Positions 1-64,000 of a DNA stretch of 64,000 bases are shown here, piece by piece (position 1 is the first letter of the stretch; each line of letters starts with the position of its first letter). The notes under the pieces are model-generated. The model worked only from the letters and a program-made list of their open reading frames with translations. It searched no databases and had not been told where the DNA came from. The stretch lies in NCBI GenBank assembly GCA_027028245.1, contig JALVJO010000057.1, forward strand, positions 27,759 to 91,758, given 5' to 3'. Both the position numbers and the translations under genes were made by a program. This stretch comes from Deltaproteobacteria bacterium. GTDB lineage: Bacteria > Desulfobacterota > Dissulfuribacteria > Dissulfuribacterales > QOAL01.

Positions 1-995
1 TAAAATTCGTAAGGGTTACTGACCGTGAATCTGCCTGTACTGAAAACAACGGATGGGGATGCCCTGATAAATGCGACAGGAAACATCAAGTATCCTATTG
101 CGACACCCCGTCGGGGCCGGTGGTAAGGGTGCAGTTCGACCTTGGCCGGCAGGTGCTTATTCTTGGCATGGATGCATCATCTCTAAGGGCAAAACAGCGC
201 AATATCTGGAAGCTCTTTTTCTTCTTCAGCCTTGTACTGGTGGTCGTGGGGGGGCTTGTCACCTGGCTGCTTTACAGGCATCAGGCTGCCTATCTTTCAA
301 AGATGAAAGAATACGAGGAACAGCTTTATCAAAAACGGCATGAGGCAAGTCTCGGGCGCTCGGCTGCAACCATTGCCCATGAGATAAGAAACCCGCTTAA
401 CAGTGTTTCCATGGGAATCCAGAGGTTGCTCATGGAAAGGGAAGGACTTGGTCAAAAGCAAAGAGGGCTCTTGAAACTTATGCGGAGCGAACTGGCCAGG
501 ACAGAACGCATAATTTCAGGTCTTCTCTCCTATGCACGCCCCCTGAAACCGCAGACCGCACCTGTTTTAATGTCTGATGTTATCAGACAGGCCTTGGCCA
601 GGATAGAAGGGAGGAAAAGGTTTGACAACATAGGTGTTGATCTTCAGATCCTGGAGGAGACCCAGGTGGAGGCAGACCCCCACCTGGCTCTCCAGCTCTT
701 TGAAAACCTCCTTTCAAACGCCATGGATGCTCAGGATTCCGGGGGAAGCATAAAGATCGAGCTGACCGCGGAAAAAGGCTGCCAGGTGGTAAGAATATCC
801 AATACAGGTGATATTCCGTCCGGTCAGGATTTGGAGCAGATTTTCGAACCGTATTTCACCTTAAAGACAAGGGGTACAGGGCTGGGGCTTGCCATCTGCC
901 AGCGCATCATGGCAGCGCACCAAGGGTTCATACGTGCCAGGGTGGAATCAGGGGTCTTCATTGTGGAAACAGGCTTTCCCCGCAAGGCCGAATGA
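1..995 (+). CDS. Sensor histidine kinase (HisKA + HATPase_c); 5' end probably outside the window
   Basis: ORF 120..995 has a TM helix (LFFFFSLVLVVVGGLVTWLLY), H-box AATIAHEIRNPLNS, N box LFENLLSNAMDA, and G boxes NTGDIPSG and GTGLGLAICQ. The same frame has no stop between nt 3 and 120, so the listed GTG start is doubtful. Confidence 0.85.
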   Translation, partial: KFVRVTDRESACTENNGWGCPDKCDRKHQVSYCDTPSGPVVRVQFDLGRQVLILGMDASSLRAKQRNIWKLFFFFSLVLVVVGGLVTWLLYRHQAAYLSKMKEYEEQLYQKRHEASLGRSAATIAHEIRNPLNSVSMGIQRLLMEREGLGQKQRGLLKLMRSELARTERIISGLLSYARPLKPQTAPVLMSDVIRQALARIEGRKRFDNIGVDLQILEETQVEADPHLALQLFENLLSNAMDAQDSGGSIKIELTAEKGCQVVRISNTGDIPSGQDLEQIFEPYFTLKTRGTGLGLAICQRIMAAHQGFIRARVESGVFIVETGFPRKAE

Positions 996-1011
996 ACATG
1001 GAAAAGGCCAT

Positions 1012-2334
1012 ATGAAAATTCTAATTGTAGACGACGAGCCGGTTCAGAGGGCTATTATAGGCCAGTTCCTGGAAGAACACGGTTTTCAGGTGCTGGAAGC
1101 AGAAGACGGGCGACGTGCCCTGGACCTTTTCAGGAAAGGGTTCATCCCCCTGGTTCTTCTTGACCACAGGATGCCGGACATGAACGGTGATCAGGTCCTG
1201 GAAGAACTTATGAAAATCAATCCCCTTGTACAGGTCATCATGATTACAGCATATGGTGCCGTAGATACTGCAGTAAAGGTCATGAAACTTGGTGCAGCAG
1301 ACTTTCTGGAAAAGCCCGTGGATCTGGAGCTGCTGCTGGGAAAGGTAGAGGCTGCAGTAAACAGGATTGAAACAGAGACAGACCTCCAGGAAGTCAGCAC
1401 AGAGCTGGACGAAGGCCGGATCCCCCTGACCTTCATTGGCAAAAGTGCCCCCATGAAAGAAGCAGTATCCACGGCAAAACGAGTTGCCGCAACCCCTTGG
1501 CCTGTTCTCATTTACGGAGAGACAGGCACCGGCAAGGAACTCATGGCGAGGCTTGTTCATGAGCTGAGCCCCAGAAAGGATGCTGAATTCGTAGAGGTCA
1601 ACTGCGCTGCCATTCCTGAGACACTTTTTGAAAGCGAGCTGTTCGGTCATAAAAAGGGGGCATTTACAGGGGCTTCTCGGGATAAACAGGGACTCTTCGA
1701 ATTTGCACAGCACGGCACCCTTTTCCTGGACGAGATAGGGGAACTGCCGGAGCACCTACAGGCAAAACTTCTAAGGGTCCTTCAGGAAAAAAGGATAACT
1801 GCGGTAGGGGCATTGAGGCCTGTGGAGGTAGATGTCCGGATAGTAGCAGCCACCAACAGGGACCTGAAAAAGATGGCGGACCAGGGACTTTTCAGACAGG
1901 ACCTTTATTTTCGATTGAATGTCTTTGAGATACACCTGCCGCCCCTTCGTGAGAGGAAGGACGATATTCCCGACTTGGTCAACCTCTTCATGGCCAAATA
2001 CCAGACTCAGCCAGTCCGGATTTCCAGCGAGGCCATGGACAGGCTGTTGAAATACCACTGGCCAGGCAACGTCAGGGAGCTGGAGCACATTATTCAACGG
2101 CTTGTTACCCTTTGCCGAGGAAATGTAATAAAGGCATCTGATATACCCTTTGTTCCCCGTGAAACAGCCTCGAACCTTTCAGAAAGGCTGAAACAGGTGG
2201 AAAAAGAGGAAATACTCAAGGCCCTCCGGGCAAAAGACTGGATACAGACCAGGGCAGCCGAGCTTCTTGGCATAAGTGAAAGGGTGTTGAGGTACAAGAT
2301 GAAAAAATACGGCATCAAGAACAAAAGACAGTGA
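1012..2334 (+). CDS. Sigma-54-dependent response regulator (NtrC family enhancer-binding protein)
   Basis: Receiver domain (MKILIVDDEP, LLDHRMPDMNG). AAA+ domain with Walker A GETGTGKE, GAFTGA loop and Walker B LFLDEIGE. C-terminal HTH. The ATG at 1012 is preferred over the ORF-track start 889, which overlaps the kinase gene. Confidence 0.9.
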   Translation: MKILIVDDEPVQRAIIGQFLEEHGFQVLEAEDGRRALDLFRKGFIPLVLLDHRMPDMNGDQVLEELMKINPLVQVIMITAYGAVDTAVKVMKLGAADFLEKPVDLELLLGKVEAAVNRIETETDLQEVSTELDEGRIPLTFIGKSAPMKEAVSTAKRVAATPWPVLIYGETGTGKELMARLVHELSPRKDAEFVEVNCAAIPETLFESELFGHKKGAFTGASRDKQGLFEFAQHGTLFLDEIGELPEHLQAKLLRVLQEKRITAVGALRPVEVDVRIVAATNRDLKKMADQGLFRQDLYFRLNVFEIHLPPLRERKDDIPDLVNLFMAKYQTQPVRISSEAMDRLLKYHWPGNVRELEHIIQRLVTLCRGNVIKASDIPFVPRETASNLSERLKQVEKEEILKALRAKDWIQTRAAELLGISERVLRYKMKKYGIKNKRQ

Positions 2335-2338
2335 TAAT

Positions 2339-3034
2339 ATGGCAGAAGGTCACAGGCAGCGCCTCAGGGACCGGTTTCTGAGATACGGCATTGACTCCTT
2401 TACTGACGAGGAAATAATAGAAGTACTCCTTTCTATGGGTACTCCGAGAAAAGACTGCAAACTTCCGGCACGGGAGCTCTGCAGCCGTTTTGGCTCCCTG
2501 GCCATGGTCCTTGAGGCTGCCCCGCAGGAGCTGCAGCAGGTAAAAGGAGTGGGACCCAATAATATTTTCGCTGTAAAATTCATCCATGAAGCTGCCAGAA
2601 GGTTCCTAAGGCAAAGGCTGCAGTCACGTCCTCAAATCCACTCTGCCAGGGACATTGCAGATTACCTCTGCCATGCCCTGTCATTCAGGGATCGGGAGGT
2701 TTTTATAGCTGTCTTTCTGGATTCAAAAAATGGCGTGATTGACCTGGAAGAACTCTTTTCAGGCACAGCAAATGCCACTGCAGTATACCCCAGAGAGGTT
2801 ATGAGAAAGGCCCTGATTAAAAATGCAACCGCTCTGATCTGTGCCCACAACCACCCTTCAGGCTCAATCGAGCCCTCCAGGGCAGACAGGATAATAACCT
2901 GGCAGATCATCAAGGCAGCAGAGGTGGTCGGCATAAGGATGCTGGATCACATCATCATCGGCGGGCCCTCGAAATATTTCAGCTTTTCAGAAAACGGCTT
3001 GATGAACAGTGACAAGCTCATGAAAAATGGCTGA
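2339..3034 (+). CDS. radC: RadC-like JAB/MPN domain protein (UPF0758)
   Basis: 231 aa. N-terminal HhH-like region and the C-terminal JAB motif HNHPSGSIEPSRADRIIT typical of RadC. Confidence 0.85.
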   Translation: MAEGHRQRLRDRFLRYGIDSFTDEEIIEVLLSMGTPRKDCKLPARELCSRFGSLAMVLEAAPQELQQVKGVGPNNIFAVKFIHEAARRFLRQRLQSRPQIHSARDIADYLCHALSFRDREVFIAVFLDSKNGVIDLEELFSGTANATAVYPREVMRKALIKNATALICAHNHPSGSIEPSRADRIITWQIIKAAEVVGIRMLDHIIIGGPSKYFSFSENGLMNSDKLMKNG

Positions 3035-3494
3035 ATTTCAAGTAAAGCATGCAGAACATTTCATGAAAGAGGCCCTCGGGCAGGCCCTCAGGGCATATAA
3101 AAAGGGGGAAGTACCGGTAGGTGCCGTGCTGGTCTCAAATAATGGAGAGATCATCTCCTCTGCCCACAATTGCCCGATATCCATGGATGATCCAACAGCC
3201 CATGCCGAGATCCTGGCCCTCAGGAAGGCCGCCCAAAGGACGGGCAACTACCGGCTGCCTGGCACCTGGCTGTTTGCAACCCTTGAACCCTGTATCATGT
3301 GCGCCGGGGCCCTGGTCTGGTCAAGGGTCAGAGGCGTGATCTTCGGAGCCAGGGATTCGAAATCAGGAGCCTTTGGCTCTGTTTTAAATATCAATGATGT
3401 TCCGGGACTAAACCACCGCCTGGAAATCATGGAAGGAATACTGGCAGATGAATGTTCTGGGATTCTGAAGGATTTCTTCCGAAGGCGCCGATAG
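3027..3494 (+). CDS. tadA: tRNA adenosine(34) deaminase
   Basis: 155 aa. Cytidine/deoxycytidylate deaminase zinc motifs HAEILALRKA and PCIMCAGAL. Size and context fit TadA. Confidence 0.9.
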   Translation: MAEFQVKHAEHFMKEALGQALRAYKKGEVPVGAVLVSNNGEIISSAHNCPISMDDPTAHAEILALRKAAQRTGNYRLPGTWLFATLEPCIMCAGALVWSRVRGVIFGARDSKSGAFGSVLNINDVPGLNHRLEIMEGILADECSGILKDFFRRRR

Positions 3495-3539
3495 CTTCGA
3501 TTAAAAGGATTTTAAAAATAATGAGTTCAGGACAATTCT

Positions 3540-3890
3540 TCAGGAAATTGTACAATCAACCTTCTTATTATCAATAATGGTGCAGACGACATTGAAGCCC
3601 TCAAAGTCATTGTTGCTTACAGAATTTGTTACAATGGTCCCATTAATATCCAAAGTAAGGCTGCCAAAATTATTGCTGCAACTATAAGAAGTAGACCCCA
3701 TATCAGCATAGGCGGCGATGGCTTGATCTATGCAATTTTTTACTATGTATTCAGCTGCCGTGACAGCAGATTTCTGCTTATAGGGCATGAATTGAGGAAT
3801 GGCTACTGCTACTAACACCCCTATGATGGCCACTACGATCAACAACTCTATGAGGGTAAATCCGCTATTATTTTTTATTTTTTCAAACAT
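3540..3890 (-). CDS. Type IV pilin-like protein (prepilin N-terminal methylation motif), paralogue 2
   Basis: 116 aa. Leader MFEKIKNNSG followed by [24 protein letters not shown]. Four Cys conserved with the neighbouring pilin. Confidence 0.85.
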   Translation of the reverse strand: MFEKIKNNSGFTLIELLIVVAIIGVLVAVAIPQFMPYKQKSAVTAAEYIVKNCIDQAIAAYADMGSTSYSCSNNFGSLTLDINGTIVTNSVSNNDFEGFNVVCTIIDNKKVDCTIS

Positions 3891-3924
3891 TTTGCCACCC
3901 TCAGAGAACTCCGAAATTATGACT

Positions 3925-3954
3925 AATCAAAAAGGGCCGGAGATCCGGCCCTTT
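3925..3954 (-). terminator. Intrinsic terminator between the two pilin genes
   Basis: The minus-strand RNA reads AAAGGGCCGG-AUCU-CCGGCCCUUU followed by UUGAUU. This is a 10-bp GC-rich stem plus a U tract, directly after the stop of the 3975..4340 gene. Confidence 0.75.
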
Positions 3955-3974
3955 CCAGTTTATTTATTCATAAC

Positions 3975-4340
3975 CTATGAAGCACTACAGCTTACAGTTT
4001 CGCCATTTGTAATGGTACACGAGATATTGAAGCCTTTGAAGGAGCTATTGCTCACAGAAGTAGTTGTAATAGTACCGTTGCTGTCCAGCGTCAACGAACC
4101 GAAACTGTTACTGCAGGTATGAGAAGTGGCTCCGGTGTCTGCATACTCTGCTATTGCCTCACTCATGCAGGCTGCCACTATACCTTCGGCAGCAGCCACT
4201 GCAGATTTTTTCTTATACTGCGCATACTGAGGGATCGCTACTGCAGCCAGGATTCCAATAATTGCTACGACGATGAGCAATTCAACCAGGGTAAAACCTT
4301 TTTCAGAACCGGTGTGTTTGGGTAAAAGTCTTTCCATCAT
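3975..4340 (-). CDS. Type IV pilin-like protein (prepilin N-terminal methylation motif), paralogue 1
   Basis: 121 aa. Leader ending in G followed by [25 protein letters not shown]-terminal half has four Cys. Confidence 0.85.
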
Positions 4341-4464
4341 TTTTAATTTTCCTCCTTGGATTTTATTATTGGTTTTGAAATGATGACATAATAACTCTTT
4401 TAAATAAATTCTTTACGGGTCTGGTCACCTCCTTGTTTCAAGTGTCTTCTTGTTTTTGAGTTAT

Positions 4465-4480
4465 TGCATGTGGCATGCCA
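4465..4480 (-). promoter_or_regulatory. Putative sigma-54 (-24/-12) promoter for the pilin gene(s)
   Basis: The minus strand reads TGGCATGCCACATGCA, with exact GG-N10-GC spacing (consensus TGGCAC-N5-TTGCA). It lies about 125 nt upstream of the ATG at 4340. Confidence 0.55.
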
Positions 4481-4563
4481 ACTCCTTCAAAGCCTGTGCA
4501 GAAGAATTTGCATGCTCCAGGCACTGTACTTTCAGGAAATAGCTGTCTAGGATTTATTGATGG

Positions 4564-4618
4564 TGACAAAAAAGGGCACTGCTGACACCTAAGTTGACAA
4601 CTTGACCCGAAACTGTCA
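4564..4618. promoter_or_regulatory. Cluster of TGACA/TGTCA pentamers (candidate enhancer/UAS for the pilin promoter)
   Basis: TGACA at 4564, 4583 and 4595. TGACC at 4603. TGTCA at 4614. The outer copies form GGTGACA...TGTCACC. The cluster sits 84-138 bp upstream of the -24/-12 element. Confidence 0.35.
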
Positions 4619-4993
4619 CCGGGAGCTCAGAAGCTAACTCGGCACCAGGATAATTAATGATAGTTTTGATAAATGCTTGCCCTCATATCTACAAACATGG
4701 ATGTTCAAACGAGATTTTTTCAGGCCAAGGACCGAGATTCTTTGATGGGTAACCTGGTATTTGAGAGGGCCTGGTTTGAGCAAACATATCTATTCGACGT
4801 GAAAGGATACAATTGACAAAAAGGCCATGGGGAGAAACGGTAACGAGGATCTAAATTTCTTGTTGAGCCCTGTCTCCTAAAAAAATCTTTTACCATTTTT
4901 AATAAGCATCCGATAAAAAGATGGAACAGGATAAAATTCAATCAGATATTCTGCATTATCAGCTCATTGAACCGAAATGAAAAGGAATAAGAG

Positions 4994-5455
4994 GTGGATG
5001 CTAAAATAATTAATCCCTTTCTTGAGGCTGCCATGAACGTCCTTAAGACCATGGCAATGATAGAAGCTGCTCCGGGGAAACCCTTTCTTAAAAAAAATGA
5101 TACTGCCATGGGAGATGTTTCGGGCATAATCGGCATAACAGGCGCTGCCCAGGGTTCGATGTCCATATCCTTTGAGTCGCCCTGTATATGTTCTGTAGTG
5201 ACAAACCTTTTCGGAGTCTCTGTCAGTGAGATCAACGATGAAGTCAAGGATGCTGTGGGAGAGATGACAAATATGATATGCGGAGATGCCAGAAGACGTC
5301 TTGAAGGAGCGGGCATTTCACTCCAGGCCGGAACCCCCACCGTGGTTGCAGGAAAGAACCACTCCATCACCCATATTCACACAGGCCCCTGCCTGGCAGT
5401 GCCCTTCGAAACGGAAAAGGGTAAATTTGTTCTGGAGGTGGCCTTTAACGATTAA
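4994..5455 (+). CDS. cheX: CheX/CheC-like chemotaxis phosphatase family protein
   Basis: 153 aa. The N-terminus (V)DAKIINPFLEAAMNVLKTMA and the overall size match the CheX family pattern. GTG start. Confidence 0.7.
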   Translation: MDAKIINPFLEAAMNVLKTMAMIEAAPGKPFLKKNDTAMGDVSGIIGITGAAQGSMSISFESPCICSVVTNLFGVSVSEINDEVKDAVGEMTNMICGDARRRLEGAGISLQAGTPTVVAGKNHSITHIHTGPCLAVPFETEKGKFVLEVAFND

Positions 5456-6170
5456 CGGCTTCCAGTGCCCTTGCAATCTCCTTCTTTATGGCCCTGGCAG
5501 CACCTGCAGGATTGTCTGAATCCCTGACAGGTCGTCCCACAACCAGATAATCCGAACCGTTTAAAACAGCGAAAAAGGGAGATGCCGAGCGCGCCTGATC
5601 ATCGTTGTCAGGGCTGGAACCGGTCTCCGGCCTTATGCCCGGAGTCACGATGATGAGCTCGCTGCCTGCTTTCCTCCTCACTCCAGCCGCTTCCTTCGGG
5701 GAACAAACTATACCAATGCAGCCTGCATCCCGGGCAGCAACAGCCCTGCTGATCACAAGCTCCTCGATGGAGCGACGGGCACCGAATTCCTCCATTTCTT
5801 CTTGGCCAAGACTGGTCAGGACGGTTACGGCAAGTATGCCAAGGCCGTCTGCTCCACTGGCAGCAGCCTTTATAATGGACCTGTTGCCATGTACAGTGGC
5901 AAAAGATATTCCCCGGCCCTGAAGCTGCCGAACTGCAAGCTCAACTGTCTGCGGAATATCATAGAACTTGAGATCAAGCATGACCTTTAACCCCCTGTCC
6001 ACGATCCATTGAACCATTGGAAAACCCCCAGCCAAAAAAAGCTGCAGGCCCACCTTGAAAAACCTTGTTTCCGGCTCCAGCATTCTTACCAGTTCCTTGG
6101 CCTGATCCATTTCGGCCACGTCCAGGGCAAAGATCAGCCGTTCTTCAAGGGGAATATTTTTGACTTGCAT
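5445..6170 (-). CDS. pyrF: Orotidine 5'-phosphate decarboxylase
   Basis: 241 aa. Motifs LIFALDV and DLKFYDIPQTV, plus C-terminal DYLVVGRP, all typical of PyrF. Confidence 0.9.
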   Translation of the reverse strand: MQVKNIPLEERLIFALDVAEMDQAKELVRMLEPETRFFKVGLQLFLAGGFPMVQWIVDRGLKVMLDLKFYDIPQTVELAVRQLQGRGISFATVHGNRSIIKAAASGADGLGILAVTVLTSLGQEEMEEFGARRSIEELVISRAVAARDAGCIGIVCSPKEAAGVRRKAGSELIIVTPGIRPETGSSPDNDDQARSASPFFAVLNGSDYLVVGRPVRDSDNPAGAARAIKKEIARALEAVNR

Positions 6171-6364
6171 TTTTCACCTCTTCCTAGGACATTAAATCCT
6201 GATATCACTAAACGTCCTCCTGTAGCCTGAAGCATTGAAGCTTGAGAGCAAGGGATGTCAACATGCTGAAAGCCGCTTAAGCCTTGTTATGCATTCCGGC
6301 TGAAGGCCCAAACAGAGGACGAAGTTGAAAACAGATGTCTTCTTATATCAATACATAGGATCTT

Positions 6365-7459
6365 ATGAAAGAGCTGATTAAAAAACGAATCCAGAGACTG
6401 AGAAAAAGCCTTTCAGCCAGAAAACTTGATGCCACGCTTATCACCAGCCCGCAAAACCGTTTTTATTTCAGCGGGTTCGATGCAGAAGACCTGGGCCTTA
6501 CAGAATCTGCAGGGGCCCTTTTAATAACCCGCAGGCAGCAGTTTCTCCTGACAGATGGAAGATACCAGCTCCAGGCAAAAAACCAGGCTCCCAGCTTTGA
6601 AATAACCATTTACAAAAAGGGGCTTGCACGTGAACTCGGAAAGATATTTCAAAAAATCCGGGTTAAAAGCTGTGCCTTTGAGCCGAACTATATCTCATGC
6701 AGCAGGTTTAACAGCCTGAAGAAGGCCACTCCTGATACAGCCTGGCATGAACTCGGAGACATCTGCCAGAAGATGAGACTCATAAAGGACAACAGTGAAT
6801 GCATCCAGATTGCAGCTTCCCAGCGGGCAGCAGAAAAGGTGTTCCAGAATGTGGTTTCTGAAATAACCCCGGGCAGGACCGAAAAGGAAATAGCATTTCT
6901 AATACTGCAGGGGCTTTACACCTTGGCCGACGGTCCCTCCTTCCCCCCAATAGTGGCATCCGGCCCTAACAGCGCTCTTCCCCATGCCGTGCCGTCAGAC
7001 CGCACCATTCAAGAAGGAGAACCTGTGATTGTTGACATGGGTGCACGCCTTGGCGGATATTGTTCGGACATGACCAGGACCATCTTCTGCGGAGCGCCTT
7101 CAGATAAGTTCAGGGACATCTATAAAACGGTAAGAAACGCGCAAAAGGCTGCTCAGATGCATATCCGGCCGGGCCAGACGGGAAAACAGGCCGACGGGCT
7201 TGCCAGGAAGGTCATAGAAGATGCCGGCTACGGCAATTTTTTCGTACATTCCCTGGGCCATGGTGTGGGCATTGCTATTCACGAGGCACCGCTACTTTCT
7301 CCCAGGTCTGCTAAAAAACTGCAAACAGGAATGGTCTTTACAGTGGAACCAGGCATTTACGTACCTGAAGAAGGCGGAGTAAGGCTTGAAAATATGGGGA
7401 TTTTAAGGAACAGCGGCCTGGAGATCATGACCAGCGACAGATGGTTTTATGATTTCTGA
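6365..7459 (+). CDS. Xaa-Pro aminopeptidase / M24B family peptidase
   Basis: 364 aa. Creatinase-like N-domain. M24 metal-ligand region VDMGARLGGYCSDMTRT, HSLGHGVGIAIHEAP, FTVEPGIY. Confidence 0.85.
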   Translation: MKELIKKRIQRLRKSLSARKLDATLITSPQNRFYFSGFDAEDLGLTESAGALLITRRQQFLLTDGRYQLQAKNQAPSFEITIYKKGLARELGKIFQKIRVKSCAFEPNYISCSRFNSLKKATPDTAWHELGDICQKMRLIKDNSECIQIAASQRAAEKVFQNVVSEITPGRTEKEIAFLILQGLYTLADGPSFPPIVASGPNSALPHAVPSDRTIQEGEPVIVDMGARLGGYCSDMTRTIFCGAPSDKFRDIYKTVRNAQKAAQMHIRPGQTGKQADGLARKVIEDAGYGNFFVHSLGHGVGIAIHEAPLLSPRSAKKLQTGMVFTVEPGIYVPEEGGVRLENMGILRNSGLEIMTSDRWFYDF

Positions 7460-8204
7460 GCCGAACAGGGAAAATCAGGCCGAACTGAGTCTCACGGAAC
7501 ATCTGGCCGAACTCAGGACCCGGCTCATCAGGTCTGCAGCAGCAGTGGCCGCGGGCTTTTGTATCTGCTATGCCTTTATTAAGCCCATCTTTGCCTTTCT
7601 CTCCCTGCCCCTGAAGGAGGTTCTGCCTCCGGGCTCCACCCTTATTTTTACTTCCTATCCCGAGGCATTTTTCACGTATCTAAAGCTTGCACTGACAGCA
7701 GGCCTCTTTCTGGCAAGCCCCTTCATACTTCACGAGATATGGGCCTTCATAGCGCCGGGCCTTTATCCCCATGAAAGAAAATGGGCCCTGCCCTTCATAT
7801 TCTTCTCAAGCCTTTTTTTCATAGGAGGTGCAATATTTGGTTATTTTGCCGTATTTCCTGCGGCATTTGCCTTTCTGGCAAGCTATGCCGGTGCCGACCT
7901 GAAACTCCTTCCAAGCGTAAGCGAATATTTCAGCCTCACCATAAAGCTGCTGCTGGGTTTCGGAGCCGCCTTCGAGCTGCCCATATTCATGGTCTTCATG
8001 GCCCTGGTGGGCATAGTGGACGCCAAAATGCTAAGGAAAAACAGAAAATACGCACTCCTTATCATATTCATAATCGCCGCGGTACTCACACCCACGCCGG
8101 ACGTGGTGAACCAGTGCCTCCTGGCAGGCCCCCTCCTGGTGCTCTATGAGATCAGCATCATCCTGGTGGCCCTTATTGGCAGAAGGAAAGCACCTGGGCA
8201 ATAG
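7449..8204 (+). CDS. tatC: Twin-arginine translocase subunit TatC
   Basis: 251 aa with six predicted TM segments. N-terminal LTEHLAELRTRLI motif typical of TatC. Confidence 0.9.
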   Translation: MISEPNRENQAELSLTEHLAELRTRLIRSAAAVAAGFCICYAFIKPIFAFLSLPLKEVLPPGSTLIFTSYPEAFFTYLKLALTAGLFLASPFILHEIWAFIAPGLYPHERKWALPFIFFSSLFFIGGAIFGYFAVFPAAFAFLASYAGADLKLLPSVSEYFSLTIKLLLGFGAAFELPIFMVFMALVGIVDAKMLRKNRKYALLIIFIIAAVLTPTPDVVNQCLLAGPLLVLYEISIILVALIGRRKAPGQ

Positions 8205-9345
8205 TATCCCTGCCGTACTGGTCCTCTATACCCCATATTCCCGCCTGTCGGCTTGCGTTTTCAGCAATCCGGCCGTGATCCTTTTCAGCAATGCCAAGAT
8301 CCGACAGAGAGGCCGGACAACCTATGGATTTAAGCCAGTCCCTGAACCTGTCGGCCGTCTGCACAGCGCAAAGGGCTTGGTCTGAACCTTCCTGAATTCC
8401 CAGGCAGTGCCTCCCGAACTGGCAGATCTTTTCAGGCCCGTGGAATTTGGCCTTCCATTTCATCCAGCCGCTCAGAAGTGCTGCAAGCCCTGCACCATGA
8501 GCAACGCCGTAAATTGCACTTAAGGCGTGTTCTATGAGATGCACGGGGAAGGGATGCTCCCCGACACCAGCCCTGGTGAGGCCGTTCAGGGCCAATGTGG
8601 CAGCCCACATTAAGGCAGCCCTCTGGTTATAATCCTCCGGGGATGCAAGGCAGGCCTCGGTACTCTTCATCAGAACCCTCATGAGGCCTTGGGCAAGCTC
8701 ATCCTGAACTGGTGTAAACCCTGCCGGACCATTGAAATATGGTTCCATGAGATGACATACGGCATCCACCCCCCCGTAGGCAGTGTAATCCCGGGGCACA
8801 GAAAAGGTGAGCTCCGGGGCCAGGAAGGAAATCTTCGGATAGACGTGTGGAGAGCCTGCTGCAAGCTTGTGTCCGGTTTCCTCATTGGTGATGACCATAA
8901 ATCCGTTCATCTCCGAGCCTGAAGCTGCCAGGGTGGGTATACAGACCACGGAAAGCGCCCTTTCAATGGCTGCCCTGCCCTCAAAGACATCCCATACATC
9001 TCCTTCCAGCAAGACCCCGGCTGCCACAGCCTTTGCAGTATCCATAACGCTTCCGCCCCCCAGGGCAACGATGAACTGAATAGAGCCCTCTCGTGCAATA
9101 CCAATTCCCTGGTGAACCTTGGAAAGCACAGGGTTTGACTGGACACCTGAAAGATCCCTGACTTCAATGGCTGCACTTTCCAGGTTTTTTTTCACCAGGT
9201 CGTACACCCCTGTCTCCTTAACACTTTTCCTGCCTGTGACCAGCAGACAGCGAGTCCCGAGGCTTTTTGCCTCCTGCCCGAGGCGTTTCAGTATCCCTCT
9301 TCCGAATATTATCCTGGTGGGGTTTTGAAACTCGAAATTTTCCAT
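8173..9345 (-). CDS. Iron-containing (group III) alcohol dehydrogenase
   Basis: Motifs ALGGGSVMDTAKA and the HALSAIYGVAHGAG histidine region. The start MENFEFQNPTRIIFG (9345) is preferred over the upstream ATG at 9396. Confidence 0.85.
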   Translation of the reverse strand: MENFEFQNPTRIIFGRGILKRLGQEAKSLGTRCLLVTGRKSVKETGVYDLVKKNLESAAIEVRDLSGVQSNPVLSKVHQGIGIAREGSIQFIVALGGGSVMDTAKAVAAGVLLEGDVWDVFEGRAAIERALSVVCIPTLAASGSEMNGFMVITNEETGHKLAAGSPHVYPKISFLAPELTFSVPRDYTAYGGVDAVCHLMEPYFNGPAGFTPVQDELAQGLMRVLMKSTEACLASPEDYNQRAALMWAATLALNGLTRAGVGEHPFPVHLIEHALSAIYGVAHGAGLAALLSGWMKWKAKFHGPEKICQFGRHCLGIQEGSDQALCAVQTADRFRDWLKSIGCPASLSDLGIAEKDHGRIAENASRQAGIWGIEDQYGRDTIAQVLSFCQ

Positions 9346-9434
9346 ACTTCTGAACCTCCTGAGCTGAAACTGAAAAGGCGGCCTGAAACATGCCATGGCC
9401 GCCCTGGTAGTCTTGATTATATAGTTTTTTAAAA

Positions 9435-11864
9435 CTAACTGATACCCAGTTCCTTTTCCTTTTCTGCCACGAGCAGCCTTGTCTTCACTGCAGTATCAGG
9501 GGTGAGACTCATGGAATCAATTCCGCATTCAACAAGAAAGGCGGCAAAATCCGGGAAATCGCTTGGTGCCTGGCCGCAAATGCCGATCTTTCTTTTTTGT
9601 TCCTTTGCGGTGTTGATCACCTGGCGGATAAGCCTCTTAACTGCCTCGTTTCTCTCGTCATATATGTGGGAGACAAGCTCGGAGTCACGATCGAGGCCGA
9701 GGGTCAGCTGGGTGAGGTCATTTGAGCCGATGGAAAAGCCGTCAAACACCTTTGAAAATTCATCGGCCAGGACCACGTTGCTGGGTATTTCACACATGAC
9801 ATAGATTTCGAGCCCATTTTCTCCCTGCTTCAGGCCGTACTTTTGCATAATGTCTATTACCTTCTTACCCTCTTCCACGGTCCGGCAGAAGGGGATCATG
9901 CTCTTGACATTGGAAAGGCCCATCTCATCCCTGGCCTTCTTGAAGGCCTTGCATTCCAGGGCAAAGGCTGGTTCAAAATTCGGTGCATAGTAACGGGATG
10001 CACCCCTCCAGCCGATCATGGGATTATGCTCTTCCGGTTCGTAAAGCTGTCCGCCGATCAGGTTTGCATATTCGTTGCTCTTGAAGTCGGACATGCGGAC
10101 AATTACATCCTTGGGATAGAATCCGGCGGCTATCATGGCTATGCCCTGAGCCAGCTTGTCCACGAAGAACTCTGCCTTGTCGTCATAGGCAGCCGTTTTT
10201 TCCTCTATGGCATCTACGATCTCCTTGATACTTTGGTCAGAGGCTGCCTTTGATTTCAGCTCCTGGTAATTCAGAAGTGCCAGGGGATGAATGCCGATAT
10301 GGGAGTTTATGATGAATTCCAGCCTTGCCAGCCCGACGCCGTCGTTTGGTATCTGTCCCTGGTCAAAGGCCTGTTCAGGAATACCCACATTCATCATGAT
10401 CATGGTCTTTGTCTTGGGTACGTTGGAAAAGTCGATCCTGTCCACCTCGTATTTAAGAAGGCCCCGGTATACCTTTCCTTCTTCACCCTCGGCACAGGAC
10501 ACGGTTACATCCTCGCCGCTGGTTATGGCCTCTGTACCGTTTTCGGTGCCGACCACGCAGGGTATGCCCATCTCACGGGAAATAATGGCAGCGTGACAGG
10601 TTCTTCCTCCCCTGTTGGTAACTATTGCCGAGGCCACCTTCATTATGGGCTCCCAGTCCGGATCTGTCATGTCAGTGACCAGGACTTCGCCTGCATTGAA
10701 ATCTGTAATCTCACTGACATCCTTTATCACATGGGCCTTGCCCTGGCCGATCTTGCTCCCCACTGCCTTACCGGTAGCCAGAACTTCTCCCTTTTCCAGG
10801 AGCTTGTATGTCTCCATGTAATTGGTGTCCTTCTGGGAATGAACAGTCTCTGGCCTGGCCTGTACAATAAAAAGCCCTCCTGTACCCACCTTTTCTCCGT
10901 CACCGTCCTTGGCCCACTCGATGTCCATGGCCTTTTTGTAGTGCTCTTCTATGATGCAGGCCCATTTTGCCAGCTGTAGAATCTCGTCATCGGAAAGGAC
11001 ATATCTGCGGCGTTCTTCCGGCGATGTTTCAACATTCTTGACAGGCTCGTTGGGATCAGCGGTATAGATCATCCGGTGCTGCTTGAGCCCCAGACGTTTG
11101 CTGACGATGGGCCGGAAACCCTTTTTCAAGGTGGGCTTGAAGACGTAAAATTCATCCGGATTGACTGCTCCCTGGACCACGTTTTCCCCGAGCCCCCAGG
11201 CCCCGGTGATGTAGACCACGTCTTCAAAGCCGCTTTCGGTGTCTATGGTGAACATGACTCCCGAGCTGGCGCTGTCACTTCTGACCATCTTTTGAACTGC
11301 AATGGACAAATACACGTCAAAATGACCAAAACCCTTATCATGCCTGTAGGAGATGGCCCTGTCGGTAAATAGGCTTGCAAAGCATTTGTGACATGCCTCT
11401 ATCAGGGCGTCTGTGCCGGTGATATTAAGAAAAGTCTCCTGTTGACCTGCAAAGGATGCATCCGGAAGGTCCTCGGCTGTTGCCGATGAGCGTACAGCCA
11501 CGTCCACGTTTTCATAGTATTCCTGTTCCATCTGGGCATATGCCTTCTTGATGGCCTCTTCCAGATCTTCAGGAAACTTGGCATTGAGGATGATTTCTCT
11601 GACCTTTTTGCCCCTTTCCCTCAGGTTGTGTATATCACTGGTATCAAGGCCCTCCAGGGCATCACGGACAGCCTGTTCGATACCTGCTTCCTTGAGGAGA
11701 TGTTTATAGGCCTCAGCAGTGATAGCAAACCCGTTTGGTACCTGAACTCCCTTGCTGGAAAGATGCTGATACATCTCACCAAGAGAAGCATTTTTTCCTC
11801 CAACCAGAGGGACATCCTCAATCCCGATCTCCTTAAACCATAGAATGAATGGTTTATCACTCAT
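9435..11864 (-). CDS. ppsA: Phosphoenolpyruvate synthase (pyruvate, water dikinase)
   Basis: About 809 aa. Motifs VGGKNASLGEM, phosphohistidine loop TNRGGRTCHAAIISREMGIP, and a C-terminal PEP-utilising domain. AAGGAGG lies 9 nt upstream of the ATG at 11864; the ORF-track TTG at 11873 abuts the SD. Confidence 0.95.
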   Translation of the reverse strand: MSDKPFILWFKEIGIEDVPLVGGKNASLGEMYQHLSSKGVQVPNGFAITAEAYKHLLKEAGIEQAVRDALEGLDTSDIHNLRERGKKVREIILNAKFPEDLEEAIKKAYAQMEQEYYENVDVAVRSSATAEDLPDASFAGQQETFLNITGTDALIEACHKCFASLFTDRAISYRHDKGFGHFDVYLSIAVQKMVRSDSASSGVMFTIDTESGFEDVVYITGAWGLGENVVQGAVNPDEFYVFKPTLKKGFRPIVSKRLGLKQHRMIYTADPNEPVKNVETSPEERRRYVLSDDEILQLAKWACIIEEHYKKAMDIEWAKDGDGEKVGTGGLFIVQARPETVHSQKDTNYMETYKLLEKGEVLATGKAVGSKIGQGKAHVIKDVSEITDFNAGEVLVTDMTDPDWEPIMKVASAIVTNRGGRTCHAAIISREMGIPCVVGTENGTEAITSGEDVTVSCAEGEEGKVYRGLLKYEVDRIDFSNVPKTKTMIMMNVGIPEQAFDQGQIPNDGVGLARLEFIINSHIGIHPLALLNYQELKSKAASDQSIKEIVDAIEEKTAAYDDKAEFFVDKLAQGIAMIAAGFYPKDVIVRMSDFKSNEYANLIGGQLYEPEEHNPMIGWRGASRYYAPNFEPAFALECKAFKKARDEMGLSNVKSMIPFCRTVEEGKKVIDIMQKYGLKQGENGLEIYVMCEIPSNVVLADEFSKVFDGFSIGSNDLTQLTLGLDRDSELVSHIYDERNEAVKRLIRQVINTAKEQKRKIGICGQAPSDFPDFAAFLVECGIDSMSLTPDTAVKTRLLVAEKEKELGIS

Positions 11865-11895
11865 CACCGACAACCTCCTTGAATTTTAATAACTT

Positions 11896-11945
11896 TATAA
11901 AATAAAAGGCCGCCCGAGCATGATCCTTGCTGCTCCAGACGGCCT
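11896..11945 (-). terminator. Terminator-like hairpin plus U tract inside the ppsA 5' leader (possible attenuator or end of an upstream RNA)
   Basis: The minus-strand RNA reads AGGCCG-ucug-GAGCA-gcaaggauca-UGCUC-ggg-CGGCCU followed by UUUUAUUUUAU. It ends about 30 nt before the ppsA Shine-Dalgarno. Confidence 0.5.
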
Positions 11946-12415
11946 CTTCGCAACCTAAGTAAGACACTGCGCTTGTACCAGACACTGAACTCCCTTCTCC
12001 ACTGATTGAGATCCGGTTGTCAGAACTGCTGATACTTTTCACACTTTTCCTCTGAGGCCCCGGTTTCATTAAGATATTACTTGAAGACCTCTGTTTTCAG
12101 AAACACTTGAGCCTGTCCCGCAAACCCAAAAATGATCACAATTGCCACTATATCTTGTGGTAACCAATGATATTCGGTCATATTTAATTTGATAACCTAA
12201 AAAAATCCATGTTTACGGGACAGACTCAAATCGCCTGCCGGCTGACAAGGCAAAAGCCCCTGAAAAACACTATTGATACCCATTAAACTATCAACGTTTT
12301 CAACATTTGGCAACAGCCCCGCAGAGGTGCACGTAGAACCCCTTGATCCGTGCCTGGCTTGACGAGACGAAAAGATTTTACCGACAGCAGGCGCGAGGCC
12401 CAAGTTCTTTCCATT

Positions 12416-13864
12416 TCAGAGTTTCCCCAGTTCTGCCGTACTTATCCTTCTTCCTTTTTTCCTGAATTCCTCCACCTCAAGCCCGTGTTTTTCTATGAGC
12501 TTATACAGATCCGCCCTGTAATATCCGGCAAGTTTTGCCGCGGCACTGATATTGCCCTTGGTAAATCGCAGAAGATCTTCAAGGTATTTCCTGGTGAATT
12601 CAAACCTAGCATCTTTCAAGGGCACGAACGAAGAACTCCTGGAAAAATCTGCCAGGGGCGTATTGGCCAGAAGCTCCTTGTTTATCACCTCACCCTGGCA
12701 GGTCGCCGCCAGGAAGTCCACAAGGTTCTCAAGCTCCCGGACGTTTCCCGGCCAGTCGTATCTCTTGAGTGCCTCAAGCACATCTTCGTCTATCCAGTTT
12801 ATCTGCTTTTTCATCTTTTTAAGGGCTGGACCAAGAAAATGACCGAAAAGGACAGGAATATCTTCCCTCCTTTCCCTTAGAGAAGGCATTACCAGAGGAA
12901 CCACGTGGATCCTGTAAAAAAGATCTTCCCTGAATGTGCCTTGAGCCACCATTTTCTTCAGGTCCCTCTTGGTTGCAACTATGAGCCGCACGTCAACCTT
13001 TCTTATCCTGTCGCTTCCCAGGGGCTTGACCTCACCTGTCTCTATGACCCTCAGGAGTTTGGCCTGCATGGATTCGGCCATTTCCCCCACCTCGTCCAGG
13101 AAGAGCGTTCCCTTGTCTGCAGAGGCGAAAACACCGTTTTTGGATGTAACGGCCGATGTGAAGGCGCCGCGGACATGGCCGAAGAGCTCATCTTCCAGCA
13201 TGGTTTCAGGAATCGCAGCACAGTTTACTGCCACAAAAGGCCCCTTGCTTCGGCTGCTGTAAAGGTGGATTGCCTGTGCTACAAGCTCCTTACCCGTACC
13301 TGATTCTCCGAATATGCTGACCGTAATGTCCGTGGGTGCCACCTGAAGAATCTGCTTGAAAACCGCCTTCATCCTGGCACTCTTGCCGATAATACCGGCA
13401 AATTCGTGCTGTCCCTCGAGAAGCCCCTCAAAATCATGTATCTTTCTCAGCAGAATCCTTTTTTCAAGTGCCTGTTCAATCTTGATTTCGAGTTCCTGAT
13501 GATCCACCGGCTTTGTAACATAGGAGAAGGCACCGGCTCTAATGGCTTCTACCGCCTGCTCTATGGTGCCGTAGGCCGTAAATATTATTGTCTGGAGGTA
13601 TGGATTTATCTCAAGACACTTCTGCATCAAATCCTGGCCGGAGAGATTCTCCATCCTCTGATCAGTGATGAGCAGCTCGATATCCTGCCTGTCAGAAAAT
13701 ATTTCCAGGGCCTCTAAAGGATCCGTGGTGGCAGTTACCTGGTAACCAAGCAGTTCCAGGCGCATCTTCATAACCTCTAGGATGGCCTGCTCGTCATCGA
13801 CCAGGAGGATCCTGGCACTGGTACGGGAAACACCCGGGTTTTCGGTTGCCTCGGTTTTTTGCAT
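12416..13864 (-). CDS. Sigma-54-dependent response regulator (NtrC family)
   Basis: Receiver domain (ILLVDDEQA, LITDQRMENLSG). AAA+ domain with GESGTGKE, a GAFTSA variant loop and LFLDEVGE. C-terminal HTH. Confidence 0.9.
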   Translation of the reverse strand: MQKTEATENPGVSRTSARILLVDDEQAILEVMKMRLELLGYQVTATTDPLEALEIFSDRQDIELLITDQRMENLSGQDLMQKCLEINPYLQTIIFTAYGTIEQAVEAIRAGAFSYVTKPVDHQELEIKIEQALEKRILLRKIHDFEGLLEGQHEFAGIIGKSARMKAVFKQILQVAPTDITVSIFGESGTGKELVAQAIHLYSSRSKGPFVAVNCAAIPETMLEDELFGHVRGAFTSAVTSKNGVFASADKGTLFLDEVGEMAESMQAKLLRVIETGEVKPLGSDRIRKVDVRLIVATKRDLKKMVAQGTFREDLFYRIHVVPLVMPSLRERREDIPVLFGHFLGPALKKMKKQINWIDEDVLEALKRYDWPGNVRELENLVDFLAATCQGEVINKELLANTPLADFSRSSSFVPLKDARFEFTRKYLEDLLRFTKGNISAAAKLAGYYRADLYKLIEKHGLEVEEFRKKGRRISTAELGKL

Positions 13865-13939
13865 GAAAGATTAACCTTTTGCTGATATGATGGAATTATT
13901 ATTTTGCTTCAAAATGGAAGAGCGTATGATGTCCTGAAG

Positions 13940-15445
13940 ATGAAATTCTTTTCCTTTTTCAGTCTATATCAAAAACTCCTGGCAGGCTATTTATTTTTAC
14001 TGGCCATACTCATCCTGCCATGTCTGTTTTCCATTTATTCCATTTATAAAATAGAGGCAACAGTTTCCACGTTTTTTAAGCGAACCCTGGAGCTTTCATC
14101 GTCCATCGAATATGCAAAAAACCTGGTTCCGTCCCTGGAAGCAGAAGCAAGGCGGCTGATAATACTTCACAAGGAAGACTCCCTGAAGGCGGTAAAACCC
14201 CTTATAGCAGACCTGGAGCACAGGATAGATCCCCTTGCTGTTTCAGACCCTCCTGACCTGGAAAATAATTTCAAGGAGTTCAGAAATACGCTTGCCATGC
14301 TCAAGTTTCTGGTTTCACAGCCGGACATCCTGAAGGAACACCAAACCGGAACTCAGGGCGTCGATATTACCGACGAGGCCAGGGAACAGGAAATAAAGGG
14401 CCTTACTTACCACCTGATGGAGCTGCTCAAAGAGGCTGAGGCAATACAAAAAAGATCCCTTGAACAAAAATCCCGTGAAAGTGCAGAAATCATATCACAG
14501 GTAAAAAACGGCACCCTTCTCCTGCTCCTTCTTGCGACCATAGTTGCCCTTACAGTGCCATGGGCATTGTACATCTACATAAAGAGGCCTTTGGGATTTC
14601 TTCAAAAAGGCATCCACGCCATAAGCAAGGGGGATTTTGATCATCAGATCCCTGTGGTAAGCCGGGATGAACTTGGCGAACTGGCCGATTCCTTCAATCA
14701 TATGGCACATAGCCTCAAGGAACTTGACACCCTTAAATCAGACTTCATAGCAGTTGCCAGCCATGAGCTGAAAACCCCCCTGGCTGCCATGATGGAAGCC
14801 TCCAAGCTCCTGGGAGAACCCCAGATCGGACACCTCAATGAGAGACAGAAAAAGCTGGTAACAGTTCTCAACACCAGCATGACCAGATTCAAGACACTTG
14901 TGGAAGAACTGCTGGATCTTTCCAAGATGCAGGCCGGGCTCGTCAGCCTGGGAAAGGACAATGTAGACATAAGGGAAGTGGTGGACTCTGCAGTAAAGGA
15001 ATTCAGCCCCATTGCCGCTGCCAAAAACGTCAGCATTTTAACAGAGTATCCGGAAAGGGATATTCACATCGAAGCCGACGGCAAAAGACTGAAACGGGCC
15101 CTGATCAATCTCCTGGACAATGCCTTGAATTTCACAGATAAAGGCAGAGACATAAAGGTCGTTGTCCAAAATGCTGACGGCAAAAGGGGAAGAAAACTCC
15201 AGATAATCGTGGTAGATGCCGGCCCGGGAATCCACAAGGCTGAACAGAAACAAGTCTTCGAAAAGTTTTATCAGTCCAGGATAACCCCCAGACAGAGCGG
15301 AAGTGGTCTGGGGCTTACCATTGCCAGGCAGATAATAACTGCCCACGGAGGTGAAATTTGGATACAAAGTCCGCCGGAAACGAAATACGCCCTGGAAGAA
15401 GGTACTGGTACTGCTGTTTTTGTACAGTTGCCCTTTCAGCCCTGA
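13940..15445 (+). CDS. Sensor histidine kinase with HAMP domain
   Basis: Two TM segments and a HAMP region (GDFDHQIPVVSRDELGELADSFNHM). H-box VASHELKTPLAAM, N box LLDNALNF, G boxes DAGPGI and GSGLGLTIA. Divergent from the adjacent EBP gene. ATG 13940 is preferred over TTG 13904. Confidence 0.9.
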   Translation: MKFFSFFSLYQKLLAGYLFLLAILILPCLFSIYSIYKIEATVSTFFKRTLELSSSIEYAKNLVPSLEAEARRLIILHKEDSLKAVKPLIADLEHRIDPLAVSDPPDLENNFKEFRNTLAMLKFLVSQPDILKEHQTGTQGVDITDEAREQEIKGLTYHLMELLKEAEAIQKRSLEQKSRESAEIISQVKNGTLLLLLLATIVALTVPWALYIYIKRPLGFLQKGIHAISKGDFDHQIPVVSRDELGELADSFNHMAHSLKELDTLKSDFIAVASHELKTPLAAMMEASKLLGEPQIGHLNERQKKLVTVLNTSMTRFKTLVEELLDLSKMQAGLVSLGKDNVDIREVVDSAVKEFSPIAAAKNVSILTEYPERDIHIEADGKRLKRALINLLDNALNFTDKGRDIKVVVQNADGKRGRKLQIIVVDAGPGIHKAEQKQVFEKFYQSRITPRQSGSGLGLTIARQIITAHGGEIWIQSPPETKYALEEGTGTAVFVQLPFQP

Positions 15446-15903
15446 CCATTCTTGCCGGATGTGCAGCTCTTATGGAGCAGAAGGATCAGTGCGCAGAACA
15501 GGTAAATCCGGTCCTGGAAGAGGCAAGGACCTATATGCTGGAAGGCGACCAAGACCTTGCTGTTGAAGCCCTCAAGGAGGAAATGGCCAACGGAACAGAT
15601 AGGTGTGCTGCGGCATTTTACCTGTTTTTCCTGGATCCTGCCGGCAACGAATACCTGGATACGCTCACAAGACCTGTCTGTGCTGGAAAATACCCACTTA
15701 ACAACGAAATTATCCAGAGGTACCTGGCCCTTGGAAGCAAGCTGGAAAAATGCACCAAGGATCGAAGACTCCTGAGGAAAAAGATCTCTGCCATGTCAGC
15801 AAAACTCAAAAAGGTGGAGACAGAAAAGAAAAAACTGGGCTTCGAGCTGAAAAAACTCGAGCAAATAAGAAGGGAGACAGAAAACCTCAGGCTCCATAAA
15901 TAA
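15358..15903 (+). CDS. Hypothetical lipoprotein with C-terminal coiled coil
   Basis: The N-terminus has a basic region, a hydrophobic stretch and lipobox LAGC. The C-terminal third is Lys/Glu-rich heptad-like (KLKKVETEKKKLGFELKKLEQIRRE). The start is uncertain: ATG 15358 overlaps the kinase gene by 88 nt. Confidence 0.55.
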   Translation: MDTKSAGNEIRPGRRYWYCCFCTVALSALTILAGCAALMEQKDQCAEQVNPVLEEARTYMLEGDQDLAVEALKEEMANGTDRCAAAFYLFFLDPAGNEYLDTLTRPVCAGKYPLNNEIIQRYLALGSKLEKCTKDRRLLRKKISAMSAKLKKVETEKKKLGFELKKLEQIRRETENLRLHK

Positions 15904-16018
15904 ACCTGGCGGCTTCTGAAAAATGGTTTTTTTTCGTGAATCTTTGGCCTTATGGTGCCCTGGATGCTTTATGATGATTCCTCCTCTACTCTTTATTTGA
16001 TTCAGCTTTGGTCAATAT

Positions 16019-16645
16019 ATGGCAAGAACAAGACCCTTTGACCTGTTCCCCGAAAGGTACGATGCCTGGTTCCAAAGACACCGGGACCTTTATCTTCTGG
16101 AGATAGAAGCAGTGCGGCTTCTTTTTCCTGAAAAGGGCAGGGCTGTTGAAATAGGGGTGGGTTCTGGAAAATTTGCAATCCCCTTGAAGATAGATATTGG
16201 AGTAGAGCCTTCTGAAAAAATGGCACGGCGTGCAAAAAAGGCGGGAATACAGGTAGTGTCAGGCACTGCAGAGGCACTTCCCCTGAAAACCAGATGCGCC
16301 GACACAGCGGTTATGATCACCACCATCTGCTTCGTAGATGACCCCGTCATTTCCATAAAGGAGGCCGGCAGGATACTGAGGCCTGGAGGATACATTCTCG
16401 TGGGCCTCGTGGACAAAGACAGCAGCCTTGGCAGAAGATACCTTGCCAGAAAAGACTCAAGTGTGTTTTACAAGGAGGCCACCTTCTATTCTGCCCATGA
16501 AGTGCTGGCTTTTTTGAAGCTGGCTGGCTTTTTGAATTTCAGGGCAGTCCAGACCATCCTCCCGGGTGACACCCATTGCTCAAGGATAGAAGAGGGTTTT
16601 GGATCCGGGGGGTTCGTGGTGATAAGGGCAGAAAAACCCGTGTAG
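16019..16645 (+). CDS. Class I SAM-dependent methyltransferase
   Basis: 208 aa. SAM-binding motif I VEIGVGSGKFA and post-I/II motifs (LRPGGYILV). Confidence 0.8.
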   Translation: MARTRPFDLFPERYDAWFQRHRDLYLLEIEAVRLLFPEKGRAVEIGVGSGKFAIPLKIDIGVEPSEKMARRAKKAGIQVVSGTAEALPLKTRCADTAVMITTICFVDDPVISIKEAGRILRPGGYILVGLVDKDSSLGRRYLARKDSSVFYKEATFYSAHEVLAFLKLAGFLNFRAVQTILPGDTHCSRIEEGFGSGGFVVIRAEKPV

Positions 16646-16747
16646 TCTCAAAATCATTTTTCCGATGTATCAGCCACATGCTGCCTTCCACATATCCTTC
16701 AGAAGAACTCACCTGGGGAAAATATAGCATTTTCCAACAGGTCTCTC

Positions 16748-16776
16748 TTGACATTTGATCAAGATTAATTTAGAAA
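16748..16776 (+). promoter_or_regulatory. Putative sigma-70 promoter of rplM-rpsI
   Basis: Perfect -35 TTGACA (16748..16753), 17-nt spacer, -10 TAGAAA (16771..16776), about 60 nt upstream of the rplM ATG. Confidence 0.5.
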
Positions 16777-16835
16777 TCCGGATGCCCTGAAAAAGGGCCA
16801 ATGATATACCTGTGCGAAAAACAAGGAGCTTAAAA

Positions 16836-17273
16836 ATGAAAACCCCGCTTCCAAAGGTCAACGAGATCCAGAAGAAGTGGTTTGTTGTGGATGCATCTGG
16901 AAAGGTGCTGGGTCGACTGGCCACTCAACTTGCCACGAGGCTCAGGGGAAAACATCGCCCTGATTTTACGCCTCACCTGGACACCGGTGACTTTATTATA
17001 GTCGTAAATGCTGAAAAGGTGAAACTCACCGGTTCCAAGCTGGACCAGAAGCTGTATCACCGCCACTCAGGCTATCTCGGAGGGCTTAAATCCGTGAATG
17101 CCCGCACCATGCTGGAAAAGAAGCCGGAAGATGTAATCCGCCTTGCAGTAAAGCGCATGATGCCCAAGAACAAACTTGCCAGGCAGCAGATGAAAAAGCT
17201 GAAGATTTACAAGGGCAGCAATCATCCCCACCAGGCCCAGATGCCCGAACCCCTTGAGATAGTCACAAGATAA
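16836..17273 (+). CDS. rplM: 50S ribosomal protein L13
   Basis: 145 aa from [20 protein letters not shown]. Typical L13 sequence, followed by rpsI. Confidence 0.95.
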
Positions 17274-17290
17274 ACAAGGAATTTACTGAT

Positions 17291-17677
17291 ATGGACAAAG
17301 TATACGCCACAGGAAAAAGAAAAAGCGCTGTTGCCAGGGTGTGGATCATGCCTGGTACCGGCAAGGTAACCGTTAACGGTAGAGACTTCGATGAATACTT
17401 CGACATGGAGACGGCCAGGCTGGTAATAAACCAGCCCTTTGAAGTCACCAACACCCTTGGAAAAATCGATGTGTTTGCCACACTCAAAGGCGGAGGCAAG
17501 ACGGGCCAGTCAGAGGCATTAAGACACGGGATTGCAAGGGCCCTGCAGACCATGGACCCTGATCTCAGGGTCAGCCTGAAGAAGGCTGGACTCCTTACCA
17601 GGGATGCCAGGGTAAAGGAAAGGAAAAAATACGGCCTTGCAGGAGCCAGAAAGAGATACCAGTACTCAAAGCGCTAA
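17291..17677 (+). CDS. rpsI: 30S ribosomal protein S9
   Basis: 128 aa, [10 protein letters not shown] motif, C-terminal KRYQYSKR. Confidence 0.95.
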
Positions 17678-17710
17678 TTCGAACTTTTTCAGTTCGATCT
17701 CTATATTCCC

Positions 17711-17740
17711 GGGAAGGCTGCTGCCTTCCCTTTTTTATTT
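17711..17740 (+). terminator. Intrinsic terminator after rpsI
   Basis: GGGAAGGC-tgct-GCCTTCCC followed by TTTTTTATTT. Confidence 0.8.
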
Positions 17741-17838
17741 TACATACAGGACTGGAATCATTCGGATTGTTCGGGTCCAGCGGTATTTATTCAGCCTGTT
17801 CAACTTAACGGATCATTAATAATAGCGGGGGCAAGATT

Positions 17839-18879
17839 ATGACTGTCAAAATCGGCATCTTAGGAGGTTCAGGATATACGGGGGTCGAACTTTTGAGAAT
17901 TCTTTTAACCCATCCTGAAACGGAAACAACTGTTATTACATCCAGAAAATATGCCGGCCGCAGGGTGTCCAGTGTCTTTCCATCCATGTCCGGCATGACC
18001 AGCCTTTCCTTCACAGACCCGGACATGGCAGAAATGGCATCGGCTGCAGATGTGATATTTACCTGTGTCCCCCACCAAACTGCCATGAACGTGGTCCCCT
18101 TCCTTCTGAAACACGGCAAAAGAGTCATTGATCTTTCTGCAGATTTCAGGCTCAGAGATAGAAAAGTCTATGAAAAATGGTATCAGGAACACTGCGCGCC
18201 TGAATTTCTCAAGGAGGCGGTCTACGGCCTTCCAGAGCTTTACCGCGAAAAGATAAGCCGCGCCAGACTAATAGCAAATCCAGGCTGTTATCCTACCAGC
18301 TGCATCCTGCCTCTTGTTCCGCTCCTCAAGGCGGGCCTGATAAAGCCCCAGGACATAATCATTGATTCCAAATCGGGGGCTAGCGGAGCAGGACGGGGGG
18401 CATCGACTGCAACGCTTTTTTGCGAGGTAAATGAAGGATTCAAGGCATACAAGGTTGCAGAGCACCGTCATACTCCAGAAATAGAACAGGAGCTTTCTGC
18501 TGCATCGGGAACAAAGGTCCTGATAAACTTCACGCCCCACCTGGTCCCAATGTCCAGGGGCATCCTTTCCACCATATATGCCGTGCCCACCCGGACTTCA
18601 GAGGAAAAGGACCTGAGGACTTGTCTTCGGGAAAGCTACAGATCCTCTCCATTCGTGCAGATATTGGAAAAAGACTCCTTTCCAAACGTATTAAACGTCA
18701 GGGGTACAAATTTCTGCCATATAGGCCTTCGCATAGACGAACGAACGGGAAGGGCAATAATTGTTTCTGCAATTGACAACTTGTGCCGGGGTGCATCTGG
18801 ACAGGCCGTACAGAACATGAATATTATGCTCGGCCTGGAGGAAGGCCTGGGGGTCGGAGCTGCAGCCCTCTATCCCTGA
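17839..18879 (+). CDS. argC: N-acetyl-gamma-glutamyl-phosphate reductase
   Basis: 346 aa. N-terminal GGSGYTGVELLR NAD(P) motif and active-site PGCYPTS. Confidence 0.95.
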   Translation: MTVKIGILGGSGYTGVELLRILLTHPETETTVITSRKYAGRRVSSVFPSMSGMTSLSFTDPDMAEMASAADVIFTCVPHQTAMNVVPFLLKHGKRVIDLSADFRLRDRKVYEKWYQEHCAPEFLKEAVYGLPELYREKISRARLIANPGCYPTSCILPLVPLLKAGLIKPQDIIIDSKSGASGAGRGASTATLFCEVNEGFKAYKVAEHRHTPEIEQELSAASGTKVLINFTPHLVPMSRGILSTIYAVPTRTSEEKDLRTCLRESYRSSPFVQILEKDSFPNVLNVRGTNFCHIGLRIDERTGRAIIVSAIDNLCRGASGQAVQNMNIMLGLEEGLGVGAAALYP

Positions 18880-18896
18880 AAGACAAATCATTTTAA

Positions 18897-18932
18897 CAAG
18901 AAAGGCCCGGTTGAAGAACCGGGCCTTTCTTG
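18897..18932. terminator. Bidirectional hairpin terminator between convergent argC and the cytochrome gene
   Basis: CAAGAAAGGCCCGGTT-gaag-AACCGGGCCTTTCTTG, a 16-bp perfect stem. A U-rich tail follows on the plus strand. Confidence 0.75.
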
Positions 18933-18955
18933 TTTCTGACTTTTGAACGAGGTAG

Positions 18956-20266
18956 CTACATCTTATTGTGGCTGGCCCTCATCTGTGCGGCAAGTTCCTT
19001 GATCTCGCCAAGGTCCTTTGTCATCTGCGACCATCCATACCAGTAAGCATAATCCGGGTTTACATGGAAGAATGCCTGATATGCCCTCATCCTGTGCTTC
19101 ATGTACATCTGGAAGAGAACCTGCTCGATAAAGCTGACATTCTTGTCCATGTTCTTGTAGCTGTCAGAAGAACCCTCGGAATAGTCCGTCCTCAGGAAGT
19201 ACAGAAAATCAGGATATGCAAAGGCCTGCTTGTCGCGCTTCTTGAGAATGCCGTCCTTGTAGAGACCTGCAACTATATTTATGCCCTGGGCCAGGAGAAT
19301 CGTGGTCTTCTTGATCATCTCGTCACCCATATCGAGCTGGGTCTTTGCATAAGTCTTGGAGTGGCATGTTGCACACCTTGCAAGCATCTTGTCACGTTCT
19401 GTCTGCCATGCTTCCTGGGTAAGCCTTACCATGTCCACGGACTTTACTGCGTCCAGGCGTGCCGTGGGCTTTCCTGTTTCAGGATTGAGAACTCCCAAGG
19501 CCTTGAGAAGTGCTGCCTGTGCGTCTGCCCACTCCTTGTCCTGGATGGGGAGCCTTACACCCAAAAATCCCCATGCAGTGTGGTTGTTGTGTGTGCCGTC
19601 AGGAAGGTGGCAGAACTGGCAGGTCGGTGCAGGTGCATCCTTGGGAAGCTGGCCGCGCTGCTTGGCAAAATAGCGTTCCCCGTGCTTGGAGCTGGACCAC
19701 ATTTCCCACTGGGGGTGGTCGTAACCCATGTGGCACTGCTGGCATGCCTGGGGGTTCTGTGCCTCGGTCTTGGAAAAACTGTGGCGGGTATGGCACTCGT
19801 CACAGGAATTGTTCTGGTATCTCCATCCGTTTTCGTGCTGGGCCTTTTTCTGTGCCTCAGTCTTTATGCCCATGTTGTGGCATCCGCCGCATCCACGGCC
19901 GCCTTCCATAAGCTCATCAGGCTCTACATGCGTAATAGGCAGGGCATTCAACGAAGTCCAGCCGAACTGGTGCTTGCCTTTCTTGAAAGAGTTGAACTGC
20001 TCCTCGTGGCACTGCGCACAGACATGCTCATCGGGAAGCTGAACCTTTGCAACGTCATCTGCACTCTTGTGGGCATCACCGTGACAAACGTCACAGGTAA
20101 CGTCATTTTCCGCATGTTTGCTGACTGACCAATCCTTGACCTGCCCTGGTGTCATTTTCTTATGGCATGTTATACATGCATTTTCTGCAGCCGAGGCATT
20201 TATTGCAAAACACCAAATCATGAAACACAGCATAAAACTCATTGAATAACAAAACTTCTTCTTCAT
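18956..20266 (-). CDS. Octaheme c-type cytochrome, hydroxylamine oxidoreductase (HAO) family-like
   Basis: 436 aa with a signal peptide. Eight CXXCH motifs: CITCH, CDVCH, CAQCH, CGGCH, CDECH, CQQCH, CQFCH, CATCH. The segment CQQCHMGYDHPQWEMWSSSKHG resembles the HAO-family core. Confidence 0.75.
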   Translation of the reverse strand: MKKKFCYSMSFMLCFMIWCFAINASAAENACITCHKKMTPGQVKDWSVSKHAENDVTCDVCHGDAHKSADDVAKVQLPDEHVCAQCHEEQFNSFKKGKHQFGWTSLNALPITHVEPDELMEGGRGCGGCHNMGIKTEAQKKAQHENGWRYQNNSCDECHTRHSFSKTEAQNPQACQQCHMGYDHPQWEMWSSSKHGERYFAKQRGQLPKDAPAPTCQFCHLPDGTHNNHTAWGFLGVRLPIQDKEWADAQAALLKALGVLNPETGKPTARLDAVKSVDMVRLTQEAWQTERDKMLARCATCHSKTYAKTQLDMGDEMIKKTTILLAQGINIVAGLYKDGILKKRDKQAFAYPDFLYFLRTDYSEGSSDSYKNMDKNVSFIEQVLFQMYMKHRMRAYQAFFHVNPDYAYWYGWSQMTKDLGEIKELAAQMRASHNKM

Positions 20267-20533
20267 AGACCCTTTCTCCTCCTTTTTCGGGTTTTTTAAG
20301 GTTCTCTAATTTATTCTTCCCTTAAAACCACAAAACCATAGATATCACAGACTTATGCTAGAATCCCTGGGGACCCTGCCGCAAAAATGCTTTTTAAGAT
20401 CACTATGCAATGACAATCGTAAATGTTGAACCCGGTTTGCTAAGCAGAAAAAGCATGCAACATGCTATAATGGACACGATCTATCTTATTTGCATATAAT
20501 ATTTGCTATATTTTCTCCTGTAAACAGAAATAT

Positions 20534-22945
20534 TTATTTCTCCCCAGGGCTTTTTCCATCAACCATGCCTATTGCCGCATATACCCTGTTCAACCATTCC
20601 TGGCGCTTTTGGTCGGGCATAAAAATGACGAATTCTCCTATTGCCCTTTCAACCCCCATGAAATCTATAAGAAAATTATACACGGCATTGGCTGCGTCAA
20701 GGTCCGCACTGAGTGCCTGATTCTGGGCATCCAGAAGATCTATGATTGTCTTGATCCCCTCCATGTAAAAGTCTGTAACCAGGTCAAGATTTCGCCTGGC
20801 TGCCTCTGAAGCCTGCCTGGAAAGCGTGATGGAAGGGTAGGATGCCCTGGTCCTGTTAAGGGCTGCCAGGACATTCTGGATTATGGCCTCGGCCTTGGCA
20901 CCCCGATTGATTCGCAGCCTGGAGACTTCCTCCTGCAGCCTGCTGGCCTGTGCCACCCTTTTACCGCCTTCGAACAGGGGAATCCTGGCAAATACCCCGA
21001 CGTTCCAGTCGGTATCGTCAAGATTGCTCATGTGGCTGTCGCGCCTTCCCTCCCCGTCTTCAGCAAAGTACTGATCTACCTTCCATTCCACGGTGAAATC
21101 CGGAAGCCATATCTGTCTCCTGGCTGCTGTTTCCAGCCTTTCCTTGGCCTTGATTGCAGCATCATAACCCTTTAGCTCCGGGCGCAGTTCCAGGGCCCTC
21201 TTGGCGGCAAACCCCCTGAATTTTCTCATATACTTAGGGTTTTCCATAAGCTGATAAAAAAACTTGTCACCTATGATGAAAAGCGGGTCCTTTAGAGACG
21301 CCTCTTCCGGCTCGAAAAGCTCCTGCAATGGCCTGTGAAGAACACGGTTCAGGGCTTCCATGGCATCCATGGTATCGGATTCCCGGTAAAGCACCTCCCT
21401 CCGGTCATTGGCATACTTGGCCTCCCAGCGGTAAACCTCGTCTGGACCTGCCGCCCCGGTGGCCACCTTTATCCTGGCCCTTTCCAGATTTGCTTCTGTA
21501 AGCTTGAGATTTTCCTTGTATATCCGCTCAATGGTCTTGGCCCTTAAAACCCTGAGATAGGCAACAGAGGCATCATAGGTGACATCAAGCCTGACGGAAT
21601 CCATGTTCATCTGCCTGGCCTTCTGGAGGTGCTCCTCAGCAGTATAATTTGCCCATTTTTTGTCAGAATAAAGGAGAACAGACCCTCCGGCTGTACCGGT
21701 CCAAGCACGTTCAGGGCTCATCCCCCCGCCGGCCTTGGCCCTGTCCTGGTCTATGGCCCTGGCGCCTGTGGCTATATCTATCCTTGGAAGAAGATCTGCC
21801 ATGGCCTCCTTGACGGCATGCTCTCCAGCCCTGACGGAGGTCTTTGCCGCCTGGAGCCTCAAATTGGCCTCAACAGCCTCGTTCACAGCCTTTTTTATAT
21901 TCAGGCGCCGCCCTATATCCTTGCGCTCACCATTGATAATGTGTGCCTTGGTAATGATCAGAAGACTGGGATAAACGTCTATGGCCCGGGCCGTGGCCAT
22001 GTTAATGGTAAGACGCCTGTTCCTGATATAATCCACATTGATATTCGACGGGCTCTTGCCCGAAAGGATATCGGTTACGGCCACTGCCGTGCGGCGGGCA
22101 AGTATATCCTGCTTTTCTTTGGACTCCAGACCTGCCAGCAGTCCTTCTTCAACCTGGTCTTCACTCCACAAAGCAAAGCCTGCTACCCTCTTATTGATAA
22201 GGCCCTGGGCAAGCCGGCGCATCTGCTCCTTGTCAAAATGCCATAGTGCACCTACAAAGGCTGCATCGGCTGTTGCCGGCAGGTTGTTCAATACTTTGTC
22301 GGCAGAATTTTCAGCGGGAATTATGGTCAGGCTTATACCGTGCTTGGAAGCAAACTTTTGCACCAGTCCCGGAAGCACGGGAAAGGCATCAATCTCCCGC
22401 CTGTCCAGGATCAGAACAGCATCTTTAAATTTCACTATCTTCCTGAAGGTGTCTATATCACTGTCCAGATGATAGACAGAATCTACATACACCATGTTTC
22501 CGATGTTTCGCGAGCCGGCCTTTTTAATCTTGTCTTTCAGGGTAAACCAGGCCACAAATGGGGCCACAACAGGCCTTGATACCTTTTGATTGTCCAGGCA
22601 TTGGGCCGCAGAAATCACGCCCAGGGTAAGGATTATGTCAGGGCCGCCGGGAGAAAAGAGTCTTGAAAGGGCCTTCTTTGCCCCGCCCCTTTGGCCGCCG
22701 CCTGAAAGGACAAATCCATCTGGAAATCTGAAACTCGTCTGTGCGTCGGACAGGGCATTCAGCTCCTTTTCATACATATGAACCAGCTCTTTGTCAGCGG
22801 GAGTGGCCCCGTCTGTCACTATGCCAATGGTAAACGTCCTGTGTTTCAGCGGCCCTATGTCGCAGCCCTGTGCCCAAACGGAAAGTACAGACATGGCCCA
22901 GAGCAGAATTCCGCAAAAGACGTACAGACAATTGCGTTTTATCAT
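20534..22945 (-). CDS. Outer-membrane efflux factor (TolC/OEP family) with a roughly 300-aa N-terminal periplasmic-binding-protein-like extension
   Basis: The C-terminal ~460 aa have the two-repeat OEP pattern (coiled-coil-rich, LRLQAAKTSVRAGE..., LDLVTDFYMEGIKTIIDLLDAQNQAL). The gene is last in the MFP-RND-OMF operon. The N-terminal part (about 21946..22834) ends in a GKSPSNINVDYIRNRRLTINMATARAIDVYPS pattern reminiscent of ABC_sub_bind-type PBPs. The start MIKRN (22945) is preferred. Confidence 0.8.
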   Translation of the reverse strand: MIKRNCLYVFCGILLWAMSVLSVWAQGCDIGPLKHRTFTIGIVTDGATPADKELVHMYEKELNALSDAQTSFRFPDGFVLSGGGQRGGAKKALSRLFSPGGPDIILTLGVISAAQCLDNQKVSRPVVAPFVAWFTLKDKIKKAGSRNIGNMVYVDSVYHLDSDIDTFRKIVKFKDAVLILDRREIDAFPVLPGLVQKFASKHGISLTIIPAENSADKVLNNLPATADAAFVGALWHFDKEQMRRLAQGLINKRVAGFALWSEDQVEEGLLAGLESKEKQDILARRTAVAVTDILSGKSPSNINVDYIRNRRLTINMATARAIDVYPSLLIITKAHIINGERKDIGRRLNIKKAVNEAVEANLRLQAAKTSVRAGEHAVKEAMADLLPRIDIATGARAIDQDRAKAGGGMSPERAWTGTAGGSVLLYSDKKWANYTAEEHLQKARQMNMDSVRLDVTYDASVAYLRVLRAKTIERIYKENLKLTEANLERARIKVATGAAGPDEVYRWEAKYANDRREVLYRESDTMDAMEALNRVLHRPLQELFEPEEASLKDPLFIIGDKFFYQLMENPKYMRKFRGFAAKRALELRPELKGYDAAIKAKERLETAARRQIWLPDFTVEWKVDQYFAEDGEGRRDSHMSNLDDTDWNVGVFARIPLFEGGKRVAQASRLQEEVSRLRINRGAKAEAIIQNVLAALNRTRASYPSITLSRQASEAARRNLDLVTDFYMEGIKTIIDLLDAQNQALSADLDAANAVYNFLIDFMGVERAIGEFVIFMPDQKRQEWLNRVYAAIGMVDGKSPGEK

Positions 22946-22967
22946 GGTGTAACTCCTAGGAAACTGA

Positions 22968-25900
22968 TCATTTGATATTAAAAAACGTGGCATAAAGTAC
23001 CGGGACGAATACCAATGTGAGAACAGTGGCGAAACCGAGACCGAACACTATCGTCACGGCCATGGATACGAAAAATGCATCCTGGAAAAGCGGTATCATA
23101 CCCATCATGGTCGTAAGGGCCGCCATCATAACCGGCTGCATCCTGGACACACCTGACTCAAGGATGGCATCCATGCCCTTCATCCCCGACCTTATGTTTA
23201 TATCTATCTGGTCTATCAGAACCAGGGCATTTTTAATGAGCATTCCGGAAAGGCTCATAAGCCCCAGCAGAGCCATGAAACCAAAGGGCTGATGAAGAAT
23301 CAAAAGACCTGCCGTCACACCGATCAATGCCAAGGGGACGGTCAGCCAGATGATCAGGGGCTGCTTGAATGCATTAAACATGAAAATCACAATGAGCACC
23401 ATCATACCGAAATAAATAGGAATGTTTGCGGCAAGCTGGGCTTGAGAATCCGAAGAATCCTCCAGCTCTCCCCCCCAGGCCATGAAGTAGCCCGGTTTTC
23501 CCTTAAGAGGTAAAATATCGTCGTATTTTATAGGTATGGTGGAGGCAGTCCATTTTTCACCTTCTTCCAGGGGCTTTCCTCTGTAGGCTGCAAGATCCAC
23601 TCCCAGGGCCTGTTCTATCCGGGGTTTCACCCTGGCCATGAGTTCAGCCGGAAGCTCATCACCCCTTGGATCGGCGTGGATCTTTATCATGAGCCTCCTG
23701 TGCCAGCGGGAAACCCTGGCATTTTCCCATCCTGTCTCAAGACCATTCAAAACCTGGAGAATGGGTACATACTTCCCTGCCATGGGACTGAACAGCTGGA
23801 TCTCGGAAAGGTCCTCAATGCTGTCTCTTTCCTGGTCCGGGGCCCTGGCTATTATGGGAATAAGGTTTATACCCTCCCGGTATACGCCGGTGGTGGTTCC
23901 GGAATAGTTTGACTGTATCGCCTGGGCCACCATAGGCCTTGTGATCCCGAGCGACATGGCCCTGTCTTCAGCAAGTACAGGAATGGGTACCTTAACCTTT
24001 TCACCCCATTCAGTTCTCACAGCCTTGGCGTTTTCCTCCCTGAATATATTCATGGCCTTTTCAGCCATAGCCCTGAGTTCTTCCGGGTCGGACCCGTTTA
24101 TCCGAAGCTGGATCTTGCCACCGCTGGCCGGGCCCAAATTGAACTTTTTGACGTTTATGCAGGCATCCGGGAACATCCTTTCCAGGTCGTTCTGCACCTT
24201 CACCCTCATTTGCTCGATGAGCTTGTATTCCTTGACGGAAACCAGGACACATGCATACTGACTTGCTGCGTCCACAGGAACACTGTATGTGAGCAGAAAA
24301 CGCGGGTGACCTCCGCCTATGGCTGATGCCGTCATGGTGACACCATCCTGTTTTTTCAGGTATTCCTCCATGCGCGCCACCTTTTCTTCAGTATCCTTTA
24401 TGTGAATCCCTTCCCTGAACTGGCATTCCACCATGAACTGGGGTCTTGTGGATGCAGGAAAAAAGAGCTGCTTCACGTATCCGAATCCAAAGACAGACGC
24501 TGCAAAAAGGGCAACAACCACGCCGATGGAGACCCACCGGGCCTTTATTGCAAGGGCGAGAAACTTTCTATACAACTGATAGAACTTTCCGCCATAGACA
24601 TCTTCACTGCTTCCGCCCTCATCCATCTCCTTTTTACTAAGGACAAACTTTGTTGTTATGAGGGGCGTGGTGGTAACAGCCGTTAGCCAGGACAAGGAAA
24701 GGGAGATCAGGATCACGTAGTACAGCGACTGGCAATACTCCCCTGTGGAATTGCTCATGCCGCCGATGGATGCAAAGGCCATAACGGCTACTGCAGTAGC
24801 TGCAAGAAGAGGCATGGAATTCTGCCCCACCACTTCCTTTGCAGCTGTCAGCCCGTCCATACCCTGCTTCATCTTTACCTTCATGCCGTCAACCACCACA
24901 ATGGCATTGTCAACCAACATTCCAAGGGCAATGATGAGGGCCCCAAGGGATATCCTTTCCAGGGTGATATGATAATAACCCATGACTACGAAGGTGGCAG
25001 AAATGGTCAGAAGCAGGATGAACCCTATAATCATTCCTGCCCGCACCCCCATGAAAACTGCCAGAACTACAATGACAATTGCCACTGACTCCAGGAGATT
25101 AATGACAAAACCGTTAACGGCCTTGGTGACCGACTTGGACTGCATGGAAATCTCTTTCAGTTCCACGCCTATTGGTATCTGTCCCTGGAGCTGCGCCAGC
25201 CTCTTAAGTACGGCATTTCCCATGGTTACGGCATTTCCGCCAAGGACAGTGGAAATGGCTATACCTACACCTTCCTTTCCGTCCACCCTCAAAATCTTTG
25301 AGGGCGGATCCACATATCCCCTCTTTATCCTGGCTACATCCTGGAGGTAGATCAGCTTTCCATCCTTTGAGGCAATAAAAAGCTTTCCGAAGTCCTTTTC
25401 AGACTTGAATTCTCCTGTGGGGTTGATGGCAAGATACTGGGTGCCGAATTTTATCCAGCCTGAATCAACCGCGATGTTCTTGGCCTTCAAGGCATTGAAA
25501 ATATCCTGCCTGGTTATTCCTAGGGCCGCCATCTTGGACCGGGACATCTCTACATATATGGCCTCGGGCCTGATGCCGAACAGTTCTACCTTCTTTACAT
25601 CCTGAACCACAAGCAGCTCCCTCTGAAGGAGCTCTGCGATATCCTTGAGTTCAGCAAAGGTGTATCCATCGCCCACCAGGGCAAAATAGACACCGTAAAC
25701 ATCCCCGAAATCGTCGTTGACGGATATTGGCCCGGCACCCGGAGGAAGATCCTTTTCGTGGTCGCCCATCCTCCGCCTGAGTTCATCCCACACCTGGGGA
25801 AGCTGATTTTTGCGGTACTCGTCCTTGATCTTGACATTCACTATTGAAAGGCCCCGGGAGGAATAGGACTCTACCCGTTTCAGCTGGCCCATTTCCTGGA

Positions 25901-26111
25901 CAGCCTTTTCTATTACTTCCGTAACCTCTTCCTGCACCTCCATGGGCGATGCCCCTGGGTAAGGGGTTATTATTACGGCCTCCTTGATGGCAAATTCCGG
26001 GTCTTCCAGCCTTGGAAGGCCCATGTATGAAAAATATCCCAGCACCAGGACCACAAAGGTCAGGGTCCAGGTGATGACATTCTTTTTTATGGCAAATTCG
26101 GCTATATTCAT
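22968..26111 (-). CDS. RND efflux transporter, inner-membrane permease (AcrB/HAE family)
   Basis: 1047 aa. 12-TM RND architecture with two large periplasmic loops. Flanked by MFP and OMF genes. Confidence 0.95.
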   Translation of the reverse strand: MNIAEFAIKKNVITWTLTFVVLVLGYFSYMGLPRLEDPEFAIKEAVIITPYPGASPMEVQEEVTEVIEKAVQEMGQLKRVESYSSRGLSIVNVKIKDEYRKNQLPQVWDELRRRMGDHEKDLPPGAGPISVNDDFGDVYGVYFALVGDGYTFAELKDIAELLQRELLVVQDVKKVELFGIRPEAIYVEMSRSKMAALGITRQDIFNALKAKNIAVDSGWIKFGTQYLAINPTGEFKSEKDFGKLFIASKDGKLIYLQDVARIKRGYVDPPSKILRVDGKEGVGIAISTVLGGNAVTMGNAVLKRLAQLQGQIPIGVELKEISMQSKSVTKAVNGFVINLLESVAIVIVVLAVFMGVRAGMIIGFILLLTISATFVVMGYYHITLERISLGALIIALGMLVDNAIVVVDGMKVKMKQGMDGLTAAKEVVGQNSMPLLAATAVAVMAFASIGGMSNSTGEYCQSLYYVILISLSLSWLTAVTTTPLITTKFVLSKKEMDEGGSSEDVYGGKFYQLYRKFLALAIKARWVSIGVVVALFAASVFGFGYVKQLFFPASTRPQFMVECQFREGIHIKDTEEKVARMEEYLKKQDGVTMTASAIGGGHPRFLLTYSVPVDAASQYACVLVSVKEYKLIEQMRVKVQNDLERMFPDACINVKKFNLGPASGGKIQLRINGSDPEELRAMAEKAMNIFREENAKAVRTEWGEKVKVPIPVLAEDRAMSLGITRPMVAQAIQSNYSGTTTGVYREGINLIPIIARAPDQERDSIEDLSEIQLFSPMAGKYVPILQVLNGLETGWENARVSRWHRRLMIKIHADPRGDELPAELMARVKPRIEQALGVDLAAYRGKPLEEGEKWTASTIPIKYDDILPLKGKPGYFMAWGGELEDSSDSQAQLAANIPIYFGMMVLIVIFMFNAFKQPLIIWLTVPLALIGVTAGLLILHQPFGFMALLGLMSLSGMLIKNALVLIDQIDINIRSGMKGMDAILESGVSRMQPVMMAALTTMMGMIPLFQDAFFVSMAVTIVFGLGFATVLTLVFVPVLYATFFNIK

Positions 26112-26114
26112 TGC

Positions 26115-27236
26115 CTAAATCCCTGCTCTTTGTTTTTCCCAGGGCCTTACCTTCATCCCCGCCTTAAGCTTTGTGACCCCGGCGATAACGATGATCTCAC
26201 CGGGCTTGAGTCCATCTTTTATGCTGATGCCACTGGAATTCTTGAGGCCTCCGATGGTAACATAACGTTTTTCAACCTCCCCTTTATCCGGCAAATAAAC
26301 CCAGACGTAGGGCTTGTTTTTTGGCGCATCCAGCACGGCCAGGGCCGGAAGAATTATTTGCGGTTTCCTGCCCGCCAGATCCGGCTTCATGGCAGCAGTA
26401 ACGGTTGCTGTCATACCTGGAAGAATATTGGCTTCCTTGGGCTGATCCGTGACAAAGACCACCTGGTATGTCTGGGTGGCGGGATCTGCCTCTGTGGAAT
26501 ATTCCTTCAATTCCAGGGGAAATGTCTTTCCTGGGATGGATTCAAAGGAGGCAACTACTTCAGCAGAACTTTCACTCCGAATGGCTGCCATGACCAGTTC
26601 AGGGACGTTGACCAATATTTCTATCCTGGAGATGTCCTGCAGGAATACTATGGGATCCTTTGCCTTTACCTTGTAAAAATTTTCCACGTATCTCTTGGCA
26701 ATGACCCCATCAAATGGGGCCCTGAGAGTCGTATCGCAAAGGGCATTCTTTGCGTCCTGGAGTTTGGCAAAGGCCACATCCCTGGCAGCCCTGAACCTGT
26801 CAAAATCCGCCTTTGAAACCTGTTTTTTTGCATAGAGCTCCTTGTACCTGGCAAACTGCTGTTCCGCCTCCCTGTAGGTGGCAAGGGCTTCTTTCACACC
26901 ATTTAAAAAATCCCTCTTATCAATCTGCGCGATAAGATCTCCCTTTCTGACATGCTCTCCCTCTTCAACGGGCAGCTCCACCAGAGGGCCAGATACCTTG
27001 AACGAGAGCACAGCCCTCTTGCTGGCTCGCACCACGCCTGGAAACCCATGGGTAAGAAGGCTGTTTGTGTCCCTTACCTTCATAATCTTGACAGGACGAA
27101 TGACCTCCGCCTTCTCTTGTTGCTCTTTCTTGCCGCAGGCTGTCAAAGAAAAAAGGAGCACAAACACGAAAAAAAGCATTGAAATTTGTCCGAACAGATT
27201 GACCACCGACCCTCTTTTTAAAACCGATTTCATCAT
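26115..27236 (-). CDS. RND efflux periplasmic adaptor (membrane fusion protein, HlyD family)
   Basis: 373 aa. Lipobox LTAC. Lipoyl/coiled-coil/beta-barrel pattern (GDLIAQID, LRAPFDGVIA). Confidence 0.9.
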   Translation of the reverse strand: MMKSVLKRGSVVNLFGQISMLFFVFVLLFSLTACGKKEQQEKAEVIRPVKIMKVRDTNSLLTHGFPGVVRASKRAVLSFKVSGPLVELPVEEGEHVRKGDLIAQIDKRDFLNGVKEALATYREAEQQFARYKELYAKKQVSKADFDRFRAARDVAFAKLQDAKNALCDTTLRAPFDGVIAKRYVENFYKVKAKDPIVFLQDISRIEILVNVPELVMAAIRSESSAEVVASFESIPGKTFPLELKEYSTEADPATQTYQVVFVTDQPKEANILPGMTATVTAAMKPDLAGRKPQIILPALAVLDAPKNKPYVWVYLPDKGEVEKRYVTIGGLKNSSGISIKDGLKPGEIIVIAGVTKLKAGMKVRPWEKQRAGI

Positions 27237-27301
27237 GCCTCCTGAAATCCAGATAATTTTTTACTATCTAAGGATATTAAATAATATTCATAAGAAAAGA
27301 T

Positions 27302-28030
27302 TTATTTTCTAAGTGCCGGCTCCTGGTCTTTATCCTGTCTGGAAAATTCCTGTGATACCTGGATACCCACCAGTCTGGCCACCATCACGGCCATATAGAA
27401 CTGACCCACCACGGCCTCCACCTGACAGAGAGCTGCTGCACCAGGGGTTTGAGGAAGTATATCACCATAGCCCAGGGTTGTTAGGGTCACAAAGCTCAAA
27501 TACTCGTAAGGCTCCATGGAATTTGCCAGCTGGGACGAAGAGGAAAGGAGTGCCCCGCTGAACGAGCCTGGAACTGCCAGGTCCAGGATATTATATAATA
27601 TTCCCCACAAGGTCCCCATGAGCAGATAGAGGCACAATGCTGCGCTTATGAGATGGGAGTCAACCTTTCTGGCAGAAAATACATACCTGGTAAAGGCATA
27701 GACCAGCAGGAAGACGTAAAGTGCCATGATCAGCAGGCTGGCCATCCTGGACAGCGCCACTACATTAAAGACGCCCATCCAGAACAATAAAAGGGACAAG
27801 ACCATCAAAACCATCAGGTACTTGAAAAGCCTACTTTGCCTGTTTATGGCATAAACTGCTACAAGAAGCACCAGTGAAATGGAAACCGATGAAATAATAG
27901 AGGCATGGTGCAGGCTTTGAAGAAAGGGAGAAGCCAGGATATTGAGAAGCAGCCAGACAAGGAGATGCTGAAAACTGTAGCGACGAAGCAGCTTGTCTAT
28001 CAAATGGTATTTTGAAGTGGAAACCCTCAT
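27302..28030 (-). CDS. Potassium channel family protein (pore-loop, Ion_trans_2-like)
   Basis: 242 aa. Several TM helices and the K+ selectivity filter TLTTLGYGDI. Confidence 0.8.
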   Translation of the reverse strand: MRVSTSKYHLIDKLLRRYSFQHLLVWLLLNILASPFLQSLHHASIISSVSISLVLLVAVYAINRQSRLFKYLMVLMVLSLLLFWMGVFNVVALSRMASLLIMALYVFLLVYAFTRYVFSARKVDSHLISAALCLYLLMGTLWGILYNILDLAVPGSFSGALLSSSSQLANSMEPYEYLSFVTLTTLGYGDILPQTPGAAALCQVEAVVGQFYMAVMVARLVGIQVSQEFSRQDKDQEPALRK

Positions 28031-28116
28031 GCTTTATGGATGTAACCCCGTCTGGCACAAAACATGTTTATCATCCGAATTACTATTACTAACAGGGTCT
28101 GCAGACCGATTCAAAA

Positions 28117-29442
28117 TCAAGAATCCATGGTGGGCCGTTTTTTTGGAAGCACTTTTTTGAGTACCATATATCCCGATATTCCGGCCAAGAAGGATGCAAT
28201 AAAAATGCTTATTTTTGCCTCGTCTACCATGGACTGGCTTGAAAATGCCAGTTCGCTGATGAAAATCGACATGGTAAAGCCGATTCCAGCCAAAATCCCG
28301 GCTCCCCAAAGATGAGACCATTTAACACCCCTTGGCATATCTGTAATTCGGCAGAAAATTGCCAGCCAGCTGAATAACAGAATACCTGCCTGTTTGCCGA
28401 TAACCAGCCCGAATATGATGCCTAGAGTTATAGTTCCTGGAAAATCCCCCAGTGTTTCGGCATTAAATGCCACTCCGGCAGAAAAAAGGGCAAAAAGGGG
28501 CAGGACAATAAAGGCCTGGACACTATGAAAATAGTGTTCAAGATACACTCCGGGAGGAATCATATCTTCAGCGGTAAGATAGATCTGTTCCACGGATTCC
28601 CACTGTTTCTTGTTGAAGACGAGACTGTCCCTGGTAAGAGGGCCGGACTCCTTAAGCCTTTTCATGTGTCTGGAAATGTTGTCGAAGAAAAGTCCCGGGT
28701 CAATTGTCGATTTTACTGGGATGAGAAGTGCGATCAGGACACCGGCGACTGTTGCATGAATGCCCGAAAACATCAGGCTTGCCCATACGCCTATGGCAGG
28801 AATCAGGTAAAGCCCTGGTCTTCTCGCCTGATAATGCACTGCAAAAAAGAAGAGAATGAGAAATATTCCGGCAGAAACAAGACTGTTGAAGTGGATCTGA
28901 GCAGTATAGAAAACAGCTATTACAAGTACTGCCATTAAATCGTCTACTATGGCAAGGGCTGTAAGAAAGACCTTCAGCCCGATGGGTACCCTTTTACCAA
29001 GGAGGGCAAGGATTCCAAGGGCAAAGGCAATATCTGTGGCCATTGGGATTCCCCAGCCGGCTGCCGTGTCCCCGGTCCTGTTAAAGGCATAATAAATAAA
29101 GGCTGGGACTAAGCAGCCTCCCATAGCTGCCATTACGGGAAGGGCAGCCTTCCGTATGGATGAAAGTTCTCCCAGAATAACTTCTCTTTTTATTTCAAGA
29201 CCCACCACAAAAAAGAAAAGGGTCATAAGCCCGTCTTTCACCCAATGGGCCAGTCCCATTTGATAGGTCTTTCCGGCAAAGACCACTCCGATATTCAAAT
29301 GACTCAGATTGTTATAAAGCTCGGACCAGGAAGAGTTAGCCCAAATTACTGCAGTAATTGCAGCCAGAATCAGGACGATACTTCCGGCAGCCTGGGAATG
29401 AAGAAATCTTTCAAAAAGGGACTTTTCCGTATGATTATTCAT
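28117..29442 (-). CDS. nhaA: Na+/H+ antiporter NhaA
   Basis: 441 aa polytopic protein. Signatures PMATDIAFALG and LAIVDDLMAVLVIA (the DD pair) match NhaA. Confidence 0.9.
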   Translation of the reverse strand: MNNHTEKSLFERFLHSQAAGSIVLILAAITAVIWANSSWSELYNNLSHLNIGVVFAGKTYQMGLAHWVKDGLMTLFFFVVGLEIKREVILGELSSIRKAALPVMAAMGGCLVPAFIYYAFNRTGDTAAGWGIPMATDIAFALGILALLGKRVPIGLKVFLTALAIVDDLMAVLVIAVFYTAQIHFNSLVSAGIFLILFFFAVHYQARRPGLYLIPAIGVWASLMFSGIHATVAGVLIALLIPVKSTIDPGLFFDNISRHMKRLKESGPLTRDSLVFNKKQWESVEQIYLTAEDMIPPGVYLEHYFHSVQAFIVLPLFALFSAGVAFNAETLGDFPGTITLGIIFGLVIGKQAGILLFSWLAIFCRITDMPRGVKWSHLWGAGILAGIGFTMSIFISELAFSSQSMVDEAKISIFIASFLAGISGYMVLKKVLPKKRPTMDS

Positions 29443-29597
29443 TGATTTTTTCTCGGAAGTACAGGAGGGCTAGACTTAAAAAATACCTTTGAATGCCGGA
29501 ATATAACATGTGATTTTATTGAATAGCTAACCTTTTGAAGGTATCTACTATTCATTATCCAAGGCTGAAACAGCAAGAAAAATTCTATTAAAACACA

Positions 29598-29630
29598 TCG
29601 AAACAAAAGGCCGGAGCTTGCTCCGGCCTT
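29598..29630 (-). terminator. Intrinsic terminator after the 29670..30212 gene
   Basis: The minus-strand RNA reads AAGGCCGGAG-caag-CUCCGGCCUU followed by UUGUUUCG. Confidence 0.7.
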
Positions 29631-29669
29631 GAGAGATCACCTGATTTGAACATCCTGCATCACTGTCTC

Positions 29670-30212
29670 TTAAGGAAGAACAACCTTTAAACCAGGCCAT
29701 ACAGCAAGACCAGCGGCCTTGTTGATGATTTCACCGGTCTTTTTATTCAAGGCTATGTCCCCGAGGGCTGTACGAAGTGCTACCTTTCCTCCACCAGAGA
29801 TGCCCTTCCAATTTCCTTCTCCGCCAATAATCTTAAATTCGCCATCGAAGACGCCCATTTCTCCACTGGCATTCAATGTGGCATAGGCTATTTTTTCATT
29901 GCCTTTTTCTGTGCCTTTTGTAATTACGCAGTCGGCTTGAATGGTTGCCTTTTTGGTATCAAGGTTGACATATTCCGTTCCAGGGCACATGAAAACCGCT
30001 GCATCAAGATCTCCCTTTCCATTGTCTATGTACATAATTCCGTCAAAGGAACCCACAATCTTTATCTTGTTTGGAGCTACCTTGAAAACCTGCCCGTGAC
30101 CTTGCCATGGTGCAAGAATCTTCAGGGTGGATTCACCTGCTGTTACAGCGGCAGCACCTGCTGTTAAAAATAATAATGTTGTAAGAAAAAACGCTTTTAG
30201 TGTTTGTTTCAT
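29670..30212 (-). CDS. Hypothetical secreted protein
   Basis: Signal peptide MKQTLKAFFLTTLLFLTAGAAAVTAG. The mature part is beta-strand-like and Gly/Lys-rich. I recognise no family. Confidence 0.6.
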   Translation of the reverse strand: MKQTLKAFFLTTLLFLTAGAAAVTAGESTLKILAPWQGHGQVFKVAPNKIKIVGSFDGIMYIDNGKGDLDAAVFMCPGTEYVNLDTKKATIQADCVITKGTEKGNEKIAYATLNASGEMGVFDGEFKIIGGEGNWKGISGGGKVALRTALGDIALNKKTGEIINKAAGLAVWPGLKVVLP

Positions 30213-30352
30213 CTCTTTTCCTTTCTGTTTAGATTTAAGACTGCAGCTCATCCTAAAAAGATTATTTCAATCTTATTGAGATAGCTTGGTTTACCTGCTG
30301 CGTCAACTGGATCATTTCAGACCATATGTCAAAATTAGATACTAAATTTTGA

Positions 30353-30853
30353 CTATCTTATGTTATAGCCTCTGCCCTCGAGACAAGCTGCCTTGGCCCT
30401 GTTGTATTGGTCCATTAATGCCTGCTGATCAGCCTGGGCCTGCTGGTTGGTCTGCTCCGCCTGCCTGTTCTGGCGTCTCTGTCGAATTCCTCCGCCAACA
30501 CCGCCTGTGACTGCTCCTATTGCTGCACCTTTTCCGGCATCACCGGCAATGGCCCCGATTCCTGCTCCCACCAGGGCTCCGCCTGCAGCTCCACGAACGC
30601 GGCCTCCGCGTTTGGTGGTTTCCTGAAGAGGAGCCTGCTGAGCCTTGGTTGGATCGAACCCTGTCTGCTGCACTGCCCACTGGTGGCATTCAAACTCGTC
30701 CTTCTGCTGCTGTTCCGGACTCTGTCCCTTTGCAGGGTATATCATCATGCCTGCGTTGGCAGAACTGGAAAGACAATATACAGACACAAAACTCACAGAA
30801 ATTAGGAATAATGCTGCCAAGATGTTTTCTTTCTTAAAAATCGCCATAAACAA
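30353..30853 (-). CDS. Glycine-zipper (YMGG-like) envelope protein
   Basis: Signal sequence, then GAAGGALVGAGIGAIAGDAGKGAAIGAVTGGVGGG glycine-zipper repeats and a Gln-rich tail. Confidence 0.7.
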   Translation of the reverse strand: MFMAIFKKENILAALFLISVSFVSVYCLSSSANAGMMIYPAKGQSPEQQQKDEFECHQWAVQQTGFDPTKAQQAPLQETTKRGGRVRGAAGGALVGAGIGAIAGDAGKGAAIGAVTGGVGGGIRQRRQNRQAEQTNQQAQADQQALMDQYNRAKAACLEGRGYNIR

Positions 30854-30906
30854 AAAACTCCTTTTGAATAAATATGTTACAAAAAACTTTTTTTGGCTTT
30901 TGAAAA

Positions 30907-31494
30907 TCAGGGCCTGTCAAAGGGAGAGGCTGGAGAAGCACTGGGAGTCTGAACATTATTTGCTCCCTTCACAGCTGGAAAGGCCGACATCACTTCCTCT
31001 GCAACCTTGTTAATATATTCAATACGTTCCGTCGGGCTTTTAAAAGACTGGAGCATATCGGTTGCAGTGCCTCTCCAAAAAACCTGCTTGTTCCTGGGAT
31101 CAAGGGCATCGACTACTATCTTACCCTCTTTATAAGAATAATGTCTTTGCACAGGCACTCTGGGTTCAGCCCAATAACGGTACGAATGAAGTCCCACCCG
31201 CTCATAATCAGTAACAATTTTTGTCTTATCTTTCACATTGGTGTGGAACACAACATAAAAATCTGCAAACTTTTTTTCTGTTTCAACATAACCCTTTGCT
31301 TCGAGCTGCCTTTTCAGGGCCTTTGCTATCCTGTCCTGGTTGAGAGAACTACCGGCTCTGGACTGGGTATAAAGGATACTGAAGGTGCGAAGCCTGGAAA
31401 AATCATAATTTGGATCATAGTCATTTTGAACGTGGACGGTGGAACACCCGCCTAAAAAGAAAAGCAGGGCTCCCAAAAGCATCCTGAAAGCCAT
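30907..31494 (-). CDS. DUF4136-like lipoprotein
   Basis: Lipobox FLGGCS followed by VHVQNDYDPNYDFSRLRTF and a C-terminal WRGTA pattern typical of DUF4136 proteins. Confidence 0.7.
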   Translation of the reverse strand: MAFRMLLGALLFFLGGCSTVHVQNDYDPNYDFSRLRTFSILYTQSRAGSSLNQDRIAKALKRQLEAKGYVETEKKFADFYVVFHTNVKDKTKIVTDYERVGLHSYRYWAEPRVPVQRHYSYKEGKIVVDALDPRNKQVFWRGTATDMLQSFKSPTERIEYINKVAEEVMSAFPAVKGANNVQTPSASPASPFDRP

Positions 31495-31710
31495 TTTATT
31501 TACTCCTTGGAGGTTTTTAGCAGTGAAAAGGATAGTTGGGATTAATCTATTTATTCTGTACCTGACTTGGAAATCTATTAATCTTAATAAATTCTGTCAA
31601 GATTTAACTTGATGGTGTTTAAGGCTTAAATCAGACAGCACCTTACTATCTGGCCGGAATGAATTGTTCTTACTCGGCTGTAATGTGTAAAAAATTACTC
31701 TTTTTGCTGT

Positions 31711-31914
31711 TTATACCTTTCCTTCTTTTACGAGCCTGGAAAAATGTTCAAAGCTTCTGTCATAGGTTCTTTCGGCATCATCAGGAAAGCAGCATGCTGG
31801 GAGCTGTCTCATTTGAAGATGATATCTTATACATTCACAGCATATCCCCTTTCTCGGACACGGCTCGTATGAACAGTTGCAGTTTTTGAGATTTCTTTCT
31901 TTCTGGCATTCCAT
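31711..31914 (-). CDS. Small Cys-rich protein (resembles the DUF6485 family)
   Basis: 67 aa, [21 protein letters not shown]...LPACCF. From memory this pattern matches DUF6485. It lies directly downstream of gyrB. Confidence 0.6.
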
Positions 31915-31940
31915 CTAGATGACCTCCCTTTGCCTGAAAT

Positions 31941-34340
31941 TTAAATATCCAGCTCCTGTACTTCCAATGCGTGTGTCTGTATAAAATTTCTGCGAGGTTC
32001 TATCTTTTCACCCATTAGGGTGGTGAACAAATTTTCAGCCTCGTCTGCATCTTTTATGGATACACGCAACATGGACCTCTTTTCGGGGTTCATTGTGGTT
32101 TCCCAAAGCTGTTCAGGATTCATTTCTCCAAGGCCTTTATATCTTTGAACATTCAGCCCTCTTCTTCCCTCTTCCCTGAAAAATTCCAGGATAGATGCAA
32201 AGTCGGATACTGTCTTTAAAAGATTTTCTTCCTTCATGATATCAATATCCACGTCTATCATGTTTTCGACACGGCTGAACAGCTTGACAGCCCTGAGGTA
32301 TTCAGGACTTTTTACGAGATCAGGACCTACTTCAGTATTGAGATAGGCAAGACCCTTTGCAGCCACATTGAATTTGTATCCTGGAGTTTCGGAATCTGCT
32401 GATTTTACCGGTCCTGTAAGATATCCTTTGTCCTTGAGATAAGAAACCAGTTTCTCCACGTAGCCCAAATCCAGTAGCATGGCTGAATTTTTCAAACCGT
32501 GTTTAAGCAGGTCCTTGGCCAGCTCCTGCCAGCAGCCCTTCAGGGCAAGATCTTCCAGGGCCTTGTTGAAGGAGGCCATGTCCCCGAGGATCTTTTTAAG
32601 CCTTTCTCCTGAAAAGGATTTATCCCATCCCTTGGGCCTCAGCCTTATGGATTTAGTGGCCCTTTCAAACAAAAACAGATCCATTTCCGTCTCATCCTTG
32701 AGATATAGTTCCCTTTTCTTGCCGGATGATACCCTGAAAAGGGGAGGCTGAGCTATGTAAAGGTGGCCTCTTTCTATTATGGGCATCATCTGCCTGTAGA
32801 AGAACGTCAGCAGAAGTGTCCTGATATGGGCGCCGTCCACATCTGCATCGGTCATTATAACTATCTTGTGATATCTGAGTTTGTCAGGATCAAAGTCATC
32901 AGGGCCGATGCCTGTGCCCAGGGCACCTATAAGGTTCTTTATTTCCTCGCTTCCGAGCATCTTGTCATAACGGGCCTTTTCAACATTCATAATCTTTCCC
33001 CGAAGCGGTAAAATTGCCTGAAATGCCCTGTCTCTGCCCTGCTTAGCGCTTCCGCCTGCAGAGTCACCCTCTACTATGAATATCTCCCTTCTTTCTGGAT
33101 TTTTTTCCTGACATTCAGCAAGTTTTCCTGCCATCATAATGTCCTGGGACTGCCCCTTTTTGCGCGTTAGTTCCTTGGCCCTTTTTGCTGCTTCTCTGGC
33201 CCTTGCAGCATCTACCGCCTTGGAAAGTATCCTTTTGGCAATGGCCGGATTTTCTTCCAGGTAAGTGGACAATTTTTCGTGAACTACAGAGGCCACCACT
33301 GATTTTACTTCACTGTTTCCGAGCTTCGTCTTGGTCTGGCCCTCGAACTGGGGATTTGGAACCTTGGTGGAAATGACACAGGTCAGTCCTTCACGGACGT
33401 CATCACCTGATAGCTTTTCCTTTAGTTTCTTGGGAATTATATCATCACTTGCATATCTATTTATGCACTTGGTAAGTGCCTGCCTGAAACCAGTAACATG
33501 GGTACCGCCTTCCTTTGTCCGGATGTTGTTTACATAGCTTAATATCCTTTCCGCATAACCAGTATTGTACTGAAAGGCTACTTCCACCCTTATATCGTTT
33601 TTTTCTCCGCTGATATAAATGGGTTCTTTGTGTATTACGTCCTTGTTTTTGTTGAGATATTCAACAAACGAGACAATGCCGCCCTTGAAATGAAATGTCT
33701 TCTCTCTGCCTGTTGCTTCTTCTGATATCTTTATGGTGAGATTTGGGTTTAGAAATGCCAGTTCTCTCATTCTGGCTGCAAGTATCTCAAAATCGAAGGA
33801 ACAGGTTTCCTTGAATATCTCTGGATCAGGCTTGAATCTGACCCTGGTGCCGGTGAGCTTTGTATCCCCTGTCTCCTCCAGGGGAGTTACGGGATTTCCC
33901 TTTCTGTAAAACTGTCTGTATACACGGTTATTGCGGTAAACTTCTACTTCCAGGAACTCTGACAGTGCATTTACAACTGATATGCCGACACCATGGAGTC
34001 CGCCTGAAACCTTGTATGTCTGATGATCGAATTTTCCACCGGCATGAAGCTTTGTCATAACAAGTTCCAGGGCGGAAATTCCTTCTGTAGGATGTATATC
34101 TACGGGAATGCCCCTGCCGTTGTCAGTAACAGTTACACTGCCGTCTTCATGAAGAATAACTTCTATTTTAGTACAAAATCCTGCCAGGGCTTCATCTATG
34201 CTATTGTCAACAACTTCATATACGAGATGATGAAGTCCTTCAGAAGCCGTATTTCCAATATACATTGCAGGTCTTTTTCTCACTGCTGACAGACCTGACA
34301 AAACCTTTATCTGTTTTGCACCGTAATCAGTATCTTTCAT
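31941..34340 (-). CDS. gyrB: DNA gyrase subunit B
   Basis: 799 aa. GHKL ATPase ([22 protein letters not shown]), Toprim [21 protein letters not shown]-terminal [11 protein letters not shown]. Confidence 0.97.
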
Positions 34341-34369
34341 TTTTTATCTCAATGCTGCTGTAGCTAGAT

Positions 34370-35515
34370 TTATTCGTCTTCAAGTGACATTGGCATGATT
34401 AATGCGGTAAACCCTTTATCTTCTTCTCCTTTTACAACACAGGGTGAATCGTTGTCATTTATAATAAATTGAACCTCTTCTGATCTCATGACCTGGAGTA
34501 CATCTATGAGATATCTTGCATTGAATGCCACATCAAAAGGTTCGCCTGCGTATTTTATCTTTACTATTTCCTGTCCCTGGCCTGTCTTTTTTTCAATAGA
34601 TTCAATTTCCATGAAGTTTTCTGAAATAGTAGCCTTTACTCCCTTGAAAGAAGGATCTGGGCTTACAATGGAGATCCTTTTCAAGGCTCCAAGAACCAAC
34701 TGTCTTGAAAATTCTATAAATCTTTTCTTTTCCGAGGGAATAATGGCATTGTAGTCAGGAAATGTTCCGTCAATCAGTCTTATGATAAGCTGAGCATTCT
34801 CTGTACTTGCATAGAGAAATTTTTCATCTCTTTGAACAAGAATTTTTTCAGAATCTTCTGCAAGTCTTTTGAGTTCATTGGCCCCTTTACGAGGAATGAT
34901 TGCACTGTGGCGTTCAATTTCTGAAGGTAAATCAATTTCTATTTTTTTTTCAGCAAGATTCAATCTGTGCCCGTCTGAGCTTACCATTCTCAGGGTAAAG
35001 GTCTTTGAGTTGGCGTCCTCAGGGATGATCTCTGTGAGTATGCCTGAAAGCGCATATTTTCTTTCATCATATGAAACAGAAAAGATCGTCTTATCAATCA
35101 AGGATTTTAAGGCAGACGAGGGTATTTCAATCATTCCTTCCGAAGGAAAATCACCGAAAACAGGAAAATCATCCGAAGGAAGACCAGCTATGATGTATTC
35201 AGCCTGATCTCCCACAGATACCTTGAGCCAATTGTTTTGTATTTCTTCAATAAGGAGCTCGGGATAGGGAATTTCCTTGACAATCTCGTAAAACTTCCTT
35301 GCGCTTACAGTCAGAGAGCCGTCTTCAATAATTGTAACCGGAATATGGGTTCTAAAGGATATTTCAAGGTCGGTGGCCTCTATATAGAGTTCACCATCCT
35401 TTGAATAAAGAAGAACATTATTGATAATGTTCATTATGGTCTTCTTATCTACTATGGATTGAGCCTTGGACAGTGCTGAAATAATTTTGTCTTTTTCTGC
35501 TGTTGCCTTTAACAT
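34370..35515 (-). CDS. dnaN: DNA polymerase III beta sliding clamp
   Basis: 381 aa, three-domain beta-clamp pattern, C-terminal LIMPMSL. Immediately upstream of gyrB. Confidence 0.93.
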   Translation of the reverse strand: MLKATAEKDKIISALSKAQSIVDKKTIMNIINNVLLYSKDGELYIEATDLEISFRTHIPVTIIEDGSLTVSARKFYEIVKEIPYPELLIEEIQNNWLKVSVGDQAEYIIAGLPSDDFPVFGDFPSEGMIEIPSSALKSLIDKTIFSVSYDERKYALSGILTEIIPEDANSKTFTLRMVSSDGHRLNLAEKKIEIDLPSEIERHSAIIPRKGANELKRLAEDSEKILVQRDEKFLYASTENAQLIIRLIDGTFPDYNAIIPSEKKRFIEFSRQLVLGALKRISIVSPDPSFKGVKATISENFMEIESIEKKTGQGQEIVKIKYAGEPFDVAFNARYLIDVLQVMRSEEVQFIINDNDSPCVVKGEEDKGFTALIMPMSLEDE

Positions 35516-35723
35516 TATCTTTTACCTTTTATAAAAAAATAAAAATAAGATTATAACTTGATCAAATCTTGAAAAATCGGTCAATTAAATGAAATAAAAA
35601 GATAAATTTTAATTTGCCAATATTAAAAAAGTGTTGTCTTTTAATCAACTTCAACTGCTGAGATCATTTTTTTATTTTTCAAAATCTTTTTAACAGGGAA
35701 AAGTCAAAAAAACATATCATAAA

Positions 35724-36869
35724 ATGCTTCATAATCCTATAAAGTTAAGAAAATTATTAAAAGATAGAATCATTAAGACAGGACCTGTTACTTTCAGGGA
35801 ATTCATGAAGGAATCTCTATATAACCAGGATTTTGGTTACTATTCGCAGATTGATTTTCCAGGAGGAAAACACGGAGATTTTGTAACAGCACCTCACGCA
35901 AGCCTCTTTTTTGGAAGTCTGCTGTCGGTACAGATATCAGAATTTTTTGAAAAGCTGGATAACAAAGAATGCAATATCTGCGAATTCGGCGCAGGGGCAG
36001 GATATCTTGCACAGGATATCATGAGATATTTCAGGAAACACGAACCAAAACTTTTCCAAAAGCTGAAATATTTCGTGGTTGAGCCTCTTAAAAAGAGACG
36101 AAAGGTGTTGCAGGACAGGCTTTCTGAATTTAAAGACCATTTTGAAATCATTGAAAAATTTTCAGAATGCGGACGCTTTTCAGGGGTTATAGTGGCCAAT
36201 GAACTTCTTGATGCCTTTCCAGTACATCTGGTTGAAAAGAAAGGCGGAAAATTTAAGGAAGTTTACATAGGGCTGGACAGGGAAGAAAGATTCCTTGAAA
36301 TTCTAAGGAAGCCTTCCACCAGTGAACTTGCAGGTTATCTGGACCAGTTAAATGATCTGCTGCCAGACGGCTACCGCACCGAGGTAAATCTTGATATCAA
36401 GGACTGGATCATGGAAATATCAGGTGCAATGGTGGAAGGATTTGTCCTGACAATTGATTATGGATTTTCCAGCAGAGAATATTTTGCTCCCCACAGAAAC
36501 AGGGGCACCCTGCTGGGATACAGCGGCCAGAGAACCACGGAGGATTTCTTTTCATTCCCCGGCATGGTAGATATTACAGCCCATGTCAATTTTTCTGATC
36601 TTCTGAGATGGGGCGAAGAACAAGGAATGAAATGCATGGGCTTTACTCCCCAGTGGGCCTTTCTCGGAGGCCTTGATCCTGATGAAACCATGCAGAAGGT
36701 TTTTGGAAAGGTAGATCCTTTTTCCCCGATACTTGCAGGTATAAAGGCCCTCATTTTTCCTCAGGCCATGGGAGAAACTCACAAGGCAATGGTACTTTCC
36801 AAGGGGCTTGATAATATCGGCCCTCTAAAGGGATTCAATATAAGGGATTACAAAGAAACCTTGAAATGA
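35724..36869 (+). CDS. SAM-dependent methyltransferase, MidA/NDUFAF7 (DUF185) family
   Basis: 381 aa. Motifs ICEFGAGAGYLAQDI and ANELLDAFPVH typical of MidA-like proteins. Confidence 0.8.
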   Translation: MLHNPIKLRKLLKDRIIKTGPVTFREFMKESLYNQDFGYYSQIDFPGGKHGDFVTAPHASLFFGSLLSVQISEFFEKLDNKECNICEFGAGAGYLAQDIMRYFRKHEPKLFQKLKYFVVEPLKKRRKVLQDRLSEFKDHFEIIEKFSECGRFSGVIVANELLDAFPVHLVEKKGGKFKEVYIGLDREERFLEILRKPSTSELAGYLDQLNDLLPDGYRTEVNLDIKDWIMEISGAMVEGFVLTIDYGFSSREYFAPHRNRGTLLGYSGQRTTEDFFSFPGMVDITAHVNFSDLLRWGEEQGMKCMGFTPQWAFLGGLDPDETMQKVFGKVDPFSPILAGIKALIFPQAMGETHKAMVLSKGLDNIGPLKGFNIRDYKETLK

Positions 36870-37504
36870 TCGATTTAAAACGGCTCAAGATAGTTATATT
36901 TGACTGTGACGGTGTACTTTTCAATTCTCTCAGGGCAAATTCAGAGTTTTATAATGAGATAGCCAGAAGAGCTGGAAGGCAGGTTCTGAACGCAAAAGAA
37001 CTTGAATATTGTCATATGCATACCGCAGAGGAATCCATTAATTTTATCTTTCGTCATAACGATCATCTCCTTGAAAATGCGTTCAATATTTATCAGGGCA
37101 TGGATTACGGGGATTTTCTTGAATACATGGAAATGGAACCGGGCATGGTAGAGACTGTCAACCTCCTTAAACAGAGGTATCATACTGCCATTTCAACCAA
37201 CAGAAGCACGACAATGCCTAAACTTCGTGAAATTTACGGCCTGGATGATCTTTTTGACAAAATTGTTTGCGCTCTTGATGTTGATAGACCAAAACCAGAT
37301 CCTGAAGGAGTTTGGAAGATACTTCGAACCTTTGACCTTGAGCCGGAAAATGCAGTCTATGTCGGGGATTCAAAGGTGGATGAAGAAGTATCCCTGCGTG
37401 CAGGCATGCCGCTTATAGCGTACAAGAACAGGAACCTGGAAACAGAGTTTCATGTGGAACATTTTCGGGATCTGCCGAATTTGCTCGTCAAAGGCCCGGA
37501 GTGA
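36866..37504 (+). CDS. HAD-superfamily hydrolase (phosphoglycolate phosphatase-like)
   Basis: HAD motif I FDCDGVLF, motif II STNR, motif III/IV K...YVGDSKVDEE. Confidence 0.8.
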   Translation: MIDLKRLKIVIFDCDGVLFNSLRANSEFYNEIARRAGRQVLNAKELEYCHMHTAEESINFIFRHNDHLLENAFNIYQGMDYGDFLEYMEMEPGMVETVNLLKQRYHTAISTNRSTTMPKLREIYGLDDLFDKIVCALDVDRPKPDPEGVWKILRTFDLEPENAVYVGDSKVDEEVSLRAGMPLIAYKNRNLETEFHVEHFRDLPNLLVKGPE

Positions 37505-38112
37505 CAGATATGCAAAATATGGCTGACTATATAAATTTTCTCTTTCCTACAGCGGCTTTTATTATAGGTTCCATCCCCTTCGGCCTCCTCTTTGCCAGAA
37601 TGAAAGGCAAGGATCCCCGTAAATATGGAAGCGGCAATATAGGTGCCACAAACATAGCTCGGGTTCTTGGCAAAAAATGGGGGCTTGTAACCCTGTTTGC
37701 AGATATATTAAAGGGGTTAGTGCCTGTGCTGCTTGCGGAAGCAGCGGGCTTGGATACCTTTTATCTTGCCCTTACCGGGCTTGGGGCCGTGGTTGGGCAC
37801 TGTTATTCTGTTTTTCTCATCTTTCATGGAGGAAAAGGCGTGGCAACGGCTGCCGGCGTATTCCTGGCCCTTTGTCCAAAGGCCGTTGCTGTTGCCGCAG
37901 TGGTATTTTTTATAGTGTTCAGGCTGTATGGCTATGTTTCTGCTGCATCTCTTTCTGCTGCCGCATCTATTCCCGTTCTCATGCATGTATTTTGCAGTAA
38001 TGACATACTTGAATCCATGTCATGGACAATATGCTTGGTGATATGGCTTAAACACAGCGACAACCTCAAGAGGCTGTCCAGGGGAGAAGAGAAAAAGATA
38101 AGTTTTAAATGA
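37501..38112 (+). CDS. plsY: Glycerol-3-phosphate acyltransferase PlsY
   Basis: About 200 aa polytopic protein with GSIPFG and GSGNIGATN motifs. The start could be GTG 37501 or ATG 37510. Confidence 0.9.
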   Translation: MTDMQNMADYINFLFPTAAFIIGSIPFGLLFARMKGKDPRKYGSGNIGATNIARVLGKKWGLVTLFADILKGLVPVLLAEAAGLDTFYLALTGLGAVVGHCYSVFLIFHGGKGVATAAGVFLALCPKAVAVAAVVFFIVFRLYGYVSAASLSAAASIPVLMHVFCSNDILESMSWTICLVIWLKHSDNLKRLSRGEEKKISFK

Positions 38113-38222
38113 TGAAATTATTCATCTATTGACCATTAATCACAAAGGCAATTCGGGCAGTCATGGCAAAGCCATAAGGAATTTATTAAAAAATGTAAAA
38201 TAATTGCAGATAAGACAGTGTT

Positions 38223-39596
38223 TCAGTTTTCGATGCCCAGGGCTTTTATCTTCCTGTGCAGGTGTCTTCTTTCAATCCCTATGGATTCAGCAGTCCTTTT
38301 GACGTTCCCCCCATGCTGCTGAAGTTTTTTTCTGATATATTCCTTTTCAAATATGGCTCGAGCCTTTTTGAAATCAGGACATTTAAAACATGAAATATCA
38401 AAGGCGGAATCTGCCATTTTATCACTGCTGTATTCCAGGCCTGAAGATAGATGATCCGGCAGGTCTTTTACAGTAATTGTATCTCCCCTTGACAGTATAA
38501 CTAGTCGTTCTATCAGATTCCTGAGTTCCCTGATATTCCCGGGCCAGTCATAACGCATCAGGGCGTTGACGGCATCTTCATGCATCTTGATCCTTCCCTT
38601 GGAAAATTCATGGAGAAATTCATCCACAAGTAGTGGGATGTCCTCCTTTCTTTCCCTGAGAGGTGGCACTTCGATTGGAATAACGTTCAGCCTGAAATAA
38701 AGGTCTTCCCTGAAGCGCCCTTTTTTTATCTCCTCTTCCAGGTCCTTGTTTGTGGCAGCTATTATGCGGACGTCAATGTTTATGGTCCTGCTTCCGCCGA
38801 CCCGTTCGAATTTCTGTTCCTGAAGGATCCGCAAGATCTTGGCCTGGGTTCTCAGAGTCATGTCTCCTATCTCGTCCAGGAATAGTGTCCCGCCGTTTGC
38901 CAGGTCAAACTTTCCCCTTTTCATGGTGTGAGCACCGGTAAAGGCACCCTTTTCGTGACCGAAAAGTTCGCTTTCAATGAGTTCTTCAGGGATAGCAGCA
39001 CAATTTATATCTATCAGGGGCTTATCTTTCCTCTTGCTGAATCTATGGATGGTTTGGGCGATGATCTCCTTTCCCGTGCCGTTTTCTCCCTGTATGAGAA
39101 CCCATGCATCAGTTGGTCCCACTATTCGTATCTGTTCCTTTAATTTTAATATCTTTTCGCTTATCCCGGTTATGTCCCGTACCTTACCGGTCTTTTCCTT
39201 TAAAAGGACATTTTCTTCCTGAAGAGCCTTGAACTTGAGGGCGTTTTCCACTGAAAGGAGAAGGGGATCTATGGAGAGGGGTTTTTCTATGAAGTCGAAT
39301 GCACCAAGTTTAGTAGCCTGGACAGCGGTTTCAATGGTTCCGTGACCAGACATGATTATGACCGGAATGAACGGCCACCTTTTTTTGACCTTTTCAAGGA
39401 CTTCTATTCCGTCCATGCCCGGCATCCAGATATCCAGGAGTATCAGGTCCGGCAGGGCCTGGGACTCTATTTTTTCCAGGCACATGGGTCCGTCTTCAGC
39501 CGTTATTACCTGGTATCCCTCGTCTGAAAGGATATCCGTTACGGATTCCAATATGAAATCCTCGTCGTCTACTACCATTATTCTTTTCTGTTCCAT
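38223..39596 (-). CDS. ntrX: Sigma-54-dependent response regulator (NtrX-like position, NtrC family)
   Basis: Receiver domain (IMVVDDEDF, LLDIWMPGMDG). AAA+ domain with GENGTGKE, GAFTGA and LFLDEIGD. C-terminal HTH. Directly downstream of the NtrY-like kinase gene. Confidence 0.85.
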   Translation of the reverse strand: MEQKRIMVVDDEDFILESVTDILSDEGYQVITAEDGPMCLEKIESQALPDLILLDIWMPGMDGIEVLEKVKKRWPFIPVIIMSGHGTIETAVQATKLGAFDFIEKPLSIDPLLLSVENALKFKALQEENVLLKEKTGKVRDITGISEKILKLKEQIRIVGPTDAWVLIQGENGTGKEIIAQTIHRFSKRKDKPLIDINCAAIPEELIESELFGHEKGAFTGAHTMKRGKFDLANGGTLFLDEIGDMTLRTQAKILRILQEQKFERVGGSRTINIDVRIIAATNKDLEEEIKKGRFREDLYFRLNVIPIEVPPLRERKEDIPLLVDEFLHEFSKGRIKMHEDAVNALMRYDWPGNIRELRNLIERLVILSRGDTITVKDLPDHLSSGLEYSSDKMADSAFDISCFKCPDFKKARAIFEKEYIRKKLQQHGGNVKRTAESIGIERRHLHRKIKALGIEN

Positions 39597-39611
39597 TCCA
39601 CCTTCTTTGAC

Positions 39612-41840
39612 TTATAGAATCCTGAATATTATTTTGAAAACAAGCCCTGTAGGCTTATTGAGTTCAGCTGTAACATCTGCGTCATGGGCCTCAAGAATTG
39701 ATTTTACTATTGCAAGTCCCAGACCTGTTCCGCCCTTTTTCTTTGAATAGTAGGGTTCAAATATCCTGGAAAGATCCCTTGAAATAATGCCTCTTCCGTT
39801 ATCTCTGATTTGGACTTCTATGCCTTTATCCTTGGGTCTATAGACAACCGAAATGTCTATTTGAGTAGCCTTTCCTGCTGAAATTGCATTGTCTATTATA
39901 TTTATAAACACACGCTTTATCTGTTCAGAATCTATCTTCATGGGGGGCAGATCTTTTGGAACATCTATCCGAACATTTACCATATCCTGGTAGAATGCTG
40001 CGGCTTCCATAATTACCTTCTCTAGGGAGGCGGTTCTGAGTACAGGGGCGGGCATCCTGGCGAACCTTGAAAATTCGTCCACCAATCTTTTAAGTTCATC
40101 GGCCTGGCTTATTATAGTCTGTGTACATCTTTCAAAGACTTCAAGGTCTTTTTCTGAAAACTTTCCCTGGAATTTTCTGTTGAGACGCTGTGCAGAAAGC
40201 TTTATTGGTGTAAGGGGATTTTTGACCTCGTGGGCAATTCTCCTTGCCACGTCTCGCCATGCTGCGATCCTCTGGACACGCTCCATATCTGTCAGATCGT
40301 CAAAGACTATCAGTATTCCGTAGACTCTGCCGTCATGATCCCTCAGCATGGAAAAATTCACCAGGAGGGATCTGGATTCTCCCTGAATCTCGATCTTGAT
40401 GGATCTCTTGATAGAGCCATGGTGCTGAGAAAGAAGTTCTTTTCTTATGTTTTCAAATTCTTGGAGTTCTTCATGCCCAAGAAGTTCGGTATATCTGGAT
40501 TTAAGCAGCGATTGGGCATCTTTTTGGAGTATTTCACAGGCCGATCTGTTAATAGTTGTGATATTTCCTTCTCTGTCCAGGCTTATAACACCTGCAGTGA
40601 TGTTTTCCAGGAGCATTTCGATATACGCCTTTCTGTGTTCAATTTCAGTAAAGCTCCTGAGAAGCTGGCGGGAAGCCTCTTCAGCCCTTCTCCTTGCCTC
40701 CTTCAGATCCAATGTCATGGTGTTGAATGCCCGGACAAGGCTGCTGAGTTCATCCCTTCCCCGTGGCTCCAGCCTGAAATCAAGGTCTCCCTGGGCGACC
40801 CTTTGGGTTGCCTCGGCAAGCATCTGTACTGGTTCTGTAATTCCCTTGGCAAGTTTGAAGGCAAACCATATGGACACGAATATAATGAGCAGGGTTATGA
40901 GAAAAAGGGTTGAGAGCAGGCTTGTCTTCAAGGGGTCCTGGAAGACTCTTAGGCGTTTGTATCCCTCGAAGCCCTGCCTTATGTCCTCCAGTTGGGAAAC
41001 TATGTCCTCTGATAGAAACCTGCCCACACTGAGATAGGCAAGTGGTCTTGAATTTTCATCCAAAATGGGCTGAACAACCCTTATTACGGTTCCGGTATTT
41101 GTGTCAAAATGAAGGACTACAGGCTCCCTGGCAAGTTTATTTCCTATCTCCTTTACGTCAACAGGCGGCAGATTTTCAGTAAGAGGCAGCCAAGCCCTTT
41201 TAAGCAGTATTCCGCCTTGGGGGTCCATTAGTTCCAGGGAATTTATTGCGTTATATCTTATTATCCTGGCAGGAAGGGTAGAGATGACGGCAGGAGCAGT
41301 TATATTTTCCACGCACTGCCTGTCTATTACGGGTTCCCTGTCGGAAATGCAGTGAAGCTTTATCTCGTCGGCCAGGATGTTTTCTATGTCCTTCAACTGT
41401 TTAACCTGGGACTGGTAATAGCTTCTTCCTACGGAAAGCGCCTGCTCAAGGCTGTATTCGATCCTGGTATCGAACCAGTAAGCCAGGCTCGTCTTAAGAA
41501 ACTGAAACGAAATAAAAAACAGCAGCAGTGTTGGAAGAAGGGAAATTATGATGAAGCCTATGGTCAATTTTGTCTTGAGTCTTGCCCCCAGAAGATGGAT
41601 ACGTTCCTCGAAGATGAGCTTTACAAGGTTTCGTATCACCAGGAAACTCAATACCAGGATGAGGAGTAGGTTGATGTTTATTATTACAAATACCAGTACG
41701 TTGGTATACTTAGGAAGGGGTTTTATGGTTGAAACCAGCCTGAATTCAATGACGGAAAAAATCACTAAGAGGAGGCCGGTAGCAATAATAAGGAGCCGTT
41801 CTCTGCCTTTTTTATGCTTAATATCGAAATTCAACTTCAT
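39612..41840 (-). CDS. ntrY: NtrY-like sensor histidine kinase (multi-TM, HAMP, PAS, HisKA, HATPase_c)
   Basis: N-terminal four TM helices, HAMP and PAS domains. H-box IAHEVKNPLTPIKLSAQRL matches the NtrY-type HE(I/V)KNPLTPI box. G boxes DNGRGI and GTGLGLAIV. The start MKLNFD (41840) is preferred. Confidence 0.85.
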   Translation of the reverse strand: MKLNFDIKHKKGRERLLIIATGLLLVIFSVIEFRLVSTIKPLPKYTNVLVFVIININLLLILVLSFLVIRNLVKLIFEERIHLLGARLKTKLTIGFIIISLLPTLLLFFISFQFLKTSLAYWFDTRIEYSLEQALSVGRSYYQSQVKQLKDIENILADEIKLHCISDREPVIDRQCVENITAPAVISTLPARIIRYNAINSLELMDPQGGILLKRAWLPLTENLPPVDVKEIGNKLAREPVVLHFDTNTGTVIRVVQPILDENSRPLAYLSVGRFLSEDIVSQLEDIRQGFEGYKRLRVFQDPLKTSLLSTLFLITLLIIFVSIWFAFKLAKGITEPVQMLAEATQRVAQGDLDFRLEPRGRDELSSLVRAFNTMTLDLKEARRRAEEASRQLLRSFTEIEHRKAYIEMLLENITAGVISLDREGNITTINRSACEILQKDAQSLLKSRYTELLGHEELQEFENIRKELLSQHHGSIKRSIKIEIQGESRSLLVNFSMLRDHDGRVYGILIVFDDLTDMERVQRIAAWRDVARRIAHEVKNPLTPIKLSAQRLNRKFQGKFSEKDLEVFERCTQTIISQADELKRLVDEFSRFARMPAPVLRTASLEKVIMEAAAFYQDMVNVRIDVPKDLPPMKIDSEQIKRVFINIIDNAISAGKATQIDISVVYRPKDKGIEVQIRDNGRGIISRDLSRIFEPYYSKKKGGTGLGLAIVKSILEAHDADVTAELNKPTGLVFKIIFRIL

Positions 41841-42429
41841 ATGGGTCAGTGGAAAAACCAAAGGAAGAAAACAACTTGACCAGGCGTCCGAAAGGCATGG
41901 AAGATTCGCCTTTTTTGGCACTGGCCTTTATTTCCAGAAAATATCTCTCTCCCTTTGACAACTTGTTCAAGGATATGATGGGCAAGTGTCTGATCCTGAA
42001 AAGATATCCCAAGGCCTCTTGAAGGCTGGATACTGTTACAATCCTGGTGGATGGGTAGTAAAAAGAAAGGACATATTCATCTCGGATGTTGTCAAGCACT
42101 ATGGTCCTGGCAAGTTCAAGGTGCTTCAATTCGTTGTCCCAAAGAAGCCTCTTTTTCTTGAGAGATATTTCAAACAGGTATTTTACAGGGATACCGCTTT
42201 GGAGGATTTTTTCTATCCTAGGGGTCAAGCCCCGCTCAAGCCTGAAACTGACACAAAGCCGGTCCTGGCAGCGGTTGAGCTGTATGTTTTTTATCTCTGG
42301 ACGGCCTTGGTCTTCGGCCGGGAAAACGGGTGGCTCAAAAATATAAAAAAAAAGAAGGCCATACAGGACGAAAAAGCAAACTTTTTTCAAAGCGGGCCCT
42401 TTTTCATTCCTGTATGTCCCATTAAACAT
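41818..42429 (-). CDS. DUF4390-like protein (periplasmic or membrane-anchored)
   Basis: 203 aa with an N-terminal hydrophobic anchor. It overlaps the ntrY-like start by 23 nt. From memory, a DUF4390 gene precedes ntrYX in beta-proteobacteria. Family assignment is by position and weak resemblance only. Confidence 0.55.
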   Translation of the reverse strand: MFNGTYRNEKGPALKKVCFFVLYGLLFFYIFEPPVFPAEDQGRPEIKNIQLNRCQDRLCVSFRLERGLTPRIEKILQSGIPVKYLFEISLKKKRLLWDNELKHLELARTIVLDNIRDEYVLSFYYPSTRIVTVSSLQEALGYLFRIRHLPIISLNKLSKGERYFLEIKASAKKGESSMPFGRLVKLFSSFGFSTDPYEVEFRY

Positions 42430-42598
42430 GTCTGATCAGGGGTGTCCTGTTCTTTGCCTGAATATCAGGAACCTGTTTCCTTTCCATGAAGTTGTTATGA
42501 AAATGTCACCCCAATGGCTGTATTCAAGATCCCTTAAATATCGTCAGCATATTTTTTATCTTTTTCACGGGATGGAATTTGGTCTTGGGTCAAGAGGC

Positions 42599-43627
42599 CT
42601 ATTTTTTTCTTTCAAGTACATACAACGCAATAATCATCATATTGGTTTTAATGGTGGAATCTGAAAAGATCTCCAGGCTTTCACAGGCTGCTTCCACAAG
42701 ATCCCTTGCCTTTTTAATTGTGTAATGGATACCGCCTGTTTCCATAAGCAGTTCCTTTACCCATATAAAGTCCGAGGAGGAGGTGAACCCCTGACAAAGC
42801 AGGCTCATGAGCCTGTCCCTTTTTTTTCTGGAAGCCTTGTCCAGGGCCACAACTATGGGCAGCGTCAGCTTGCCCTCGGCAAGATCCGTTCCAGTCAGTT
42901 TGCCGAATTCACTGGAATCCGCAGTAAAATCAAGAACATCGTCTACCATCTGGAATGCCTGCCCAAGGTACAGGCCGTAATTGCTCAGGGCCTCGACCTG
43001 TTCCAGGGAACCATTGGCCATTAATGCACCTATTCGGCAGGAAGTGGAAATGAGGGCGGCAGTTTTTCTGTAAATGACATCCAGGTAAGTATCTTCATCA
43101 AAGCTCGGAACCTTGGCATGGAGAAGCTGTATTATCTCGCCCTCTGACATCAGTGCCACCGTTTTAGAAATGGAACGGGCTATCCTTATGTCTTCAAAGC
43201 GGGTCGCCAGTTCTATAGCCCTGGCGTAGAGGAAGTCACCCACCAGTACTGCAGCATTATTGCCCCAGATCTTGTATGCAGGTGTCTTCCCCCTTCTCAT
43301 TTCGCCGGCGTCAACCACGTCGTCGTGCAACAGGCTGGCTGCATGAAGATATTCCGGCACTGCGGAAAGATCGTAAATATCATCTCCTCGGTAACCGCAA
43401 AGTTTTGCAGCGCAAACAGTAAGAAGGGGTCTCAACCTCTTTCCTCCGGCAAAAAGAATGTGGCTGCTGACCTGGTTGACAAAGGAGATGTGAGAGGCGA
43501 AATGTCTCTTCAGGGTGGTTTCAATCTTTACAAAATCCGGTTGAAAGAAGTCCATGACTTCTTTCAGGGATTTTTTTGACCCTGACAGCTCTTTCAAGAC
43601 TAAAGTCAAATTCTTGTCCTCTTCCAA
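42599..43627 (-). CDS. Long-chain polyprenyl diphosphate synthase (IspB-like)
   Basis: Aspartate-rich motifs LLHDDVVD and FQMVDDVLD, plus GGKRLRP. The start codon is uncertain (TTG 43627 or a downstream ATG). Confidence 0.85.
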   Translation of the reverse strand: MEEDKNLTLVLKELSGSKKSLKEVMDFFQPDFVKIETTLKRHFASHISFVNQVSSHILFAGGKRLRPLLTVCAAKLCGYRGDDIYDLSAVPEYLHAASLLHDDVVDAGEMRRGKTPAYKIWGNNAAVLVGDFLYARAIELATRFEDIRIARSISKTVALMSEGEIIQLLHAKVPSFDEDTYLDVIYRKTAALISTSCRIGALMANGSLEQVEALSNYGLYLGQAFQMVDDVLDFTADSSEFGKLTGTDLAEGKLTLPIVVALDKASRKKRDRLMSLLCQGFTSSSDFIWVKELLMETGGIHYTIKKARDLVEAACESLEIFSDSTIKTNMMIIALYVLERKK

Positions 43628-44062
43628 AATTTATAAAGAAATAACACAGTTTAGGAGGTAAGTACAAGCCTGAAGGGTGCACAGGAAAAAAACAACCCAA
43701 GAAAAACAGGCTAGTCTCAGGATCTGGTAGCGGTGCTATTTTCCCAATAACGGCGCTCCGGCCGAATGAGCTGAAGGGCCATTTTATTAGGAAGACGAAC
43801 TGGAGCAGGATTTTTTCTTGGAGGAGTTCTTCTGTTCCCTGTTGATTTTATGTCGGTCCCCGACATTGCAAGATTGCGTGCCTCAGGACGGAATGCCCAG
43901 TTTCGGCAGCAGCCACCTGTTGATAAAGATCCATACGATCAAAAACAGAAAGAGCAGCAGCAGATTTTCCATAATTCTCCATACAGACAGGGCCTGCAGA
44001 CCCTTTTCGGCCTGAGGCCCTGGTTTTGTGATTATAAAAGGGGAACTGAAAAAGGGCTTATA

Positions 44063-44461
44063 TCAGTGATGGCCTTCCCCTTCTCCTGATGTTCCCATGA
44101 GTCTGTTGTAGCCCTTAACTCCGATGTGGCAGAGGGTACACCTGGTATTTGATGCAAAGGCACTTTCACCGTCGTGGCAGGTGCCGCAGTATTTTCCCTG
44201 GTAAAGCGATTTCATGTTGAAATCCGCGTTTTCTTCAGCAGTACCTGCTGCCATTTCAAAGGGATCATCATGGCATGAATCACAATCAAGACCATTATCT
44301 ATGTGGCTTTTATGATCAAAAATAACGGCCTTTACCGGCTTTGTAAAAATTATGGGTTCCTGCGGATAGTCCTCATCCTGGCCCATTACCTGTCCTGCAG
44401 ACATGAACATGACAAGTGCCACCGTGCCCATTAATGCATATAGTAAACCTTTTTTATACAT
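44063..44461 (-). CDS. Triheme c-type cytochrome (cytochrome c7/c3 family)
   Basis: Signal/anchor MYKKGLLYALMGTVALVMFMSAG. Three CXXCH motifs (CDSCH, CGTCH, CTLCH) in the VIFDHKSH...C..CH...GKYCGTCH...C..CH pattern. A G-rich SD precedes ATG 44461. Confidence 0.8.
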   Translation of the reverse strand: MYKKGLLYALMGTVALVMFMSAGQVMGQDEDYPQEPIIFTKPVKAVIFDHKSHIDNGLDCDSCHDDPFEMAAGTAEENADFNMKSLYQGKYCGTCHDGESAFASNTRCTLCHIGVKGYNRLMGTSGEGEGHH

Positions 44462-44478
44462 GTTAGTCCCCCCTCGAA

Positions 44479-45222
44479 TTAATCGTTCATGTAGAAAATA
44501 CATGGTTTGGCCCCGGTTTCCGGTCTGAGGACCCATACGGCCTTGTCCGGCTGGTGTATAAGGTTCCAGACCTCGCTGTTGTGGTCGGATAGGTCACCGA
44601 AGACACGCACGTGGGCAGGACAAGCAGCCGCACAGGCAGTCAGTTTCTCACCCTTGGAAAGACGGGTATCCCAGCAGAAATTACACTTGTCAATGGCCTT
44701 CTTTTCTTCATTGTAATATCTGGCATTATAGGGGCAGGCAGCCATGCATGTTTTACAGCCGATACATTTTTCCACATGCATGACAACTATTCCCGTTTTG
44801 GGATCCTTTGTGGTTGCCCTGGTGGGGCATACCCTCACACATGGGGGATTGAGGCAGTGGTTGCACAGGACCGGCATGAATACGGGAAACTTTTTTCCCT
44901 CATTGTCCGTTGCCTCCCTTTCAAGGATGGTTGTCCTGAACCCGTATTCCGGCACATGGTTGGTCTTGACGCATGCTTCCTTGCACTTTTCACAATCCAC
45001 GCAGTCATTCTGACGAATAACCATGCAGTAATGCGGTTTGTATGGAGTGTTGTCATAGCCTGCCAATGTAAGTTCAGCAGCTGCATCCTTTTCAGAAATC
45101 GGCATTAGGGACAGCACAGTTCCTCCGGCCATGACCCCGGTGATCTTAAGGCCGAGTTTTAAAAACTCCCTTCTTTCCTCATCAGTGACAAAATCTGGTT
45201 TGGTGGACCGTTGTTCTTTCAC
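44479..45222 (-). CDS. Tat-exported 4x[4Fe-4S] ferredoxin-type subunit (NrfC/PsrB/HybA/DsrO-like)
   Basis: Twin-arginine motif ERREFLKLG. Four Cys clusters (CVDCEKCKEAC, CNHCLNPPCVRVCP, CIGCKTCMAACP, CNFC...CAAACP). Confidence 0.85.
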   Translation of the reverse strand: MKEQRSTKPDFVTDEERREFLKLGLKITGVMAGGTVLSLMPISEKDAAAELTLAGYDNTPYKPHYCMVIRQNDCVDCEKCKEACVKTNHVPEYGFRTTILEREATDNEGKKFPVFMPVLCNHCLNPPCVRVCPTRATTKDPKTGIVVMHVEKCIGCKTCMAACPYNARYYNEEKKAIDKCNFCWDTRLSKGEKLTACAAACPAHVRVFGDLSDHNSEVWNLIHQPDKAVWVLRPETGAKPCIFYMND

Positions 45223-45559
45223 TTTTATTGTCCTCCTAAGGGGTTATCTATTGTTTTGTGATTTTAAACGCAAAACCTCCCGCATTGCAACACCCTGCCC
45301 TGAAAAAATAACCTGATTTTCAGATGAAGGCCCCGTGTTCAAATCAGGAATAGGAACACGCCTCCTTCACGGTAATATTTTCACTAATGGAGTTTAGCAC
45401 AAAATGAATGACGGTTCACTAAAAATTTTAAAAATTTTTCTATAGGTCCTTTTCTTGAAGTGGGCTGACGCCATTTATGAAGTTAACAAAGGTGTTCCTG
45501 CAAGAAAATTCGTGCAATAATAGAAAAACCAAATCCCTTGATTTTCAGGAGGTCTCCGG

Positions 45560-47995
45560 ATGAATCCCGGTTTTGATTTTGAAAGACTGGATACCTTTTT
45601 TTTGGGCCGTGAAGTGGATATCAAGACAGGGCGTCTCTATGACCAGCCCCTGCTTTTTAAAAACAGGAATCTGACCACTCATGCTGCCATAATAGGAATG
45701 ACCGGCAGCGGCAAAACGGGGCTGGGAATAGCCATGATAGAAGAGGCGGCCATGGATTCCATTCCCGTAATTGTCATAGACCCCAAGGGAGACATGGGGA
45801 ATCTTATGCTCTCTTTTCCTGATCTGTCCCCAGGGGATTTCCTTCCTTGGATAGATGAAGCAGCGGCAGGTCAAAAGGGCCTGAGCAGGGAAGAATACGC
45901 CGAAAAGACGGCTGAAACCTGGAAAAAGGGTCTTAAAAAGTGGTGGCAGGGGCCGGAAAGAATAGCCGCGTGCATGGAAAAGGCAGAACGGCGCATATTC
46001 ACACCAGGAAGCACTGCTGGAGAGCCTGTATCCATCCTTGGGGGATTTGAGTCTCCGGATGCAGAGATACTTGAAGATGTAGATGCCTTAAACAGCCTGA
46101 TCACCTCCACTGTGTCGGGTCTGCTGGCCCTGGCAGGGATGGAATCAGACCCTCTCAAGGGCAGGGAAAACCTGCTCCTTTCCACCATTTTTCTTTATTT
46201 CTGGAGAAGGAATCAGGGTCTTAGCCTTGAATCCCTCATAGGAAGCATAATCAACCCCCCTTTCCAGAAGCTGGGGGTCTTGCCGCTGGAGACCATTTAT
46301 CCCTCTGCTGAGCGCATGAAGCTTGCCATGGTCTTCAATACGGTACTTGCAAGTCCCGGCTTTTCATCCTGGCTGCAGGGCATTCCCCTGGATATCGGTA
46401 GGATTTTGTATGGAGAAAACGGCAGGCCCAGGATTTCTATTTTTTCCCTGCCTCACCTGGGAGAACCGGAGCGCATGTTCTTTGTCACAGTGCTCCTGAA
46501 CAGGTTTTTAAGCTGGCTTCGGATGCAGCAGGGGAGCACGTCTGTAAGGTGCCTGCTCTACATGGATGAGATCTCAGGTTATTTTCCGCCAGTGGCATCT
46601 CCTCCCAGCAAGAGGCCCATGCTCATGCTTCTGAAGCAGGCCCGGGCATACGGAGCAGGTATAATTTTGTCAACCCAAAACCCTGCAGACCTCGACTACA
46701 AGGGGCTTTCAAATATAGGTACCTGGTTTATCGGAAGGCTTCAGACCAGACAGGACCAGGACAAGGTGCTTGAGGGGCTGGAGACAGCCTCGGCTGATAC
46801 CTTTGACAAATCGGGGATGAGGACAGCCCTTTCCTCTTTGCCCGGCCGCACTTTTCTTCTCCGCTCAGTCCACTTGAACAGGCACCTGTTCTTTAGGACC
46901 AGATGGGTGATGTCGTATCTCCGGGGCCCTTTGACGCTTGAGAACATAAAAAGGCTTAAGAACAATTCTGGCCGGGATGAAAAACCCCTTTACTCTTCTC
47001 AAAGAAAAACCGACATGCGTGGACAGGCACTCGGCATGGAATCCCTATTTCCCGGTAAGCTACGTGGAGGTGAGCTTTCCAAGCGTCCGATTTTGGCAGC
47101 AGGCATCACCCAGCTGTTTCACGTGCCCCCAGTTCCTGCAGAAAGGTTCCTGCTCAGGCCGTATCTTGCGTTAACCGCCAAGGTTCGGTTTTTTGATGTT
47201 CGAAGGGGAATTGACATTATCCGCCATGAAAGTGCCAAGGTCTTTATGGATGAAAATTTTGTCCAGGCCGACTGGAAGACTGCAGAACCCCTGGACATAG
47301 AAGCCTCTGACCTTGCTCAGTCTCCCCCGGAAGAGGCTTCCTATTTTTCCCTGCCCCAGTCATTGCTTTCGTCAAGGTCTCTGGCACCTTTTGCAAGATC
47401 ATGGTCGGATTTTTTATATCGAAGCTGCAGGCTCAAGCTTTTCCGGGTGAAAAGTTTGAAGCTCGAGTCTCGTCCCGGGGAATCCCTGGAGGATTTCCGG
47501 GCCAGAATGGCCGCGATATTAAGAACCAGGAAACAAGATGCCTTAGATAAGCTGGAAACCAGGTATGAAAAGCGCTACCTGGTCCTGGAAGACAGGCTGG
47601 CCAGGGCCAGAAGCCGTCTGGAAAAGGAGAAGGGGGATGTTGCGGCCAGGGGCGTTGATACAGCTGTATCTTTCGGCGTTGCTATTCTGGGAGCACTTTT
47701 CGGCAGAAGGACCCTATCTGGTGCAAATGCGTCAAGGGCTGGAAGGGGCATAAGAAGTGCCGGCAGGATGCTCAGGGAAAAAGAGGATGTTCAAAGGGCA
47801 CGGGCCTCAGTAGAGCGTGCAGAAGAAGCCTTGAGGCTCCTTGCCCGCGGGCTTGACAAGGATACTCAAAAGATATCTCAGAAATATTCTCCTGAAAATT
47901 ATCCTGTTGAAGGTTTTTTTATCAAACCCCGGAGAACAGACGTGTATGAGGTGAAGAGCTTTATACTCTGGGAAGCCCTTCCTGATATTGCCTAA
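45560..47995 (+). CDS. Large P-loop ATPase, HerA/FtsK-like (DUF87/DUF853-type) with uncharacterised C-terminal half
   Basis: 811 aa. Walker A IIGMTGSGKTG followed by VIVIDPKGD. Walker B-like CLLYMDEISGYF. ILSTQNPADLDY segment. The C-terminal ~330 aa include a coiled coil (ALDKLETRYEKRYLVLEDRLARARSRLEKEKGD). AGGAGG lies 7 nt before the ATG. Confidence 0.75.
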   Translation: MNPGFDFERLDTFFLGREVDIKTGRLYDQPLLFKNRNLTTHAAIIGMTGSGKTGLGIAMIEEAAMDSIPVIVIDPKGDMGNLMLSFPDLSPGDFLPWIDEAAAGQKGLSREEYAEKTAETWKKGLKKWWQGPERIAACMEKAERRIFTPGSTAGEPVSILGGFESPDAEILEDVDALNSLITSTVSGLLALAGMESDPLKGRENLLLSTIFLYFWRRNQGLSLESLIGSIINPPFQKLGVLPLETIYPSAERMKLAMVFNTVLASPGFSSWLQGIPLDIGRILYGENGRPRISIFSLPHLGEPERMFFVTVLLNRFLSWLRMQQGSTSVRCLLYMDEISGYFPPVASPPSKRPMLMLLKQARAYGAGIILSTQNPADLDYKGLSNIGTWFIGRLQTRQDQDKVLEGLETASADTFDKSGMRTALSSLPGRTFLLRSVHLNRHLFFRTRWVMSYLRGPLTLENIKRLKNNSGRDEKPLYSSQRKTDMRGQALGMESLFPGKLRGGELSKRPILAAGITQLFHVPPVPAERFLLRPYLALTAKVRFFDVRRGIDIIRHESAKVFMDENFVQADWKTAEPLDIEASDLAQSPPEEASYFSLPQSLLSSRSLAPFARSWSDFLYRSCRLKLFRVKSLKLESRPGESLEDFRARMAAILRTRKQDALDKLETRYEKRYLVLEDRLARARSRLEKEKGDVAARGVDTAVSFGVAILGALFGRRTLSGANASRAGRGIRSAGRMLREKEDVQRARASVERAEEALRLLARGLDKDTQKISQKYSPENYPVEGFFIKPRRTDVYEVKSFILWEALPDIA

Positions 47996-48102
47996 TGAGG
48001 TGCAGTTATTATCTTTCATGGAACGATGCGGGAATCTAAAAAATCCAAAAATCGAACATATTCCTGCGCGGGATTCAAACAGTGAATTCAGTGGATTAAC
48101 TC

Positions 48103-49671
48103 GTGAATAAAAAGATTCAACAATTCGCCCTTATTACCCTGACGGGTATTTTGGGTTATATGCTTTTTACCTTGCCCGGCCGCTTTTTGGAACAGTATGA
48201 GGCTGCACTGGCCCATGGGGAGGAATGGGGGTATCTGTACCTTGCGGCTGTCGGCCTCGGACTGTTTCTTCTTGCCGGTGCCCTGTTGTGGGCCTTCCTG
48301 GTAGTGTTCAGAAACACCCGAAAAAACGCCAAAAAGAGAAAAAAGGCCTCTGCTTCCCTGTCTTCCATTCCTGAAAAGAAAAAGCTTGCAGAAATCCAAA
48401 AAAATCTGAATGAAGCCAGGAAAATTTCCAGGCAGTCCGGGAAAGATGGAGATTTCAGCAGGGCCATCGAAGAGGGTTCCCGGCGCATCCAGTTCAGGCT
48501 GGAAAACACCGTCCTGGAAATTGCAGCAGTAGGAACCGTTTCGTCCGGTAAGTCTTCTGTCTTAAATGCCCTTGCCGGCCAGGATATTTTCGATACCAAT
48601 GTGGCCGGCGGGACAACAAGGACCTTGAGGCAGATAGATCTTCCCGGCGGGGACAGGGTAAAGCTGGTGGATACTCCGGGGCTTGCCGAGGCTGGAGGAA
48701 AAGAGACAGAGGAGCTTGCAAGGTTTGGTGCTGCATCTGCCGATATGGTGCTTTTCGTCATTGACGGTCCGCTGAAGGATTTCGAGTTCCGGTCAATCTC
48801 CTGGCTCAGGAAAATGGAAAAGAGGGTCATTGTCTGCCTTAACAAGCAGGATTGGTATTCAGAGGATGACCAGGAATTGCTGGTACAGAAACTGCGCGAA
48901 CAGCTCAAGGGTATAGTGGACTCCCAAGACATAGTGGTGGTGCAGGCTGCACAAGGCATGCGCAGGGTAACAAGAATAGGCCCGGACGGTTCGGAAACAG
49001 AAGAAATAGAGACCACCCCACCTGATATAACTGCCCTTGTGGAAAGGATGAACAAGGTTATCCAGGATGAGAGAAAGCAGATTGTTCTCTGCAGCCTCCT
49101 GCTTCAGTCCAGGATGCTGAAAAAGGACACCCTGGAACGCATACAAAGAATAATTATTTCAAGGGCCAGGAAAATTGTTGATTCTTATACCTGGAAGGCG
49201 GCCCTGGCTGCGGCCGCAAGTCCTGCGCCCATACTGGATGCCGCGGCCGGGCTTGGATTCAGTCTTAAGATGATACTGGAAATAGCAGCGGTCTTTGAAA
49301 GGAAAATAGAAATGGCCGATGCCAGGCAGCTGCTTAACCAGCTTTTGAAAAACCTTTATGCCTCTGTCGGCGCATCTGCCCTTGCACCGGCGGTAGCCCA
49401 GGTGGTGGCCTCCGGACTGAAGGCCGTACCTGCAGCAGGGACCATAAGCGGAGGCGCGCTGCAGGGTGTTGTCCAGGCTGTTGTCACCAGGTGGATCGGT
49501 ACGGTTATGATAGATTATTTCAGGGCCAGGAAAGACGAAGAAAGGGCCGCCGATCTCCAGGCTTCTGCCATGGAAGAATGGAAAAGGATAACTTCACCCA
49601 GCCAGCTTGCTTCCCTTGCTATGGAAGGTCTCAAGAGGTTCAGGGCTGCTGAAAAAGGTCCATCTTCATAA
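48103..49671 (+). CDS. Membrane-anchored GTPase with C-terminal DUF697-like domain (paralogue A)
   Basis: Two N-terminal TM helices. G1 GTVSSGKSSVLNALAG, G3 DTPGL, G4 NKQD. Ala/Gly-rich hydrophobic C-terminal domain of YcjF/DUF697 type. The GTG start is uncertain. Confidence 0.75.
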   Translation: MNKKIQQFALITLTGILGYMLFTLPGRFLEQYEAALAHGEEWGYLYLAAVGLGLFLLAGALLWAFLVVFRNTRKNAKKRKKASASLSSIPEKKKLAEIQKNLNEARKISRQSGKDGDFSRAIEEGSRRIQFRLENTVLEIAAVGTVSSGKSSVLNALAGQDIFDTNVAGGTTRTLRQIDLPGGDRVKLVDTPGLAEAGGKETEELARFGAASADMVLFVIDGPLKDFEFRSISWLRKMEKRVIVCLNKQDWYSEDDQELLVQKLREQLKGIVDSQDIVVVQAAQGMRRVTRIGPDGSETEEIETTPPDITALVERMNKVIQDERKQIVLCSLLLQSRMLKKDTLERIQRIIISRARKIVDSYTWKAALAAAASPAPILDAAAGLGFSLKMILEIAAVFERKIEMADARQLLNQLLKNLYASVGASALAPAVAQVVASGLKAVPAAGTISGGALQGVVQAVVTRWIGTVMIDYFRARKDEERAADLQASAMEEWKRITSPSQLASLAMEGLKRFRAAEKGPSS

Positions 49672-51068
49672 TGTCCATGACAAATCAAAAAAGACAAACA
49701 GGCGGTGATGACCTCTATAAACAGGCCCTTGATTCTCTGTACAAGACACTAAGTGATCTGGACAGGGCAAGAAGTCGGGAGAGGCAGTCCCTTTCCCGGG
49801 AAATGGATCAAATACGGGGCCTTATAGACAAGCTTGAAACTGGCAGGATAGACATCGTGCTCCTGGGAGAGATATCCACAGGAAAGTCTGCCCTGATAAA
49901 TGCCCTGGCAGGAAAAAAACTGGCTGAGGTGGGTGTTCAGGGCGGGGTGACAAAAAAGGCCCTGCGTGTATCCTGGTCTACTCATACTTACAAGCTCCCC
50001 GGCCTGGGCCGTTCTGTTATAGAGCTTGTTGACACCCCTGGTCTGAACGAGGTGGGCGGCCGGCACAGGGCAGAGCTTGCCTGCACACAGGCAGCAGCTG
50101 CAGACCTGGTGCTCTTTGTAACCGATTCCGACCTGAACCACCTTGAGCTCAGCGTGTTTCAGCGGCTTATCGATGTTCATAAGCCGGTGATACTTGTTTT
50201 GAACAAGTCGGACCTTTACACCAGCAGGCAGCTTGCAGACCTCAAGAATGTGCTTGCTGAACGGGTCCGGGGAATGATTCCCGAAGAAAACATAGTCGTG
50301 ACATCTGCCGATCCCATGCCCCGGAAATATGTAATGGAGATGCCTGACGGCACCTCCAGGGAGGAAGTCAGGAAGCCTCCGCCCCGGGTGGATGAGCTCA
50401 GGCTTCGCATACTTGAGATACTTGAAAGGGAAGGAAAGGCCCTTATTGCCCTGAACTGTGCCCTTTTTGCAGAAGAAACCAGCCAGCGGCTTCGATCCCT
50501 TAAAATGGAGATGAGGGCAGAAGAGGCCAGGCGGGTCATCCTGCACTTTTGTGTGATAAAGGGGGCTGCAGTTGCCTTTAATCCCGTGCCCGTTGCCGAT
50601 ATCGCCGGCGGATTTGCAAGTGATGCAGCCATGGTGGCAGCCTTGGGGCGCATATACGGGGAAGACATAAGCCTTTCCAGTGCCGGCGGTCTGGCAGTTG
50701 GAATAGCAAAGAGTGCTGGCTGGATGGCCCTGGCAGAATGGGCAACCCATGCTGCATCACACTTTGTCAAGGCCCTTACTTTAGGGGCGGGTACCGTGCT
50801 GACTGCCCTTCCCCAGGGCATGGCAGCCGCCTATGGTTCGTACCTGGTTGGCGAGGCAGCAAGGTATTACTTTGAGCATGACTGCGGCTGGGCAGGCAGC
50901 AGCCCGAGGAAGGTTATCAGGCGAATTGCCTCGGACATGGACAGCCAGTCTGTTCTGGCAGAGATACAAAGGGAGCTCTTGAAAAGGCTTGAAGTCCGCT
51001 CAAACCTCCCGGATGTCAAGGCATTGGGAGAAGGTATCGTCAGGCAGGTCAAGAAGGTTTTGGGCTGA
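49671..51068 (+). CDS. GTPase with C-terminal DUF697-like domain (paralogue B)
   Basis: G1 GEISTGKSALINALAG, G3 DTPGLNE, G4 NKSD. Hydrophobic Ala/Gly-rich C-terminal domain. The ATG overlaps the upstream stop (TAATG). Confidence 0.8.
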   Translation: MSMTNQKRQTGGDDLYKQALDSLYKTLSDLDRARSRERQSLSREMDQIRGLIDKLETGRIDIVLLGEISTGKSALINALAGKKLAEVGVQGGVTKKALRVSWSTHTYKLPGLGRSVIELVDTPGLNEVGGRHRAELACTQAAAADLVLFVTDSDLNHLELSVFQRLIDVHKPVILVLNKSDLYTSRQLADLKNVLAERVRGMIPEENIVVTSADPMPRKYVMEMPDGTSREEVRKPPPRVDELRLRILEILEREGKALIALNCALFAEETSQRLRSLKMEMRAEEARRVILHFCVIKGAAVAFNPVPVADIAGGFASDAAMVAALGRIYGEDISLSSAGGLAVGIAKSAGWMALAEWATHAASHFVKALTLGAGTVLTALPQGMAAAYGSYLVGEAARYYFEHDCGWAGSSPRKVIRRIASDMDSQSVLAEIQRELLKRLEVRSNLPDVKALGEGIVRQVKKVLG

Positions 51069-51095
51069 GGTCAGCCGGCACGGTTGGAACAAAAA

Positions 51096-51120
51096 AAGAC
51101 CTGCTGTTTGTGCAGGTCTT
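51096..51120. terminator. Bidirectional intrinsic terminator
   Basis: AAGACCTGC-tgtttgt-GCAGGTCTT, flanked by an A run upstream and a T run downstream. It lies between the convergent GTPase B and cytochrome c3 genes. Confidence 0.8.
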
Positions 51121-51146
51121 TTCAAAAGAGCCAAGGGAGCCCCGGG

Positions 51147-51512
51147 TTATTTCTTGTGACACTGGTTACACTTGGTGGGGCCGCCCTTTTCCTTGTGGCA
51201 TCCCTTGCAGTTTGTGTGGAACGCATTCATGGTCTTCTGCAGTTTCTTGGGCATCTCTGCATTTTGTTTGTTATGGCACTTTTCACAAGTCTGAATCTTC
51301 ATGCCTTCCTTGTACTCGGAATGGCCCGGGCCGTGGTGGCACTCACCGCACTTGAATTTTGCCTGGTGCTTGTGATGGTGAAAGGTGACATCGCCCTTTT
51401 TGGCCTTGAGAACTATCTGTTCCGGACCGGTGTCTGCAGCAACAGCCACGCCGCCAACTACCAGTGCGAAAACGAAGGCGATCACCATTGAAAAGATACT
51501 TTTCCTGCTCAT
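51147..51512 (-). CDS. Tetraheme cytochrome c3
   Basis: 121 aa with a signal peptide. Four heme motifs CGECH, CEKCH, CKGCH, CNQCH with the VTFHHHKH bis-His pattern. C-terminal CHKK. Confidence 0.92.
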   Translation of the reverse strand: MSRKSIFSMVIAFVFALVVGGVAVAADTGPEQIVLKAKKGDVTFHHHKHQAKFKCGECHHGPGHSEYKEGMKIQTCEKCHNKQNAEMPKKLQKTMNAFHTNCKGCHKEKGGPTKCNQCHKK

Positions 51513-51666
51513 AAAAAACTCCTCCTTTCTCTATTTATGGACAATGAATAATAATTCACTTTGTCTTAATAGCTGAGCCCCCTGTTTTTGTCAACCAAAT
51601 AATTGAAACCCTTGTGTGCCGGCCCCTCTGTAGGCCCCTTCCTCAACCTTGCTTGCTGTTCTAAAC

Positions 51667-51682
51667 CGCAGGATCCGTGCCA
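51667..51682 (-). promoter_or_regulatory. Possible sigma-54 (-24/-12) promoter upstream of cytochrome c3
   Basis: The minus strand reads TGGCACGGATCCTGCG: perfect TGGCACG at -24, correct GG-N10-GC spacing, weaker -12 (CTGCG). About 155 nt upstream of the ATG. A single-site match could be chance. Confidence 0.3.
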
Positions 51683-51858
51683 TAATTTGAGCTACTTGAG
51701 CACAGCCAACCGTGCCCTGTCGGGCCTTTTGCTCTTGCTTGGCGGCAGTTTTTGACAAGAGGAGAATTTGTTCTGTAGTTAAAAACATACACATTTTATT
51801 GAAGGGGGCTTTTGGGCACGGATCCATTTGGAAGCCAAAAATCTTTGTGGCTTCAAAT

Positions 51859-52656
51859 TTATGGATGGGAACGTTTTTCCATGACTATAAGCGTGCGATA
51901 TGCCAGGATGCGGGCAAATGGGGCAGCCATCCTTTCCAGAGACATGACGGCCGGGGCCAGAAAACCCGGGCAAAAGGAGGGGTGTTCAAAGCCTCCGCTC
52001 ATGGGATACAACAGGAAATCAGACACCTGTCTTTTAATTACAGGAAAGTCAGGCAGGTGTTTTTCAAGCTTTTTTGCCTTTTTATAGAAAAGAATGGTGG
52101 CTAAAGCCATGTTTCCCTGGAAGGGGTCCTTTTTACTGGCTTTTCTGGTCTTGAAGGGGTCCTGGGAAAAATCCACGTCCTCCCTGTGAATATATGTGTA
52201 AACCGGCCGGGACCAGGGAGAGATAAAGGGTTCGAGGAGGATAAGCCGGCCCCCCTTCTTCAGGGCCCTTCGGGCCTCTTCAAGGAAAGCAACGGGAGCA
52301 TCCAGGTGATGGAGGACATCTGCGGCTATAACGGCGCCAAGGGAGCCCTCCCTGAAAGGCAGTTCATGGGCATCCAGGCTTAGATCCAGCCAGCTGCAAA
52401 ATATGTAGTCAGAAGCAATAATGCCTGGAAGGTATTCTTTTAGATTTCCGCTGCCTGCTCCGATTTCAAGGATGGCGCCGGTGGCAGGAGCATGCTGCAG
52501 CATTTGTCTGTACCAGCGCTGATATACGGCCCTTAAGACAGGTTTTTCCCGCCAGACCTTTCTGTGTTGTTCAAGCTTTTGACAAGGCATGGGCTTTTTG
52601 GAATCTTGTGGCCGTGCAGTGTTTAGATACATCCCGGATGCATTTAGTGAATGCAT
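51859..52656 (-). CDS. Class I SAM-dependent methyltransferase
   Basis: 265 aa. Motif I ILEIGAGSGNL and motif post-II LKKGGRLILLEP. The start may be a downstream ATG (52632). Confidence 0.75.
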   Translation of the reverse strand: MHSLNASGMYLNTARPQDSKKPMPCQKLEQHRKVWREKPVLRAVYQRWYRQMLQHAPATGAILEIGAGSGNLKEYLPGIIASDYIFCSWLDLSLDAHELPFREGSLGAVIAADVLHHLDAPVAFLEEARRALKKGGRLILLEPFISPWSRPVYTYIHREDVDFSQDPFKTRKASKKDPFQGNMALATILFYKKAKKLEKHLPDFPVIKRQVSDFLLYPMSGGFEHPSFCPGFLAPAVMSLERMAAPFARILAYRTLIVMEKRSHP

Positions 52657-52922
52657 TCAAACTGAAACATCCCGCTTTCAAGACCAAATATTAAATGCGG
52701 TAATATGGGGGCAAGGCCCCCTGGGGAAGTATGGCATTTAACAAGATATATTTCCAGTGTCTTTGTCCTGTTGTCTGCTGCAATGTCTCTGTGTGAAGGA
52801 TTATCCAGGATTATGCAGCTCGTAAGTTTGCCGAAGGTGCAAGGAGACGTACCATGGTACTTCAAGTGCCCGATCCCGCGGCATCGCGGGACAAATTCGG
52901 TGAAATTGCGAGCCCCTTGTGG

Positions 52923-53043
52923 CTTCAAATGCCGAACATTTTTGCTTTTGGAACCTGTCACCATGTAGGTGAATATTGTCTGTCATTATATTAACAATAA
53001 TCTGTTGAAATTATAAAAGAAATCATTAGTTCGGCATTTGAAG
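52923..53043. repeat. 121-bp element bounded by perfect 15-bp inverted repeats (MITE-like or long-range operator pair)
   Basis: CTTCAAATGCCGAAC (52923..52937) and its exact reverse complement GTTCGGCATTTGAAG (53029..53043) flank an AT-rich core. A third related copy, ACTTCAAGTGCCCGA, is at 52859..52873. Confidence 0.6.
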
Positions 53044-53221
53044 TGCATAATTTGGGATTATCATTCAGGGAATTGGTCCATTCTGCTATAATGAACCGTA
53101 AGGTACCTGCTTATAGAGGTCTTCGGCACCAGCCTGGGGGAGGATGGATATAATGAGTTTTAAGCTTATCATTGCACTTTTTGCCGGAGAATCCGGATCA
53201 TTTTATCCGGTTTGCTGAAAC

Positions 53222-55024
53222 ATGGAAAAATCCCTGGGTTCTCGAAAACAGAGACAGGAGTTTGTGGTCAGCGAGGTAGTCGTTCCTCTCCTGATCTCTG
53301 TTGTTATAGGAGTGGCTGCCGGATTTGGAGGGGTGCTTTTTCATTTTCTTCTGGGCTGGGGCAGCCGCATCTTGTGGACCACTCCAGAGGAGCTGGCTGA
53401 TGTGCCGGTCTGGCTCAGGCTGCTTATTCCGGCTGGAGCTGGGCTCTTTTCCGGCGTGGTGGTTGCCAAGTGGGCCCCTGAGATCCGCGGGCCGGGAGTG
53501 CCACAGGTGATGAAGGCCCTGGCCCTTGAGGGAGGACGAATAAGGCACAGGGTAACTGTTTTGAAGACCCTTGTTACCTCAACGCTGATATCGGCCGGGG
53601 CCTCGGTGGGAAGGGAAGGACCCGTAGTCCAGATAGGCGCCTCCATAGGTTCTTCCATATCCCAGCTTTTTTCCCTGGGTGCCGACAAGCGCCGGCTTGC
53701 AGTGGCATGCGGAGCAGCCGGAGGCATGGCTGCCACCTTCCAGGCGCCCATAGCAGGGACCATGTTTGCCGTTGAGATCCTCCTTTTTGACCTGGAAGTG
53801 TCTTCCATGAGCAGCATAGTTGTCTCGGCTGTAACCGGGACCGTTGTGGCAAGGCAGATGCTGGGTCAGAGGGCCACCATTCATCCGCCCAGCTTCGCAC
53901 TGGTGAGTCACTGGGAGCTTGTGTTCTATCTTGGCCTCGGGATAGCGGCAGGCCTGGCAGGCCTGCTCCTGATCTGGAGCCTTTTCGGCCTGCCCAGGCT
54001 CTGGAAAAGGGTCCCCGGGCCCCAATGGATAAAACCCGCACTAGGAGGCCTGATTATAGGCCTCATCGGGCTTTGGCTGCCCCAGGTCATGGGGGTGGGC
54101 TACGGGGAAATCCTAAAGGCCTTGGACGGCAGGGTGGTTTTGGCCTCTGCCCTGATTATGTTTGCGGCAAAGATAGTTGCCACAGGTATATGTATAAGTT
54201 CCGGAATGAGCGGAGGGATATTTGCGCCGTCTCTTTTCATAGGCGCTATGCTGGGTACTGCAGTGGGCGAGGTGGCCCTTCACTGCTGCCCGATTCAGGG
54301 AGTGAATCCTGCTTATTATGCACTTGTTGGCATGGGGGCAGTGGTGAGCGGAACCACACTTGCCCCAATGACGGCGGTCCTTACCATCTTTGAACTTACA
54401 TATACATACCAGGTGATTCTTCCGTTGATGGTGGCCTGCATCCCGAGTCTCATAATCGTAAGACTATTTCATGGTTATTCTGTATACGAGACCAAGCTAC
54501 TATCAGAAGGCGTGGACATCGTGAAGGGTCACGAAATAAATCGCCTGCGGGACATGAAGGTATCGGATTACCAGTCACCCCTGGAACAGGTGATACGAAC
54601 CACCACGCCCTTTTGGGAAATAGTGGACTTGATGGAAAAGAGCAGTTTTCCGCACTTTGTGGTCCTTGATGAAAATGATCGCCTGGCCGGTGTCCTTACC
54701 ATCAGGGATATAAGAAGTTTCCTGATTCACAAGGAGGAATGCCCTCAGGATCTGAAGGCCGAAGGGCTGATGAAGAGGGATGTAGCCACCATTGGAGAGG
54801 ACGACAGCCTGGAAAAGGCCTTCAGCATATTTGCAGCCAGTGGTTTTTCCTTTCTGCCTGTGGTTTCCAAAAAAGATCCCGGCAGGGTGGTGGGCATACT
54901 TAAAAAAAGCGACTTCCTCAATGCATATCATGAAAACGTGGTCAAGGAGCGCATCTTTTCCAACCTTAACCTCTTCTGCATGATTCAGCCGGAAAAGGCC
55001 CAGAAAGCGTCCTTAAAAAAATGA
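53222..55024 (+). CDS. ClC-family chloride channel/transporter with C-terminal CBS pair
   Basis: 600 aa. ClC motifs RGPGVPQV, GASVGREGPVVQIGA and GGIFAPSLFIGA. Two CBS domains fill the last ~150 aa. Confidence 0.9.
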   Translation: MEKSLGSRKQRQEFVVSEVVVPLLISVVIGVAAGFGGVLFHFLLGWGSRILWTTPEELADVPVWLRLLIPAGAGLFSGVVVAKWAPEIRGPGVPQVMKALALEGGRIRHRVTVLKTLVTSTLISAGASVGREGPVVQIGASIGSSISQLFSLGADKRRLAVACGAAGGMAATFQAPIAGTMFAVEILLFDLEVSSMSSIVVSAVTGTVVARQMLGQRATIHPPSFALVSHWELVFYLGLGIAAGLAGLLLIWSLFGLPRLWKRVPGPQWIKPALGGLIIGLIGLWLPQVMGVGYGEILKALDGRVVLASALIMFAAKIVATGICISSGMSGGIFAPSLFIGAMLGTAVGEVALHCCPIQGVNPAYYALVGMGAVVSGTTLAPMTAVLTIFELTYTYQVILPLMVACIPSLIIVRLFHGYSVYETKLLSEGVDIVKGHEINRLRDMKVSDYQSPLEQVIRTTTPFWEIVDLMEKSSFPHFVVLDENDRLAGVLTIRDIRSFLIHKEECPQDLKAEGLMKRDVATIGEDDSLEKAFSIFAASGFSFLPVVSKKDPGRVVGILKKSDFLNAYHENVVKERIFSNLNLFCMIQPEKAQKASLKK

Positions 55025-55166
55025 ATGTCAGCTTTCAGCTGTGGTCCTCCCTGGTCCCATGTTTTTGAAAATTCTGTCAATGGTCCCGGAATTTCAGAGC
55101 AAAAGGATTAGACGCCGTCAATTCTATCTGATAAAATTTTTTCATATGACCACAAGGAGATGAGCC

Positions 55167-56045
55167 ATGAAAGAACTAAAGAATTACCAGGGTGACGAAG
55201 GATTTCTGTTTGAAATTATAAATGCTGTTCCTTCGGGAATCTTCGTGACTGATCTCGACAACAACATCCTTATCATTAACAGGGCTGGGGCCGAGCTCGT
55301 GGGTAGAAGTCCCGGCGACTGCTTCGACAGGAAGTGCTACGAGGTCTTCAATACCCCTATGTGCCAGACCGACCAATGTACCTGCAGGGTGGCAACCAGC
55401 ACCAACTCGGTCAATCAGGGGCAGACTGCTCTGAAGGTGGGAGACAGGGACATCCCCATAGAATTTGCCAGCCGGCCGGTCAGGAATCACAAGGGTGAAA
55501 TAATCGGCTGCGTGGAGCATTTTATTGATATTTCTGAAAGGCTTGAACAGGAAAGGACTATCCTGAAACAGCAGGAAGAGATGCTCAAGAAGCGGGATGA
55601 AGATATCCGGCACCTGCAGGAAGAGATCCTGGAGCTTTCCACACCGGTAATAGAGGTGTGGGAAGGGGTCCTGGCACTGCCGCTGGTGGGCACGGTGGAC
55701 AGCCACAGGGCCCAGTCCGCCATGGAGCGGCTCCTTGTTACCATTGAGCAGACCCGCTCGCCCTTCGTAATAATAGACATAACAGGTGTGCCGAATGTGG
55801 ATACTGCAGTGGCAAACCATCTTCTCCAGACCGTTGATGCCGTTCGCCTCATGGGCGGGGAGGCCATACTTACAGGTATTTCCACCAGGATAGCCTTGAC
55901 CATGGCACATCTCGGCGTGGATCTGGGCACCATAAATGTGAAAAGCCGCATGGCAGACGGCCTACACTTTGCCATACAGAAGCTCATGGAGATGCACAGA
56001 CAGCAGCTTGCCAGCACCCGCTTCCTGAATAACCAAGGGGAATAG
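55167..56045 (+). CDS. rsbR: RsbR-like stressosome sensor protein (N-terminal Cys-rich PAS domain + C-terminal STAS)
   Basis: The STAS domain LSTPVIEVWEGVLALPLVGTVDSHRAQ...IDITGVPNVDTAVANHLLQ...LTGISTRIALTM retains Thr residues at positions equivalent to the phospho-sites of B. subtilis RsbRA (VDT, ALT). The N-terminal ~125 aa are PAS-like. Confidence 0.8.
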   Translation: MKELKNYQGDEGFLFEIINAVPSGIFVTDLDNNILIINRAGAELVGRSPGDCFDRKCYEVFNTPMCQTDQCTCRVATSTNSVNQGQTALKVGDRDIPIEFASRPVRNHKGEIIGCVEHFIDISERLEQERTILKQQEEMLKKRDEDIRHLQEEILELSTPVIEVWEGVLALPLVGTVDSHRAQSAMERLLVTIEQTRSPFVIIDITGVPNVDTAVANHLLQTVDAVRLMGGEAILTGISTRIALTMAHLGVDLGTINVKSRMADGLHFAIQKLMEMHRQQLASTRFLNNQGE

Positions 56046-56054
56046 AGGCCGTTT

Positions 56055-56420
56055 ATGGTCCCCTTTTCCATATTTTCCCTGGGAAATGTCCTGCTTGTTT
56101 CCCTGCAGGAAGAAATAGACGATTCCAGCGTGATCGCCCTTTCCAAGGCTCTCTCGGAAAAGGTCAAGAGGGGAAAGATCAATGGAGTAGTGATAGATCT
56201 CAGCAACGTGGAGGTAATAGATACATTTCTGGCCGAACATATATGCGGACTGGCTTCAGTGCTGGACCTGTTGAATACCAGGACGGTAATTTCCGGTCTT
56301 GGTGCCTCGGCAGTGGTGGCCCTTAAGAATTTCAACATTTCCTTTGATGAAAGTTTGTCCTTTGCCCTGGATTCACAGCAGGCACTTGAAAAAATCGAAA
56401 GCAGGCTCGCCTTACAGTGA
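56055..56420 (+). CDS. rsbS: RsbS-like single-STAS stressosome scaffold protein
   Basis: 121 aa. LGNVLLVSLQEEIDDSS...INGVVIDLSNVEVIDTF, with Thr in place of the phosphorylatable Ser of B. subtilis RsbS (MIDSF). Confidence 0.8.
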   Translation: MVPFSIFSLGNVLLVSLQEEIDDSSVIALSKALSEKVKRGKINGVVIDLSNVEVIDTFLAEHICGLASVLDLLNTRTVISGLGASAVVALKNFNISFDESLSFALDSQQALEKIESRLALQ

Positions 56421-56842
56421 CTGCACCAGAGAAGCCCCAGATAATTGAGAAAAGATGTGCTGTCGTCTCTAAAGAAAAAGATATCCCAAGTGCCAGGGCA
56501 CTGCTGAGGCAGATAATAGGTAGGACAGGGATCATTGACGAGGTTATTGAAGCCCAGCTTCTTACCATAATCGATGAGCTCGCCAAAAATATATTGAGGC
56601 ACGGCGGAGAAGGCAAGATTTGTGTCAAGGTCGTGCGCTCATCAGACCGCACAGGGTTTGGTATAAGTGCTGAGGACAGGGGCCGGGGAATTGCAGATCT
56701 CGATCTGGCCCTTGCTCCTGGCTATTCCGAGGACAGGGGAATGGGGATGGGTCTTAATCTATTGAAGGCGCTTTCTGACGATATGACAGTGGCAAATCTC
56801 CTTTCCGGCGGGGCCTTTATCGAGGTATGGAAATGGATCTGA
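56417..56842 (+). CDS. rsbT: RsbT-like serine/threonine kinase (GHKL, HATPase_c_2 type)
   Basis: 141 aa. N box ELAKNILRHG, G1 EDRGRGI, G2 GMGMGLN. The GTG start overlaps the rsbS stop (GTGA). Confidence 0.8.
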   Translation: MTAPEKPQIIEKRCAVVSKEKDIPSARALLRQIIGRTGIIDEVIEAQLLTIIDELAKNILRHGGEGKICVKVVRSSDRTGFGISAEDRGRGIADLDLALAPGYSEDRGMGMGLNLLKALSDDMTVANLLSGGAFIEVWKWI

Positions 56843-57915
56843 TTTCCCTGCAGCCGCACTGGCACGAAATGGATGTCAAAAGACAGGCCGATGTTGTCCT
56901 GGCCAGGGCATTTGCCTCTGATATTGCAGGAAGGCTTGGGTTTTCGCCGGGAAAAAAGGCAGACATAGTGCTGTCGGTCAGCGAGATGGCCCAGAACCAC
57001 ATAAAGCATAAGACAGTTTCCGGCCGCCTGCGTTTTTTCGGACAGCGCCTTCTGGACAGGTCTGTCATGAGCATTTCCAGCCTGGACATGGGGCCCGGGA
57101 TTACAAATATAAAAAAGGCCCTTGAGGACGGAATATCTTCTTCCAATGGTCTCGGCACGGGCCTCGGATGCATCAGGAGGATAGCAGATCGGTTTGCCAT
57201 CTGTTCCGGCAAGCTGGGGGTGTTTCCCTGTCCTGATCTTCTGAGCTTCGAACTGGAGTCCGTGACCCTTGTGACTGCTGAATTTTTTTTCCCTTCCGTA
57301 AAGAACCGAGAGTTTCCCCTGGATTTTTCCTATTTGATAAGGCCTGTTGACGGGGAAAAATACTGCGGTGATTTCTTTTTCTTCTGCTGCGAGAAGGAAA
57401 AGCAGGCCATGGTGGTTATGGATGCCCTGGGACATGGAAAAGAAGCTGCAGAAGCGGTTTCTGCTGCCATGGATTTCCTGAGGGCCGTACCGGCCAGCGC
57501 GGAACCTCTGGAAATGCTCATGGAGGCAGGCAGGGGGCTTGCCCATTCCCGCGGTGTTTCGGCCCAGGCGGTGAGGGTTGATACCTCAAAATGCGTAGTG
57601 GACACTGCAGCAGTCGGAAATGTCAATCAGTATCTTTACGTTGACGGCAGGCCTGTAAAGGTCAGCGGCCATCCCGGCATATTAGGCCCGGTCATTTCCA
57701 AATCCAGTATTTCAACTGAAAGATTTGAAAATTTTACCTCTGTCATGGGAATAATCCATACGGACGGACTTGGTTCTGTACCTCAGGTGAAGTTCGGGCA
57801 GACAGAACGATCCATGTCTGCACTGCTCTGGACCCATTACCTTTTTTCATGCTGCAATCAGGGCATGGTTTCCGGAGATGATGCAACACTGGTGGTCTGG
57901 AAATGTCGGGATTAG
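56827..57915 (+). CDS. RsbT/RsbW-like GHKL domain fused to a PP2C (SpoIIE-type) phosphatase (RsbX-position protein)
   Basis: N-terminal ~135 aa carry N box EMAQNHIKH, G1 LDMGPGI and G2 GLGTGLG. The C-terminal part has the PP2C pattern (CGDFFFF, VVMDALGHG, HTDGL, DDATLVVW). Overlaps rsbT by 16 nt. Confidence 0.8.
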   Translation: MEMDLISLQPHWHEMDVKRQADVVLARAFASDIAGRLGFSPGKKADIVLSVSEMAQNHIKHKTVSGRLRFFGQRLLDRSVMSISSLDMGPGITNIKKALEDGISSSNGLGTGLGCIRRIADRFAICSGKLGVFPCPDLLSFELESVTLVTAEFFFPSVKNREFPLDFSYLIRPVDGEKYCGDFFFFCCEKEKQAMVVMDALGHGKEAAEAVSAAMDFLRAVPASAEPLEMLMEAGRGLAHSRGVSAQAVRVDTSKCVVDTAAVGNVNQYLYVDGRPVKVSGHPGILGPVISKSSISTERFENFTSVMGIIHTDGLGSVPQVKFGQTERSMSALLWTHYLFSCCNQGMVSGDDATLVVWKCRD

Positions 57916-59216
57916 ACCATCATATTCACATAGTCACCCTGGTAATCAAGAAAGAAAGGGATATACCTCTGGTGCGCTCAAAGGCAAAAATTCTTGCAGA
58001 ACTATGCGGTTTTCCCAGGATCAAGAGGGTGAAAATTGCCCTGGCAGCATCCGAGCTGGCCCGGTTCCTTCTTCACCATACCAGGGGCGGAAAGGCTTCT
58101 TTTTTCATTGTATGCAAATTTGTGGCAGGGCAGCGGGGGCCCTCGGTCTCCGGTATGGAGCTCAACTTCCAGGGCAGGACCAGCTGCATAGTACCTGGAG
58201 AATCCCGTGCTCCGGAGAAGGCGGGAAGGATATATTCAGGTCTTTTCCGTTCCCTTGACACCGTAATGGACGAGCTGGATTTTCAAAGATGCATTCCGGG
58301 CAGATCCATGCGTGCCAGGGCAGTGATGTGGGGCGGGAAAGAGAGCTGCGAACAGCTCCAGAAAAAATACGAGGAGATTAAAAAGCAACTTTTTTCCGAC
58401 CTGGAGGAATCGTTTCTTGAAAATTTAAGGGCCAAGCATGAGGAAGTTCTGGAGCTGCTGCGCACCCTTTCAAAGAAGAACATGGAGCTTGACAAGGCAA
58501 ATAGCGAGCTCCTGGAGCTGAGCCAGGACATGGAATCCCTGGTTCATGAAAGGACAGTGGTGGAGCTGGCCCTGAGAATAGCGGACAAGATAAGAAACCC
58601 GGCAACTGTTATCGGGGGGCTTGCGAGAATCGTTTTGAAAAAGATTTCCTCTGATTTCCCGGAACGTGCCAAGATAGAGGCCATCTTCAGAGAGGCCAAT
58701 AAGCTCGAGGAAATAGTAAAGGACTTTGAGGGCCTGGCCAGGGAACAGGAGAGATTCTTTGTTGAAATGGATCTCAGGGAGCTGGTGGAAGAGATACTGG
58801 AGGCCTGGCATCCCCACCTGGAACAGAAAAACCTCAAGCTTGTGACCAGTATTGCAGAAATGCCTCTTAAAATCCATGCCGATCCCAGGATACTCAAAGT
58901 CGCAATAATCCACGTGCTGAAAAATGCAGTGGACGCCTCACCCCACGGAGCTGCCCTTGAAATAGAGGTAAGCCGGATAAACGGCAGGCCGGTGCTGTCC
59001 ATAAGGGATTACGGCCCTGGCATCCCGCCTGAAATCCAGAAAAAACTCTTCAAGGAACTTGTTACAACCAAGCCTTCGGGCACCGGGGTCGGCCTTATCA
59101 TGGTTCACCATATAATGAAGGAGCACCAGGGAGAGATTGAAATAGAAGGAAGGCCGGGCCTTGGTACAACAGTGAAACTAGTCTTTCCGGAAAGATGGAA
59201 GGAAAAGCCCTCCTGA
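57903..59216 (+). CDS. Histidine-kinase-like protein lacking the H-box histidine (degenerate RsbT-like N-domain, coiled coil, DHp-like helix, intact HATPase_c)
   Basis: The C-terminal CA domain is intact (N box HVLKNAVDAS, G1 RDYGPGI, F box LFKELVTTK, G2 GTGVGLIMV). The DHp region reads ELALRIADKIRNPATVIGG, where the canonical sequence is xxxxxxSHE(I/L)RNPL. The N-terminal ~130 aa align in pattern with RsbT but lack the N-box Asn and G1. Confidence 0.8.
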   Translation: MSGLDHHIHIVTLVIKKERDIPLVRSKAKILAELCGFPRIKRVKIALAASELARFLLHHTRGGKASFFIVCKFVAGQRGPSVSGMELNFQGRTSCIVPGESRAPEKAGRIYSGLFRSLDTVMDELDFQRCIPGRSMRARAVMWGGKESCEQLQKKYEEIKKQLFSDLEESFLENLRAKHEEVLELLRTLSKKNMELDKANSELLELSQDMESLVHERTVVELALRIADKIRNPATVIGGLARIVLKKISSDFPERAKIEAIFREANKLEEIVKDFEGLAREQERFFVEMDLRELVEEILEAWHPHLEQKNLKLVTSIAEMPLKIHADPRILKVAIIHVLKNAVDASPHGAALEIEVSRINGRPVLSIRDYGPGIPPEIQKKLFKELVTTKPSGTGVGLIMVHHIMKEHQGEIEIEGRPGLGTTVKLVFPERWKEKPS

Positions 59217-61693
59217 AAAGGTTCTTCCTCGCATTAACGGCCTGTCTGCTGCTGGCACTGTCTCTTTTCTGGTTTCTTCTGGTAAAGGGTCCGGGGTTTC
59301 CGGTTAGTTTGGCCTGGGGCGACAAAAAACTTGAAATTTCCAAGATTTCCTCTTCAGCACCGCGGAGCCTGCATCTGTCCGGCATAGAATTTTCCACAAA
59401 AGGATTGAAGGTCAGGGTTTTGGGAATAGGTCTTATCCTGGATTATGCACCCCCTTTTTTCAGCCGGATTGTTGTGGAAAGGCCCGAGGTGGAGATACAA
59501 GCCGAAAAAGGAAAGCCTGGCAGATCCCTTCACATTTCAAGGAGAAAGTACCGGCTCCTTCGGCTGGTGCAGATAAAGAAGGGAAAAATTGACTATGTTT
59601 CTCCTGATATCAGTATCCGGGTAAAGGATGTTGATTTCAAGCCGGATTTAAAGGAGACAGGGCAGAAAACAACAAATCTGTCCTTGTTTTCGGCATCTTA
59701 TGAGCTTGATCGTTCTGCCCTGCACCTTCAGGGAAGTTTGGATGGGAGGCTTGATTTTTCCACCTTCAAGGCAGGGCTTAAATCCCTTTCAGCAGTCAGG
59801 GCGCCAGGTCTTTCCAGTCAGGTGCCCGTCCGATTAAGTCTGGATTTTTCTCTCCCTGAAGAACTTGATTCTGCCAAGGGGGCATTTTCCGTGGAGATTT
59901 CCCATATGCAGATGGTACCTGCCCTGAAAAAGACCGGCATTACAGGGCGCTTTTTCCTGGATGGCATGCTGGCCTTTTCCAGGGATAAGGGCCTGAAGGC
60001 CCGGGGAAGGGTCAGTCTTCCCCTGGATGAAATGGCTGCTGAAGCCGGCTTACCCGTGCGGCTTGGGGCATTCCAGCTTTACAGCCTGGAAAGTCCAAGG
60101 GATCTGTCCAGGATAAGTCTTGCCCTCCAGCCGGAAAAGGAGAGGGACACCAAAACCAGGGTCAGACTGGACTACGAGATGGAGACAGGTTCCTGGGTCG
60201 TGGATTCGGATATACAGATTCAGGGGCTTTCTGGCTCCAAGGATGCGGACCACGCCTTTGAGGACTTGGATCTCAGGCTGAAGTTTAAGCTCAAGGGACA
60301 GGGACGAAAGGCTTCCTGGACAGCAGCTGCGTCCTGGGACAAGGGACAGGTCCTGATGTATCCTTGGTTTTTTGACCTTTCAGAGCTGAAGGGTTCAGTT
60401 ACTGCAGGCGGCACCCTGAATAAAAAAGGGGTTCTGGTATCAAGGGCGAAAATGGAAGGTCCCTTTTTGCTTGATGCAAAAGATGTCTATATTTCCCTGA
60501 AAGATGACAAAAATGAAGGTATTGGCAGTCTTTTGAAAAATATCAGGATAGGACGCCTGGATCTTTCCGGGAGCCTTGAAAGGCTTTATCCGGTTTTCCT
60601 GAGGGATCCTTTCGGTGATTCCCATCCAGTGTTGAAAAAAATCGACCCTTCAGGCTCCTTCAAGGCCTCTACTGATGGCAGGGTGGTGGAGCTGGGATGC
60701 ATGGCCGACATCCGTTATTCGGGTTCAGACCTTTTCAACGGACTTTTTTTCGATTTCCACTGGCCTTTCAGGGACGAAAAATGCCGGAATGGTGGTCTTT
60801 CCTGGAGAGATTTTTATCTGCAGAACCTCCTTCCAGCGTCCTTGCTGGACCGTTCTGTCAAGGTGTGTTTAAGGCAAAACCGCATCCCCATGACCATATG
60901 CAGAAAAAGCATTTCAGCCGGCCCTGTGGCCTTGGACCTGCAAAACGGGGAAATATCCGTTAAGAAGGCAGCCTTTGACATGTCCACCAAAAATCTATTT
61001 CTGGAAGGGATAAGCCTGGAGGATCTTCAGATAAAAAGGCTCGTTGCTGGTTTCCCCTATGAAATGAGGGTTTCTGCAAGGGACATGTCTGCCAGGCTCC
61101 AGGGGCAGAGGCTCGTCTTTTCTGGGAAGATAAGGGCCGAGGTGGCAGGCGGCATCATAGAAGCATCGGGAATTTGGATTGAACCCTTTGCTCCCATCGT
61201 GCATTACGGAGCTGATATCGTGTTCAAGGATCTGGATCTCAAAATGCTTACCGCTCCCACATCCTTCGGTGTGGTATCCGGGGTCGTTAGAGGGCATATA
61301 AAGGGCCTGGTCATGAGCGGCATCCAGCCCGAGCGCTTTGATTTTAGACTGGAGAGCGACGAATCTGCCAAGACTCCCAAAAAGATCAGCATCAGGGCAG
61401 TGGAAAATCTTTCCATCCTCGGCGGTGGAGAGGGTTCTGTCTCCTTCCTGGGATATTTTTTCAAGGAGTTTTCATACAAGCGTATCGGTATATCATGCAG
61501 CCTGAACAATGATCTATTCGTGCTGCACGGGCTTATCAAAAAGGGCGGCAGGGAATATCTGGTGGAAAGGGGGTTTTTCGGGGGTGTCAATGTGATCAAT
61601 ATGAATCCAGGGGGTAGGATACGATTCAAGGATATGGTAGAACGACTGAAAAGGATAACAGAAACAGATAATTCCAAAATGGAGGTCCGTTAA
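59195..61693 (+). CDS. ydbH: YdbH-like AsmA-family envelope protein (N-terminal TM anchor, long beta-rich body)
   Basis: 832 aa. TM anchor FFLALTACLLLALSLFWFLLV. The C-terminal region (GGIIEASGIWIEPFAP...FKDLDLKMLT...GVVSGVVRGHIKGL...) resembles the YdbH/TamB-type C-terminus. A DUF1318/YdbL-like gene follows, as in E. coli ydbH-ynbE-ydbL. Confidence 0.65.
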   Translation: MEGKALLKRFFLALTACLLLALSLFWFLLVKGPGFPVSLAWGDKKLEISKISSSAPRSLHLSGIEFSTKGLKVRVLGIGLILDYAPPFFSRIVVERPEVEIQAEKGKPGRSLHISRRKYRLLRLVQIKKGKIDYVSPDISIRVKDVDFKPDLKETGQKTTNLSLFSASYELDRSALHLQGSLDGRLDFSTFKAGLKSLSAVRAPGLSSQVPVRLSLDFSLPEELDSAKGAFSVEISHMQMVPALKKTGITGRFFLDGMLAFSRDKGLKARGRVSLPLDEMAAEAGLPVRLGAFQLYSLESPRDLSRISLALQPEKERDTKTRVRLDYEMETGSWVVDSDIQIQGLSGSKDADHAFEDLDLRLKFKLKGQGRKASWTAAASWDKGQVLMYPWFFDLSELKGSVTAGGTLNKKGVLVSRAKMEGPFLLDAKDVYISLKDDKNEGIGSLLKNIRIGRLDLSGSLERLYPVFLRDPFGDSHPVLKKIDPSGSFKASTDGRVVELGCMADIRYSGSDLFNGLFFDFHWPFRDEKCRNGGLSWRDFYLQNLLPASLLDRSVKVCLRQNRIPMTICRKSISAGPVALDLQNGEISVKKAAFDMSTKNLFLEGISLEDLQIKRLVAGFPYEMRVSARDMSARLQGQRLVFSGKIRAEVAGGIIEASGIWIEPFAPIVHYGADIVFKDLDLKMLTAPTSFGVVSGVVRGHIKGLVMSGIQPERFDFRLESDESAKTPKKISIRAVENLSILGGGEGSVSFLGYFFKEFSYKRIGISCSLNNDLFVLHGLIKKGGREYLVERGFFGGVNVINMNPGGRIRFKDMVERLKRITETDNSKMEVR

Positions 61694-61695
61694 AC

Positions 61696-62268
61696 ATGAA
61701 GCATATGAGCCTGAAAACCATTGTGGCATTGACGGTTTTTCTTATAACTGCATGCGTAACTGTTAACATATATTTCCCCGCTGCAGAGGTGAAGCAGGCT
61801 GCAGAAGACATAGCAAAAGACATAAGGGGGCAGCAGTCTGACCTGAAGGAGGACGACAGCAAGGAAAAGATACCCACGTCCTGGTTTCATTTTGGAAGCC
61901 AGGCATTTGCAGCCAATGAACTCACAGTATCCAATGCCACTATAAGGCAGCTGAAGGCAAGGATGAAAAGCCGCTATCCTTCTCTGATCCCCTTTATGAA
62001 GGCGGGAAACGTGGGCGAGGCAGCCAACGGCCTGCTGGTGATAAAGAGCCAGGCAGGTCTCGGACTCAAACAAAAGGCGGATCTTAAACGCCTGGTAAGT
62101 GCCGAGAATTCAGATCGCATGGCCCTTTACAGGGCAGTGGCCCAGAGCCTGAACATCCCTGGGTCTCAGCTTTCCAGGGTTCAGAAGATATTTGCATCCG
62201 AATGGCAGAAAACAGCACCCAGGGGAACATATATTGAAAAGGCACCTGGCAAGTGGGTCAGGAAGTAG
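61696..62268 (+). CDS. ydbL: YdbL-like (DUF1318) periplasmic lipoprotein, possibly with a YnbE-like N-terminal segment
   Basis: Lipobox LITAC. DUF1318-type core VGEAANGLLVIK...LVSAENSDRMALYRAVAQ and C-terminal PGKWVRK. Confidence 0.7.
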   Translation: MKHMSLKTIVALTVFLITACVTVNIYFPAAEVKQAAEDIAKDIRGQQSDLKEDDSKEKIPTSWFHFGSQAFAANELTVSNATIRQLKARMKSRYPSLIPFMKAGNVGEAANGLLVIKSQAGLGLKQKADLKRLVSAENSDRMALYRAVAQSLNIPGSQLSRVQKIFASEWQKTAPRGTYIEKAPGKWVRK

Positions 62269-62285
62269 CCTGTCTCATTGTTTTT

Positions 62286-62975
62286 TCAGGCCTGGTTCAG
62301 ATATCTTATCAGGTCCCGGGGCGAGGCTAGAATGAGTTTCGCCCCGGCCTTTCTCAATTCCTCCTCATCTCTGAATCCCCACAGGGCCCCTACAGGAAAC
62401 ATCCCGGCGGCCAGGGCAGTTTTCATGTCAATGGATGTATCTCCAAGGTAAATGCAATCTTGGGGCTTTACTCCAAGACGCTTAGCAATTTCCAGTGCCC
62501 CTTGGGGCGAGGGTTTCCTTTTTATGCCAGGTCTTTCTCCGAAGACAGCTGGAAATTTCCACCTATTGAGGAATTTTTTTACGCAAAGCCTGGTAAAGTC
62601 GTGGGGCTTGTTGGAAAGAACAGCAAGGGCGAATCCCCTTTCATCAAGTGCTTCAAGCATATCGGAAATGCCGGGGTACAAAACCGCATTGGAATCCCAG
62701 TTTTGTGCATAAAGTGCAAGAAAATCTTTCAGGCATCGTTCCAGGTATCTTTTGTCTGAGGCCTTGTCCGGGGGAAGCACTCTTTCAACCAGGATCTTGG
62801 CACCATCTCCCACGAAATAACGGTACCTGTCCACAGGATGGATGGGCAGCCCGTGTTTTTCCAGCACCTTGTTCATGGATTCTGCAATGTCCTGCAGGGT
62901 ATCCAGGAGGGTTCCGTCAAGGTCAAAAAGGGCAGCCTTATATCTGTGTTTCATAATATTCAGTTTTTTGTCCAA
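62286..62975 (-). CDS. HAD-superfamily phosphatase (phosphoglycolate phosphatase-like)
   Basis: HAD motif I ALFDLDGTLLDT, motif II VLSNK, motif III/IV K...YLGDTSIDMKTA. Confidence 0.85.
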   Translation of the reverse strand: MDKKLNIMKHRYKAALFDLDGTLLDTLQDIAESMNKVLEKHGLPIHPVDRYRYFVGDGAKILVERVLPPDKASDKRYLERCLKDFLALYAQNWDSNAVLYPGISDMLEALDERGFALAVLSNKPHDFTRLCVKKFLNRWKFPAVFGERPGIKRKPSPQGALEIAKRLGVKPQDCIYLGDTSIDMKTALAAGMFPVGALWGFRDEEELRKAGAKLILASPRDLIRYLNQA

Positions 62976-63063
62976 TGGTTGTATTATCCTTCAAGTCATA
63001 AAATGACCATGACAGACTATCACCTTAGAGTCTGTCATGGAACTCAAAAAAGGTCTTAAAAGC

Positions 63064-64000
63064 ATGGAAACAAGCAGGGATTACGAAGAACTAAGGGAGC
63101 GTTTTGCAAGAATAGCCTTTTTGAAGAGCACCTTGAGGCTGCTGTCCTGGGATCAGGAAACATTTATGCCTCCAGGAGGGCAGGAACACCGGGCAGGGCA
63201 GATTTCCACGCTGTCGGCACTCATTCATTCAATGCTGGTGGAACAAAGGACAGGAGAACTTCTGGACCATATGTGGGACCAGGTCAGGGATTTAGGGTCC
63301 TCAAGCGACATCCACGTAAACGTCAGGGAATGGAGGCGTATCCATGGGCAGGCAGTCAAGCTCCCGGAGGAACTTGTCGAGGAACTTTCTTATGCCAAGG
63401 TTGTAGCCCATGGGGCCTGGGTAGAAGCACGGGCAGCCTCGGATTTTTCCATATTTGAGCCTCACCTGGAAAAACTGGTGGCGCTTTCCAGGAAAAAGGC
63501 CATCTATCTGGGATTCGAGGAAAACATGTACGACGCTCTCCTTGATCTTTACGAGCCTGGCGAAAAGACGGCAAATATCGAGGCCATTTTTGCAAAACTT
63601 GTCCCTGGATTAAAGGATATACTTTCAAAGGCGAGGGTGCAAAGCAGCGCCACACGGAGAGAGATCCAGGGCAATTTCCCCTTGGAATCCCAAAGGGTCA
63701 TTGCCAGGCTGATGGCGGCAAGAATAGGATATAATTTCACAGCCGGCCGTCTTGATACTGTGGTACATCCCTTTTCCACCAGGATAGGTCCTGGAGATAC
63801 CAGGATAACCACCAGGTGGAACGAAAAGGATTTTACCGAGGCAGTATTCGGTGTACTGCATGAGGCCGGCCACGGCCTCTACAGCCAGAACCTGGCAGCA
63901 GATGCCTTCGGCACCCCCCTTGGTGAATCTGTTTCCCTTGGAATCCATGAATCCCAGTCCAGGCTGTGGGAAAATATCGTGGGCAGGAGCTTGGAGTTCT
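63064..64000 (+). CDS. Carboxypeptidase Taq-like M32 metallopeptidase (3' end beyond the window)
   Basis: My own translation from ATG 63064 gives METSRDYEELRERFARIAFLKSTLRLLSWDQETFMPPGG..., and in the same frame VLHEAGHGLY (HExxH at 63859). The frame stays open to the window end, so it is absent from the ORF track. Confidence 0.85.
   Translation, partial: METSRDYEELRERFARIAFLKSTLRLLSWDQETFMPPGGQEHRAGQISTLSALIHSMLVEQRTGELLDHMWDQVRDLGSSSDIHVNVREWRRIHGQAVKLPEELVEELSYAKVVAHGAWVEARAASDFSIFEPHLEKLVALSRKKAIYLGFEENMYDALLDLYEPGEKTANIEAIFAKLVPGLKDILSKARVQSSATRREIQGNFPLESQRVIARLMAARIGYNFTAGRLDTVVHPFSTRIGPGDTRITTRWNEKDFTEAVFGVLHEAGHGLYSQNLAADAFGTPLGESVSLGIHESQSRLWENIVGRSLEF

Follow-up and report, generated by a model that had tools for sequence, protein, structure and literature searches.

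Outer-membrane factors (OMFs) are usually treated as passive ducts of uniform architecture that only their adaptors can open. YbjP, described only in 2025-26, is reportedly the first accessory protein to be known on the equator of TolC. This lipoprotein is reported to bind E. coli TolC in a 3:3 ratio at the equatorial domain, to remain bound as TolC opens, and to be dispensable for efflux under laboratory conditions (PMC13095208). A further report proposes that the equatorial domain touches peptidoglycan, with the peptidoglycan layer lying between AcrA and TolC, and reports that YbjP showed no avid peptidoglycan binding (PMC13082787). The N-terminal helix of TolC, H1, is described as part of the same equatorial domain (PMC8277102).

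Here we describe an OMF that carries an additional domain ahead of this helix. It is encoded in the window, by which we mean the whole 64,000-nt stretch of DNA that was analysed, and is an outer-membrane factor exported by the Sec route, with a complete clamshell of the PF04392 type added at its mature N-terminus. We regard this architecture, and the placement of its parts on the polypeptide, as virtually certain. The genes around it are as follows.

28117..29442 (-), NhaA Na+/H+ antiporter (Pfam E 5e-139)
27302..28030 (-), Ion_trans_2 K+-channel-like protein (Pfam) with a TTLGYGD filter in its sequence, 66 nt upstream of the MFP gene
26115..27236 (-), periplasmic adaptor (MFP), 373 aa (TIGR01730, 243.5 bits against a cut-off of 94.9; Pfam HlyD_D23)
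22968..26111 (-), RND permease, 1047 aa (Pfam ACR_tran, E 8e-146), upstream of the fusion gene
20534..22945 (-), PBP-domain::OMF fusion gene, 803 aa (open reading frame, translation, Pfam OEP and ABC_sub_bind)

As is the case for TolC/OprM-type OMF genes, the fusion gene comes after the MFP and RND genes, and it is the last in an operon of the order MFP-RND(MexK/TriC-like)-OMF. The first-pass annotation had described such a gene at these coordinates, last in an MFP-RND-OMF operon and coding for an OMF of about 800 aa with a PBP-like N-terminal region of about 300 aa, and each of these points was borne out. The closest solved relatives of the RND permease in the PDB are MexK (E 1e-182) and TriC, with 6VEJ matching at E 7e-174. 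Nearly all related loci with enough flanking sequence have the order MFP, RND, fused OMF, with RND permeases that are 71-94% identical. The fusion protein is the exit duct of the MexK/TriC-like RND pump encoded just upstream.

The K+-channel-like gene is a recurrent neighbour of the fused-OMF clade according to neighbourhood counts, and adjacency to NhaA was also seen in related loci. It is possible that nhaA is the first gene of a transcription unit that includes the fusion operon. The sole strong-looking terminator-like hairpin lies just upstream of the NhaA gene, at 29630..29607; the numbers of candidates in our promoter and terminator scan did not exceed those in shuffled sequences (13 vs 11.0 and 13 vs 11.1).

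The longest open reading frame at the locus (20534..22993, reverse strand) codes for 819 aa. The true start is likely to be the ATG at 22945, giving 803 aa: it follows a Shine-Dalgarno-like AGGAG, and homologs start at the equivalent position in the alignment. The stop codon of the RND gene, at 22970..22968, lies just upstream of the fusion gene. From this start the protein and its leader can be divided into the following parts.

22953..22957 (-), Shine-Dalgarno-like AGGAG, 7 nt ahead of the ATG at 22945 (read from the sequence)
22871..22945 (-), putative signal peptide, residues 1-25 (MIKRN followed by a hydrophobic core, with VWA before the predicted cut and Q after it)
21935..22846 (-), type-I periplasmic-binding-protein clamshell, residues 34-337, a divergent PF04392/ABC_sub_bind subfamily
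21899..21934 (-), linker, residues 338-349, consensus LLNExRxDIxRRLxL, joining the clamshell to OMF helix H1 (alignment and model elements)
20621..21898 (-), canonical TolC-type OMF body, residues 350-775 (H1/H2, four beta-strands, long helices and two OEP repeats)
20537..20620 (-), C-terminal tail with an extra helix at residues 778-792 (AF2 helix; alignment columns)
20534..20536 (-), stop codon

The signal peptide is probably cleaved between VWA and Q, judging by its sequence. In the AF2 model a helix spans residues 2-24 and is followed by a stretch with pLDDT below 50 at residues 24-33; equivalent N-termini are found in the aligned homologs. A cysteine follows the signal peptide at position 28, but this Cys28 is found in the closest relatives only (alignment A1). 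Since it is not conserved, the fusion family does not appear to be generally lipidated.

The C-terminal 457 aa share with TolC/OprM-type OMFs (PF02321) both OEP repeats, the four barrel strands and the long helices. Pfam matched OEP PF02321 in two stretches (E 2.1e-39, 135.7 bits against a cut-off of 22), and phmmer matched the OMF part to TolC (1EK9) at E 7e-13, with residue 361 of the query aligned to TolC residue 14. The full-length AF2 model of the 803-aa protein (pLDDT 84.1, pTM 0.69) has four beta-strands, a long alpha-helical tunnel and equatorial segments, as in the TolC fold, and its OMF part was matched by Foldseek to chains of TolC, OprM, CusC and VceC with E values of 6e-20 to 8e-15 and TM(target) of 0.67-0.80. 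Two features set the fusion apart from TolC/OprM-type OMFs, namely about 310 additional N-terminal residues that form a separate folded domain, and an additional C-terminal helix with an invariant Trp. In this tail W784 is invariant in the family and R781 nearly so; F775, just before the tail, is also near-invariant.

Scores against two curated NCBIfam OMF subfamilies stayed below their cut-offs, at 110.5 against 225.15 for TIGR01844 (type_I_sec_TolC) and 58 against 210.05 for TIGR01845 (outer_NodT). The fusion protein is a member of the OMF superfamily that belongs to neither TIGR01844 nor TIGR01845. In a quick tree its OEP part forms a long-branched clade separate from the five ordinary OMFs of the genome.

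The N-terminal domain shares the two-lobe type-I fold of the PF04392 proteins VC_1101 (3LKV), SP1069 (3LFT) and CD0873 (6HNI). Pfam matches PF04392 to residues 99-325 of the whole protein by a small margin (28.5 bits against a cut-off of 25.9), the N-domain alone scores 31.4 bits, and 35 of 42 members of the fusion family match at E<=0.01; a family profile searched against the PDB matched 3LKV at E 3e-11. When the isolated N-domain was modelled with AF2 (pLDDT 91.8, pTM 0.88), beta and alpha elements alternated along the chain. The best structural matches of this model are the three solved PF04392 proteins, with Z of 24.3 for 3LKV (289 of 296 residues aligned), 23.4 for 6HNI and 23.1 for 3LFT (284-289 residues aligned across the three), followed by the next fold group at Z of about 17. 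Sequence identity to these three proteins is 14-18%. They and the N-domain also have in common a C-terminal motif, L-x-I-N-x-x-x-A; a string that had been picked out at first pass as resembling the C-terminus of ABC_sub_bind proteins aligns to this motif in 3LKV.

Unlike the free or lipid-anchored PF04392 proteins of ABC importers, this domain is fused to an OMF, and we could not find ABC permease or ATPase genes among the open reading frames from 12.4 to 38.1 kb of the window (about 10 kb around the fusion gene). The N-domain is only distantly related to the stand-alone PF04392 proteins of the same genome (hhalign E 8e-4 and 0.35). Each of the three further PF04392 genes in the genome lies immediately upstream of a HAMP sensor kinase, with no ABC permease genes adjoining any of them, suggesting that the PF04392 family is used here for sensing rather than for uptake.

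Because the window stems from a metagenome-type assembly of 205 contigs, we had to ask whether an assembly error or a frameshift had joined two separate genes. This explanation is refuted, and we give it a negligible probability. Contigs from four runs of two studies span the domain junction (around residue 340) with no indel or joint; one of these contigs is 13,380 bases long and carries 4 SNPs. The same frame of about 800 aa is present in 22 of 24 genomes of the same family, and also in a 2.95-Mb isolate contig and in MAG chromosomes. The linker sequence is conserved among homologs as well, with a mean top-residue frequency of 0.67 over residues 331-350, a range that takes in the last seven clamshell residues, against 0.59 for the N-domain.

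Full-length homologs of about 800 aa number more than 120, and among the matches listed all 120 of 120 are 640-821 aa long; at E<=1e-10 there are about 800 relatives. A search of 1.84 billion representatives for relatives of the N-domain gave, among the best 150, an OMF part in 137, of which 110 are 740-1000 aa long; the other 13 are fragments of 153-503 aa. When the search was limited to short proteins, a stand-alone N-domain was not found, the three hits all being fragments or partial sequences. The OEP part used alone as query gave at least 120 hits, and the three shortest of these (P0273, P0274, P0275) start at an internal Met and lack a signal peptide. Together with P0124, P0135, P0139, P0173 and P0176 they were considered as possible split forms and were rejected as fragments, all eight either running into the OMF helix or beginning at an internal Met. 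On a MAG chromosome of the Nitrospiraceae (L061) an OMF with 52% identity to the OEP part looked unfused; it was also rejected, because a run of 100 N (7899..7998) directly precedes the match and the N-terminal part may therefore be missing.

Among close relatives we thus found no genuine split form and no stand-alone version of either half, and the fusion is ancient and obligatory for its OMF clade. It is conserved in many sulfate-reducer-type bacteria: the fused OMF forms at least 137 clusters at 50% identity and, in a sample of 300 genomes from the phylum, occurs in about 6%. The survey for fused and split genes and the coverage of the junction, both proposed by the first-pass annotation, accordingly spoke for a genuine fusion. 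Its further claim, that a domain of this kind is not a described feature of classical tripartite efflux systems, agrees with, but is not proved by, our searches of the open full-text literature, in which we found no published description of a PBP-OMF fusion. Hundreds of such proteins are present in databases, where they are called only 'TolC family protein' or, by JGI, 'outer membrane protein TolC/ABC-type uncharacterized transport system substrate-binding protein'.

The probable place of the clamshells in the assembled duct follows from the alignment taken together with TolC structures in the literature. Between the end of the clamshell and the residue aligned with residue 1 of mature TolC there are about 12 conserved residues. 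Since the clamshell joins at the position of the mature N-terminus of TolC and H1 starts at the equator, the trimer should have a belt of three clamshells encircling the periplasmic tunnel at its equatorial level. By this predicted placement the clamshell and YbjP (DUF3828) would both be accessory globular modules, three per trimer, at the OMF equator (PMC13095208, PMC13082787). YbjP is a separate, lipidated, non-covalently bound protein of unrelated fold, whereas the clamshell is covalently fused, mostly unlipidated and has a ligand-binding fold. Pfam gave no match to DUF3828 in the fusion protein, and the likeness to YbjP is one of place only.

At such a location the clamshell might grip the free amino-acid end of a stem peptide and so tie the duct to the sacculus at the equator. 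The solved PF04392 proteins are described as sharing one mode of binding for the amino and acid groups of their amino-acid ligands (PMC6816091; PMC10443332), and the proposed contact between the equatorial domain and peptidoglycan (PMC13082787) would suit an anchor of this sort. YbjP, at a similar place, is reported in the same source to lack avid peptidoglycan binding, and we consider the anchor improbable.

In the N-domain the family-invariant D45-G46 and G109 lie directly after beta-strands of lobe 1, and D181, R183, W/Y235 and W260 directly after strands of lobe 2. Sites right after strands are the usual cleft-lining positions in type-I PBPs. This topological argument from the secondary structure of the model hints at a functional cleft, with D45-G46, G109, D181, R183, W/Y235 and W260 as candidate cleft residues. 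The N-domain model is also nearer to the closed, liganded form of CD0873 (6HNI, Z 23.4, TMq 0.66) than to the open form (6HNJ, Z 20.1, TMq 0.55). Closed clamshells are often predicted by AF2, so the closed-like shape of the model says little. A further hint at a functional cleft is the sensor-kinase setting of the genome's other PF04392 genes.

In the solved PF04392 proteins the side-chain selectivity is described as being set by Ala246 and Tyr262 of VC_1101 (PMC6816091). These selectivity positions appear to be changed in the N-domain: in an alignment at 17% identity, A246 corresponds to W260 of the fusion family, and Y262 to D/E277, which adjoins a 2-residue insertion. Given these replacements, the aromatic-amino-acid pocket is probably not conserved in the N-domain and may be filled.

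The candidate cleft residues also differ between groups that are paired with different RND types. In the 34 sequences beside a MexK-like RND, D181, R183, the aromatic residue at 235 and W260 are kept in 33, 32, 32 and 29, respectively; in the 8 sequences beside an RND of about 32% identity they are kept in 1, 0, 0 and 0. Such a pattern, like the RND pump that always accompanies the fusion, would fit a clamshell that binds the substrate of the pump, or its precursor, in the periplasm and passes it to the pump or keeps it close to the duct. Phylogeny confounds this covariation, because those 8 sequences are the most divergent overall. We know of no route from the outer equatorial surface into the OMF tunnel, which counts against substrate capture. 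In AcrB-type RND pumps substrate uptake is moreover described as taking place at the porter domain, which is close to the inner membrane and a long way from the OMF equator (PMC8277102), and all told we find a capture role highly improbable.

The apparent change at the selectivity positions, together with the faster evolution of the N-domain relative to the duct (mean pairwise identity 0.45 vs 0.64), would be in line with a clamshell that binds no ligand and was recruited as a scaffold to the equatorial belt. There it would stabilise or position the OMF trimer in the envelope with no regulatory role, a part comparable to that of YbjP or, in OprM-type OMFs, of the N-terminal lipid anchor. That YbjP stays bound 3:3 at the TolC equator throughout opening and is not needed for laboratory efflux (PMC13095208) favours such a structural role. 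The short and conserved linker is compatible with it, and the family lacks a conserved lipobox Cys, so that another positioning device may be needed. Two observations argue against it. At least 137 clusters (50% identity) retain a full two-lobe clamshell and its hinge, although a domain that acts just as a spacer should tend to decay or become simpler; and, on the topology of the model, the invariant D45, D181 and R183 would lie at strand ends typical of a cleft and not on an obvious packing face. We think a purely structural role unlikely, though by no means far-fetched.

The first-pass annotation had put forward gating or recruitment of the pump as what such a domain could do. We tentatively propose that the clamshells form a ligand- or partner-responsive equatorial belt that tunes the assembly or opening of the duct, a reading to which we give somewhat less than an even chance. 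The clamshell would then have retained a functional cleft and would serve as a periplasmic sensor or docking module. Binding of a small ligand or a partner would close the clamshell, and closure would pass via the short rigid linker and the equatorial belt to the stability of the trimer, to the engagement of the adaptor or to the dilation of the lower tunnel; efflux would thereby be controlled from the outer-membrane end.

A clamshell joined by a short linker to a channel or receptor is also seen in the extracellular domains of the iGluR/GABA-B/mGluR type and in SBP domains on transporters and sensor kinases, a likeness of principle only, and clamshell receptor and channel domains of the iGluR/GABA-B/mGluR type are among the fold matches of the N-domain. 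By analogy, the fusion could be a ligand-gated exit duct, in which three clamshells would sense a periplasmic small molecule and the short conserved linker would transmit their closure to the belt, so that either the channel itself or its engagement of the adaptor would be switched on or off. The known clamshell-gated channels and receptors sit in cytoplasmic or plasma membranes, whereas the fusion duct lies in the bacterial outer membrane. We rate switching of this kind as distinctly doubtful; if true, it would be the first case in which efflux is under allosteric control at the level of the outer-membrane component, and would provide a counterpart of the clamshell-gated glutamate-receptor channels in the bacterial outer membrane.

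The finding flags hundreds of proteins that are annotated merely as 'TolC family protein'. With its covalent, stoichiometric and genetically simple arrangement, the family offers a system for asking whether the equatorial domain signals to the tunnel. That a large clade of OMFs invariably carries a fused ligand-binding fold points to the equatorial belt as a general platform on which accessory functions can be placed, and to the possibility that sensing or control of some pumps acts from the side of the outer membrane.

The longest open reading frame at the locus (ORF scan) spans 20534..22993 on the reverse strand, 819 aa. The ATG at 22945, which lies 22 nt past the RND stop codon, is preceded by an AGGAG at 22957..22953, and in the family alignment the equivalent Met is the start in homologs; the product is therefore 803 aa long, as the first-pass annotation had it. 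That annotation also placed the gene last in an operon of periplasmic adaptor (MFP), inner-membrane permease (RND) and outer-membrane duct (OMF), and the two expected partners indeed lie upstream on the same strand:

26115..27236, reverse strand, RND adaptor (MFP; Pfam, and TIGR01730 at 243.5 bits)
22968..26111, reverse strand, RND permease (ACR_tran; Pfam)
20534..22945, reverse strand, fused OMF

The order MFP-RND-fused OMF is the rule among related loci. The nearest solved relatives of the permease are MexK (E 1.2e-182) and then TriC 6VEJ (E 6.9e-174). At most related loci identity to the window is 71-94% for the RND and only 31-64% for the N-terminal domain of the OMF, so the pump is under much stronger constraint than the extra domain of its duct. 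Such unusual conservation of a MexK/TriC-like RND points to a housekeeping substrate, not to a role in drug resistance. A different RND, about 32% identical, adjoins the fused OMFs that have diverged most (L082-L089); in the two of these loci that were annotated, L086 and L087, a convergent MFP-RND operon is the pump, and L086 also has a TetR gene.

Core chromosomal genes surround the locus (rplM-rpsI, asd, gyrB-dnaN). gyrB and dnaN lie at 31941..35515 (-), 9 kb from the operon, so the region may be origin-proximal. A sigma-54 response regulator and a HAMP histidine kinase, divergent, occupy 12416..15445. A K+-channel-like gene (Ion_trans_2, TTLGYGD filter; 27302..28030, reverse strand) immediately precedes the pump operon, in the same orientation and with a 66-nt gap; next upstream on that strand, after 87 nt, comes nhaA (28117..29442). 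Of the 60 related loci with sufficient flank, 17 have a homolog of the channel gene no more than 3 kb downstream of the fused OMF, and 5 have one upstream; in distant lineages among them it starts 132-190 nt after the OMF (the loci cited for the channel and nhaA link are L011-L063, L089 and L061). The OMF gene is followed, after 268 nt, by a gene for a 436-aa multihaem c-type cytochrome (Multi-haem_cyto, Cytochrome_C7; 18956..20266, reverse strand); the three closest loci with downstream flank (L011, L012, L013) have it at the same position, at 89-92% identity.

The C-terminal part of the protein is a canonical OMF. Its Pfam matches include two OEP repeats (E 2.1e-39), as had been read from the sequence, and the best solved relative by sequence is TolC 1EK9 (E 6.8e-13), with residue 361 opposite TolC residue 14. 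The full-length model (pLDDT 84.1, pTM 0.69) has H1/H2, the long helices and two strand pairs (388-398/412-426 and 616-628/645-654). With it Foldseek matched TolC, OprM, CusC, VceC and others (E 6e-20 to about 1e-15) and no single solved chain spanning both domains. The protein belongs to the OMF superfamily and scores under the curated cut-offs of the NCBIfam OMF subfamily models. Past the Pfam OEP match the C-terminal tail (residues 776-803; 20537..20620, reverse strand) has an extra helix with an invariant W784 and a near-invariant R781, and a near-invariant F775 directly precedes the tail; the helix might lie packed on the equatorial belt or on the clamshell.

The region before the OMF part had been proposed to resemble a periplasmic binding protein, and the profile and fold comparisons agree with this. 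ABC_sub_bind (PF04392) matches residues 99-325 at 28.5 bits (gathering score 25.9), and 35 of 42 family members match it individually. A profile of these 42 found the solved PF04392 proteins 3LKV (VC_1101; E 3.4e-11) and 6HNI (CD0873; 1.4e-6). The AlphaFold2 model from the same alignment (pLDDT 91.8, pTM 0.88) is an alternating strand-helix, two-lobe type-I binding protein, for which 3LKV, 3LFT (SP1069) and 6HNI fill the top Foldseek ranks (E 1.6e-14 to 3e-13, TM 0.66-0.73). VIA-align scores these three at Z 24.3, 23.1 and 23.4 over 284-289 residues, and the next group (UrtA, LivK-type proteins, mGluR and GABA-B ectodomains) at about Z 17. As modelled, the domain thus has a real binding-protein fold, and it is a marginal member of PF04392 by sequence but a clear one by fold. 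The family hallmark is partnership with an ABC importer; the fused domain departs from it, and ORF annotation of 12.4-38.1 kb of the window found no ABC permease or ATPase gene. The same genome has three stand-alone PF04392 genes (C21:33300-34379, C21:105216-106268 and C109:22448-23365), whose products are related to the fused domain only remotely (hhalign E 8e-4 and 0.35).

The fusion is no assembly artefact. Logan contigs from four runs of two studies labelled 'hydrothermal vent metagenome', two of the runs not flagged as possible sources, cover 20400..23400 without an indel or joint, and the domain boundary is bridged by contigs of 1659 and 13,380 bases. The latter, from one run, carries four SNPs in the gene (20769, 22377, 22478 and 22568; all A>G or A>T), which are strain-level variation and leave the reading frame intact.

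Fused proteins are also widespread. The best 120 full-length homologs listed have 640-821 aa and 44-76% identity. Among 40 related genomes the N-domain is present in 22 of 24 from the same family and 2 of 16 from families elsewhere in the order; its reading frames have about 800 aa unless cut by a contig end. An evenly drawn phylum sample of 300 other genomes gave 19 with a strong match (E <= 1e-25); strong matches cover 14 of 201 genera, the window's own genome included, with two or three copies in some genomes. GTDB species representatives hold 198 stretches coding for relatives, mostly titled Thermodesulfatator sp., Desulfobulbaceae, Desulfocapsa, Desulfobacterales or 'Deltaproteobacteria' MAGs, one of them (L036) on an isolate contig of 2.95 Mb. 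The ESM Atlas contains clusters of 780-817 aa in which OEP stands either alone or together with ABC_sub_bind, most commonly labelled Thermodesulfobacteriota, Pseudomonadota and Bacteroidota.

In this OMF clade each half comes obligatorily with the other. HMMER against 1.84 billion representatives gave 1172 N-domain relatives at E <= 1e-3, of which 777 reach E <= 1e-10. Among the top 150, an OEP part can be recognised in 137, and 110 have a length of 740-1000 aa; the 13 that lack an OEP part (153-503 aa) are fragments ending within the domain, the linker or an out-of-frame tail. Limiting the search to proteins below 441 aa left three matches: a protein from a 1.2-kb contig, one labelled 'partial' and a 153-aa piece. 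When the OEP part alone was scored, the three shortest of at least 120 matches listed start at internal Met codons and lack a signal peptide. A quick maximum-likelihood tree groups the OEP parts from 39 fused proteins (and L061) in one clade (SH-aLRT 100) on a very long branch, well separated from the five ordinary OMFs that the window's genome encodes.

L061, the single relative that seemed unfused, was left out because a 100-N run (L061 7899..7998) directly precedes the match. The run, in a MAG 'chromosome', interrupts the OMF gene precisely in its N-terminal part, giving the look of an unfused form; such gaps are a trap in surveys of fused versus split genes.

In the model the clamshell's final strand reaches to about residue 337, and 350 is the first residue of helix H1; residue 348 is the counterpart of mature TolC residue 1 (alignment to 1EK9). 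The linker stretch (331-350) is better conserved than the N-domain, with a top-residue frequency of 0.67 versus 0.59. H1 belongs to the equatorial domain of TolC, according to the accessible text of PMC8277102, so three clamshells, each of about 35 kDa, should ring the equator of the trimer. YbjP, an E. coli lipoprotein, bridges TolC protomers 3:3 at this domain (PMC13095208, accessible part); the fusion protein would resemble it in place only, at most. Peptidoglycan contact has been proposed at the OMF equatorial region (PMC13082787, accessible part), and a clamshell acting as a peptidoglycan anchor is an improbable reading.

Some points speak for a working cleft in the clamshells. In type-I binding proteins the cleft is lined by positions right after beta-strands, and in the model topology D45-G46, G109, D181, R183, W/Y235 and W260, all invariant or near-invariant, each directly follow one. 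The model is also nearer to closed, liganded CD0873 than to the open form. The organism's other PF04392 genes adjoin HAMP sensor kinases, not ABC importers: a HAMP-HisKA-HATPase kinase gene lies directly downstream of all three, TonB-dependent receptor genes beside two, and ABC permease genes near none, so that receptor, binding protein and kinase look like a recurring module in this genome. We tentatively favour an equatorial belt responsive to a ligand or partner, which would tune duct assembly or opening; its likeness to clamshell-gated receptors would be one of principle.

A static collar is a somewhat less likely reading. Several points speak against a working cleft. The N-domain evolves faster than the duct, and YbjP, the only known equatorial accessory, appears structural. 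The candidate cleft residues D181, R183, the aromatic at 235 and W260 are kept in 33, 32, 32 and 29 of 34 proteins beside a MexK-like RND but in 1, 0, 0 and 0 of 8 beside the RND of about 32% identity, a switch inseparable from overall divergence. The accessible parts of PMC6816091 and PMC10443332 give L-Phe, L-Trp and L-Tyr as ligands of the three solved proteins, which hold the amino and acid groups in one common way; two selectivity positions published in the former become Trp and Asp/Glu beside an insertion, in an alignment at 17% identity. Substrate capture by the clamshell is very improbable.

Full-text literature searches found no paper on a PBP-OMF fusion, and the accessible text of a Chem Rev review of tripartite pumps makes no mention of an additional OMF domain. 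Databases name the homologs 'TolC family protein', JGI using a double name. This architecture is thus unreported in the literature searched, yet widespread, and its mechanism is directly testable.

What the first reader, a model, noticed from the sequence alone, without database searches (positions are those of the whole stretch)
55167..59216. Stressosome-type RsbR-RsbS-RsbT module wired to non-canonical outputs in an anaerobe-type genome
Five genes with short gaps or overlaps (9-nt gap, then 4-, 16- and 13-nt overlaps) encode:
- PAS-STAS (RsbR-like, with Thr at both RsbRA-equivalent phospho-sites)
- a single STAS protein (RsbS-like, with Thr at the phospho-site)
- an RsbT-like GHKL kinase
- a GHKL::PP2C fusion
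- a kinase-like protein with a degenerate GHKL N-domain, a coiled coil, a His-less DHp and an intact CA domain

Stressosomes are experimentally described for Bacillus, Listeria, Vibrio and Moorella. Comparative genomics has noted RsbRST modules linked to different outputs (sigma-B cascades, two-component systems, c-di-GMP enzymes). No RsbU/V/W, sigma factor, response regulator or GGDEF gene follows here. The operon instead runs directly into envelope genes (ydbH/ydbL-like). So the output logic of this module is not explained by the described paradigms.
Basis: partly seen in the sequence, partly recalled or inferred. Interest (0 to 1): 0.7.

Follow-up and report, generated by a model that had tools for sequence, protein, structure and literature searches.

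The report
Stressosome operon ending in Asp-type pseudo-histidine-kinase
A five-gene stress-sensing "stressosome" operon of an anaerobic sulfate-reducer lineage ends in a conserved kinase-like output protein. That protein carries a dead copy of the stressosome kinase at one end and an aspartate where every normal histidine kinase has its phospho-accepting histidine, which suggests a new way of wiring stressosomes to two-component-like signalling.

Summary
Five translationally coupled genes (55167-59216, + strand) encode:
- RsbR: a Cys-rich PAS domain plus STAS
- RsbS
- an intact RsbT kinase
- an RsbX-type PP2C phosphatase fused to a second intact RsbT-like kinase domain
- "K", a 437-aa histidine-kinase-like protein

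K's N-terminal domain is a catalytically dead RsbT/SpoIIAB-fold domain. An 80-residue helix joins it to a DHp whose phospho-acceptor His is Asp228, followed by an ATP-competent CA domain.

The unit is conserved in Thermodesulfobacteriota. Among 63 distinct full-length K homologues, 62 carry Asp. Architectures are R-S-T-X-K (24), R-S-X-K (30) and R-S-K (4).

K is therefore the dedicated output. This is a variant of the known "RsbRSTX plus two-component" design, not an output-less module.

The downstream envelope genes follow K in only about 20 of 63 loci. The YdbL-like call is confirmed; the YdbH-like call is not supported by sequence.

K's DHp-CA core belongs to a near-monophyletic Asp-for-His clade (Asp followed by Arg or Lys). 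That clade also occurs behind REC, PAS, NIT-HAMP and other sensor domains. I found no description of it.

How K signals is inferred, not shown. The leading idea is docking of its dead RsbT-like domain on the STAS core, followed by action without a phospho-His on an unlinked partner.

The parts
55109..55137 (+). Sigma-70-like promoter match (TAGACG-17-TAAAAT with extended -10 TG), 30 nt upstream of rsbR. Weak evidence only.
   Evidence: 9 sites found against 6.2 +/- 2.8 expected, so not above chance. An AAGGAG ribosome-binding site lies 8 nt before the ATG.
55167..56045 (+). RsbR-like co-antagonist, 292 aa. N-terminal PAS domain (aa 14-125), helical linker, C-terminal STAS domain (aa 160-252). 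Phospho-site equivalents are Ser179 and Thr213.
   Evidence: Pfam PAS_4 1.4e-14 and STAS 3.3e-15. Best PDB matches are Listeria, Bacillus-type and Vibrio RsbR at E 1e-27. Site mapping comes from the Listeria alignment, including its T175A mutant entry.
55320..55385 (+). Cys cluster in the PAS domain (C52, C57, E59, C66, C71, C73). Predicted ligands of a redox-sensitive Fe-S cluster.
   Evidence: The motif C-x4-C-x8/9-C-x4-C-x-C is present in 59 of 59 R orthologues. C57-x-E-x6-C66-x4-C71 resembles the D. vulgaris OrpR PAS domain (C52, D/E54, C61, C65; [4Fe-4S]; PMC8359166). Cofactor binding is an inference.
56055..56420 (+). RsbS-like single-STAS antagonist, 121 aa. Thr57 sits at the RsbS S59 (Listeria S56) position.
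   Evidence: Pfam STAS 3.4e-10. PDB RsbS hits at 1.6e-15 and 4.5e-15, with the alignment showing IDT against IDS.
56417..56842 (+). RsbT-like GHKL Ser/Thr kinase, 141 aa, GTG start. ATP-binding motifs intact: N-box ELAKN, G1 DRGRG, G2 GMGMG.
   Evidence: Pfam HATPase_c_2 5e-09. Motifs. 23 of 25 orthologues keep both the N-box and G1.
56827..57915 (+). RsbX-type feedback phosphatase fused to a second RsbT-like kinase domain, 362 aa. GHKL domain aa 1-135, motifs intact (EMAQN, DMGPG, GLGTGLG). PP2C domain aa 169-362 (CGD, DALGHG, HTDG, GDDA).
   Evidence: Pfam HATPase_c_2 6e-07 and SpoIIE 6e-05. Best PDB matches are B. subtilis RsbX 3w40 at 1.3e-08 and Moorella MtX 3zt9 at 7e-06. T against X-N hhalign 99.1%. 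Motifs.
57903..58352 (+). K, N-terminal domain (aa 1-150): a catalytically dead RsbT/SpoIIAB-fold domain. It keeps S50-E51-x-x-R54 and Arg25 on helix 1. The N-box Asn position is Phe55 and there is no G1 motif. Proposed STAS-docking domain.
   Evidence: hhalign to T 96.9% and to X-N 96.3%. AF2 pLDDT 86, pTM 0.82. Foldseek top 17 hits are SpoIIAB, UsfX and RsbW at E 4e-05 to 3e-03. Residue counts.
58404..58751 (+). K, continuous signalling helix (aa 168-247) running into the DHp hairpin (alpha-2 is aa 255-283). This is the most conserved part of the protein.
   Evidence: AF2 secondary structure. Invariant columns in a 39-sequence alignment.
58584..58586 (+). Codon GAC for Asp228, at the position of the phospho-acceptor His. 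It is followed by Lys229 in place of the catalytic Glu. Asn232 (His+4) is retained.
   Evidence: Alignments to ThkA and KinB. Asp is invariant in 39 of 39 aligned sequences and in 62 of 63 locus homologues. Codon checked.
58761..59192 (+). K, CA (HATPase_c) domain with intact N (N341), G1 (D369, G371, G373) and G2 (G393, G395, G397) boxes.
   Evidence: Pfam HATPase_c 5e-21. PDB ThkA, KinB and ZraS hits. Foldseek ZraS 2e-15. Conservation.
59195..61693 (+). 832-aa protein with an N-terminal membrane anchor and no recognised family. A neighbour and possibly co-transcribed cargo, not part of the conserved core.
   Evidence: 22-nt overlap with K. No Pfam or NCBIfam hit. No significant similarity to E. 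coli YdbH. Follows K in about 20 of 63 loci.
61696..62268 (+). 190-aa predicted lipoprotein (lipobox ITAC) with a C-terminal DUF1318/YdbL domain. A neighbour, not core.
   Evidence: Pfam DUF1318 2.4e-16. hhalign to E. coli YdbL 96.4%, E 1e-09, and none to YnbE.

Best explanation
This is a redox-sensing, stressosome-type partner-switching operon of Thermodesulfobacteriota. Its dedicated output is an Asp-type pseudo-histidine-kinase.

**Core.** RsbR and RsbS form the STAS core. RsbR's PAS domain probably holds an Fe-S cluster.

**Kinase and phosphatase.** RsbT is an active GHKL kinase that phosphorylates Ser179 and Thr213 of RsbR and Thr57 of RsbS. X combines a second active RsbT-like kinase domain with an RsbX-type PP2C. 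The PP2C resets the core, and the kinase domain probably tethers X to it. In the many relatives that lack T, X's kinase domain probably supplies the kinase activity.

**Output.** K is a dimeric DHp-CA protein. Its N-terminal domain is a dead paralogue of RsbT, which I propose docks on the STAS core as RsbT does. Sensor state and STAS phosphorylation would change that docking. The change would pass down the 80-residue helix to the DHp-CA.

**How K acts.** K cannot make the canonical phospho-His, because His and Glu are replaced by Asp228 and Lys229. It would therefore act on an unlinked partner through its highly conserved DHp surface. The most likely partner is the receiver domain of an NtrC-type response regulator or another kinase. 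The action would be ATP-modulated binding, sequestration or dephosphorylation (Asn232 at His+4 is kept).

**Shown:** gene content, homologies, motif states, conservation and co-variation.

**Inferred:** complex formation, Fe-S binding, docking of K, and the nature and target of K's output.
For: **Module identity.** Domain and PDB matches place R, S, T and X in the RsbR, RsbS, RsbT and RsbX families.

**Three paralogous RsbT-like domains.** They are mutually homologous. ATP motifs are kept in T and X-N but lost in K-N. K-N has the fold of STAS-binding anti-sigma kinases that were solved in complex with STAS partners. The helix-1 Arg is shared by T, X-N, K-N and B. subtilis RsbT.

**K is the constant partner of R-S.** Architectures are R-S-T-X-K in 24 loci, R-S-X-K in 30 and R-S-K in 4. 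K is always last, and 62 of 63 homologues have Asp.

**Co-variation.** Loci with T keep Thr213 in R and intact CA motifs in K. Loci without T have Ala or Ser at that site and mostly degenerate CA motifs, yet keep the dead N-domain, the helix and the AD-x-[IV]-RNP motif.

**A canonical sibling.** L095 has R-S-T-X(GHKL-PP2C) followed by GHKL-HisKA(His)-CA-REC and REC-HK-REC. An RsbT-like domain fused to a kinase core is therefore a recurrent stressosome output.

**K's DHp-CA is closest to NtrB, AtoS and ZraS-type kinases**.

**Redox input.** The Cys motif is invariant and OrpR-like.

**The literature leaves the link open.** How stressosomes lacking RsbU_N targets reach downstream kinases is unresolved, and no VvRsbT-VvD1 interaction was detected (PMC9237108).
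Against: - No experiment or complex prediction supports K docking on STAS. The dead domain could instead pair with T or X-N.
- No response regulator or kinase partner is identified, and none is conserved next to the module.
- ATP-binding motifs are kept in this window's K and in about 86% of Asp-type relatives. That fits a catalytic role better than a pure scaffold.
- In one genome (L024) K sits with the two envelope genes but without R-S-T-X upstream.
- Formation of a large icosahedral stressosome is untested.
Confidence: 0.5

Rival explanations
1. K is a working enzyme with different chemistry. Its CA domain would phosphorylate Asp228, giving an acyl-phosphate stabilised by the adjacent Lys or Arg, or would phosphorylate Ser/Thr on another protein such as the STAS domains. 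The stressosome would regulate that activity. This is partly compatible with the docking model.
For: - Asp followed by Arg or Lys is a coupled, clade-wide substitution. The His+1 position is never Glu or Asp in 71 Asp-type proteins, against Glu or Asp in 60 of 68 His-type.
- ATP motifs are kept in about 86% of Asp-type proteins and in all 24 R-S-T-X-K loci.
- The Asp-type core sits behind ordinary sensor domains exactly as active transmitters do.
- R-S-K loci have phosphorylatable STAS residues but no T or X.
Against: - About 30 R-S-X-K loci have lost the N-box Asn, G1 and G2 in K's CA but keep the Asp-DHp, so catalysis is dispensable there.
- I know of no precedent for Asp autophosphorylation on a DHp.
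- The CA domain lies about 80 helical residues from the N-domain in the model, which makes cis phosphorylation of a docked STAS unlikely.
Confidence: 0.2
2. The known logic is kept. Released RsbT, or X's kinase domain, binds K's dead RsbT-like domain as a GHKL heterodimer, or phosphorylates K. K's N-domain would then play the role that RsbU_N plays in Bacillus.
For: - Anti-sigma-type GHKL kinases are dimers in solved structures (hits).
- T, X-N and K-N are paralogues.
- Heinz et al. proposed RsbT-dependent phosphorylation of downstream kinases that lack RsbU_N (PMC9237108).
Against: - Four R-S-K loci have neither T nor X, and 30 lack T.
- K-N keeps the residues it shares with STAS-binding RsbT (Arg25, SE..R).
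Confidence: 0.15
3. The functional output is the envelope pair downstream. The module and K are co-transcribed with a large membrane-anchored protein and a YdbL-like lipoprotein, and they control or accompany them. On this reading the system serves envelope homeostasis rather than a regulator cascade.
For: - A 22-nt overlap between K and the next gene, with no convincing terminator.
- The pair follows K in about 20 of 63 loci, across K identities of 47-100%.
- In L024, K stays with the pair although R-S-T-X is absent upstream.
Against: - The pair is absent from about two thirds of loci, including many R-S-T-X-K ones, where neighbours are ParAB, peptidase U32, enolase and others.
- YdbH homology is not supported by sequence.
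- Co-transcription is not a signalling mechanism.
Confidence: 0.1
4. It is not a true stressosome. It would be a small partner-switching set (STAS proteins, a kinase and a phosphatase) without a large icosahedral assembly, and K would be a decaying kinase remnant.
For: Complex size cannot be tested here. K's N-domain and, in many relatives, its CA domain are degenerate.
Against: - R and S are far closer to solved RsbR and RsbS than to SpoIIAA or RsbV, which were not detected at E<0.01.
- Asp228 and dozens of other columns are invariant over 35-100% identity, and the gene is retained in every architecture. That is purifying selection, not decay.
Confidence: 0.05

Closest known systems
Vibrio vulnificus stressosome locus: rsbR-rsbS-rsbT-rsbX plus VvD1/VvD2 (Heinz et al. 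2022, PMC9237108; Cutugno et al. 2023, PMC10014275)
   Same: A four-gene RSTX module is followed directly by a two-component-type kinase protein. There is no RsbU, RsbV, RsbW or SigB, and no RsbU_N domain on the downstream kinase. RsbR has Ser at the first phospho-site and Thr at the second.
   Different: - The sensor there is a haem globin; here it is a Cys-rich PAS domain.
- RsbX there is described as single-domain; here it is fused to an intact GHKL domain.
- VvD1 is described as a sensor kinase paired with a response regulator, VvD2. Here the kinase-like protein has Asp for His, a dead RsbT-like N-domain and no linked regulator.
Moorella thermoacetica MtR-MtS-MtT-MtX-MtG (Quin et al. 2012, as cited in PMC12143880 and PMC4976288)
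   Same: A stressosome in an anaerobe wired to a non-sigma output. X's PP2C half matches MtX (3zt9) and S matches MtS (2vy9).
   Different: The output there is a GGDEF cyclase carrying an RsbU_N domain that RsbT binds (PMC12143880). Here there is no RsbU_N and no GGDEF.
Bacillus and Listeria stressosome: RsbRST to RsbU to RsbV/W to SigB
   Same: Homologous RsbR and RsbS STAS domains, phospho-sites, RsbT and an RsbX-type phosphatase.
   Different: No RsbU, RsbV, RsbW or SigB. Here the element that leaves or binds the core is proposed to be part of the output protein itself.
Caulobacter DivL, a pseudo-histidine-kinase (PMC4211667; PDB 4q20)
   Same: A DHp-CA protein that lacks the phospho-acceptor His yet is conserved and functional. 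It uses its kinase core to read a response regulator and control another kinase. It is a structural hit for K.
   Different: DivL has Tyr, not Asp, and PAS inputs, and it belongs to a different lineage. Whether K binds a response regulator is untested.
L095-type loci: R-S-T-X(GHKL-PP2C)-[HATPase_c_2-HisKA-HATPase_c-REC]-[REC-HK-REC] (metagenomic)
   Same: The same gene order, the same GHKL-PP2C fusion, and a kinase-type output with an N-terminal RsbT-like domain.
   Different: There the N-domain keeps its ATP motifs, the H-box is canonical (SHEFRTPL), REC domains are fused, and a second hybrid kinase follows. That is an ordinary phosphorelay.
Rec-controlled histidine kinases such as Leptospira LvrB (PMC13269768; PDB 8vc9)
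   Same: The REC-DHp-CA architecture, downstream of a hybrid kinase, is shared by the REC-type members of the Asp clade (L011).
   Different: LvrB is described as a histidine kinase. The REC-type relatives of K have AD[KR]xRNP in 117 of the 120 sequences checked.

Membership tests
Stressosome (RsbR-RsbS-RsbT-RsbX module) | RsbR-type protein: variable N-terminal sensor plus a C-terminal STAS closest to RsbR | tested here: met
   PAS plus STAS. Best PDB hits are Listeria and Vibrio RsbR at E 1e-27.
Stressosome (RsbR-RsbS-RsbT-RsbX module) | Phosphorylatable residues at the RsbRA T171 and T205 positions and the RsbS S59 position | tested here: met
   R Ser179 and Thr213, S Thr57, by alignment to Listeria RsbR (T175, T209) and RsbS (S56).
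Stressosome (RsbR-RsbS-RsbT-RsbX module) | Single-domain STAS protein RsbS encoded next to RsbR | tested here: met
   121 aa. RsbS hits at 1.6e-15. SpoIIAA and RsbV not detected at E<0.01.
Stressosome (RsbR-RsbS-RsbT-RsbX module) | RsbT-type GHKL Ser/Thr kinase with intact ATP-binding motifs, third in the operon | tested here: met
   HATPase_c_2. N, G1 and G2 present. hhalign to B. subtilis RsbT 99.7%, sequence recalled from memory.
Stressosome (RsbR-RsbS-RsbT-RsbX module) | RsbX-type PP2C feedback phosphatase | tested here: met
   Best PDB hits are RsbX 3w40 and MtX 3zt9. PP2C metal-binding motifs present. It carries an extra N-terminal GHKL domain.
Stressosome (RsbR-RsbS-RsbT-RsbX module) | Assembly of R and S into a pseudo-icosahedral complex of about 1.8 MDa that sequesters RsbT | not testable with these tools
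   Needs co-expression with SEC or cryo-EM.
Stressosome with an RsbU_N-type output (Bacillus RsbU, Moorella MtG, proteobacterial RsbU_N kinases) | Downstream effector carries an RsbU_N domain that RsbT binds | tested here: not met
   No RsbU_N hit in any of the five proteins. K's N-domain is a GHKL fold.
Two-component sensor histidine kinase (HisKA class) | DHp plus CA fold with ATP-binding N, G1 and G2 boxes | tested here: met
   PDB ThkA, KinB and ZraS. AF2 and Foldseek. Motifs.
Two-component sensor histidine kinase (HisKA class) | Phospho-acceptor His in the H-box, with an acidic residue at His+1 | tested here: not met
   Asp228-Lys229. Asp is invariant in 39 of 39 and 62 of 63 homologues. 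His+1 is never acidic in the Asp clade.
Two-component sensor histidine kinase (HisKA class) | Cognate response regulator (usually adjacent) | tested here: not met
   None adjacent in the window or, as a rule, in 63 related loci. An unlinked partner cannot be excluded.
Anti-sigma-type GHKL Ser kinases (RsbT, RsbW, SpoIIAB): K's N-domain | Bergerat-fold domain homologous to RsbT and SpoIIAB | tested here: met
   hhalign 96.9-97%. Foldseek top 17 hits.
Anti-sigma-type GHKL Ser kinases (RsbT, RsbW, SpoIIAB): K's N-domain | Catalytic N-box Asn and the G1 DxGxG motif | tested here: not met
   Position 55 is Phe, Tyr, Leu or Trp in 34 of 39 and Asn in 1 of 39. No G1 in 64 of 64.
YdbH-YnbE-YdbL envelope system | YdbL (DUF1318) homologue | tested here: met
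   Pfam 2.4e-16. hhalign to E. coli YdbL 96.4%.
YdbH-YnbE-YdbL envelope system | YdbH (AsmA-like) and YnbE homologues | tested here: not met
   No Pfam hit even at E<=10. BLASTP and hhalign to E. coli YdbH not significant. No YnbE match. Only size, membrane anchor and gene order resemble YdbH. A fold comparison was not possible.

The most novel reading that the evidence does not exclude
K's transmitter belongs to a large, near-monophyletic and apparently undescribed clade of histidine-kinase-like proteins. In this clade the phospho-acceptor His-Glu pair is replaced by Asp-Arg/Lys while the ATP-binding domain is usually kept. The clade is wired to many sensor types: a dead RsbT-like domain, REC, PAS, NIT-HAMP, Tll0287, and even the C-terminus of canonical hybrid kinases.

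The boldest reading is that this clade uses a distinct signalling chemistry. Candidates are an aspartyl-phosphate on the DHp, or ATP-gated capture of receiver domains. On that reading the stressosome plugs directly into it through a built-in dead RsbT domain. That would amount to a new branch of two-component-like signalling and a new stressosome output principle.
Probability: 0.2. Interest if true: 0.85.

Novelty: new variant of a known kind. Interest (0 to 1): 0.62.

Why it matters
Stressosomes are widespread, but outside the Bacillales it is unclear how they reach their outputs. Heinz et al. (2022) state that most downstream proteins lack the RsbT-binding RsbU_N domain, and they could not detect a VvRsbT-VvD1 interaction. 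This module offers a concrete, testable alternative: the output protein carries its own inactivated copy of RsbT.

It also exposes a sizeable clade of kinase-like transmitters with an invariant Asp in place of the phospho-accepting His. At least 67 clusters at 50% identity fall among the top 150 profile hits. If that clade is catalytically active, the textbook His-to-Asp scheme has an unrecognised sibling. If it is not, it is a large family of DivL-like pseudo-kinases.

The natural series of loci, R-S-T-X-K to R-S-X-K to R-S-K, comes with co-varying phospho-sites and ATP motifs. It works as a ready-made deletion experiment for dissecting which steps need phosphorylation.

Finally, an OrpR-like Cys cluster in RsbR would make this the first predicted Fe-S (redox) stressosome, in strict anaerobes.

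Tried and rejected
- **YdbH-likeness of the 832-aa protein.** No Pfam or NCBIfam hit, even at E<=10. BLASTP and profile-sequence hhalign to E. coli YdbH were not significant, and there was no YnbE match. I kept only "YdbL-like neighbour".
- **PDB sequence search with T.** It found nothing at E<0.01. T was placed by profile comparison instead.
- **His179 as an alternative phospho-acceptor.** It is invariant in NLRAKHEE, but I rejected it. It lies 49 residues upstream of Asp228 on one continuous helix in the model, and it falls outside the core shared with the REC-type Asp proteins.
- **K as a decayed pseudogene.** Rejected because of invariant columns and universal retention.
- **Promoter and terminator scans.** They gave nothing above the shuffled expectation.
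- **Searching for a conserved adjacent response regulator.**
  - NtrC-type regulator plus PilS-like kinase pairs lie upstream of R in only about 5 loci.
  - A PAS-kinase with a true His follows K in 9 Desulfobulbaceae loci.
  - Neither arrangement is general.
- **Literature searches** for an Asp-for-His bacterial kinase clade, or for RsbT-like domains fused to kinases, found nothing relevant. Pané-Farré 2005 and Quin 2012 are not held in the library, so prior mention there cannot be excluded.
- **Naming the source organism** by cluster look-up gave no name. The nearest named relatives are uncultured Thermodesulfatator MAGs at 88% identity.

Full report
**1. Observation**

The six-frame ORF list shows seven + strand genes packed head to tail:

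| Gene | Coordinates | Length | Junction with previous gene |
|---|---|---|---|
| R | 55167-56045 | 292 aa | - |
| S | 56055-56420 | 121 aa | 9-nt gap |
| T | 56417-56842 | 141 aa (GTG start) | 4-nt overlap |
| X | 56827-57915 | 362 aa | 16-nt overlap |
| K | 57903-59216 | 437 aa | 13-nt overlap |
| 832-aa protein | 59195-61693 | 832 aa | 22-nt overlap |
| 190-aa protein | 61696-62268 | 190 aa | 2-nt gap |

**2. Identity of R, S, T and X**

- R's STAS half matches solved RsbR chains of Listeria and Vibrio at E about 1e-27. S matches RsbS at 1.6e-15. SpoIIAA and RsbV do not appear at E<0.01.
- Residue-level alignment to Listeria RsbR and RsbS, whose PDB entries include the T175A and S56A mutants, maps the phospho-sites. 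R Ser179 corresponds to RsbRA T171. R Thr213 corresponds to T205. S Thr57 corresponds to RsbS S59.
- T keeps the N-box (ELAKN), G1 (DRGRG) and G2 (GMGMG) motifs. Its family profile aligns end to end with B. subtilis RsbT at 99.7% probability, E 1e-26 and 34% identity.
- X's C-terminal half matches B. subtilis RsbX (3w40) and Moorella MtX (3zt9) best and keeps the PP2C metal-binding motifs. Its N-terminal 135 residues are a second RsbT-like domain (T against X-N: 99.1%) with all ATP motifs intact.

**3. The fifth protein, K**

- Alignment to ThkA and KinB shows the H-box RIADKIRNPATVIGG where those kinases have RVAHEIRNP and SISHEIRNP. His becomes Asp228 and the catalytic Glu becomes Lys229. 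Asn232 (His+4) and the N, G1 and G2 boxes of the CA domain are present.
- The N-terminal 150 residues are homologous to T (hhalign 96.9%, E 2e-10, 124 columns) and to X-N (96.3%).
- An AlphaFold model of this domain (pLDDT 86, pTM 0.82) retrieves SpoIIAB, M. tuberculosis UsfX and B. subtilis RsbW as its top 17 Foldseek hits (E 4e-05 to 3e-03). Most of those structures were solved bound to STAS partners.
- The domain keeps S50-E51-x-x-R54 (RsbT has SELARN) and Arg25 on helix 1. The Mg-ligand Asn position is Phe, Tyr, Leu or Trp in 34 of 39 homologues (Asn in only 1), and G1 is absent.
- The full-length model (pLDDT 78.6) shows one continuous helix from residue 168 to 247 running into the DHp, then alpha-2 and the CA domain. 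Its structural neighbours are ZraS, LvrB, DivL, CckA, RetS and HK853.

**4. Conservation**

- A protein search found about 47 full-length homologues at 35-100% identity. In a 39-sequence alignment Asp228 is invariant, as are Arg231, Asn232 and Pro233 and many positions of the long helix.
- Gene neighbourhoods and a scan of one genome per species gave 63 distinct full-length K homologues. All come from Thermodesulfobacteriota MAGs: Thermodesulfatator, Desulfobulbaceae, Dissulfuribacterales, Desulfurivibrio and others. Of these, 62 carry Asp.
- The single His-Glu member (L071) has no R or S on its short contig.
- Architectures: R-S-T-X-K in 24 loci (including this window), R-S-X-K in 30, R-S-K in 4. 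The rest are contig-truncated, except L024, where K stands without R-S-T-X. K is always the last gene of the unit.

**5. Co-variation**

- All 24 R-S-T-X-K loci have Thr at the T205-equivalent site of R. In K they have intact CA motifs, and T and X-N have intact GHKL motifs in nearly all of them.
- The T-less loci have Ala or Ser at that R site and Ser in S. X-N is still intact in most. In most, K's CA domain has lost the N-box Asn, G1 and G2.
- Despite that loss, the T-less loci keep the dead N-domain, the helix and the AD-x-[IV]-RNP motif.
- The universally conserved parts of K are thus its RsbT-like domain, the helix and the Asp-DHp. The RsbT kinase, full RsbR phosphorylation and K's ATP binding travel together.

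**6. Relatives that set the context**

- (a) L095 has R-S-T-X(GHKL-PP2C) followed by a 701-aa HATPase_c_2-HisKA-HATPase_c-REC protein and a REC-HK-REC protein. That 701-aa protein has an intact N-terminal GHKL domain and a canonical SHEFRTPL H-box. An RsbT-like domain fused to a kinase core is therefore a recurrent stressosome output, and this window holds a derived, His-less form of it.
- (b) GHKL-PP2C fusions also occur in other R-S contexts, for example GGDEF-X-R-S in L096.
- (c) The Asp-type DHp-CA is not confined to stressosomes.
  - 117 of the 120 homologues of a REC-DHp-CA protein that were checked have AD[KR]xRNP. They come from Nitrospirota, Thermodesulfovibrionales and Dissulfurispiraceae.
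  - One sits 4 nt downstream of a hybrid kinase (L011).
  - An exhaustive profile search plus Pfam scans found the Asp-type core behind PAS, NIT-HAMP-PAS, Tll0287-like, periplasmic-binding-protein-like and REC-PAS inputs. It also sits at the C-terminus of complete hybrid kinases (dCache-HAMP-PAS-HisKA-CA-REC-REC-[Asp DHp-CA]).
  - In a neighbour-joining tree of 141 DHp-CA cores, 67 of 71 Asp-type sequences form one pure clade.
  - Their His+1 residue is Arg (36), Lys (19), Gln (7) and so on, never Glu or Asp. In the 68 His-type sequences it is Glu or Asp in 60.
  - ATP-binding motifs persist in about 86% of Asp-type members.

**7. Input**

R's PAS domain carries C52, C57, E59, C66, C71 and C73. 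The pattern is present in 59 of 59 orthologues. [quoted passage not shown] A PAS-kinase with a true His (THDLKAPV) follows K in nine Desulfobulbaceae loci and has the exact OrpR spacing. A redox or O2 input is thus a reasonable inference for these strict anaerobes. The window also encodes cytochrome c3.

**8. Downstream genes**

The 190-aa lipoprotein is YdbL-like in its C-terminal half. The 832-aa protein has no detectable family and no significant similarity to E. coli YdbH or YnbE. The pair follows K in about 20 of 63 loci. Elsewhere K is followed by ParAB, peptidase U32, DJC28_CD (an unrelated domain family) or a PAS-kinase. It is not part of the conserved core. However, the overlap with K, the lack of a terminator and the K-plus-pair arrangement in L024 keep a co-expression link alive.

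**9. Mechanism (inference)**

The simplest reading has four steps:
1. R and S build the STAS core, and R senses redox state.
2. T, or X's kinase domain where T is absent, phosphorylates the core, and X's PP2C resets it.
3. K docks on the core through its dead RsbT-like domain and is switched by sensor and phosphorylation state.
4. The signal passes through the long helix to the Asp-DHp/CA. This unit cannot form the canonical phospho-His, so it acts on an unlinked partner by binding, sequestration or dephosphorylation.

K's DHp-CA is closest to NtrB, AtoS and ZraS-type kinases, and three NtrC-type regulators lie in this window alone. That makes an NtrC-type receiver a plausible but untested target. 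The rivals are given separately: Asp or Ser/Thr kinase chemistry, T binding to K's N-domain, an envelope output, and no true stressosome.

**10. Comparison with the literature**

The RSTX module with variable downstream modules, including two-component kinases, is established (PMC9237108; PMC10014275). Outputs with RsbU_N domains on PP2C, GGDEF or kinase effectors are the understood case (PMC12143880). For the majority without RsbU_N the link is acknowledged as unknown, and no VvRsbT-VvD1 interaction was found. DivL is the precedent for a conserved His-less kinase that reads a response regulator (PMC4211667). I found no paper describing an Asp-for-His bacterial kinase clade or an RsbT-like domain fused to a kinase core. 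The two key comparative papers, Pané-Farré 2005 and Quin 2012, are not in the library.

**11. Verdict**

The interpretation needs re-centring. The module is not output-less. Its output is the fifth gene, a new variant of the two-component-type stressosome output. The wider Asp-type transmitter clade is the most interesting lead.

Noticed in passing
window 55320-55385 and 55506-55523 (R PAS domain): A Cys cluster (C52, C57, C66, C71, C73, plus C115 in GCVEHF) is invariant in 59 of 59 RsbR orthologues. Its spacing and acidic residue resemble the [4Fe-4S]-binding PAS domain of D. vulgaris OrpR.
   Followed up: partly
L011 5848-9116; proteins P0052-P0060 and P0121-P0236: A large family of REC-DHp-CA proteins, mostly from Nitrospirota and Thermodesulfovibrionales, also has Asp at the H-box (117 of 120 sequences checked). 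One is encoded 4 nt after a GAF-PAS hybrid kinase and next to a REC-less sigma-54 activator.
   Followed up: partly
proteins P0278 (1399 aa) and P0280 (924 aa): Complete canonical hybrid kinases (sensor-HisKA-CA-REC-REC) carry an additional Asp-type DHp-CA at their C-terminus. One polypeptide therefore holds both a His-type and an Asp-type transmitter.
   Followed up: no
L053 4414-5469, L056 9283-10371, L061 9300-10397, L089 8560-9615 and five more Desulfobulbaceae loci: A roughly 355-aa PAS-kinase with a true His (THDLKAPV) and an OrpR-spaced Cys motif (C-x-E-x6-C-x3-C) directly follows K in R-S-X-K loci. It is a candidate partner kinase for K in that lineage.
   Followed up: partly
L096 5051-8315: A different arrangement: GGDEF, then GHKL-PP2C, then a 299-aa STAS protein (RsbR-like), then a 117-aa protein with no Pfam hit in the RsbS position. 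There is no separate RsbT, so the kinase-phosphatase fusion may act as a bifunctional enzyme there.
   Followed up: no
L024 7965-11630: K plus the 832-aa-type and YdbL-like genes occur without R-S-T-X upstream, where divergently transcribed genes lie instead. This is the only case seen of K separated from the STAS genes.
   Followed up: partly
L071 6316-7569: The only full-length K homologue with a canonical His-Glu H-box (ALKVAHEIRNP). It also has a degenerate N-domain, and no R or S lies on its 7.7-kb contig. It may be an ancestral or reverted form.
   Followed up: no
window 61696-61970 (N-terminal half of the 190-aa lipoprotein): About 90 residues between the lipobox Cys and the DUF1318 domain have no detectable family and do not match E. 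coli YnbE. The preceding 832-aa protein is also family-less.
   Followed up: partly
window 120-2334, 12416-15445 and 38223-41921: Three NtrC-type (REC, sigma-54 AAA+, HTH_8) response regulators lie in the 64-kb window. Two have a full-length histidine kinase beside them, and the third has a kinase-like ORF (120-995). In about 5 related loci a PilS-like kinase plus NtrC-type regulator pair sits directly upstream of rsbR.
   Followed up: partly
window 34001-36000: G+C drops to 0.366 against about 0.50 elsewhere in the window. This was not examined.
   Followed up: no
window 55487-56602 (- strand): A 371-aa antisense ORF spans R, S and T. It is a mechanical ORF opposite well-supported genes and is presumably not coding.
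   Followed up: no
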